Of a stretch of 17,338 nucleotides of DNA, positions 1 through 17,338 are shown one piece after another. Origin of the DNA: an uncultured archaeon (GTDB lineage Archaea > Asgardarchaeota > Thorarchaeia > Thorarchaeales > Thorarchaeaceae); NCBI GenBank assembly GCA_964590575.1, contig CAZPWM010000067.1, positions 1-17,338 of the forward strand, in the 5' to 3' direction. Positions within the stretch are counted from its first letter, which is position 1; every line of letters begins with the position of its first letter. A program made the position numbers and the translations under genes. The notes beneath the pieces are model-generated. The model was not told the DNA's origin, made no database searches, and was given only the letters and a program-made list of their open reading frames with translations.

Positions 1-542
1 ATGGTGATGACAAGCCATGACAGTGATCCAATGGGTTCCCACAATTGCAGACCAATCATCACGATATAGACGCCAAGAGTTGTCACAAGGGACACAACAA
101 ACCCGATTTTCATTCGACGAGTCCATCTAAGAGGCTCTCTGGATTGACTCTGCTGTAGCAGATGGTCAAGGCTTGATATTCTGCACACGGGATTTGTCTT
201 GACACAGATTTCTATAATTCTAGCACCCTCAACGAAGTCGTCATTCTCTAGGAGTTTTTTCAGGTCATCTACTGCCTGTTTTTCTGTGAGTTGACCTGCT
301 TGTAATGCCTCCGTGGAGTCGACAATGCATGACTCAAGCAGTGTTACGGACACGCCATATGGTCCTTCCATGAGATTAGAAGCATCAATGGAGTCCCACA
401 ATTCTTCTGAAATGCGCTTGTATTGGACTCCATCCCACGGTTGTTCAGCCCAGGCTGTTACCATCTCATACAGTGTTCTTGTTTTGAGATCTTCGTGAGT
501 TGATGAGGAATGAACTTCCAACCCTGTATCTATTCGATCCAT
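1..542 (-). CDS. Hypothetical membrane protein, 3'-truncated by the window edge
   Basis: Not in the ORF track; translated by hand from ATG at 542: MDRIDTGLEVHSSSTHEDLKTRTLYEMVTAWAEQPWDG...RWTRRMKIGFVVSLVTTLGVYIVMIGLQLWEPIGSLSWLVIT. It has 180 open codons to the edge and hydrophobic TM-like segments after a basic stretch. Its start overlaps the stop of the 530..1009 gene by 13 nt. Confidence 0.75.
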   Translation of the reverse strand, partial: MDRIDTGLEVHSSSTHEDLKTRTLYEMVTAWAEQPWDGVQYKRISEELWDSIDASNLMEGPYGVSVTLLESCIVDSTEALQAGQLTEKQAVDDLKKLLENDDFVEGARIIEICVKTNPVCRISSLDHLLQQSQSREPLRWTRRMKIGFVVSLVTTLGVYIVMIGLQLWEPIGSLSWLVIT

Positions 543-1009
543 TTCAGACGCCTCATTATTGCGATGAAGAGCTCCTCTGCTGCTTCTGTTGCTGGTATTC
601 CCCTCGGAAGTGGGAGCTTCCATTCTTGAGCAAGTGTGTGAATCGTCTTCTCGCATACTGACTGCTCACTGCAACTACTACAGTCTCCTCCATGACTGAA
701 CCATAGCTGAGTTCCCAGAGCAGGTGAGTATACAATATATGTCTCTGACTTGTTTGCAGAGCAGTGACCCACAGCAAAACCGTACCTTGGGCTGATGTGT
801 TGGACATTAATCCGATTTGTCGCTGCAGTGTGTAACAGGATTCTCTCTATCCTCACCTCAGCAATTCGTTGTGTCTTGCTAACTAAAGCGCGTGATACCT
901 TCAATTCTCGAGCGATTGCTGATGGAGGGATCTCCTGTCTTCTCTTCTGCCATATGAATTCCTGTCGCTTGGTTGGAAACTTGAAATGGATAGACTTCAT
1001 AGCAAGCAC
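530..1009 (-). CDS. Putative HTH transcriptional regulator with a Cys cluster (probable start ATG at 1000)
   Basis: N-terminal HTH-like segment PPSAIARELKVSRALVSKTQ and C-terminal HGGDCSSCSEQSVC (H, CxxC-x5-C; possible metal site). It is transcribed divergently from the ATPase operon. Confidence 0.7.
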   Translation of the reverse strand: MLAMKSIHFKFPTKRQEFIWQKRRQEIPPSAIARELKVSRALVSKTQRIAEVRIERILLHTAATNRINVQHISPRYGFAVGHCSANKSETYIVYSPALGTQLWFSHGGDCSSCSEQSVCEKTIHTLAQEWKLPLPRGIPATEAAEELFIAIMRRLKWIE

Positions 1010-1021
1010 TCACAATCTTGA

Positions 1022-1043
1022 TAGTTAACCAATTCTAGTTAAC
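1022..1043. promoter_or_regulatory. Tandem TAGTTAAC direct repeat (GTTAAC palindromic core), possible operator
   Basis: TAGTTAAC occurs at 1022-1029 and 1036-1043 (14-nt period), just upstream of the HTH gene in the AT-rich divergent intergenic region 1010-1366. Confidence 0.3.
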
Positions 1044-1366
1044 ATATAACATATTGTTCTTTTAACTTTTTTGTGAAAGCAATCAATGATTCCAGAGAAA
1101 AAATGAAGGATGAAATAATGTGCAAAGGAAATCGATCGCCTAATAATAACCAGTTTGATTAGATTAAATTGCAGATTTGGACTCTCACTCGTTCCAAAAA
1201 GCGATTATAGTCCTCTTCTAGATTGATACAACTAGTATAGGTCTAATAATCAACACGCTACTGTTTAGAGGTTTCAAAAATACCTGAAAGATACTATTGT
1301 TCCTTCAAAACTTGAGTCCATAAAACTATGAATAATTGATCATATTGAGCTTCAGGAGGTTCCTCT

Positions 1367-4300
1367 ATGTCGGATGAAGGGAATTCAGGATTTGGAATAC
1401 TTAGACTTACCAAGTTTCTTATTGCACTACTTGGAACGCTAATTCCCGTTTCTTGCACAGCATGGCTGCTCTTCATAATTCCCTTTGGTTCAGCACAATT
1501 CAAAGGTCAAGCTGTGATTCTTTCTGGTGTCTGTTTCTTTGCAGGATCTTGTGCACTCCTTTTTTCTAAACCTTCCAAAGAGAAGGGGCTTTTATGGTTG
1601 AGTGGTTTTCTTATCACAATTGGAGCAATACTTCTCACTGGTATCCAAGTCATGTACACTTTGGCTCTTGAGTTTCCAGTTGAAACTCTAGCAATCATTG
1701 GTCTTCCAACCACACTTCTGATGATATGGAATCTTCAAAGGAAGTCAGTTGCTGATGAGAATACTCCTGCACAACAAGATACGTTTGGAATCTCTCTTTC
1801 TCGAATGGTCATTAAGAGAGACGTCGTGATTGCAGCTGTTGAACTAACAGAGTTTCCTGAAGAACACTTTCAAAACAAAGACCCTGACCCTTCCAAATAT
1901 CAATCCTTCTTCAACATCCTAAGAGTCATGGTTCTATCTAGTTTTCCGATAGCACTTAGATATGAACGTGTCAGGAAAAAGATGCGAGTGTTATACCTGA
2001 CCTGGGCGCAGAATGATGTCGCGCTCTCTGAATATCTTGAGACCCTCGCAGACACGGTTAAAGGAAACCTCACAGGGTTCAAACAAAAGGTCCACAATCG
2101 GTTTCATGGACCCACCATCAACCCCTTGGCAACTCCGGTGACAACATACCTTCTCGGTGAACCACTCAGTGTGGATGACCCCCGTCAGAGAATAGATGCT
2201 ATCTCTGTCATGGCTGAAGTCCTTCTTGGTTTGCCTGACGGGATTTTTCAGGTGACAGTTATTCCAAGACGGACTAGTAATCGCACCGTGAAATCTCTGG
2301 AACAGCAATACATGGCTGAGAGTGAGAGAGTTCAGTCAACAATAATAAAACCTCGATCTACTCTCCTCTCGGGTGAAATACAAGAGTCTAAGACCAGTAC
2401 AGACATGGGAGCTATCAAGAAAGCCAAGTCGCTGGAGATGCAGATAGAAAGACTGAGTAACAGTCATCTGTGCGAAGTTGAGGTGTCTGCTACATGCTGG
2501 GACCGAGAACCAAAGATTGCTGAGAAACTGTCAAGGAAACTTGCAGGAGTACTTCGGGGTACACTCATTCCTGCAGATCCACAAAATCATCTCTCTATAG
2601 AAACCCAAAAGAACATACATGAAGCTAAGAAGCTGATTGAGGGTGAAACCATCGGGAAGACGACTCTCTTATCCATTGAGGAGGCCAGTGTCTACTTCTC
2701 CCTTGCGCGAAACGACCTAGGCATCTCGGTTGCGGATTATGCATCATTTCGTACCAATCCAACAGACCGACGTAGCATCGAGAACAAGCACAAAGATGAG
2801 GATTCAACTGAAGGGATCAGACTTGGAAAGGTCCTTGATGACTCTGGAACTCCCATTGCTGATTTTGTAATCCCAACTATCGATCTGGCATCGCATAGTG
2901 TGATGGGCGGTGACACAGGCAATGGAAAGTCTGTGACCGAGTCGAACATCACGTTAGAATTACATCGGTTAGGAATCAACTTCACGAAGCTGTTGCTCTC
3001 AAAGAATGAGGACCATCTTCGGTTTCTGCGGAAAGTGAAGAGTATCCTTGTTCTCACTCCAGGCGATGAAACTGTCACTCCTGTCAGATTCTCATTCAGC
3101 GATTTCTGTGAGGGTATGCATGTGAACCATATCATCAATGACACAAAAGCAATCATCATTGCTGCAATGCCTGCTTATGGTATCATCAAGGAGTACATGG
3201 AGAGGGTCATCGAACTCACCTTCGAGAGACTAGGCTGGGACCGTGAGTCCAACATCCCAGGATTGTCCATTGTGCTCTCGGACTTTCTTGAGACCCTGCC
3301 GCTCATCAAGGAGGAGGTCCAGTACAGCACCCGTGGCAACGAAGATGTGTGGGGTGCGCTCTATATCAGGTTCAACAAGCTATGTAGCGGTGTTCTCAAC
3401 AGCGTCTTTGGAACGACCTCAGGAATCACCATGAGAGAACTGACCAAAAAGCCCAGTCTTATTCTGCTATACGCACTATCCAAAGATGAGCAGTCATTCT
3501 TTGTCTTCTGGTTCGTGTCAAGAGTAGCTCGCTACTTTGAGGCAATGAAGAAGATTGAGATGAAGCACAAGAAGGGTCTGAAGTATAACGTGGTCATCGA
3601 GGAGTCCCACAGGATTCTCAAGCTCGAGACCGGTGTCAAGATGGATGAGGAGCACGGTGCGAAACAGGCAGCTGTTGACACGATCACCACCACCATGAAG
3701 GAGTCGAGAAGTTCAGGGGTAGGCTTCACACTCATCGCACCAGGTTTCTCAGAACTCACAAGCAGCGCATATATGATGGCGCTGAACATATTCATGCATG
3801 GGCGAGGCGCAGGAACAGATCGCAGGCTCATCGGTGATCAGATGAACTGTACCGAGGACCAGATTCGAATGATGGGGTCCTTGCCAATTGGCGAGGCTGT
3901 GATCCGTACAGCTAGTATCAGCAGACCAGTGAGGGTGCGGGTCAACGACATTGTCGCACTGTATCCAGAACTGGCTCCTGGGAAACCGGTGACTGATGCT
4001 GAGATCATAGAGCACATGAGACCGGTCTTCGACCAGAGTCCGCATTTCCAGACCAAGTCAAAGTATGCACTGAACTCATTGAGACCAAACGAACTATCTC
4101 TTCAGCTAGCAACAAACAAGATAGACATTACCAGCGCGCTCAGACTCTATGCAATGTTCGATAGTGAGTTGTTCGGGAGAGTCTTGAAAACGCTCTTCGA
4201 GGTCAAGAACCCTCGACTCGGAGCTCTTATCCTACGTAACATTGCGAGGCTTGCAGGACCAGATGATGCTCCTTTGCCATTCTATGCTCATCATCTGGTC

Positions 4301-4870
4301 TGGCGTATCTCAAACCTGGAAGGGTCCAGTATACCACTTCTCGTTGAGATAGCCGAAGAGCTGAGTCATCTTCTGCCGATCAGCGAACTGCCAGCAGATC
4401 ATCTCGGACGGTATCACACAAGACTCAGTCTTGAACTTCAGAAGAGGCTTACCACATTCAAGATTGACACAAAGAAAACCGCATCTGACGTGAAGTCAGC
4501 TGTGAAACTGGCACTTGACGAGAACAAAAGATTCCTGGATTCCAGTGCATCACACGATCAGATAGTAGAGCCTGATGAAGTACTTAAGAAGAAGGTGGGC
4601 GCCATGGTTCGTACTGACCAGTTTGTCAGTAGATACCTGTCATTGTTTCAGATGGCTGCTGAGGGCAACTATGAACCACTAGTACAGCTGATACTAACGT
4701 TTGCCAGACGACTTGATTCACATACTTCTGATACCACTGAGGCAGCCACTCTCCTACTGCATGAGGCAAGAGCAGCTCTGACCTCTCCAGACAATGATGC
4801 ACTGTGGGCCGCAGTGTATGATATGGTCAGGTCTGAAATCAACGACTCGGGGTCTGAAGTTGCCGCATGA
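1367..4870 (+). CDS. Membrane-anchored HerA/FtsK/VirB4-superfamily P-loop ATPase (DUF87-like)
   Basis: About four hydrophobic segments in the first 120 aa; IRLGKV...DLASHSVMG leading into Walker A GDTGNGKS (2909-2932); LGWD helical insert; Walker B VVIEESH (3590-3610); arginine-finger ESRSSG (3701-3718); C-terminal SLPIGEAVI...RPVRVRV typical of HerA-like ATPases. A GGAGG motif precedes the ATG. Confidence 0.85.
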   Translation: MSDEGNSGFGILRLTKFLIALLGTLIPVSCTAWLLFIIPFGSAQFKGQAVILSGVCFFAGSCALLFSKPSKEKGLLWLSGFLITIGAILLTGIQVMYTLALEFPVETLAIIGLPTTLLMIWNLQRKSVADENTPAQQDTFGISLSRMVIKRDVVIAAVELTEFPEEHFQNKDPDPSKYQSFFNILRVMVLSSFPIALRYERVRKKMRVLYLTWAQNDVALSEYLETLADTVKGNLTGFKQKVHNRFHGPTINPLATPVTTYLLGEPLSVDDPRQRIDAISVMAEVLLGLPDGIFQVTVIPRRTSNRTVKSLEQQYMAESERVQSTIIKPRSTLLSGEIQESKTSTDMGAIKKAKSLEMQIERLSNSHLCEVEVSATCWDREPKIAEKLSRKLAGVLRGTLIPADPQNHLSIETQKNIHEAKKLIEGETIGKTTLLSIEEASVYFSLARNDLGISVADYASFRTNPTDRRSIENKHKDEDSTEGIRLGKVLDDSGTPIADFVIPTIDLASHSVMGGDTGNGKSVTESNITLELHRLGINFTKLLLSKNEDHLRFLRKVKSILVLTPGDETVTPVRFSFSDFCEGMHVNHIINDTKAIIIAAMPAYGIIKEYMERVIELTFERLGWDRESNIPGLSIVLSDFLETLPLIKEEVQYSTRGNEDVWGALYIRFNKLCSGVLNSVFGTTSGITMRELTKKPSLILLYALSKDEQSFFVFWFVSRVARYFEAMKKIEMKHKKGLKYNVVIEESHRILKLETGVKMDEEHGAKQAAVDTITTTMKESRSSGVGFTLIAPGFSELTSSAYMMALNIFMHGRGAGTDRRLIGDQMNCTEDQIRMMGSLPIGEAVIRTASISRPVRVRVNDIVALYPELAPGKPVTDAEIIEHMRPVFDQSPHFQTKSKYALNSLRPNELSLQLATNKIDITSALRLYAMFDSELFGRVLKTLFEVKNPRLGALILRNIARLAGPDDAPLPFYAHHLVWRISNLEGSSIPLLVEIAEELSHLLPISELPADHLGRYHTRLSLELQKRLTTFKIDTKKTASDVKSAVKLALDENKRFLDSSASHDQIVEPDEVLKKKVGAMVRTDQFVSRYLSLFQMAAEGNYEPLVQLILTFARRLDSHTSDTTEAATLLLHEARAALTSPDNDALWAAVYDMVRSEINDSGSEVAA

Positions 4871-7800
4871 TTCGTCAGATAATACAGAGCGCCACCCAGA
4901 GAGAGAGTATGATGAGACCCCCAACGAGTCAGAAGGTAGGGAGATTCCTGATGAGATCGAGAAGGCTGCTCAGGATGCCGCAGAAGACTTTGATCGTCAG
5001 CAGGAGATTGAGCAGTCAGCCATTGAGGCTGCTAAGGAGTTCGATGAGTACGACTCACTGCGCAAAGAGATCGAAGACCTTGCTGAGGCGGCCGCAAAAG
5101 AGTTCGATGAACTTCAGCGGGAGAAAGATGAGGTCGCAAAGGAAACCTTTGAGGATGACCTAGAGAATGACCTTGACGAGGTCCGGGATGAACTCCATAA
5201 TGAATATGTCAATGACATGAACCACCAGCTGGAGGGAGTCTCGAGGAAAGACTGTGATGCAGAAGAAGAGAGTGATGAGAGAGCTTCCTCAGAGGCAACG
5301 GAAAGCAGTGAGTCATACGAGGTTACAGATACGGGAATGGTCTATGCAACGGAGGTCAGGAGTGAAACTGAGGGAAAGGCTCAATCTGAGATTGAATCTG
5401 AGAACGAGGCACAGGAACAGACTGAGTCCAGTGAGCCCGTTGATGATGCTGAGGGATTGCCTGATGACCAATTCAGGAACAGAGTCACAAAACAGGAATC
5501 AGAGTATGAACCAGTTGAAACATCACCCTCTGGCTCTCTAGAAGACACGGAGACACAGCGAATCCAGCAACCCGAGTCCAACGAGATGCCAGAGACGCCT
5601 GAGTATGAGACCTCCATCGAGGAAAATGAACATCGCGACCACTCTGAGGTCAAGGAAGAGGAATCCACCGGGTCAACGATTGAAGGTGATGTGGATTCAG
5701 TTGAGGAACCAGAGGTTGAGGCTGAGGTTGAGGACACACTGGAGGTGGAGGAGTCCTCTGAAGATTCGAACGAGATCCCTGAACCTGAGATGGATGGGAG
5801 TGTGTCCGTAACCTCTGAGGTTGAATCATCTGAGACTATGGAGCAGGAAGAGCCCTCTCACAGAGAAGAGGATACGCTTGAGGGTGAATTGGAGGCTGAT
5901 ATTCCGGAGGAGTTCATCGAACGAGTAGAGGAGCTAGTAGAGCAACTCGAGGAGTTGGAAGCTGAGTCTGAGGAACGAGTCATTGTCGAGGCTCTGACTG
6001 GAGAACCTGTGGTCGACAGGACCCTTGAGACACGGTCATTCTTTGGGGAGGATGACGAGGTTGCTGAGGAAGAGGAGGTCCGGAGACGACTGCGTGACCT
6101 CTTCGGCGAGCTCTCGGAGGAGGAGCGTGAGCGGTTCAAGGAGATAGTGCGGTCGCGGTTGAAGTCAGAGGAGGACCTTGAGGAATTCATCCAGCACCAT
6201 CCCTCGATTACACTCAGTTCTGACTTCATGCAAAAATTGAAGGATGCTCGTGCTTATGTAAAGGGTAAGAGGTCTGGCCTAGTCCCCAAGCTCATTCGAG
6301 AGTTATGGGTACTTGAAATTCAACGGGAATGGACCAATGTTGTGGGCGAAGCTGTCAGAAAATCAATTGAACGAAGTCTTGATGCAGCACGAAAAGTAGA
6401 ATCGGTCACGCCCAAACATGCGCGGAAGAAGAAGCGGAAGACGGGCTATCATAAGAAGACGGAGCACTTGATTAAACTCCATAGACCGATGACTGGAAAG
6501 AGGCCCGTCGGGTCGTTCGAGAGATACCGGGAGTGGTTGGAACAGAACTATCCTGCTGTCTGTGAACGGTTAGACTATCCTGAACTATTAGACTCGGTGC
6601 GGAAGTTCTTCGAACTGAGGAAAGCTCTTCGACGTCGTAAAACCATCAAGCATCATGAGCTTGAGGACCTTGCACGTGAACTTGAGATTGCACCTGATAC
6701 AGCAATAGGATGGTTTCTCCATGGTAAGTCTCCACATCTCTTTCAGATCGTGGACTCGGCTCTCTCGATGCGGGATGGGATGCGACTCAAGGCTGCGTTG
6801 CTCAAGAAGCTTGATGGTATTGAGGGGTGGTCAGAGCTAGAACGTCGGTTGAAGCAGGTGTACCCCGGGGAGGCTTACAAGAAGATTGCCAATTACAAGG
6901 ACAAAAAGAGTCGAACCAAGGAGTTCTTCGTCTTTCTGGACTATCTGGAGCGGGGTGGGACCAAGAAGGGCATCGCCAAGTTGTCCGGCATCTCGCAGCG
7001 TCGGGTTCGGGCTTTCTTCGATGGTGAGTTGCCGTGGCTGCTGCGGCATGTGCTGGCGAAGGAGGGACGACTCGCGCCCTCAAAGCGGTACAGCCGTCAT
7101 CTCTCATCTACCCATAGGGTCAAGTTTCGCTCCATCACGGTGCGAGGCAAGGAGATTGGGTCCTACGCGGAGTTCAAGAGGCTGGTGGACCGAGACTTTC
7201 CGTGGCTCAAGGAACGATCGGACTACGCTCGACTCCTTCATGTTGTCAGGGTCTACTTCTTGGCGCGACGCAGGTTTGAGGGGATGAAGTATGCCATCCG
7301 CAATGAGATCGTTGAGTTTGCTGAGAAGCATGACGTTTCATACCAGACGGTCACTGAGTGGCTCGTTGGCAGGTCGTTGCCGATGGTCATCGGGATGCTT
7401 GAGCAGGCACTGTCGGTCACTGAAGCAAAAAAGGAACTAAAGGTGATACTCAAGAAGCTCACTGGAGTGGTTTCGCTCTCGGAGTATCATAAACGTATGA
7501 AAACTCTCTATCAACTAGAGGAATTGAAGGTCCTTCCAAACTACAAAAAGGACTACGAACTTGTCAAGGAGTTCTATCGATTTCTCAGAGCACTTGAGAA
7601 AGGGGGTCTCTATACCGATATTATCAAGCGTGGAAACTTAAGTATGGGATCAACAAAGCGTAGGCGTTTGGATTTTGGATTACCACGTTTGGTCCGTATT
7701 GCCGCATCTATACCATCTCTTCCCCCAAAGAAAGATTGTAAATGGCTTCCTTTGAATGTGACTAAGAAACAAGAGCCGGTTGATTTCATCGAGGCACCCA

Positions 7801-8666
7801 CTAGGATAAGCCATCAAACTGACTTGGAGGGTTTCTTGAGAGGGCTAGTGAGTAAGCAGCGAGAGCTTACTAAGGAAGAATCCGAAACCAATCAGCTAGT
7901 CAATGAATTCATGTATTTGCTCGGACTAATTGCTTCAGATGGGAGTTTTGGAAAAAAGGACGGTTTCTCAAGTCAGGCGCAATTGAAACTTAGTAAGAAA
8001 TATGCTTGGAGCATAAGAGTTGGAACTGCTTTCAGTCAGGCACTCGAACGGTTGGGTATCAAAGTAACACGTGGCAAGGATAGAGAAACACGGACCAAGA
8101 AAGGTACACTTGTAAGACTAATGACTTGGCAAAGTCAAAACAAACCATTATTCCACTGGATGCGTCGCACACTTTTTGGTTTGAAGAGTGGACCTAAGAG
8201 AAGACTAAGAATCGATTGGATTCTATCTCTGTCAATCCGAGAAAGAATTGCTTTCATTCAAGGAATCGCTGATGGTGATGGGCATGCATCTGTGAGGGGT
8301 CTTATAGCTGGCATCGCCACTAAATATAACAAAGAATCACTTAGCAGGATTCTTGCATCACTTGGAATCGAGTCAGCTAATAACTCCAATGGACTAGAGA
8401 TTCGAAAAAAGAAATTTCTGAAAATAGCTTCAGACCTTCCAATGTTCAGACATGCTGATAGTCGTCTCTTTAGGCTTAGAGAAATCTGTGCAATGATTGC
8501 TGCAATGAAACATGCAAAAGTAAGTGATGAAGAACGACAAAAAATACTTGAGTATCATCGACGAGGCTTCAATCCTACTCAGATTGTACCATTACTCTGG
8601 TCCGAATATGGGACTGCCCGTCGTTCTGGCACTATAGAGAAGGCTATCAGCGATGCTGATTTGTAG
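4860..8666 (+). CDS. Giant multidomain protein: acidic N-terminus, tandem HTH-like repeats, double-motif LAGLIDADG endonuclease and C-terminal HTH-like tail
   Basis: The ORF is open 4794-8666; the probable start is TTG at 4860, overlapping the ATPase stop. LAGLIDADG motifs LLGLIASDG (7917-7943) and IQGIADGDG (8256-8282) are 113 codons apart and both retain the catalytic Asp. The first ~420 aa are strongly E/D-rich. No HINT/intein termini are visible. Confidence 0.85.
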   Translation: MPHDSSDNTERHPEREYDETPNESEGREIPDEIEKAAQDAAEDFDRQQEIEQSAIEAAKEFDEYDSLRKEIEDLAEAAAKEFDELQREKDEVAKETFEDDLENDLDEVRDELHNEYVNDMNHQLEGVSRKDCDAEEESDERASSEATESSESYEVTDTGMVYATEVRSETEGKAQSEIESENEAQEQTESSEPVDDAEGLPDDQFRNRVTKQESEYEPVETSPSGSLEDTETQRIQQPESNEMPETPEYETSIEENEHRDHSEVKEEESTGSTIEGDVDSVEEPEVEAEVEDTLEVEESSEDSNEIPEPEMDGSVSVTSEVESSETMEQEEPSHREEDTLEGELEADIPEEFIERVEELVEQLEELEAESEERVIVEALTGEPVVDRTLETRSFFGEDDEVAEEEEVRRRLRDLFGELSEEERERFKEIVRSRLKSEEDLEEFIQHHPSITLSSDFMQKLKDARAYVKGKRSGLVPKLIRELWVLEIQREWTNVVGEAVRKSIERSLDAARKVESVTPKHARKKKRKTGYHKKTEHLIKLHRPMTGKRPVGSFERYREWLEQNYPAVCERLDYPELLDSVRKFFELRKALRRRKTIKHHELEDLARELEIAPDTAIGWFLHGKSPHLFQIVDSALSMRDGMRLKAALLKKLDGIEGWSELERRLKQVYPGEAYKKIANYKDKKSRTKEFFVFLDYLERGGTKKGIAKLSGISQRRVRAFFDGELPWLLRHVLAKEGRLAPSKRYSRHLSSTHRVKFRSITVRGKEIGSYAEFKRLVDRDFPWLKERSDYARLLHVVRVYFLARRRFEGMKYAIRNEIVEFAEKHDVSYQTVTEWLVGRSLPMVIGMLEQALSVTEAKKELKVILKKLTGVVSLSEYHKRMKTLYQLEELKVLPNYKKDYELVKEFYRFLRALEKGGLYTDIIKRGNLSMGSTKRRRLDFGLPRLVRIAASIPSLPPKKDCKWLPLNVTKKQEPVDFIEAPTRISHQTDLEGFLRGLVSKQRELTKEESETNQLVNEFMYLLGLIASDGSFGKKDGFSSQAQLKLSKKYAWSIRVGTAFSQALERLGIKVTRGKDRETRTKKGTLVRLMTWQSQNKPLFHWMRRTLFGLKSGPKRRLRIDWILSLSIRERIAFIQGIADGDGHASVRGLIAGIATKYNKESLSRILASLGIESANNSNGLEIRKKKFLKIASDLPMFRHADSRLFRLREICAMIAAMKHAKVSDEERQKILEYHRRGFNPTQIVPLLWSEYGTARRSGTIEKAISDADL
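4953..5111 (+). repeat. Three tandem peptide repeats EIExxAxxAAx(E/D)FD
   Basis: EIEKAAQDAAEDFD (4953), EIEQSAIEAAKEFDE (5004) and EIEDLAEAAAKEFDE (5067). Confidence 0.7.
6507..7703 (+). repeat. Internal ~216-aa tandem duplication, each half made of two ~100-aa HTH-containing units
   Basis: VGSFERYREWLEQNYP...DYPELL...ALS...LKKLDG...NYK...KEFFVFL...LERGG...LPWL aligns with IGSYAEFKRLVDRDFP...DYARLL...ALS...LKKLTG...NYKK...KEFYRFL...LEKGG...LPRL. The period is 648-651 nt. Confidence 0.8.
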
Positions 8667-8714
8667 GGTGCAATTTCCTCCTTTGGAAGAACTATCAGAA
8701 CATTCAAAACAGTG

Positions 8715-8738
8715 ATGATTTGTTGCAATCATTAAAAC
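8715..8738 (+). promoter_or_regulatory. Possible archaeal TATA-like element with an overlapping inverted repeat upstream of pccB
   Basis: TTAAAA at 8732-8737 lies ~21 nt before ATG 8758 (leaderless-type spacing). An ATGATT-N6-AATCAT inverted repeat spans 8715-8732. Confidence 0.25.
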
Positions 8739-8757
8739 GTTTGGAGCATCGAGCGAT

Positions 8758-10311
8758 ATGACTGATTCTAAGGACAAATTTGAGGAACTCTCAAGACTCA
8801 GAGAGGAATCAAAGCTTGGCGGTGGAGAAGAACGAATCAAGAAAGAGCATGAAAAAGGACGACTTACTGCGAGAGAACGTCTTGATAAGCTTCTTGATCC
8901 AGAGTCATTTGTTGAGATTGATGAGTTCGTCGTCCATCGAGAAACAGGATTTGGTTTGGAAGATCAGAAGATTCTCGGCGATGGTGTTGTTACTGGTTTT
9001 GGCACCATAAATGGTCGTAAGGTATTCATCTTCAGCCAAGACTTCACTGTATGGGGTGGTTCGCTTTCTGAGATGTATGGGGGTAAAATGGTTAAGATAA
9101 TGGAATTTGCAATGGAAACGGGTGCTCCAATAATCGGGATCAATTCCGGAGCCGGCGCACGGTTATATGAAGGAATCCGCTCACTCGTCAGTTACGCGAA
9201 CGTGTTCAAACTCAACACCCTCGCGAGCGGAGTCATCCCGCAGATATCGGCGATAATGGGTCCGTGCGCAGGCGGAGCGGTGTACAGCCCCGCAGTGACG
9301 GACTTTACGATAATGGTGAAAGGAACTTCCCAGATGTATATCACTGGTCCAGATGTTATCAAAACGGTCACAGGCGAGGAGGTCACCCACGAGGAGCTGG
9401 GTGGAGCAATGACCCATAACTCACTGAGTGGCGTTGCCCAATTTGCCAGCGAAGATGAGGACCACTGCTTCGAACAGATAAAGACACTTCTCAGTTACAT
9501 GCCTCAGAATAATCTCGAGGACCCCCCAAGGATTGACACTGGTCATGCCCCTAACGATGTCGACGAGTCAATTGATGAGTTCATACCTGATGATCCGAAT
9601 AAACCGTACGATATGCGCGAAGTAGTGAAACTGCTTGTTGATAATGGTGAGTTCTTCGAAGTGCATGAACACTGGGCAAAGAACATGCTAGTCGGATTTG
9701 CTCGATTTGATGGACGTTCAGTGGGAATTGTGGGGAATAATCCAGCTCACCTTGCAGGAACCCTCGATATCAACGCTTCAGACAAGTGTGCTCGGTTCGT
9801 CAGATTCTGTGATGCGTTCAATATTCCAATTGTTACATTCATGGATGTACCCGGATATCTCCCCGGAACCACTCAGGAATGGGGCGGCATCATCCGACAT
9901 GGAGCAAAGATTCTCTATGCATTTGCAGAGGCAACCGTGCCGATGATCACAATTGTCACTCGTAAGGGCTATGGTGGCGCCTTTGACGTCATGGCATCAA
10001 AGCATATCGGGGCGGACCTCGTCTACGCCTGGCCCACTGCTGAGATTGCAGTAATGGGTCCGGATGGAGCGATTAACATCATCTTCCGGAAGGAGATCGA
10101 GGCTGCGAAGGACAAGGAGAAGAAGCGGGCACAGCTTGTCAAGGAGTATCGAGAGAAGTTTGCGAACCCCTATGTCGCGGCTGGGCTCGGATACATTGAC
10201 AAGGTCATCTTCCCGCGAGAAACACGACCACTAATTTGTAGTGGTCTGGAGATGTTGGAGAGCAAGAGGAAGACAAGACCCCCTAAGAAGCATGGGAATA
10301 TTCCTCTATAA
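8758..10311 (+). CDS. pccB: Acyl-CoA carboxylase carboxyltransferase (beta) subunit, PccB / methylmalonyl-CoA decarboxylase alpha family
   Basis: 517 aa with family motifs GRLTARERL..LLDP, GDGVVTG.G.INGR, QDFTV.GGS, ASGVIPQISAIMGPCAGGAVYSPA.TDF, RFVRFCDAFNIP, GGIIRHGAK, AWPTAEIAVMG and C-terminal KKHGNIPL. Confidence 0.93.
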   Translation: MTDSKDKFEELSRLREESKLGGGEERIKKEHEKGRLTARERLDKLLDPESFVEIDEFVVHRETGFGLEDQKILGDGVVTGFGTINGRKVFIFSQDFTVWGGSLSEMYGGKMVKIMEFAMETGAPIIGINSGAGARLYEGIRSLVSYANVFKLNTLASGVIPQISAIMGPCAGGAVYSPAVTDFTIMVKGTSQMYITGPDVIKTVTGEEVTHEELGGAMTHNSLSGVAQFASEDEDHCFEQIKTLLSYMPQNNLEDPPRIDTGHAPNDVDESIDEFIPDDPNKPYDMREVVKLLVDNGEFFEVHEHWAKNMLVGFARFDGRSVGIVGNNPAHLAGTLDINASDKCARFVRFCDAFNIPIVTFMDVPGYLPGTTQEWGGIIRHGAKILYAFAEATVPMITIVTRKGYGGAFDVMASKHIGADLVYAWPTAEIAVMGPDGAINIIFRKEIEAAKDKEKKRAQLVKEYREKFANPYVAAGLGYIDKVIFPRETRPLICSGLEMLESKRKTRPPKKHGNIPL

Positions 10312-10532
10312 GATTGGTTTCCAGTACGGACTATGGTTTTTTGGAGTTCAAACATATTCACTCCGTTTCCGCCAAGATGAAGGTCCTACTTACTCATCGA
10401 AAGGTCGATCTATCTCAGGAGCACCTGCTACCCTCATCAACGAAATACTGACTGGGACAATTATACTTTAAAACAACGGACTTTCTTAAAGAAACTCAGA
10501 TTCTCAAAAAATGAATTACTAAGGTTACGACA

Positions 10533-10922
10533 ATGATTATTCCCATTTTCTTAGGGGTACTATGTTCGAGATATTCAGACACTAAACGATCTGCACTGAT
10601 TGTGGCTGCAGGAATCGGATTCTTGATTGGTATCATTTCAGGACTACACATATTGCCACTTGCATATCCACTCTATGCAATAGTCACTCACACAACTCAT
10701 ACCTCTTATGGTCTGTTCTACAACATTGAAGCCTATCTGTTTTACAGTGGTTGGAGGATTTGGAGTGGCGGAGTGATCGATCTCATCTGGCTCTCGCCAC
10801 TAATTCCACTACTCTTCATACCTACAGGTGCGATTGGCTGTCTTCTTGGAGTTTACTTTTCGTGGAGTCGCGTTCACAGGTTTCCAACTGAAGTTTGGCC
10901 CCAAGAGAAACCAGACCGTTGA
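10533..10922 (+). CDS. Small hypothetical membrane protein (cargo of cassette 1)
   Basis: 129 aa with several hydrophobic segments (SALIVAAGIGFLIGIISGL; LIWLSPLIPLLFIPTGAIGCLLGVYF). Its last ~7 codons and stop are read out of frame from pccB tip copy 2. Confidence 0.65.
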   Translation: MIIPIFLGVLCSRYSDTKRSALIVAAGIGFLIGIISGLHILPLAYPLYAIVTHTTHTSYGLFYNIEAYLFYSGWRIWSGGVIDLIWLSPLIPLLFIPTGAIGCLLGVYFSWSRVHRFPTEVWPQEKPDR

Positions 10923-10999
10923 TATGCAGTGGTCTAGAGATGCTGGAGCGCAAGAGAAAAACACGACCCCCAAAGAAGCACGGGAATATTCCTCTGTGA
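10901..10999 (+). pseudogene. pccB 3'-end fragment, copy 2 (32 codons plus stop)
   Basis: Encodes PRETRPLICSGLEMLERKRKTRPPKKHGNIPL*, versus PRETRPLICSGLEMLESKRKTRPPKKHGNIPL* at 10213-10311. By hand count there are 19 nt differences in 99, and only one changes an amino acid. Confidence 0.95.
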
Positions 11000-11264
11000 A
11001 CCACATCTCTTCTCAGTTGATTCAAGATAGCATTGAGTCTATTGAACGGAATAACTTATCTAGACACCCAACTAAACATATGTTGAATGGGATTACTGCT
11101 ACTATTTTGATTTAATTTTAAACTAGACAACAATCAGAAGGATAGCAATCACGACTATCGCGGAAACCACTTTCAGGATTTGCTTATCACTGCAGAACAG
11201 CATGATAATAATATTAAAGACCAATTCCTTGATTAATACAAGATGAGTGAACTAGGTGAGCACT

Positions 11265-11570
11265 ATGAGAATTGAGATCAATATGCCATCAAAGAAACAG
11301 CTAGCGGATTTTTCCAAGCTTTATAACATCCGAAAACTCGCTCTTTTTGGTTCTGTCCTTCGTGATGATTTTGGTCCGGACAGCGATATCGATGTTCTCG
11401 TAGAATTCGATCCTAAGCATATTCCAGGTTTTTTTGAATTAATGCAGATGGAAGAAGAGCTCTCCATCCTTTTTGGCAGGTCAGTAGACTTGCGAACTCC
11501 TCGGGACTTAAGCAGGTACTTTCGTGAAGAAGTGATAGCGACGGCGGAGGTCCAATATCTTGCGCCCTGA
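11265..11570 (+). CDS. Minimal nucleotidyltransferase (MNT), MntA-type antitoxin
   Basis: LALFGSVLRDDFGPDSDIDVLVEF (GS...DxD) and EEELSILFGRSVDL. An AGGTGA SD at 11254-11259 favours ATG 11265 over GTG 11256. Confidence 0.92.
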   Translation: MRIEINMPSKKQLADFSKLYNIRKLALFGSVLRDDFGPDSDIDVLVEFDPKHIPGFFELMQMEEELSILFGRSVDLRTPRDLSRYFREEVIATAEVQYLAP

Positions 11571-11910
11571 TGAAATCAGGCTTCGTCATATGCTTGATGC
11601 AATCCGCGAAGCACTTTCATTCACGGGTGACAAGACTCGTGAAGATATAGAATCCAATCGAATACTTAGTCTTGCACTAGTTCAGCTTCTTGAGATAATT
11701 GGAGAAGCAGCAAATGGTATAACAATTGAATTTCGTCATAGTCATCCAGAAGTACCTTGGGACTCCATGATTAGAATGCGTCATAGATTAATCCATGGCT
11801 ATTTCGATGTGGATTTAGACATTGTTTGGCAGACGATCGTTGCAGACTTGCCGCCACTGCTAGGGCGGCTGGAAGTCATTGTGAATAATATCGAAAAACA
11901 CCATAAATGA
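11560..11910 (+). CDS. HEPN (DUF86, HepT-like) ribonuclease toxin
   Basis: LEIIGEAA...HPEVPW...MRHRLIHGYFDVDLDIVW (Rx4HxY motif). The TTG start overlaps the MNT stop, the classic MNT-HEPN arrangement. Confidence 0.92.
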   Translation: MRPDEIRLRHMLDAIREALSFTGDKTREDIESNRILSLALVQLLEIIGEAANGITIEFRHSHPEVPWDSMIRMRHRLIHGYFDVDLDIVWQTIVADLPPLLGRLEVIVNNIEKHHK

Positions 11911-11912
11911 GG

Positions 11913-12158
11913 GGGGTTGTCAACATCTCCATCCAGAATGAGAACAAGACTGCAAAGGACAAGGAGAAGAAACGGGCTGAGCTTGTGAAAGATTAATGTG
12001 AAAAGTTTACGAATCCCTACATTGCAGCTGTACTAGGGTACATTGACAAGGTGATCTTCCCCCGAGAAACGAAACCGCTAATTTGTAGTGGTCTGGAGAT
12101 GCTGGAGAGCAAGAGGAAGTCGCGACCTCCAAAGAAACACGGAAATATTCCATTATGA
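11913..12158 (+). pseudogene. pccB 3'-end fragment, copy 3 (81 codons plus stop, with an internal stop)
   Basis: Colinear without indels with 10066-10311: GVVNISIQNENKTAKDKEKKRAELVKD*CEKFTNPYIAAVLGYIDKVIFPRETKPLICSGLEMLESKRKSRPPKKHGNIPL*. The premature TAA is at 11994-11996. Confidence 0.95.
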
Positions 12159-12691
12159 TTCTCAAATAATACTGAGGTCAAACTACGCTTTTCTACTCAA
12201 GAAAATCACCTCTTCGATTTGCAGGTCAGAATCCCTCTCCTTCTGGTATCCATCTTGGAACAATCATTGGACTAAGAAGTAGTCCATCTGATAGGAACGG
12301 GCAAGAATTAGATCGCATCGATGCAATGGCAGATACGAATTGAAGATGTACAAAGAAGACTCATTACATCATACTAGCTTCTTCTAGGTGGGACTGGAAC
12401 TAGTGATTGATGAAATGGTTGCTATGCTTCCTCTCACAACTGATCCATGGATGGGGTGAAACATTGCCTAAGGCACGGGAAATGATGATTTTAAAAAGTG
12501 CATCATCTGTTCTGCCAAGTTTCATCACGGTTCTTGACGTAGAGGGATACTACTTAGGTGCAGTCATAGAGTTTGAGAAGCCGTTAAGGCAATCATGGTG
12601 CGAATTGGCCAATCCAAGCATATGGGAAAGCGAGCAATTGAGATGGCAAACTAGCGGTTTACAGGCATCATGCGGGGAGGGAAGGCTCTAG

Positions 12692-14209
12692 ATGTCGACA
12701 CATCTTATAACAGCCAAGCAGCTCTTGTACGTAATCGTGTCAATTCTCATTGGAATTGCCCTCTACATTGCAAGTCGCTATAGCTACCTGCTTTTCCATA
12801 GTGTTGTTGAGGAATTCAGCATTCTTGTTGCGTTTGGAGTATTTCTCGTTGGATGGTACTCTATCAAATACACTGAGAACAGAGCTTTCCTCATTTTGGG
12901 AATTGCTTTCTTCTTTATTGGTTGGATCGACTTTTTTCACACTCTTGCTTACCCAGGTATGGGCGTCTTTCCTGGATCTGATACTAATCTCGCTGCACAA
13001 CTATGGATTGTAGCTCGATACTTGGAGAGCATTACGCTTCTCATCGCTCCGTTGGCTATACGAAGAAGTATCAACAGGACCTATGTAGCAGTTGCGTACT
13101 CTGTCATTTCTGGTCTTCTACTAGGAACGATTTTCGTCTGGCGTGTGTTCCCAGTCTGCTTCATTGAGGGTGTTGGCCTCACCCCATTCAAAATCATCAG
13201 TGAATACATCATCTCAGCCATCTTGGTCATGAGTGGTTTCCTGTTCTACAACAGAAGAAGCAAGTTCGACTCCTCTACCATACGACTCCTGATCATCGCA
13301 GTCAGTTTCACAATAGCTTCTGAACTCGCTTTTACGCTCTATACTGATGCCTACGGCATTGCTAACGCGGTAGGGCACTATTTTAAGATAATCGCTTTCT
13401 ACTTCATCTACCAAGCAATTATTCAAGCGAGCCTAGTCCGGCCATATGACACTCTATTCAAAGACCTGAAGCAATCAAGAGAAATGGAAGCTACACATGC
13501 CACTCAACTTGAAGCACTTAACAAGGAGTTGGAGTCTTTCTCTTACTCGGTATCACACGACCTGCGAGCCCCTCTAAGAACTGTGGATGGATTCAGCGTC
13601 GCCTTGGAAAAAAGCTCTGCAGATCGACTTGATGACGTTGGTCGACACTACTTGAATCGTATCAGAGCAGGATGTCAACGGATGAGTGACCTCATTGATG
13701 CGCTCCTGCAATTATCACGATTATCCAGAACCCAGCTCCAGCGAACTACTGTGAGTTTGACCGCTATAGCACGCGAGATCCTTAACACACTGGCTCAGAC
13801 ATCACCGGAGCGCAACGTAGCGTCTATAATAGCAGATGGAATGACTGTCAAAGCAGATGAACATCTACTGCATATAGCAATGACCAATCTACTTGAGAAT
13901 GCTTGGAAATTCACTAGATCCCATTCGAAAGCGAGGATTGAGGTGGGAAAAGCCACACAGGAAGGTCGAGAGGTATTTTTCGTACGCGATGATGGTGTTG
14001 GTTTTGACATGAAATATGCTGACAAGATATTCGTTCCATTTCAACGCTTTCATTCACATAAGGAATTCGAGGGGTCTGGAATAGGCTTGGCCACGGTTCA
14101 GAGGATTATCTCGCGTCATGGCGGCCAGGTTTGGGCTGAAAGCACCCCTGAACAAGGAACGACTTTCTACTTCACACTTGGGCCGAAGGAAACGAACATC
14201 AATCAATGA
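12692..14209 (+). CDS. Membrane sensor histidine kinase, MASE3-type sensor plus HisKA and HATPase (Cph1/BphP-like kinase core)
   Basis: MASE3-like SYLLFHSVVE...DFFHTLAYPGMGVF...NLAAQLWIVARY...GLTPFKIISEY...SELAFTLY; H-box SYSVSHDLRAPLR; N-box NLLENAWKF; G1 VRDDGVGFDM; G2 GSGIGLA. Confidence 0.92.
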   Translation: MSTHLITAKQLLYVIVSILIGIALYIASRYSYLLFHSVVEEFSILVAFGVFLVGWYSIKYTENRAFLILGIAFFFIGWIDFFHTLAYPGMGVFPGSDTNLAAQLWIVARYLESITLLIAPLAIRRSINRTYVAVAYSVISGLLLGTIFVWRVFPVCFIEGVGLTPFKIISEYIISAILVMSGFLFYNRRSKFDSSTIRLLIIAVSFTIASELAFTLYTDAYGIANAVGHYFKIIAFYFIYQAIIQASLVRPYDTLFKDLKQSREMEATHATQLEALNKELESFSYSVSHDLRAPLRTVDGFSVALEKSSADRLDDVGRHYLNRIRAGCQRMSDLIDALLQLSRLSRTQLQRTTVSLTAIAREILNTLAQTSPERNVASIIADGMTVKADEHLLHIAMTNLLENAWKFTRSHSKARIEVGKATQEGREVFFVRDDGVGFDMKYADKIFVPFQRFHSHKEFEGSGIGLATVQRIISRHGGQVWAESTPEQGTTFYFTLGPKETNINQ

Positions 14210-14438
14210 TGACCAAAAGGTGTTATCTGGGTTGAACTCTCTCTTCAATCGCATAAGTGTTATGATGGCTGATTCGAATAAGGAAACATCTGCTGATTGC
14301 AGTATATTCGACGTTCTATTTTTTTCCAAGAACTCAGTAGAAATTAGTTTTGAATTATGGGATGTAACCGAGATACATTCTTTAGTATACAGTGGATAGA
14401 AGAACAAACCGTGCGGAGCTATTGCTGGCGCTTACATA

Positions 14439-15965
14439 ATGCCTGCAAAAACGCTTGGGGACTACACTTTGACGGGCTCACCGGTAACCAATACTACTGA
14501 TGCAGAGGATGTATCCGTAGTAACTCGCGTTGTGCGAGCAATAGACAGAGTGCTACAAGACACGCTGGACTGCAATAATGCAAGTGTTGTTGCCCAGCTA
14601 TGCTATTCGATATCTCGAGAATTGGTTGGTAATTCACCTGGTCATTTCTGCGACTTGGCTGTTGATGGAACTGAGTGCACGCTTGCCAATTGCGAATTAT
14701 GCGTAAGAGCCGCAAGAGAATCAGGAATAGAGAATGCAATGCTCGCAGAAGACGATATGGCTGAGGATAGCTGCTTTACCTCTATGCTGAGAGGTAAGTG
14801 CAATGTTTCGAATTGCACGATGCCGTGTTTCACTCTATACAAGGATCTTATCCTCAACATAATCGATGGTCTCGCTTATCACAGAATCATCAGAGACGAC
14901 AACGGCAATGCAGTGGACCTTGAGTTCACAGATGTCAATCCTGCATTTGAAACGATAACTGGAATAAAACGTGAGGTTGCTGCAGGCCGAAGAATTACTG
15001 AGTTTCTCCCCAAAATCAAAGAAGATCCGTTTGACTGGATTGGTTTCTATGGAGAAGTGGCTCAATCTGGGAAGCCGGTGACCATTGAGCAATACTCGCA
15101 TGCGCTCTCGCGCTGGTATCAAGTCCATTTGTGCCCTAAAGACCAAGATCATCTGATTGCCATCTTTTTTGATGTAACGAAGTTGAAGGAAACCGAACAA
15201 GAGCTGAGGTCTCTGAATGAACAACTAGAGCAACGAATAGAGGAAAAGACACGGCAGTTGAAGACCATAAATAACGAGCTTGACTCCTTTGCATACTCAA
15301 TTTCTCACGACCTACGTGCTCCACTTCGAGCGGTTGATGGCTTTAGTAGAGCGTTGCTAGAAACATACTCAGACAAACTCGACGAGAAAGGTCAACACTA
15401 TCTCGAAAGAATGCGGCTTGGCGCAAGTCGAATGGGTAAACTGATTGACAATCTTCTTAGACTATCAAGGATATCACGACGTTCATTGAACCTTAAGGAG
15501 GTAGATCTAAGCGTTCTAGTTCAGGAGATTATTACTGAGCTAAAGGAGAGAGATCCTGAGCGGTGCGTGGAGCTTCTTGTTCCTGAGACTCTAAATGCAT
15601 ATGCTGACGCATGGCTAATGAAAATAGTCTTGACAAACCTTTTGGATATTGCATGGAAATTCACTAGACTGAAGCAGACTGCTATAATTGAGATATCGAT
15701 TACGCTGGATAAGGGAAACCGCGTCTTCTATGTGAAAGACAATGGCATCGGTTTTGATATGCGGCATTCAGACAGTGTATTTGCTCCCTTTCAGAGGCTT
15801 CACTCAACGAATGAGTTTGAAGGGACTGAAATTGGCTTGGCCATAGTTCAGAGGATAATTCATAGGCATGGGGGTAGAATATGGGTTCAGAGCTCACCCG
15901 ATGAGGGTACCACATTCTATTTCACATTGAAGAAGGGTGATACAGGAATTGACTCAAGTGAATAA
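14439..15965 (+). CDS. Cytoplasmic PAS histidine kinase-like protein with a Cys-rich N-terminus and a degenerate ATP-binding domain
   Basis: PAS segment DGLAYHRII...FTDVNPAFETITG...FFDVT; coiled coil; H-box AYSISHDLRAPLR. The N-box reads NLLDIAWKF and G2 reads GTEIGLA. Confidence 0.88.
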   Translation: MPAKTLGDYTLTGSPVTNTTDAEDVSVVTRVVRAIDRVLQDTLDCNNASVVAQLCYSISRELVGNSPGHFCDLAVDGTECTLANCELCVRAARESGIENAMLAEDDMAEDSCFTSMLRGKCNVSNCTMPCFTLYKDLILNIIDGLAYHRIIRDDNGNAVDLEFTDVNPAFETITGIKREVAAGRRITEFLPKIKEDPFDWIGFYGEVAQSGKPVTIEQYSHALSRWYQVHLCPKDQDHLIAIFFDVTKLKETEQELRSLNEQLEQRIEEKTRQLKTINNELDSFAYSISHDLRAPLRAVDGFSRALLETYSDKLDEKGQHYLERMRLGASRMGKLIDNLLRLSRISRRSLNLKEVDLSVLVQEIITELKERDPERCVELLVPETLNAYADAWLMKIVLTNLLDIAWKFTRLKQTAIIEISITLDKGNRVFYVKDNGIGFDMRHSDSVFAPFQRLHSTNEFEGTEIGLAIVQRIIHRHGGRIWVQSSPDEGTTFYFTLKKGDTGIDSSE

Positions 15966-16386
15966 AACAATCCTACTGGTAGAAGATGATCCGGATGACG
16001 CAGAACTGGCAATCATGGCCTTGAGCGAAAGCAGGCTTGTCAATGAAATCAAGCATGTTTGGGATGGTGAAGAAGCGCTTCAGTTCTTACGGGATGAATC
16101 TCAGCAATCGCTCCCTCAGCTTATCCTCTTAGATCTCAAGCTGCCCAAGGTTAGCGGACTAGAAGTCTTGAAGCAAATTAGGTCAAGTCCTAGAACAAAC
16201 AGACTGCCAGTTGTCATATTGACTTCTTCTGATGAAGATCAAGACATTGCAGCGTGTTATGACTCGGGAGTCAATAGCTATATCCGGAAACCCATTGACT
16301 TCGATCAGTTCACTGAATGTGTGAAGCAGCTGGGCCTCTACTGGTTAGTTCTGAACATGAGGCCTCCTGAAAAACGAGGTGAGTGA
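15937..16386 (+). CDS. Single-domain response regulator (Rcp1-like receiver); true start probably TTG 15949 or GTG 15958
   Basis: ILLVEDD, phospho-acceptor LILLDLKLPKVSG, LTSS, YIRKP and C-terminal YWL. It overlaps the upstream kinase. Confidence 0.92.
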   Translation: MIQELTQVNKTILLVEDDPDDAELAIMALSESRLVNEIKHVWDGEEALQFLRDESQQSLPQLILLDLKLPKVSGLEVLKQIRSSPRTNRLPVVILTSSDEDQDIAACYDSGVNSYIRKPIDFDQFTECVKQLGLYWLVLNMRPPEKRGE

Positions 16387-16389
16387 GCA

Positions 16390-17338
16390 ATGCCTGATCT
16401 GAGTGTCCTTATAGTTGAAGATTCGGAGGATGATACTGAACTCATAGTTCTTGAGCTTCAGCGAGAGGGGTATGATATTCAGTATCAGCAGATCACATCC
16501 AAAGAAGAAATGCTTGCAGCTATGCATTCTATCCTTTTTGACGTAGTACTCTGTGATTACAAGATGCCGAACTTCAATGGATTGGAGGCACTTAAAGTAT
16601 GGAAAGAACTTGGCTCTCTGCAGCCATTCATAATTGTGTCAGGGACTATTGGCGAAGAAGCAGCAGTTGAAGCGTTAAAGATGGGCGCCAATGATTATGT
16701 CATGAAAGATAACATTGTCAAACTGGGTTCAGCTGTAGACCGTGCCCTCCGAGAAATGGAGGAAACTCGAAAGAGGATTGAAGCAGAACAGGCTCTGATG
16801 GAGAGTGAACAACAGTATAGAACTCTCCTCTCAAACCTGCCAAGTGCTGTCTATAGATGCAAAATGGATGAGGCTTGGACGATGTTGTTTCTCAGCGAGG
16901 CTATCGAAGACATTGTAGGTTACAAAGCTGAGGATTTCATTGGGAACAAAGTTCGTACATATATGAGCTTGATATTTCCCGACGACCGCGAACAAGTCCG
17001 AATGGAGGTCGAGAAAGCTGTCAAGAATAAAACTACTTTCATGATTGAGTATCGAGTGCACCATTCTAATGGTGAAATAAAATGGATAAAGGAAAAGGGT
17101 GTTGGTATTTGGGATGATAGCGAAAATCTATCTTATATAGATGGAGTACTTGAGGATATTACTCCTCGGAAAGAGATGGAGGGGGTACTCATACGTCGGG
17201 AAGAGTGGTTTCGAGCCATCTTTGATGAGTCGCCCATCGCCATCAACGTGTTCGACAAGAATGGTGAGATGGTCCTGGCAAATCGTGCGTGCCTGGACAT
17301 GTTTGGGGTGAAGGCGACCTCTGACTTTCAGGGGCTCA
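16390..17338 (+). CDS. REC-PAS-PAS signal transduction protein, 3'-truncated by the window edge
   Basis: Not in the ORF track; hand translation from ATG 16390 after a GAGGTGA SD: MPDLSVLIVEDSEDD...VLCDYKMPNFNG...IIVSGTIGEE...DYVMKD (receiver); YRTLLSNLPSAVYRC...IFPDD...EYRV...EDITPRK (PAS/PAC); FRAIFDESPIAINVFD (second PAS). It is open to the edge. Confidence 0.92.
   Translation, partial: MPDLSVLIVEDSEDDTELIVLELQREGYDIQYQQITSKEEMLAAMHSILFDVVLCDYKMPNFNGLEALKVWKELGSLQPFIIVSGTIGEEAAVEALKMGANDYVMKDNIVKLGSAVDRALREMEETRKRIEAEQALMESEQQYRTLLSNLPSAVYRCKMDEAWTMLFLSEAIEDIVGYKAEDFIGNKVRTYMSLIFPDDREQVRMEVEKAVKNKTTFMIEYRVHHSNGEIKWIKEKGVGIWDDSENLSYIDGVLEDITPRKEMEGVLIRREEWFRAIFDESPIAINVFDKNGEMVLANRACLDMFGVKATSDFQGL

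Follow-up and report, generated by a model that had tools for sequence, protein, structure and literature searches.

The ATPase gene and the gene for its giant acidic partner, which follow each other in this order in the 17,338-nt stretch of Asgard (Thorarchaeota-type) archaeal DNA analysed here (the window), constitute a real module that recurs in related genomes. Judged from their sequences, the two genes appear to form a single translationally coupled accessory unit. As to its role, we tentatively favour, with a probability of about 0.4, a conflict-type (defence-like) motor-nuclease system, by analogy with the HerA-nuclease and HerA-effector pairs, and rank it ahead of a DNA-transfer module without a relaxase, which we consider rather unlikely. 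The earlier note on this DNA knew of no described LAGLIDADG partner; our literature search likewise gave no HerA-type ATPase paired with a LAGLIDADG protein, and we could not find the conserved ATPase-nuclease pair in print.

The two genes and their products

The features of the region, in window coordinates, are:

530-1009 and 3-656, both minus strand: divergent upstream genes (HTH 'regulator' and membrane protein), from ORFs
1367..4870, plus strand: ATPase gene (1167 aa), from ORF and translation
1394..1744, plus strand: N-terminal membrane anchor of about four hydrophobic helices (residues 10-126), predicted from AlphaFold model and Kyte-Doolittle hydropathy
1820..2701, plus strand: alpha/beta N-terminal domain (residues 152-445), from secondary structure of the model
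2816..3976, plus strand: P-loop motor domain (residues 484-870), from conserved Walker residues and structural matches
2909-2932, plus strand: Walker A (residues 515-522) of the motor domain
3587-3610, plus strand: Walker B (residues 741-748) of the motor domain
3995..4846, plus strand: all-helical C-terminal domain (residues 877-1160), from model and identity profile
4860..8666, plus strand: partner gene (about 1268 aa from TTG 4860; 1290 aa from ATG 4794)
4860..4870, plus strand: overlap of the ATPase 3' end with the probable TTG start of the partner, from sequence and N-terminal alignment A3
4860..6203, plus strand: acidic, predicted-disordered N-terminal region of the partner (residues 23-470), from composition and conservation blocks
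5028-5048, 5154-5219, 5310-5348, 5901-5945 and 6090-6152, plus strand: short conserved motifs in the acidic region, from conservation blocks
6456..7793, plus strand: two repeated multi-helix HTH modules (about residues 555-1000), from model and HTH HMM matches
7890..8513, plus strand: monomeric two-lobe LAGLIDADG endonuclease domain, from Pfam and fold
7917-7949 (Asp1049) and 8256-8288 (Asp1160, Asp1162), plus strand: LAGLIDADG motifs
8508..8663, plus strand: three-helix C-terminal HTH after the LAGLIDADG domain, from VIA-align

The frame of the partner is open from ATG 4794 to 8666, and TTG 4860, codon 23 of this frame, lies 11 nt inside the end of the ATPase gene, whose TGA stop is at 4868-4870. 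The earlier note had proposed this same overlap, which is borne out by the sequence and by alignment A3, where six homologues (P0019, P0023, P0025-P0028; 'MPxEFSE' / 'LPHD') have their called N-termini exactly at L23-P24-H25 of the window partner. With the backing of this alignment TTG 4860 is the probable start; ATG 4794, 4797 and 4818 are possible alternatives, the last being the start used in the database gene call P0018. The junctions in relatives are either 4-nt ATGA overlaps or gaps of no more than 55 nt, and such start/stop overlaps are indicative of translational coupling.

The product of the first gene, with homologues 54-78% identical (those with a named source are from Thorarchaeota), is confirmed as an ATPase of the FtsK/HerA/VirB4 superfamily, in line with its earlier description as HerA/VirB4-like. 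Residues G515, G520, K521, E745 and E746 are invariant in the 28 ATPase sequences of alignment A1. In VIA-align the motor of the AlphaFold model (mean pLDDT 81.7) matches DndH-C (Z 29.8), the VirB4 C-domain (Z 28.8) and HerA (Z 28.5), followed by the SIR2-HerA and DUF4297-HerA chains (Z 22-25) and by the TrwB and FtsK motors (Z 18-24, FtsK at about 18), and the top Foldseek match is full-length VirB4/TrwK (E 4.8e-14, about 900 columns). HMM matches, to HerA and CedD, are weak: CedD is the best in NCBIfam with 29 bits vs a cut-off of 600, the PADLOC HerA models score E 3.6e-6, and a Pfam scan of the protein (P0001) gave no DUF87/HerA_C match. That the protein is membrane-bound, as also claimed, agrees with the four N-terminal helices of the model (residues 11-37, 43-66, 71-102 and 104-126) and with the 3-4 TM-like Kyte-Doolittle segments of the window ATPase. 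Of nine other Asgard relatives scanned, eight have such segments as well (2 in L036), and the G000:C10 paralogue has none. The affinity of residues 152-445 is uncertain, and possibly VirB4-NTD-like; full-length TrwK/VirB4 aligns over residues 143-884 of the model, but with an rmsd of 13. The C-terminal domain is less conserved than the motor (47-68% vs the related locus L001).

In the partner, residues 23-470 comprise 162 D+E and 39 K+R (net charge -123), and residues 471-1290 carry a net charge of +72. This genome has 2501 ORFs that encode 150 aa or more; over their first 300 residues the D+E fraction is 0.126 +/- 0.036; it reaches at least 0.25 in only 11 ORFs and at least 0.28 in 7, five of which are partner-family genes. 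Pfam and hydropathy scans of the partner revealed neither a signal peptide nor a TM segment, and no domain known for trafficking. The HTH modules were modelled with a pLDDT of 85.3 (m97ca447bda41); HTH_23 matches them weakly in the window partner, and HTH matches are strong in relatives. The identification of the partner as a LAGLIDADG protein stands, given a Pfam LAGLIDADG_3 score of 33.2 bits (cut-off 22.5, E 6.6e-8) and fold matches in the range Z 13.5-16.4, among them PI-PfuI (16.4), PI-SceI (16.0) and WhiA (15.8); Foldseek also recovers I-SceI and I-DmoI. Asp1049, Asp1160 and Asp1162 are invariant in 18 sequences. The partner shares with PI-PfuI, PI-SceI, I-DmoI and I-SceI the two-lobe fold and both catalytic acidic residues, but unlike in homing endonucleases the domain is neither free-standing nor lodged in an intron or intein, and makes up the C-terminal 20% or so of a giant ATPase-coupled protein. 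An HTH after the LAGLIDADG domain is found in WhiA as well; residues 770-821 of the partner model match, in VIA-align, the HTHs of Tc3 transposase, Myb and small terminase (Z 6-7.7).

Conservation, mosaicism and distribution

Although the ATPases of 28 distinct related loci share no more than 23-73% identity, 26 of these loci have an ORF on the same strand that begins between -110 and +55 nt from the ATPase stop; the counts are not independent, the relatives being all metagenome-assembled genomes of close kin. This ORF has a D+E fraction of at least 0.24 in 24 of the 26 loci, and in the other two of the 28 the ATPase likewise runs into open charged frames. An acidic ORF is present downstream at all three ATPase loci of this genome (C67, C8, C10). 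The association extends to ATPases of 23% identity and to three or more Asgard families, with partner-family proteins of 600-1900 aa; the two genes, whose lack of co-conservation in other genomes the earlier note had named as a reason to discard its proposal, are thus co-conserved.

Conservation is uneven along the partner. Against L001, whose ATPase is 73% identical to that of the window, partner residues 1-510 are 50-87% identical and the HTH arrays 13-25%. The partner is a mosaic in which the N-terminal part tracks the ATPase and the HTH and nuclease part has been swapped. The C-termini of partners are of LAGLIDADG type, of HNH type (the L039 partner has five NUMOD3 plus HNH), or, in several cases, without a recognisable nuclease or other recognised domain; in one genome, sister ATPases have an HNH and a LAGLIDADG partner respectively. 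There are also orphan partners with no adjacent ATPase, which have the N-terminal block in common; two of these, on G000:C22, are 65% identical to the acidic region of the window. Such orphans, and G340 (92% complete), which has a partner-like ORF and no ATPase match, suggest that the coupling is not obligatory.

The module is accessory. Its distribution is patchy, as the earlier note had suggested checking: it occurs in 42 of 85 family genomes and 15 of 27 genus genomes, and several genomes that are 97-98% complete gave no match to the query used. Genomes have 2-3 paralogues, and one copy in this genome contains a frame break. The distant bacterial relatives of the ATPase are plasmid-borne, resemble it over the motor only (23-26% identity) and have no membrane anchor; that of Streptomyces clavuligerus is followed by an ADPrib_exo_Tox protein and a small ORF, and that of Acinetobacter has a WYL gene upstream.

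Genomic neighbourhood

The only genes that recur across loci are the pair itself and, in 5 loci (L036, L037, L038, L041, L048), a third, acidic gene of roughly 200 aa located 3' of the partner; a similar acidic ORF, conceivably of the same family, follows the G000:C10 partner. Of the companions that the earlier note had anticipated for the ATPase, the acidic N-terminus and the variable C-terminal domain do co-occur with it, but the HTH regulator and a fixed flanking gene do not. The divergent HTH and membrane-protein genes are indeed present, but belong to a separate cassette that is found in 57 of 86 family genomes, in up to 7 copies, and never beside another ATPase at the 12 loci checked; they were rejected as part of the module. 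The supposed tie to the pccB locus had to be abandoned: in the window the partner gene is followed by a 91-nt spacer and then directly by pccB, an adjacency that other copies do not conserve. The L001 module adjoins urocanase and histidine ammonia-lyase genes, a position occupied in two genera, and further copies adjoin eIF2-alpha/STT3 or methylmalonyl-CoA mutase.

The flanks consist mostly of housekeeping genes. A Pfam scan of flanking ORFs gave no integrase, and no VirB6/CedA-like channel, pilin, replication, integration or other secretion-apparatus gene is conserved beside the pair. Some loci adjoin AbiE or pAgo genes; in the window, an MNT/HepT pair lies 2.6 kb downstream, and there is no immunity-like gene. 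By count, defence genes are not enriched: of the 147 ORFs lying up to 6 kb from 14 loci, 7 have a PADLOC match at E <= 1e-20, and so do 6 of 147 ORFs from control regions chosen arbitrarily in the same genome.

Possible roles of the module

In the conflict-type system that we favour, the ATPase would be a pump of the hexameric type, anchored by its four or so N-terminal helices to the cytoplasmic side of the membrane, and the partner a modular, polymorphic DNA-targeting effector in three parts. A polyanionic disordered region of about 450 residues with short conserved helical motifs, inherited with the ATPase, would dock onto the motor or be handled by it, and may mask the basic DNA-binding part; HTH arrays would read the DNA sequence; and a homing-endonuclease-type nuclease with intact catalytic residues (LAGLIDADG here, HNH in some relatives) would cut. 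The membrane-bound motor would thus engage DNA and license or load a sequence-reading nuclease that cleaves non-self DNA.

Conflict-like evolution is suggested by the accessory distribution, the paralogues, the mosaic partner, its swapped nucleases and the orphans. HerA-NurA, SIR2-HerA, DUF4297-HerA and DndFGH (DndH) likewise have an FtsK/HerA-class motor encoded beside a nuclease or effector, presumably acting together, and their motor fold (DndH-C, HerA, SIR2-HerA, DUF4297-HerA) and variable effectors correspond to those of the module. The window ATPase differs from the HerA pairs in its four-helix anchor, its helical C-terminal domain of about 290 residues and its lack of Pfam DUF87/HerA_C, as does the partner, which is not NurA, SIR2 or DUF4297 and combines instead a polyanionic N-terminus with HTH arrays and a LAGLIDADG or HNH domain. 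The effector-like genes near the bacterial plasmid relatives and the AbiE, pAgo and MNT/HepT neighbours speak for a conflict role; housekeeping flanks, without integrase in those scanned and without the defence-island enrichment of HerA systems, speak against it, as do the apparently non-obligatory coupling and the distance of the unanchored bacterial relatives. Also, LAGLIDADG domains and HTH arrays recognize long specific sites, which is unusual in a broad antiviral effector, and we know of no HerA-effector defence system of which a membrane anchor is a feature.

According to the next hypothesis, the membrane motor drives DNA through the membrane or along it, as do FtsK/SpoIIIE, Streptomyces TraB and the archaeal importers CedB/CedD, and the partner replaces a relaxase or the FtsK gamma domain as a sequence-specific loader and cutter: the HTH arrays would bind a defined site, LAGLIDADG or HNH would cut it, and the N-terminal region would pass the DNA to the motor. 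FtsK/SpoIIIE (four TM helices plus motor) and Streptomyces TraB, with its clt mechanism, are membrane-anchored hexameric DNA pumps in which an HTH module that reads the DNA sequence determines the direction or the target. In the window this reading part is a separate polypeptide with a nuclease, the motor matches FtsK more weakly than HerA and VirB4, and the module is not universal in its lineage. The succession of TM helices, N-domain and HerA/VirB4-like ATPase is the layout given for CedD in the part of PMC11868833 that describes it; the ATPases of type IV secretion and of DNA import in archaea (VirB4, CedB, CedD, TedB) include the best NCBIfam match, CedD, although with a score far under the cut-off, and the top Foldseek match, VirB4/TrwK; and the nucleases are of site-specific types with conserved catalytic residues. 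The portion of PMC9905601 on archaeal conjugation and the Ced/Ted systems presents them as working without recognisable relaxases. Against DNA transfer, no CedA/VirB6-like, pilin or T4SS gene lies nearby, several partners lack a nuclease, and the patchy, multi-paralogous module with its orphans contrasts with Ced, which that section of PMC11868833 has conserved across its orders; a giant nuclease partner is not described for Ced/Ted.

The option that the earlier note put first, export of nuclease effectors to adjacent cells by a protein-translocase motor that recognises the unfolded, polyanionic N-terminus of the partner and threads it, appears improbable, and clearly more so than DNA transfer. 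FtsK-type EccC in type VII secretion and the coupling proteins of type IV secretion would be the analogues. A fixed N-terminal part, recombining C-termini and orphan genes follow the polymorphic-toxin pattern as outlined in PMC3482391, and the genes after the Streptomyces relative (an ADP-ribosyltransferase-exotoxin-domain protein and a small ORF) and the acidic third gene fit it. The partner, however, has none of the export signals or trafficking domains expected, pccB stands where an immunity gene might be, and secretion-apparatus genes are not conserved. Export would require some 820 residues in well-folded HTH and LAGLIDADG domains to unfold and afterwards to pass the membrane of a second cell, and sequence-specific DNA binders with homing-type nucleases are not typical toxins, their high site specificity making them poor general ones.

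Still less probable is a host chromosome function at the membrane, such as FtsK/KOPS-like segregation or resolution, or locus tethering, with a LAGLIDADG domain domesticated as in WhiA and HO endonuclease. The housekeeping flanks, the position shared by two genera and the WhiA-like order of LAGLIDADG and HTH are consistent with it; but about half of the family genomes lack the family by this query, its paralogues diverge fast and swap C-termini, one copy is broken, and the catalytic residues are kept, unlike in WhiA, where the domain is degenerate.

Finally, we give very little credence to the partner being a selfish homing-endonuclease-type gene that has simply lodged downstream of an unrelated membrane ATPase: its nuclease modules are of such types and are exchanged between loci, and orphan copies exist, but the association persists over great ATPase divergence, start/stop overlaps point to coupling, and what remains associated with the ATPase is the non-nuclease N-terminal region and not the nuclease.

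The gene pair and its conservation

The genome to which the window belongs, as contig C67, is that of an Asgard archaeon of Thorarchaeota type; it measures 3.4 Mb in 194 contigs and is 91% complete. All homologues with a source name are from MAGs of Candidatus Thorarchaeota. The features of the window are the following.

3-656, minus strand: gene of at least 218 aa, overlapping the next one and divergent, upstream of the ATPase gene
530-1009, minus strand: 159-aa HTH gene, likewise divergent
1367-4870, plus strand: ATPase gene (P0001), 1167 aa, TGA stop at 4868-4870
4794 (ATG) to 8666, plus strand: ORF of the partner protein (P0002), 1290 aa, frame open throughout
8758-10311: propionyl/methylmalonyl-CoA carboxyltransferase gene (pccB), downstream of the partner
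11256-11910: MNT/HepT toxin-antitoxin pair, downstream of pccB
further part of the window downstream of the partner: two-component signalling genes

Neither tRNAs nor Rfam families were found in the window, a sigma-70 promoter scan is not meaningful in an archaeal host, and the sequencing runs listed for positions 3900-5900 are 20 of DNA and 0 of RNA.

The earlier note had placed the probable partner start at TTG 4860, overlapping the ATPase stop. This TTG is codon 23 of the ORF and gives an 11-nt overlap with the ATPase gene. In the A3 alignment of 14 partner homologues, residues L23-P24-H25 of the window protein lie opposite the called N-termini of P0019, P0023 and P0025-P0028; since these six homologues begin exactly there, TTG 4860 is the best-supported start, as the note had it. 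From the sequence, possible alternatives are ATG 4794, 4797 and 4818, the last being the start of the database gene call P0018.

Whether the two genes are kept together in other genomes was one of two points on which the earlier note had staked the pair, and the coupling is found well outside this contig. Of 400 Asgard genomes queried with P0001, 83 gave matches, including 42 of the 85 genomes of the same family and 15 of the 27 of the same genus. At every mapped locus with downstream DNA (18/18) the ATPase gene is followed by a same-strand ORF, of 594-1898 aa if complete (338-598 aa in L004, L048 and L049, which are cut by the contig end), with a D+E fraction of 0.18-0.37 in its first 300 residues. 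In an automatic pass over 28 distinct loci with downstream sequence, from which nine more ending inside the ATPase were left out, 26 loci have an ORF on the same strand whose start lies between -110 and +55 nt of the ATPase stop, and D+E was at least 0.24 in 24 of these 26; in the two exceptions, L026 and L024 (213 nt remaining), open charged frames continue too. Four-nucleotide ATGA overlaps are common at this boundary. As background, the mean D+E over all ORFs of 150 aa or more in this genome is 0.126 ± 0.036, and only 7 of 2501 ORFs reach 0.28, five of them partner-family genes. The ATPases of these loci are 23-73% identical to P0001, and the association reaches other Asgard families (L043, L050). 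The genomes are kin and MAGs, so that locus counts are not independent samples; despite this the pattern is far beyond chance and, by comparison between genomes, ATPase and partner form one unit.

The motor and its bipolar partner

P0001 matches none of the Pfam families (0 matched). Its match to the NCBIfam CedD model is confined to residues 760-860 (E 3.8e-7, 29.1 bits), the PADLOC HerA models are matched weakly (E 3.6e-6, 23.8 bits), mad8 also being matched, and the PDB yields HerA 4d2i at E 0.005. The ESM Atlas neighbours of P0001 are DUF87/HerA_C clusters, and DUF87 is recognized at 30.4 bits in the paralogue on contig C10 of this genome. Two nucleotide-binding motifs are present, Walker A (GxxxxGK[ST]) at residues 515-522 and, at 741-748, Walker B (hhhh[DE]E), with G515, G520, K521, E745 and E746 invariant in 28 aligned ATPases. 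An AlphaFold model built with an alignment of 28 relatives (mean pLDDT 81.7) divides the protein as follows.

P0001 residues 11-126: four N-terminal helices
P0001 residues 152-445: alpha/beta N-domain
P0001 residues 484-870: P-loop domain
P0001 residues 877-1160: all-helical C-domain

By hydropathy, P0001 has 3-4 TM-like segments, as have 8 of the 9 further Asgard relatives that were scanned (two in L036, none in the C10 paralogue). In VIA-align the motor superposes best on DndH-C 7es4 (Z 29.8, 339 aligned, rmsd 2.9), VirB4 4ag5 (Z 28.8) and HerA 4d2i (Z 28.5), followed by the HerA chains of SIR2 and DUF4297 defence systems (Z 22-25), TrwB 1e9s (Z 23.8) and FtsK 2iut (Z 18.1); as modelled, P0001 carries the RecA-like motor fold of HerA, VirB4, TrwB and FtsK, that is, of the FtsK-HerA superfamily. 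The top Foldseek match is full-length TrwK/VirB4 (8rtd_O, E 4.8e-14, 901 columns). Since the superposition on full-length TrwK/VirB4 is loose (Z 19.4, 584 residues aligned, rmsd 13.2), a VirB4-type N-domain is possible. The description of P0001 as a membrane ATPase of HerA/VirB4 type, originally read from the sequence alone, is borne out on both counts, by the invariant Walker motifs with motor Z scores of 28-30 and by the N-terminal helices with their TM-like segments.

The partner is bipolar. Residues 23-470 hold 162 D+E vs 39 K+R (net charge -123), and residues 471-1290 carry a net charge of +72. Conserved in the acidic part are a 21-residue repeat around '...AAKEFDE...', blocks at residues 121-142 and 173-185, and a second conserved region at 365-470. 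The model of residues 470-1290 (pLDDT 85.3) shows two repeated multi-helix HTH modules and then a two-lobe LAGLIDADG domain, the C-terminal end being a three-helix HTH of Tc3/Myb-like type. The LAGLIDADG assignment, already made in the earlier note, holds both at the level of sequence (Pfam LAGLIDADG_3, PF14528, 33.2 bits against a cut-off of 22.5) and of fold, with Z scores of 16.4 to PI-PfuI, 16.0 to PI-SceI, 15.8 to WhiA, 15.0 to I-Tsp061I and 13.5 to I-DmoI; I-SceI and I-DmoI are additional Foldseek matches. Asp1049, at the end of the first LAGLIDADG helix, and Asp1160/Asp1162, at the end of the second, are invariant in 18 aligned sequences. These helix ends we take to be the catalytic position, as in I-DmoI and I-CreI, and because their acidic residues are invariant the nuclease domain looks catalytically competent. 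The first product of the pair is a motor that is anchored in the membrane and keeps its active site intact, and it is tightly coupled to a bipolar partner.

Comparison of the partner with PDB sequences gave nothing relevant (E >= 0.24), there were 0 matches in PHROGs and PADLOC, and the phage collection contributed one unannotated record and nothing else. No intron or intein context is present, the LAGLIDADG domain being the C-terminus of a 1268-aa protein, and Pfam recognizes no trafficking or secretion domain in the partner. Complex prediction for ATPase residues 484-1167 with partner residues 23-200 gave scores of 0.15 and 0.00 (mark 0.32), a calculation run without controls that weighs neither way.

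Mosaic evolution and genomic surroundings

Behind the acidic N-terminus the partners carry a variable C-terminal domain, as the earlier note had proposed: LAGLIDADG in the window, L001, L032, L040 and L042, five NUMOD3 with HNH in L039, nothing but multiple HTHs in L033, L038, L044 and one orphan, and no recognisable domain in the remaining partners. HNH-like CxxC...H...CxxCH motifs read by eye in L033 and in a 948-aa orphan were not retained, as Pfam did not confirm them at E <= 0.01. The ATPases of the window and of L001 are 73% identical, and their partners 50-87% over residues 1-510; beyond 510 the identity is 13-25% in the HTH arrays and 20-43% in the nuclease. Conversely, the ATPases of L001 and L042 are unrelated (0-47% identity per 60-residue window), whereas the C-terminal parts of their partners are closer (28-55%) and the downstream urocanase flank is the same (67-92%). 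In a maximum-likelihood tree of 20 ATPases the window falls, with support 100/100, into a group with L001, L004, L033 and the C8 copy, whose members are of one genus; the ATPases of L039 and L040, from a single genome, are sisters (93/96), with HNH and LAGLIDADG partners respectively. Taken together, the identity profiles and the ATPase tree indicate that the acidic N-terminal region travels with the motor, while the basic C-terminus, made of DNA readers and an apparently active nuclease, is swapped. In a distance comparison in the style of mirror trees, Spearman's rho between the ATPase and the first 300 residues of the partner is 0.29, vs 0.05 for the C-terminal part (120 pairs); as these pairs depend on one another, the difference is suggestive at most.

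The module is accessory, multi-copy and mosaic in its evolution. There are three ATPase-partner loci in this genome, on C67 (the window), C8 and C10. On C8 (6209-9714; L032) the ATPase frame is broken at about 7540-7645, around residue 446, which separates the N-domain from the motor, and the LAGLIDADG partner beside it (9545-12856) is intact; the break may mark a pseudogene or stem from misassembly. Two orphan partners (L051, L052), of 948 and 1034 aa, lie on contig C22 at 11257-14103 and 23752-26856; over the N-terminal block both have 65% identity to the window partner, and their C-termini are different. Searches with three ATPase parts found no ATPase or ATPase remnant beside them, even at E <= 10. 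The N-terminal block of the window partner also occurs in 15 database proteins of 711-1287 aa; none of the 10 newly scanned has a significant Pfam domain, P0186 having one match below the Pfam cut-off.

When the ORFs of 19 loci are clustered, the recurring neighbours are the ATPase (19), the partner (17 by BLAST) and a gene for an acidic protein of ~200 aa (5), and nothing else. VirB6/CedA-type channel or pilin genes do not recur among the neighbours of these loci, and no NurA, Mre11 or Rad50 gene was found in the window or the 18 mapped loci. The small acidic proteins (196-262 aa, D+E 0.20-0.26) are encoded directly 3' of the partner in L036 (15532-16122), L037 (4641-5231), L038 (3409-4062) and L041 (4625-5218), and upstream of the ATPase in L048 (725-1513), with a similar ORF 3' of the C10 partner (L053, 6098-6691) and none in the window. 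Members scanned have no match in Pfam or PADLOC; they may serve as accessory subunits or be immunity-like.

Two further elements had been attached to the pair in the earlier note and come away from it. One is the divergent upstream HTH regulator with its membrane protein: 57 of 86 family genomes have homologues of the 159-aa HTH protein, with as many as 7 copies per genome and many of these at the ends of contigs, and in all 12 loci inspected (12/12) the HTH homologue is followed by a homologue of the 218-aa protein and never lies beside another ATPase. This separate cassette, sometimes extended by a second 218-aa paralogue and with only a weak HTH_23 match in Pfam, may be some kind of repeated or mobile element. 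The other is the adjacency to pccB, which is specific to this window, other loci being flanked by urocanase and histidine ammonia-lyase, eIF2-alpha, STT3, or methylmalonyl-CoA mutase and epimerase genes, which are housekeeping genes.

Three direct copies of the pccB 3' end, stop codon included, are present (10075-10311, 10900-10999 and 11922-12158), with 80-81% DNA identity and near-identical encoded peptides, the longer copy having an in-frame stop; the intervals hold an ORF (10533-10922) in one case and the MNT/HepT pair in the other. The sequence suggests that insertion happened here twice in succession and that a diverged version of the gene end was brought in or left behind each time, in which case the pccB 3' end would be an integration hot spot. 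At L043 (3136-6524; genome G109, of another Asgard family) the pair is preceded, at a distance of 1.8-5 kb, by genes for a class II pAgo and a Cas4-like nuclease; two ORFs of 135 and 383 aa separate these from the ATPase and its partner. The urocanase gene is split at L001 (17137-19186) and L042 (1540-3587) into an ORF of 128/131 aa, containing the first 43 residues of Urocanase_N, and one of 543/554 aa with the remainder, a split that looks conserved between two genera.

Known systems and candidate functions

We place the pair with the HerA-type motor-plus-nuclease systems, as a variant. Our literature search found no description of such a pair, though arCOG neighbourhood tables in supplements could hold an unlabelled mention. 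The ATPase differs from VirB4, CedB and CedD in scoring far below the CedD equivalog cut-off (29.1 vs 600 bits), and from HerA proper in having no adjacent NurA. As to Pfam DUF87/HerA_C, P0001 itself has no match, and its C10 paralogue and most of the distant relatives scanned carry DUF87. With respect to the HerA-effector anti-phage systems, the HerA models are weakly matched and there is neither a SIR2/DUF4297 effector nor a defence-island location. Homing endonucleases share the LAGLIDADG fold and catalytic acidic residues with the partner, which is neither intron- or intein-borne nor free-standing. The LAGLIDADG domain of WhiA is catalytically degenerate; unlike WhiA, the partner keeps the catalytic residues.

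These results can be considered in terms of function. The acidic region may dock on the motor or be handled by it, and may mask the basic, DNA-binding half of the partner; the motor would act on DNA. We rank first a conflict-type motor-nuclease system, with a probability of roughly 0.4. Against it, the neighbourhoods show no defence enrichment (7/147 ORFs near the loci vs 6/147 control ORFs with PADLOC matches at E <= 1e-20), the flanks are housekeeping genes, and nucleases of long sites would be odd as general defence effectors. A relaxase-less DNA-transfer or mobilisation module ranks second and is doubtful. For it, the motor fold is shared with TrwB and VirB4; against it, channel and pilin genes are not among the recurrent neighbours. 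A more specific proposal, which we consider unlikely, is an Asgard-specific machine whose membrane motor would grip a polyanionic, DNA-mimicking tail and either (a) export site-specific nucleases to other cells or (b) use them as relaxase substitutes. Option (b), if true, would mean relaxase-less archaeal gene transfer, with chromosomal DNA cut and pumped between cells and its target specificity reset whenever HTH and nuclease cassettes are exchanged. Archaea are reported to lack relaxases of the conjugation type (PMC9905601).

Export of polymorphic nuclease effectors is quite improbable. Polymorphic toxins do share with the partner family a constant N-terminal part, recombining C-termini and orphan cassettes, but the window has no immunity gene directly downstream, pccB following after 91 nt, and no trafficking domain. 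A host chromosomal function, which might suit the housekeeping flanks and is set against a distribution covering about half of the family's genomes, has little likelihood, and mere hitch-hiking of the partner beside the ATPase hardly any, given 26 coupled loci of 28.

The module would represent a new motor-nuclease architecture, combining a membrane anchor, a polyanionic adaptor of ~450 residues and swappable readers of long DNA sites, in a host lineage, the Asgard archaea, in which conflict and gene-transfer systems are barely known. The partners form a natural collection of modular nucleases that recognise long sites, are probably active and are fused to HTH arrays, of interest for DNA-targeting tools, and the charge reversal of the window protein makes it a clear test case for autoinhibition of DNA binding by an acidic tail.

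The ATPase family is large: of the cluster representatives retrieved by a profile of the alignment, 12789 have E <= 1e-3 and 3348 have E <= 1e-30, so that a function assigned here would annotate many genes now called 'ATP-binding protein'. DUF87 is found in 23 of 25 scanned distant representatives of ~1000 aa, and bacterial plasmid relatives are 23-26% identical over the motor and lack the membrane anchor. In a Ruminococcus relative the ATPase is followed 3' by a 515-aa protein of unknown kind, and in an Acinetobacter relative it is preceded by a WYL gene. On a Streptomyces clavuligerus plasmid (L054, 4303-10367) the ATPase stands in a row of four genes with overlapping boundaries, after a 598-aa protein with two TM-like segments and before an ADPrib_exo_Tox-domain protein and a 134-aa ORF.

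Follow-up and report, generated by a model that had tools for sequence, protein, structure and literature searches.

Analysis of a 17,338-nucleotide stretch of Thorarchaeaceae DNA (hereafter the window) revealed a gene for a giant acidic, helix-turn-helix (HTH) and LAGLIDADG protein lying directly downstream of a gene encoding a membrane-anchored P-loop ATPase. Tentatively, we interpret the giant protein as an active, modular and site-specific LAGLIDADG endonuclease acting as effector in a two-gene module coupled to an ATPase, most likely in genetic conflict, whether by restricting foreign DNA that enters the cell or in competition among elements. A published description of such a two-gene ATPase-nuclease module was not found in a literature search, and no full-length family for the giant protein was present in Pfam, NCBIfam, PHROGs or PADLOC, in agreement with the original prediction, made from the sequence alone, that this architecture is not that of a described family.

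Organization of the giant LAGLIDADG protein

The giant protein is encoded by a single open frame on the forward strand (4794..8666, 1290 aa), with possible start codons at ATG 4794, 4797 or 4818 or at TTG 4860. The start had been predicted at 4860, which is a possible position, but the true start probably lies upstream because the motif RG(L/Q)(K/R)(L/V)(P/S), encoded just ahead of TTG 4860, recurs in five of six aligned N-termini of partner proteins (those encoded directly downstream of related ATPases, see below); the three ATG codons are likelier, and the public gene call (P0003, 1282 aa) corresponds to a start at 4818. The frame overlaps the stop codon of the ATPase gene (TGA 4868-4870).

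Regarding the N-terminal half, which the original prediction had passed over together with its tag, the alignment of the six partner N-termini delimits a short conserved tag (aa 19-41; 4848..4916, forward strand) with invariant G20, E38 and E41, a candidate docking peptide for the ATPase. The acidic low-complexity region (aa ~25-450; 4866..6143, forward strand) holds 25-43 D+E per 100 aa and includes two conserved islands (aa ~120-152 and 172-188), with R131, L134, H135, N140, D141, S174, Y175, G181 and Y184 among the positions invariant in the same six N-termini. A conserved helical module (aa 361-470), which is 73-77% identical to P0008, P0009 and the G005:C109 partner and thereby exceeds the neighbouring identity bins, is followed by a basic linker (aa 471-568; module and linker together 5874..6497, forward strand), K+R outnumbering D+E from aa ~500 onwards. 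Judged by eye, the partners of a second LAGLIDADG class and those with HNH-type ends have short N-termini similar to the tag and rich in Arg, Glu and Tyr.

The central part consists of two HTH units on the forward strand, unit A (aa 569-783; 6498..7142) with HTH-like elements at aa 626-647 and 727-747, and unit B (aa 784-973; 7143..7712) with such elements at aa 842-863 and 943-966, the duplicated stretch reaching 7793. Four units of ~100 aa had been predicted, and while four HTH-like elements are indeed present, the repeat is really one of 2 x ~215 aa, units A and B representing an internal duplication (32% identical over 196 aa, E 1e-25). Both units are helical in the AlphaFold2 model and the HTH-like segments fall on model helices; the Pfam families HTH_23 (aa 717-739, unit A) and HTH_28 (aa 839-857, unit B) match below their cut-offs, and HTH families match in several relatives, including HTH_23 in 7/23. 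Among 160 family proteins one unit was found in 66 and two units in 31. Unit B is common to the frequent short forms of the family (~500-600 aa), and its profile also matches in paralogues. The HTH-like tail that had been noticed at the C-terminus (aa 1238-1290, with the stop codon 8505..8666, forward strand) takes a three-helix homeodomain/Myb-like fold in the model, with VIA matches to the N-domain of the G20C small terminase (Z 7.8; 48 aligned at rmsd 1.5) and to the Tc3 transposase DNA-binding domain (Z 7.1); it also superposes on Myb repeats and resolvase HTH domains, and the tail profile is present in seven of eight class-1 partners.

Between unit B and the tail lies a double-motif LAGLIDADG endonuclease domain (aa 1006-1237; 7809..8504, forward strand), preceded by a beta-hairpin and helix (7713..7808, forward strand; strands at model residues 414-421 and 427-434). 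Motif 1 (aa 1042-1050; 7917-7943) and motif 2 (aa 1155-1163; 8256-8282), both on the forward strand, end in the catalytic residues D1049 (nt 7938-7940) and D1162 (nt 8277-8279), and the domain matches Pfam LAGLIDADG_3 in two stretches (E 6.6e-8, 33.2 bits against a cut-off of 22.5). The AlphaFold2 model, which covers aa 569-1290 (pLDDT 87.7), recovers I-SceI in Foldseek (E 2.9e-5) among 45 matches at E<=0.001, those listed being LAGLIDADG proteins throughout, and VIA aligned 128 chains at Z>=8, including the PI-SceI endonuclease domain (Z 17.3, rmsd 3.4, 191 aligned), PI-PfuI (Z 16.4) and I-Tsp061I (Z 14.8). D1049 and D1162 are invariant in 23/23 aligned relatives, and both terminal motif positions are acidic in 131/134 of the family representatives whose match spans both motifs. 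The two LAGLIDADG helices with intact catalytic Asp and the fold anticipated for the C-terminal region are thus borne out, and the modelled fold together with both acidic residues places the domain in the superfamily of double-motif monomeric LAGLIDADG enzymes, whose hallmark is an alpha-beta-beta-alpha-beta-beta-alpha pseudo-dimer with the two LAGLIDADG helices at its core; judging from the conserved motifs, the giant protein is probably an active DNA-cutting enzyme.

The original prediction saw no intein or intron context, and this agrees with the results: no Hint or intein family was found in Pfam at E<=0.1 across the giant protein, the frame is continuous and has unrelated N-terminal domains, and intein enzymes are matched in their endonuclease domains alone, as with residues 184-411 of PI-SceI. 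Residence of the LAGLIDADG gene in an intron or intein was rejected on the unbroken frame and the absence of Hint flanks.

The upstream ATPase and its exchangeable partners

The open reading frame directly upstream (1367..4870, forward strand) encodes an ATPase of 1167 aa in which N-terminal hydrophobic helices (segments at aa 10-28, 49-67 and 75-93) are followed by an N-domain, then the ATPase core and finally a helical extension at the C-terminus. Walker A is located at aa 515, with a Walker B-like site following at aa 742; 19 relatives keep the Walker Gly/Lys and E746 without exception. No Pfam family matches at E<=0.1. Similarity to HerA was detected with PDB entry 4d2i (E 0.0049), with the PADLOC HerA models (3.6e-6 to 1.4e-3, C-terminal core only) and with Atlas clusters (DUF87/HerA_C at 0.98), and this weak but consistent likeness suggests a P-loop ATPase of the HerA/FtsK superfamily. 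The best NCBIfam match is CedD (3.8e-7), which covers only aa 760-860 at 29.1 bits against a cut-off of 600, so that membership in the CedD/CedB/VirB4 families was rejected. In bacteria, distant relatives of the ATPase (25% identical) are encoded either ahead of a gene annotated as an ADP-ribosyltransferase or behind one for a WYL regulator.

Pairing of the two genes recurs beyond the window. Among 25 ATPase loci, a non-random choice comprising 20 picked out of 66 places, some of them for a nearby LAGLIDADG match, the window and four more, two are cut off at the ATPase end and each of the 23 that can be assessed is followed directly, on the same strand, by a large gene, whose frame opens ahead of the ATPase frame end in 20/23. 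The gene had been described as free-standing, a view that does not survive its overlap with the stop of a membrane-anchored ATPase gene and the recurrence of this arrangement.

The nuclease end of the partner is exchangeable. Where the C-terminus is visible (n=20), eight partners carry the class-1 LAGLIDADG domain found in the window, ten belong to a second class that shares the pattern NP(R/K)F...SD(G/C)...(Q/E)DG, and two have HNH-type ends. A model of the second class (pLDDT 89.3) has a LAGLIDADG fold (TliVMA endonuclease domain, Z 17.1; I-Tsp061I, Z 16.3), and this class likewise keeps its acidic residues. One of the HNH-type partners has seven NUMOD3 repeats and an HNH match at 21.1 bits against a cut-off of 21.4; in the other, two HNH-like Cys/His motifs were seen by eye only.

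Modularity is also visible when the giant protein is compared with individual relatives. Compared with the G005:C109 partner, whose ATPase is 73% identical to that of the window, aa 1-470 are 51-78% identical while aa 569-1290 are just 21-40% identical, a pattern on which the N-terminal half of the partner appears to track the ATPase. Compared with P0008/P0009, bins are 46-77% identical save aa 974-1143 (28-43%), the same residues being 66-80% identical to P0004; the beta-hairpin and helix together with the first LAGLIDADG half thus read, at the level of sequence, as a recombined block. The mosaic junctions are bridged by contigs from other runs. Gene order, the overlapping frames and an N-terminal half that tracks the ATPase lead us to infer a contact between ATPase and partner.

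Distribution and functional interpretation

Across the phylum, 49 out of 301 genomes carry the class-1 LAGLIDADG domain, with 34/76 genomes in family f1, 12/19 in f12, 1/28 in f5 and 1/4 in f15, and in none of the 173 genomes of the other 26 families. The nuclease family, essentially restricted to two Asgard families, is multi-copy, mosaic and often decayed, and is present or absent among congeners: up to seven copies occur per genome, many of them fragments, some with stop codons, and several diverged modules (three in the genome studied here) lie at scattered chromosomal sites. Immediately ahead of the carboxyltransferase gene lies a site that is filled in G000 and G001, the ATPase of G001 having shrunk to a 270-aa remnant, and holds a remnant in G004; upstream of the orthologous gene no module trace was found in 11 of 12 congeners and an 84-aa remnant in the twelfth, and the congeners nearest by carboxyltransferase (89-90% identity to that of the window) have an empty site. 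Many of the short forms have no ATPase trace within the 1.2-1.5 kb upstream that were examined, and therefore the nuclease can persist without the motor.

Regarding gene neighbourhoods, most neighbours of the modules are housekeeping genes. Conflict-type neighbours were found at 5/25 loci, namely type I restriction-modification (L019), PIN (L028), AbiEii (L029), HEPN (L020) and, in the window itself, an MntA/HepT-like pair. No integrase, replicon or transposase genes were found among 84 neighbours at 20 loci, and neither a VirB6/CedA-like channel nor a VirB2/CedA1-like pilin was recognised with Pfam or NCBIfam in the window and these neighbours, such small membrane proteins being elusive to profiles. 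Two loci (L016 and L018) have nine flanking gene families in common, the position of the module being conserved between genera.

Under the interpretation as an ATPase-coupled nuclease effector, the two genes are co-translated, as their frames overlap, and the tag at the N-terminus and the acidic half would let the nuclease dock on the ATPase or be kept inactive by it. With the four HTH elements and the homeodomain-like tail, as modelled, the LAGLIDADG footprint would be lengthened to recognise a long composite DNA site. Cleavage would fall to the two LAGLIDADG helices with their catalytic Asp and conserved active site, and by analogy with the HerA/FtsK superfamily a hexameric motor may then grip or pump the cut DNA at the membrane. 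A role in genetic conflict is suggested because the module is accessory, mosaic and effector-swapping. Against defence, four or five HTH elements should specify a very long and rare site, which would be odd for broad antiviral use. Module positions conserved between genera fit a stable host function.

As the main rival to this interpretation, the module could be a DNA-transfer initiator with the same core mechanism, serving the export or import of DNA. The nuclease would recognise a specific site and cleave or nick it in the manner of a relaxase at oriT, and a VirB4/CedB/CedD-like membrane ATPase would translocate the DNA across the membrane. We consider this unlikely, even though the ATPase has the layout of transmembrane helices, N-domain and HerA/VirB4-like ATPase reported for CedD (PMC11868833), CedD is its best NCBIfam match, and long specific recognition suits an origin-of-transfer-like site better than it suits defence. 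Archaeal conjugative and Ced/Ted systems are reported to be without a recognisable relaxase (PMC9905601), and a nuclease partner would fill this known gap. The CedD match, however, spans only a short stretch and lies far below its cut-off; neither a channel nor a pilin family came to light in the window or the 84 neighbours, several diverged modules are scattered through each genome without integrase, replicon or transposase genes, and the ADP-ribosyltransferase pairing of the distant bacterial ATPases fits conflict better. We regard as improbable that the nuclease gene is a selfish free-standing homing endonuclease gene copied into cut empty alleles, with the ATPase as a hitch-hiker or helper devoid of host function. 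Its nuclease domain is of the type found in homing endonucleases, with intein and archaeal intron enzymes as the nearest matches, the patchy, multi-copy distribution with many degenerate fragments resembles a cycle of gain, decay and loss, the carboxyltransferase-upstream site has occupied, remnant and empty states, and short forms without the ATPase exist; yet a homing gene has no known need of a 1167-aa membrane ATPase and a 450-aa acidic extension, the pairing holds in all 23 assessable loci across three nuclease types, a target duplication or cuttable empty-site sequence was looked for and not found, and some module positions are conserved between genera.

It is very improbable that the giant protein is a domesticated, WhiA-like regulator or chromosome organiser, which would only bind DNA and tether a site to the membrane ATPase without cutting. 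This reading draws on the order of a LAGLIDADG domain followed by a C-terminal HTH, as in WhiA, on the strong fold matches to WhiA structures (Z 15.7, 8dy7_I) and on the source name 'AraC-like DNA-binding protein' borne by the cluster of one relative. Its difficulty is the near-universal retention of both Asp in the family, WhiA having lost its catalytic residues, along with the retention of acidic residues in the second LAGLIDADG class; HNH-type ends in the place of LAGLIDADG point to nuclease chemistry as the conserved requirement, and the accessory, decaying distribution is unlike that of a core regulator. Between the original options of a long-site meganuclease or nuclease effector and a domesticated DNA-binding protein, the conserved Asp and the swapping of nucleases thus favour the former and disfavour the latter.

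More broadly, and doubtfully, these loci may represent undescribed two-gene machines of Thorarchaeota and a second Asgard family, in which a VirB4/HerA-like membrane motor is loaded, by way of the N-terminal tag, with interchangeable long-site nucleases (two LAGLIDADG classes or HNH) with programmable HTH arrays, as either the missing archaeal counterpart of the relaxase or a new membrane-based form of restriction. In the former case the nucleases would select and cleave the DNA to be moved across the membrane by the motor, and in the latter specificity would evolve through swapped DNA-reading modules.

Comparison with known systems

Sir2-HerA and DUF4297-HerA are HerA-effector defence pairs, and together with the archaeal HerA-NurA end-resection complex they resemble the module in that a hexameric HerA-clade ATPase is encoded beside a nuclease or other effector with which it works. 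The ATPase of the window differs in being membrane-anchored, in its length of 1167 aa and in falling under every curated cut-off, and instead of NurA, Sir2 or DUF4297 it is paired with a LAGLIDADG or HNH enzyme that reads sequence. Assignment to a HerA-effector defence system of PADLOC 2.0 was rejected, the partner being without a match and the ATPase matching HerA models only weakly. Regarding Ced, Ted and VirB4, the likeness lies in the CedD-type succession of transmembrane helices, N-domain and HerA/VirB4-like ATPase, whereas Ced and Ted, as far as the cited descriptions (PMC11868833, PMC9905601) go on this point, are without a dedicated nuclease partner.

The monomeric double-motif LAGLIDADG enzymes I-DmoI, I-Tsp061I, PI-SceI, PI-PfuI and TliVMA have their fold in common with the giant protein (Z 13.3-17.3), including a single-chain pseudo-dimer with two helices, each with a terminal acidic residue, at 14-23% sequence identity. 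These enzymes are intron or intein domains of ~170-250 aa, whereas here the fold forms the C-terminal part of a 1290-aa protein that alone adds the acidic half, four HTH elements, the HTH tail and the coupling to an ATPase, and that has no Hint domain. WhiA is a bacterial transcription factor of ~300 aa in which LAGLIDADG is followed by a C-terminal HTH and the catalytic residues are lost. The giant protein has the same succession of a LAGLIDADG scaffold and a small HTH domain (Z 15.7 and 13.8), but is four times larger, 7-14% identical and accessory rather than core; with its catalytic Asp conserved and an archaeal host, membership in WhiA was rejected despite the shared order and the Z of 15.7. 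The yeast HO protein is an intein-derived LAGLIDADG enzyme acting as a free-standing host gene, its site extended by zinc fingers, and I-TevI is a modular homing endonuclease in which a linker, a zinc finger and an HTH read a long site. As in both, a catalytic domain of homing type is lengthened in the giant protein by extra DNA-binding modules; these modules are of other kinds, and neither HO nor I-TevI is known to have an acidic half or an ATPase partner.

Architecture and nuclease domain of the giant LAGLIDADG protein

The window is one complete contig (C67; 17,338 bases) of the source genome (3.40 Mb in 194 contigs, 91% complete). In it the LAGLIDADG protein is encoded by a single open frame of 1290 aa (nt 4794-8666, + strand), for which the analysis demonstrated both the architecture and a LAGLIDADG fold whose active site is conserved. 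The protein comprises a short, conserved N-terminal tag (aa 19-41), an acidic region with conserved islands extending to about aa 450 (25-43 D+E per 100 aa), a conserved helical module and basic linker (aa 361-568), two tandem helical units of ~215 aa (32% identical over 196 aa, E 1e-25), a beta-hairpin, the double-motif LAGLIDADG domain and, at the C-terminal end, a three-helix tail of 50 aa (aa 1238-1290). The four HTH-like segments described in the original prediction are real, with two per unit lying on helices of an AlphaFold2 model of aa 569-1290 (pLDDT 87.7, pTM 0.61). In a structure search of this model the tail superposes on homeodomain/Myb-type DNA-binding domains, including those of the G20C small terminase (Z 7.8, rmsd 1.5 over 48) and the Tc3 transposase (Z 7.1), with further matches to Myb repeats and a resolvase HTH. 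The fold of the ~215-aa unit was not placed, both structure searches being filled by matches to the LAGLIDADG domain and the tail; the ESM Atlas gave no usable match with the HTH units as query, and BLAST of the protein against itself returned the trivial match only.

Regarding the nuclease domain, Pfam LAGLIDADG_3 was detected above its cut-off (6.6e-8) and is also present in 22 of 23 aligned relatives. The expected C-terminal LAGLIDADG fold was found when the AlphaFold2 model was searched against the PDB with Foldseek, which gave 45 matches at E<=0.001; the ones listed are all LAGLIDADG proteins, including I-SceI, PI-SceI, I-DmoI, the bI3 maturase and WhiA. The VIA-align matches, to the endonuclease domain of PI-SceI (Z 17.3, rmsd 3.4, 191 residues), PI-PfuI (Z 16.4), WhiA (15.7) and I-Tsp061I (14.8), span model residues 438-669 only; in the intein enzymes the matched part is the endonuclease domain, with Hint left uncovered. 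BFVD yielded only LAGLIDADG or intein-bearing proteins (TMq <= 0.24), a PDB sequence search with aa 569-1290 gave 0 matches, tblastn against phage records gave no match, and neither PHROGs, PADLOC nor NCBIfam matched the protein. As first proposed, there is no intein or intron context: Pfam found no Hint family and the frame is unbroken, and on these grounds an intein or intron origin of the window copy was rejected.

The catalytic Asp residues ending the two motifs, D1049 and D1162, are intact as originally stated and are invariant in all 23 aligned relatives (27-65% identity). An acidic residue occupies both motif ends in 131 of the 134 proteins spanning both motifs within a family set of 160. 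That set joins the window protein and the 11 homologues from its first search to 148 of the 150 representatives that a profile search across 1.84 billion proteins listed. WhiA is a LAGLIDADG protein that has lost its catalytic residues; the contrast drawn with it was correct, as the window family shows the opposite, their retention. Retention of the acidic pair marks the family as one probably selected for DNA cleavage.

Pairing with a HerA-like ATPase and exchange of modules

The gene had been considered free-standing, a view that overlooked its context: an ATPase gene (1367-4870, + strand) lies directly upstream, and its stop codon (TGA, 4868-4870) falls inside the LAGLIDADG frame. The ATPase has 1167 aa, and three segments near its N-terminus are strongly hydrophobic. 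It carries a Walker A (aa 515) and a Walker B-like site (aa 742), both invariant in 19 relatives. No curated family reaches threshold for this protein. Similarity was detected to HerA of PDB 4d2i (E 0.0049), to the PADLOC HerA models (3.6e-6) and to NCBIfam CedD (3.8e-7, yet 29 bits against a cut-off of 600), and its language-model neighbours are DUF87/HerA_C clusters (score 0.98); these signals, each weak, agree in hinting at a HerA-like type. CedD of Saccharolobus is reported to consist of a TM domain, an N-domain and a HerA/VirB4-like ATPase (PMC11868833), a layout shared by the window ATPase.

Distant relatives of the ATPase core (about 25% identity) are found on bacterial plasmids, and these loci suggest a wider family of ATPase-plus-effector modules. 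The bacterial proteins have about 950-1050 aa and are annotated 'ATP-binding protein'. On a Streptomyces clavuligerus plasmid (L034, 5110-8963) the ATPase relative is followed by an overlapping gene annotated as ADP-ribosyltransferase, and on an Acinetobacter plasmid (L035, 3715-7977) it is preceded by a gene for a WYL-domain regulator.

Pairing of the two genes was surveyed in 25 ATPase loci: the window, 20 of 66 places found and four of a third subfamily, hand-picked rather than random, with long frames favoured and places near known LAGLIDADG matches included. Two of the 25 end at the ATPase; all other 23 have a large same-strand gene directly downstream, whose frame opens before the ATPase frame closes in 20 of 23. 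Among these 23 hand-picked loci, the gene pairing with a membrane HerA-like ATPase thus holds without exception. The C-terminus was visible in 20 partners, eight of which have the LAGLIDADG type and tail of the window (class 1) and ten a second type with its own motif pattern (class 2); one combines seven NUMOD3 repeats with an HNH domain slightly below cut-off, and another has an HTH array followed at the end by two HNH-like Cys/His motifs, recognised by eye only. By hhalign the two classes are linked only weakly, through motif 2 alone (probability 23%, E 9e-4), and a PDB search with the class-2 profile gave nothing below E 0.9. The class-2 model (pLDDT 89.3) matched TliVMA (Z 17.1), I-Tsp061I (16.3) and PI-PfuI (15.9), and all 14 chains at Z>=8 were LAGLIDADG proteins; class 2 is therefore clearly predicted to have the LAGLIDADG fold, and its link to class 1 rests on that predicted fold. 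These loci demonstrate the swapping of nuclease types and DNA-reading modules. What is consistently required of the gene behind the motor, across these differing nuclease types, is thus a DNA-binding array plus a nuclease of homing-endonuclease type, no matter which fold supplies it.

The source genome itself has three modules of ATPase and partner, namely that of the window (class 1), one on contig C8 (class 1, with a split ATPase) and one on contig C10 (class 2). On C8 (L014, 6194-9711) the ATPase occupies two overlapping frames of 465 and 754 aa before an intact 1106-aa partner, suggesting a frameshift or sequencing error. A family of small genes (~200-240 aa) without a Pfam family follows class-2 partners at three loci (L020, 1-645; L028, 13509-14815, with two copies; L029, 4628-5224); class-2 modules may thus include it as a third component. 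A contig from sequencing run X1 matches window 4837-4870 alone (34 bases, covering the ATPase end and the partner start region), its sequence being unlike the window on both sides of the match; it seems that a diverged relative in that sample shares just this junction. A pattern search of the genome contigs for related loci gave 115 matches, none of which was confirmed.

Comparison with the module on contig C109 of genome G005 showed that the ATPases are 73% identical and that the partners are 51-78% identical over aa 1-470 and 21-40% over aa 569-1290. Judged by these identities, the N-terminal half of the partner, unlike its DNA-reading/nuclease half, therefore travels together with the ATPase, which is the main, indirect argument for regarding the N-terminus as the putative docking part. 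Exchange also reaches into the nuclease: the homologues P0008 and P0009 are 46-77% identical to the window protein in every bin except aa 974-1143 (28-43%), the hairpin and first LAGLIDADG half, a segment that is 66-80% identical to the homologue P0004. Contigs of four other runs (at least 95% match) bridge nt 4604-4915, 5976-6710, 7163-8666 and 7655-8228, making an assembly chimera an unlikely source of the mosaic; the source sample is possibly among those runs. The mosaic architecture is also of practical interest, as HTH units and LAGLIDADG half-domains exchanged among relatives represent a natural example of meganuclease re-targeting by module swapping.

Distribution, decay and genomic neighbourhood

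The number of representatives retrieved by the profile search was 473 at E<=1e-3 and 234 at <=1e-30; forms of 400-700 aa with one unit or none, the nuclease and the tail predominate. The upstream flanks of the short forms examined contained no ATPase and no acidic or N-terminal remnants, leaving a derivation of short forms by decay of long ones unsupported. Of 301 genomes sampled from the phylum, 49 contain the class-1 domain: 34 of 76 belonging to the family of the window, 12 of 19 in one other, then 1 of 28 and 1 of 4, but none of the 173 from the other 26 families. Genomes contain up to seven matches, many being fragments of 80-200 aa, some with stop codons. The distribution is accessory, decaying and lineage-restricted.

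The carboxyltransferase gene downstream of the module has orthologs in 12 congeners (78-90% identical), and in 11 of these its upstream region lacks any trace of ATPase or partner, seven of the 11 having a common other gene block there. Upstream of the gene in genome G004 (C23, 9395-9649) all that is left of the module is 84 aa from the tail of the partner, interrupted by two in-frame TGA codons, and in genome G001 (L015, contig C4, 10582-11391) the ATPase is reduced to a 270-aa C-terminal remnant with one TAG before an intact 1273-aa partner. Thus, the module is polymorphic at the window's own locus, and both remnants are products of its decay at the orthologous locus.

Among 84 neighbours scanned, most are housekeeping genes, including those for SHMT, eIF2-alpha, STT3, histidine utilisation and the carboxyltransferase. 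Conflict-type neighbours were a type I R-M operon adjoining the ATPase (L019), PIN (L028), AbiEii (L029) and a HEPN protein (L020), and the window has adjacent small ORFs (11256-11910) resembling an MntA/HepT pair (type VII toxin-antitoxin), with both matches below the 60-bit cut-offs (MntA antitoxin 5.9e-13, 48.6 bits; HepT toxin 1.1e-7, 31.7 bits). No integrase, transposase, replication, channel or pilin families were recognised in the window or these neighbours. A gene set comprising an ArsR-like HTH_20 protein, an unknown protein of ~390 aa, a nucleotidyltransferase (NTP_transf_2) and a subtilase recurs within about 2 kb of three modules in two genomes (L015, 695-4970; L017, 1979-6780; L028, 532-5109).

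Downstream of the carboxyltransferase gene, further copies of its 3' end are present (window 10075-12158): the 235-nt stretch 10075-10309 has a second copy at 11922-12156 (80% identical), and the final 100 nt of the gene reappear at 10900-10999 and 12059-12158 (80-81%). Small cargo genes lie between the copies, namely an orphan ORF of 129 aa and the MntA/HepT-like pair. The arrangement resembles the outcome of two cassettes inserted one after the other into the 3' end of the gene, with that end brought in or duplicated each time. In genomes G015 (C209) and G001 the gene likewise has a partial second copy a few kb off. The window continues with ordinary signalling genes (12692-17337), encoding two histidine kinases (one MASE3, one PAS) and two response regulators, the first single-domain and the second with PAS domains, and has no tRNA genes. 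A scan of the window for bacterial-type promoters and terminators, with archaeal promoters outside its scope, was uninformative (12 found, 8.9 expected).

Possible function and comparison with known systems

Mechanistically, the tag and acidic half of the partner would bind the ATPase, the HTH arm would lengthen the recognition site and the motor would act on the cut DNA. A role in genetic conflict is tentatively favoured, because effector swapping, mosaicism, patchiness, decay and bacterial analogues are hallmarks of such systems. The main rival, a DNA-transfer initiator working by the same mechanics, appears rather unlikely, with two points in its favour: long-site recognition suits an origin-like site, and archaeal Ced/Ted and conjugative systems are reported to lack a recognisable relaxase (PMC9905601). 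A purely selfish homing gene fits fewer of the observations and is improbable; so does a WhiA-like binder, a reading that is more doubtful still. If the coupling of ATPase and nuclease proposed under the conflict reading or its transfer rival is true, the module could account for the choice and cutting of DNA destined for transfer in relaxase-less archaea or, alternatively, could be a new type of membrane-associated restriction system. Asgard archaea are the archaea closest to eukaryotes, and such coupling would make this a new ATPase-nuclease module in that group.

The view that the architecture does not belong to a described family was upheld, as no curated family (Pfam, NCBIfam, PHROGs, PADLOC) covers the combination of ATPase and giant partner and no description of the module was found in the literature by title or abstract; supplementary catalogues of Asgard defence or mobile elements could list it. 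The kind of catalytic domain and, as an idea, the pairing of a HerA-family ATPase with a nuclease are already known. LAGLIDADG enzymes are small selfish genes of introns or inteins and have been used as meganuclease tools. In contrast to these, the scaffold here ends a 1290-aa host-encoded protein with a tandem HTH reading arm, and its gene is paired with that of a membrane motor ATPase to which the nuclease would be physically coupled. What is new is the combination: a motor anchored in the membrane and, as its partner, a giant LAGLIDADG or HNH protein that is tagged, acidic and equipped with an HTH array.

Follow-up and report, generated by a model that had tools for sequence, protein, structure and literature searches.

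The stretch of DNA analysed here (the window, 17,338 nucleotides) belongs to the genome of a Thorarchaeota-like Asgard archaeon (G000). It raises the following question: by which process did the housekeeping gene pccB come to be followed by further copies of its own 3' end, separated from each other by unrelated genes? Coordinates below are those of the window, and all the genes and tails described lie on its plus strand.

Anatomy of the pccB locus

The working pccB gene (8758-10311) encodes a carboxyl transferase of 517 aa that matches PF01039 over its whole length (E 3e-195) and aligns without gaps with the full or contig-cut genes of 25 out of 26 relatives. Downstream of it, its own 3' end recurs twice in direct orientation and truncated on the 5' side, as copy 2 (10900-10999) and copy 3 (11913-12158). 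The stretch of the working gene that is repeated downstream, i.e. its current tail, covers 10066-10311 (repeat families D1 and D2) and probably arrived with the most recent unit. A preliminary description had reported three direct pccB 3' ends that begin at different points of the gene. A repeat finder recovered all three as copies of a 100-nt unit (10212-10311, 10900-10999 and 12059-12158, 80-81% identical), together with a 235-nt repeat pair (10075-10309 and 11922-12156, 80% identity), and the pccB-equivalent 5' limits of the tips are indeed unequal (~10213 versus ~10066-10075). The cargo named in that description, a membrane protein in unit 1 and an MNT-HEPN pair in unit 2, was also found again, the former as a gene fragment and the latter by Pfam.

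The stop codon of pccB is followed by a spacer (10312-10470), of which positions 10330-10439 resemble the DNA located 3' of pccB in the relative G027 (74% identity to G027:C215:16205-16313); the match between the window and L040 extends to 10439. Next comes the captured fragment of a membrane-protein gene (10471-10899), which comprises its upstream region and an ORF of 129 aa (10533-10922). This fragment shows 83-85% DNA identity to G016:C227 and G027:C26, and these matches stop at 10898-10904. The ORF, for which the Pfam scan returned no family, has orthologues in G016 and G027 (87% and 77% amino-acid identity), lacks its own last two codons and reads through into copy 2. In G027, the membrane-protein gene is inserted between a pair of genes that adjoin each other in G000:C66. 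The junction between cargo and tail (10899/10900) is an illegitimate join. Copy 2 itself has 81% nucleotide identity to the working gene and, read in the pccB frame, consists of 32 codons plus the stop with a single amino-acid change.

The second unit carries an MNT-type nucleotidyltransferase gene (11256-11570; PF01909, E 9.5e-15) and a gene for a HEPN/HepT RNase (11560-11910; PF01934, E 4e-24) that overlap by 11 nt. Adjacent, overlapping genes from both families suggest that 11256-11910 encodes a toxin-antitoxin pair, in which the nucleotidyltransferase would be the antitoxin-type partner and the RNase the toxin-type partner. Copy 3 is the oldest tail of the window: its 82 codons, read in the pccB frame, have 78% protein identity to the working gene and include one in-frame TAA (11994-11996). 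If the locus is read as a stack, the DNA past this last tail (12159-12406) is presumably the original downstream flank of pccB; it is common to no relative compared.

The source genome is a MAG of 194 contigs and a chimeric metagenome assembly could in principle have produced such a stack. However, every junction is bridged by contigs built independently from public runs, although the best-matching run may be the window's own source sample: record 1 of X1 spans 9500-11480, record 9 of X2 spans 10703-12274 and record 3 of X1 spans 11759-12900, the last two with 0 differences, and X6, a run from another study, covers 11650-11951 and 12075-12225, again with 0 differences. The bridging contigs thus come from several separate runs belonging to two studies, arrays with identical cassettes in identical order were found in genomes of different species, and tail copies that differ by ~20% have no long k-mers in common. 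No excised form was seen among the contigs, in which rare ones would escape notice. The probability of an assembly artefact is therefore negligible, and the stack of pccB tail copies located 3' of pccB is confirmed as real.

Foreign and chimeric tails at many genes

The differences between copy 2 and the working gene comprise 17 synonymous ones and 1 non-synonymous one, and copy 3 shows the same bias (pS 0.62, pN 0.06). Among 11 comparisons, pS ranges from 0.5 to 0.79 and pN from 0.014 to 0.13 in nine of them, two short distal tails having a pN of ~0.27; for most tails measured, dN/dS is 0.03-0.07. Furthermore, tails of 330, 200 and 170 codons contain no stop. This clear excess of synonymous changes, together with the absence of stops from long tails, shows that the tail lineages have been under protein-level selection. 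Duplication of the 3' end in tandem at the locus, followed by divergence in place, would be compatible with G001, whose working gene and own tails form one clade. Nevertheless, differences that are almost all synonymous are not those of a local duplicate, and several tails cluster with the genes of other species: the 335-codon tail of G015 is sister to the gene of G020 (support 99/85), whereas the working gene of G015 is sister to that of G024, and tails of G022 and G005 are placed in foreign clades. Local duplication is thus extremely improbable. The tails derive from foreign, functional alleles, as had been proposed for copy 2 from its sequence.

In addition, the tails that could be resolved are chimeras, the left part of which follows the upstream cargo and the right part the downstream cargo. 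For instance, the long tail of G015 is G020-like up to ~codon 477 and G024-like thereafter, i.e. it ends with the previous native tail. Similarly, the nrdD tails that follow the same cassette in G002 and G004, counted by hand on the alignment listing, are identical at 46 of 47 positions up to an AATCC motif and at 30 of 43 after it. Crossover points could be placed in a few cases only, and the two tails of the window, to which neither a donor nor a switch point could be assigned, are not among them. Since the tails are chimeras, the mobile unit is not the cargo plus tip initially proposed, but a new tail, the cargo and the left part of the next tail.

The working genes bear the corresponding mark, a result that rests on few species pairs. 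In close pairs, the drop in similarity is confined to the last 35-55 codons: G015 and G024 are 0.93-0.99 identical up to ~codon 450 but 0.76 over the last 35 codons, and in nrdD, G017 and G026 are 0.95 identical over the body but 0.73/0.82 over the tail. No 3' drop was seen in three close pairs that have no proximal tails. Between the window's pccB and that of its closest relative, G024, identity falls from 0.85 (codons 330-460) to 0.72 (461-480) and 0.66 (481-517). Judging from these profiles, the working pccB appears to combine a native body with a foreign, mostly synonymously recoded tail. The C-terminus of the working gene has been renewed, in line with the earlier idea that each event restores an intact one.

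The comparison set comprised 28 genomes of the genus, which are species representatives and mostly draft MAGs; among them, no unit was seen to be present in some and absent from other members of one species. Tails truncated at their 5' side are located 3' of pccB in 13 of them, always in direct orientation and extending to the stop codon. Their length varies from 16 to 378 codons (5' limits from codon 140 to codon 498) and their number per relative from 0 to 6, with variable cargo, as expected if the locus gains units. G001 has one pccB gene and six tails, and its youngest unit encodes a subtilase, an HTH protein, an unknown protein and a nucleotidyltransferase.

Moreover, pccB is one target among many. 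The same tail pattern occurs at seven further genes of the window's genome, i.e. those encoding methylmalonyl-CoA mutase, NrdD, an aminotransferase and a DUF35-type protein, and three more. For nrdD, at least two matches were found in 17 of the 28 genomes, with up to seven tails per array and units of 0.5-2.2 kb. The arrays are polarized: distal cassettes are common to different species while proximal ones differ, tail identity drops with distance from the gene, and distal tails collect stops and amino-acid changes. Hence, the unit adjoining the gene is the youngest, and decay affects the older units and their tails.

How units may enter

We favour, with a probability of about 0.5, the reading that the pccB locus is a stack of swapped tails built by repeated entry of units through homologous recombination of the break-repair type. 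Foreign DNA units, having passed from other cells, would be copied into pccB within its last 20-60 codons. Each would comprise a pccB tail with synonymous recoding, cargo, and a second pccB segment that provides the right-hand homology arm. After every event the gene would again be intact but have a new tail, and the previous tail and all older units would lie further downstream; as older units are displaced in this way, the one adjoining the gene would be the youngest. WHO elements and mORFs (see below) work in this manner, and by analogy with them the process would most likely start when alleles without the unit receive a double-strand break at a specific site.

In the case of pccB, the candidate for making this break is a LAGLIDADG protein encoded just upstream (4794-8666), which the preliminary description had not mentioned and whose gene ends 92 nt before the start of pccB. 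The C-terminal part of this 1290-aa protein is predicted to be a single-chain LAGLIDADG nuclease module (LAGLIDADG_3, PF14528; 33.2 bits versus a cut-off of 22.5). It has two LAGLIDADG motifs, each with an Asp, that are invariant across 6 homologues. A sequence search of the PDB gave no match; the best PDB matches of the structural model (mean pLDDT 72) are I-DmoI chains (target-normalised TM 0.5-0.59, probability 1.00). Two acidic motifs and an I-DmoI-like single-chain fold in the model are consistent with a LAGLIDADG homing endonuclease, and this protein is the only candidate for the enzyme that would make the break in pccB. Against this role, its giant gene lies 5' of pccB, outside the interval between gene and tails. 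Within the genus, only three genomes have such a gene beside pccB: it is intact in the window, decayed directly 5' of pccB in G001 (47% identical, 2 stops), and a remnant at the same place in G004, which has no pccB tail. No homologue of this protein was found on the contigs that carry nrdD arrays.

The cassettes themselves encode no recognizable nuclease. Nuclease families were found neither in the two units of the window nor in three sets of 92, 89 and 70 array ORFs, and the homing endonuclease that WHO and mORF units (see below) have between gene and fragment is absent here. When 43 ORFs without family were scanned again at E up to 1, none of the 41 that are cassette ORFs gave a LAGLIDADG match. 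Without a nuclease, the cassettes would be non-autonomous. The illegitimate cargo-tail join at 10899/10900 and the widely varying 5' limits of the tails are features that count against homing alone.

The same stack could also form without a dedicated nuclease, if small circularised or ends-in fragments from relatives, each with a gene tail and adjacent DNA, integrate in the tail by ordinary homologous recombination of the Campbell type; those units would then persist that have short or diverged tails on their flanks, since they are not looped out again. This is possible, though we consider it rather less than probable. The many unrelated target genes, tail lengths of 5 to 378 codons, illegitimate cargo-to-tail joins, the lack of a nuclease in cassettes, and one mirrored case, in which the duplicated piece is a 5' head that lies upstream of its own gene (G000:C47), all point in this direction. 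However, the switch points that could be placed are near the 3' end despite up to 1 kb of homology, at ~codon 477 in the 335-codon tail of G015 and 16-17 codons before the stop in nrdD. Furthermore, donors that are 20-25% diverged are poor substrates for unassisted recombination, and heads are much rarer than tails (1 versus ~10).

Site-specific recombination was considered in two forms. As surmised from the window, no integrase accompanies the fragments: Pfam scans detected no integrase family in the 15 window ORFs and no integrase or transposase family in the 92, 89 and 70 array ORFs, and the tyrosine recombinase family PF00589 has no match in the window's genome (91% complete), while all 14 control genomes responded. 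PF00589 and PF00239, i.e. tyrosine and serine recombinases, are both absent from 17 of the 28 genomes. According to the first form, the tails would be remnants of viruses or plasmids that had an integrase and an att site in the pccB 3' end and accreted in tandem. Integrative elements that target protein genes are known to bring a replacement 3' end, such as phage 21 and e14 in icd or ICESt1/3 in fda, and tyrosine recombinases exist in 9 of the 28 genomes, mostly on short contigs. Nevertheless, more than 60 units from ~27 arrays contain neither an integrase nor a fragment of one, most units are a single gene, tails reach 1.1 kb, the eight integrase contigs examined show no flanking att-like repeats, and the tail patterns have 0 matches in 2.9 million viral contigs. 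This origin is very improbable.

In the second form, an unrecognised recombinase acting in trans would place small circular cassettes at a core site within the tails, as in integrons. This would agree with cassettes that contain one gene, measure 0.5-2 kb and occur in both orientations, and with cassette borders that lie inside the repeat. Many nrdD tails start exactly at AATCCTGC, and the Pro codon CCT is kept in 10 of 11 working nrdD genes (TCT in the other one), although CCT represents 32% of the Pro codons of the genome. The motif AAGAA[AG]CA, a post hoc observation, occurs in pccB, nrdD and aminotransferase tails, compared with 42 of 2443 ORF ends. On the other hand, no recombinase is conserved, both known families being missing from 17 of the 28 genomes, the 5' limits of tails vary, and the distal tails are not maintained sites since they accumulate stops and amino-acid changes. 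The tails show no excess of inverted repeats (arms of at least 6 in 2 of 8 tails versus 12% of background gene ends), and the hairpin of the window's pccB tail is not kept in relatives. Such a recombinase is improbable.

Significance and comparison with known systems

We infer that the pccB stack of this Asgard archaeon was left by a process that needs no integrase, repeatedly exchanges the ends of conserved genes and thereby captures new genes. If so, this Asgard family acquires accessory genes at dozens of sites without integrase or transposase, and its gains through the rewritten ends of essential genes include toxin-antitoxin pairs, surface proteins and enzymes. This could partially explain the large, mosaic genomes of these archaea. 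It would also mean that conserved marker genes, among them pccB and nrdD, are recombinant in their 3' parts, which is relevant for phylogeny. The stacks would constitute an ordered, readable record of past gene transfers.

Arrays bounded by target-gene fragments are known from several systems. CIMEs and other integrative elements devoid of integrase accrete in tandem at the 3' ends of housekeeping genes, for instance fda, and arrays of tRNA fragments exist, for instance in tycheposon islands. As here, repeated target 3' ends bound cargo that has no integrase. Unlike here, these islands depend on a tyrosine recombinase and a fixed att core; without any integrase and with pccB tails of 16-378 codons, the locus does not qualify as a site-specific integrative element or as CIME accretion.

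The C-terminal displacement arrays of Rhs, CDI and T6SS proteins, as presented by Kirchberger et al. 2017 (PMC5361080), share other properties: a new module pushes older 3' pieces and their partners downstream, no integrase is involved, and homology-based entry with an illegitimate end is proposed. However, the 3' end that enters those arrays specifies another toxin domain, comes together with the matching immunity gene and alters the protein, whereas the tails described here encode the same PccB C-terminus (1 of 32 residues changed) and the cargo is unrelated to pccB. We therefore reject assignment to this type.

Integrons, including archaeal ones (Ghaly et al. 2022, PMC9668308), resemble the stacks in having mostly one-gene cassettes, toxin-antitoxin cassettes, insertion at one end with older cassettes distal, and borders inside the repeat. 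They differ from them by IntI, attI and attC, all three lacking here (no IntI beside the array, 0 PF00589 in the window or its genome), by the many loci per genome found here, and by the nature of the repeat, which is here a host-gene coding tail that decays once displaced. With coding-tail repeats, a hairpin that is not conserved, inverted repeats that are not enriched and no Rfam match, the tails do not resemble attC-type sites.

The architecture is that of tail-swapping homing elements, i.e. the yeast WHO elements and the mORFs of fungal mitochondria, minus the cassette nuclease. Their hallmark, a full-length gene behind which its 3' end recurs in direct copies truncated on the 5' side, is present in the window and in 13 of the 28 genomes. 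WHO elements target the 3' end of FBA1 in Torulaspora and Lachancea yeasts (Coughlan et al. 2020, PMC7282813). In that study, as in the stacks described here, clusters of cargo are interspersed with 5'-truncated 3'-end fragments behind a housekeeping gene, the working gene is a chimera of native 5' and foreign 3' parts, 5' and 3' trees are discordant, the newest unit adjoins the gene while older ones decay, and the downstream fragment serves as second homology arm, as would be the case here. FBA1 alleles are 99% identical upstream of the cut site and 85% downstream; the corresponding values here are 0.92-0.99 and 0.76-0.78. By contrast, every WHO unit has its own LAGLIDADG-type nuclease, whereas here the cassettes have none and the only LAGLIDADG gene is upstream of the target gene. 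The cargo here consists of ordinary accessory genes and toxin-antitoxin pairs, many genes are targeted per genome, and the host is an archaeon without meiosis.

The mORFs occur in fungal mitochondrial atp6, atp9, cox2 and nad3, with the Allomyces atp6 case cited (Beaudet et al. 2013, PMC3630166). There, a foreign C-terminus replaces the native one, which is kept downstream as a duplicate, and duplicate C-termini have 64-81% DNA identity for a nearly unchanged protein, as here. Unlike the stacks, mORFs are single insertions in organelle genomes that bring their own nuclease, are often in frame with the host gene, and do not form stacks of cargo cassettes. As published, the WHO and mORF models predict the foreign tail alleles, the reciprocal chimeras, the chimeric nrdD tails and the polarity.

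A broader and more doubtful reading, which we offer as tentative, is that the 3' ends of many housekeeping genes are gene-capture platforms in Thorarchaeia, served in trans by giant host LAGLIDADG nucleases, much as HO acts on MAT. Cassettes without nuclease would carry defence, surface and metabolic genes and be loaded by break repair, the homology arms being provided in each cassette by its recoded tail and its fragment of a tail. If this is true, the platforms would correspond in archaea to the integron, but without a recombinase, and would be related, as a prokaryotic system, to WHO/HO.

The pccB locus and its assembly

The window is one entire contig of a 3.4-Mb MAG (genome G000; 194 contigs, 91% complete). 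Its pccB gene (8758-10311; PF01039, E 3e-195 in Pfam), whose best named relative is the PccB of a Thorarchaeota MAG (78% identity), is followed by two direct copies of its own 3' end, truncated at their 5' side and hereafter called tails: copy 2 (10900-10999) and copy 3 (11913-12158). The three pccB 3' ends reported in the preliminary description are thus real, both by repeat finder and when the copies are read in the pccB frame. The repeat finder returned a three-copy direct repeat of 100 nt (10212-10311, 10900-10999 and 12059-12158; 80-81% identical) and a 235-nt pair (10075-10309 and 11922-12156; 80%). In the pccB frame, copy 2 consists of 32 codons and the stop, with one amino-acid change; copy 3 has 82 codons, a protein identity of 78%, a single in-frame TAA at 11994-11996 and strongly altered first 13 codons.

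Contigs built independently from public sequencing runs span all junctions of this stack of gene, tails and cargo. Record 1 of run X1 covers 9500-11480, and 0 differences from the window were found in record 9 of run X2 (10703-12274), in record 3 of X1 (11759-12900) and in run X6 of another study (11650-11951 and 12075-12225). The sequence occurs in salt-marsh populations (runs X1-X5), and the run that matches it best may be the window's own source. A chimeric assembly, the artefact named beforehand as able to undo the repeats, is contradicted by these bridging contigs and has a negligible probability. Joints of excised units are absent from the public contigs, in which rare excised forms would be invisible, with the exception of one X6 contig. 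This contig joins a copy-3-like piece (12053-12115), 16 other nt and a working-tail-like piece (10285-10304), then continues with unrelated sequence, and probably represents a pccB tail from a relative, with other cargo.

The cargo between copies 2 and 3 comprises an MNT nucleotidyltransferase (11256-11570) and a HepT/HEPN RNase (11560-11910), both recognised by Pfam. Between pccB and copy 2, positions 10471-10899 are 83-85% identical to a membrane-protein gene that is located elsewhere in the genomes of two relatives (G016 and G027). The homology stops at 10898-10904, two codons before the source gene's own end, and therefore the join to copy 2 is illegitimate. In G027, this gene is inserted between two genes that lie only 38 nt apart in contig C66 of G000; behind it come a brief repeat of the final codons of the upstream gene and, next, the native flank. 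The same cargo is thus found at more than one host gene, each time in a unit bounded by tails. Positions 10330-10439 are similar to the flank after pccB in G027; in an empty-site comparison, the species representatives share no flanks with the pccB locus of the window. A 14-nt word is found 5' of the captured membrane-protein gene (GATTCTCAAAAAAT, 10499-10512) and again right behind the last tail (GATTCTCAAATAAT, 12157-12170); it could represent a promoter-like box or have arisen by chance. The region 3' of the stack (12692-17337) is a signalling cluster encoding a MASE3 histidine kinase, a PAS histidine kinase, a receiver protein and a receiver-PAS protein.

Tails and cassettes across the genus and at other genes

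The 81 C-terminal residues of PccB were searched against 61 genomes (species representatives, mostly draft MAGs), and the fetched loci were examined by tblastn. As had been predicted, relatives carry variable numbers of tips with variable cargo: 13 of the 28 genomes of the genus, G000 counted, harbor truncated pccB tails, and the cargo varies by genome. Alleles of one species that differ by the presence or absence of a unit were not seen. All these tails are direct and reach the stop codon, their 5' limits lying anywhere from codon 140 to codon 498. The longest series, in G001, consists of one full pccB and six tails across about 26 kb; contigs C10 and C4 of this genome overlap by 55 identical bases and, therefore, an apparent gene copy is a 368-codon tail. 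The pccB arrays carry HicAB, three VapBC pairs, a VapB-like/Fic-Doc pair and AbiEi/AbiEii, which brings the toxin-antitoxin pairs to seven with the MNT-HEPN pair of the window, as well as a catalase, NosD-type beta-helix proteins, an ABC transporter and unknown proteins. Cassette blocks are common to several species but reordered, blocks A and B being swapped between G006 and G019. A metagenome scan with the pccB-tail pattern gave 80 loci, of which one (single-copy) came from this group and the others were unrelated PccB genes. No viral contig matched the degenerate nrdD-tail and pccB-tail patterns exactly.

A non-coding element of 56-113 nt was also noticed (fetched loci L040:15506-15618, L035:10992-11073, L042:4607-4677 and L049:3134-3246, and G000 contig C30:15539-15594). 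It is 97-100% identical between species whose genes share only about 75-80%, lies near pccB tails in three relatives and is partly CRISPR-repeat-like (GTTTTCG...GAAAC). It has no Rfam match, and Rfam returned no match either on the window and four loci.

Tails are not restricted to pccB. Self-comparison of G000 and then a survey of the two ends of each of its 2443 ORFs revealed 10 direct downstream C-terminal tails at eight genes: methylmalonyl-CoA mutase, nrdD (two tails), an aminotransferase, a DUF35-type gene, pccB (two tails) and three others. For all of them, homology ends at the stop codon. Against these 10 tails, there is one clear mirror case, in contig C47, where a 5' head is duplicated upstream of its own gene. 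The first 88 codons of this 406-aa gene (4244-5464) are repeated from the ATG 3.7 kb upstream (319-582; 72% amino-acid identity), and a 1080-aa gene lies on the opposite strand between the two.

For nrdD, at least two matches were obtained in 17 of the 28 genus genomes, with a maximum of seven tails per array (G015), and tails are likewise found in three further genera of the family, within which alone the query is informative. The units measure 0.5-2.2 kb, few being larger, and mostly contain one gene in either orientation. Compared with G016 (contig C32), where 64 nt are found, G000 (contig C44) carries about 4 kb, with an ABC ATPase and unknown genes, directly behind the nrdD stop codon (loci L137 and L176). 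No tail copy lies in between; hence, insertions at stop codons also happen without tail duplication.

Third codon positions of the working nrdD are nearly fixed where most tails begin, in 11 genus genomes (L137 and L173-L185): CCT in 10 of 11 (TCT in the eleventh), AAG in 11 of 11 and CAG in 10 of 11, CCT making up 32% of the proline codons of G000. Such near-fixation suggests that the DNA or RNA itself is constrained here. The word AAGAA[AG]CA (Lys-Lys-Gln/His), noticed post hoc, is present in tails of pccB (window, about 10283-10295), nrdD (contig C44) and the aminotransferase (contig C16), and within the last 100 nt of only 42 of the 2443 ORFs. A hairpin or palindrome as recombination core was rejected: the inverted repeat of the window's pccB tail (8-bp arms) is not kept in relatives, and arms of at least 6 occur in only two of the eight tail-bearing genes, versus a background of 12% among the 2443 ORF ends.

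Origin of the tails and polarity of the stacks

Judged from their sequences, the tails are foreign functional alleles, as already proposed for the extra tips of the window. Compared with the working gene of the same genome, they show pS values of 0.5-0.79, near saturation, with pN values of 0.014-0.13 in nine comparisons out of 11, the two others, of short distal tails, giving about 0.27 (the dN/dS table leaves out the G001 tail at L035:17882). Copy 2 differs from the working pccB by 17 synonymous changes and one non-synonymous change, and tails of 330, 200 and 170 codons contain no stop codon. Likewise, in the stretch from 48 to 7 nt ahead of the stop, agreement of 35 nrdD tails with the gene consensus is 0.86-1.00 at first and second codon positions and 0.11-0.83 at third positions. 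Target-site duplication and local duplication were rejected on the synonymous pattern of differences, local duplication being scarcely credible. Trees, from which G028 was omitted because of alignment gaps, place the 335-codon pccB tail of G015 as sister to the G020 gene (99/85) and the working gene of G015 as sister to that of G024 in both tested segments. The pccB tails of G022 and G005 also fall outside their own gene's clade; the gene and tails of G001 form one clade.

Furthermore, genes and tails are chimeric, with switch points that could be placed in a handful of cases. The long pccB tail of G015 resembles G020 (0.80-0.93) as far as about codon 477 and G024 beyond. The working pccB of G015 matches G024 at 0.93-0.99 up to about codon 450, but at only 0.76 over its last 35 codons. 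Among 325 gene pairs, that of G000 and its closest relative, G024, falls from an identity of 0.85 over codons 330-460 to 0.72 and finally to 0.66, and no such 3' drop is seen in the close pairs without proximal tails (G017-G007, G027-G009 and G016-G018). For nrdD, G017 and G026 share 0.95 in the body and 0.73/0.82 in the tail. A simple model of displaced native ends (a one-sided homology anchor with an entirely native tail) was discarded for long tails, most of whose length is foreign.

The 3' part of nrdD tails goes with the cargo downstream of the tail: behind a cassette common to G002 and G004, the tail is identical at 46 of 47 positions up to an AATCC motif and at 30 of 43 beyond (hand count). 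Distal nrdD cassettes are common to several species (F3 in four genomes, F2 in six), whereas proximal ones differ. Taken together, chimeric tails and stack polarity indicate that each unit, composed of a new tail, cargo and the left portion of the tail that follows, makes its entry at the working gene. Ordinary recombination could swap tails with no nuclease, as would befit the wide range of tail lengths, the single 5' head and the illegitimate joins. However, the switch points lie near the 3' end despite far longer homology on offer, and we regard this explanation as possible but rather unlikely.

Candidate enzymes and comparison with known systems

No integrase that could explain the fragments was detected, in agreement with the preliminary description: Pfam found none among the 15 window ORFs scanned, and PF00589 (tyrosine recombinase) has no match in G000 (91% complete), while 14 of 14 control genomes respond. 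The window also lacks tRNA genes. Recombinases are absent from the 89 cargo ORFs of the G000 arrays and from the 92 pccB-array ORFs scanned. Within the genus, PF00589 occurs in nine and PF00239 in eight of the 28 genomes; neither family was detected in 17 of these drafts, 14 of which carry arrays. PF00589, under which a XerA-type chromosome resolvase would fall, was not detected in 19 of the 28. On the relatives' eight integrase contigs, most of which are too short to judge, no att-like flanking repeats were seen. A site-specific recombinase that escapes recognition is improbable as the agent, and cassettes descending from decayed integrase elements are very improbable.

No nuclease family was found in the cassette ORFs scanned. 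A 1290-aa ORF (4794-8666) that ends 92 nt before pccB matches LAGLIDADG_3 above the Pfam cut-off; the acidic residues of its two motifs do not vary among six homologues. By sequence it matches nothing in the PDB, and NCBIfam gives it no name; when the C-terminal 509 residues were modelled (mean pLDDT 72, moderate), the best match was I-DmoI. Homologues occur in 15 of the 28 genus genomes, up to nine per genome, including one directly 5' of pccB in G001 (47% identical, two stops) and a remnant upstream of pccB in G004 (72% identical). The ORF overlaps by 77 nt a 1167-aa ORF, forming a two-gene module (1367-8666). The 1167-aa protein belongs to no Pfam family and its only match is to the C-terminus of the DNA-translocating ATPase CedD (NCBIfam, E 3.8e-7, far under the model cut-off). 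A paralogous module (G000 contig C8:6209-12856) lies upstream of the genes of ribosomal protein L44e and eIF2-alpha. Around a free-standing 279-aa LAGLIDADG gene (contig C73), no tails were seen up to the contig end 0.5 kb further.

Our best reading, at a probability of about one half, is homing-like tail swapping by non-autonomous cassettes, with the upstream LAGLIDADG protein as candidate enzyme for pccB. A break would fall in the last 20-60 codons of an allele without the unit and would be repaired from foreign DNA bearing it.

A narrow full-text literature search found no description of archaeal stacks of this kind; the elements described in an Asgard mobile-element paper have an integrase and an att site of 11 bp. 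Integrons resemble the stacks in cassette logic but differ in enzyme and site. In Rhs/T6SS displacement arrays, modules are likewise displaced one after another, but it is the end of the protein that changes (PMC5361080). In anatomy and sequence signatures, the stacks fit the model given for WHO elements of yeast FBA1 (PMC7282813) and mORFs of fungal mitochondria (PMC3630166). As in WHO, 3'-end fragments are interspersed with cargo, the working gene is chimeric with discordant 5' and 3' trees, the newest unit adjoins the gene and the downstream fragment would serve as second homology arm. The chimeric FBA1 is given there as 99% identical upstream of the cut and 85% downstream, and the C-terminus inserted by mORFs as 64-81% identical in DNA and nearly identical in protein. 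The defining difference lies in the nuclease: WHO and mORF units each encode one, and the cassettes described here do not.
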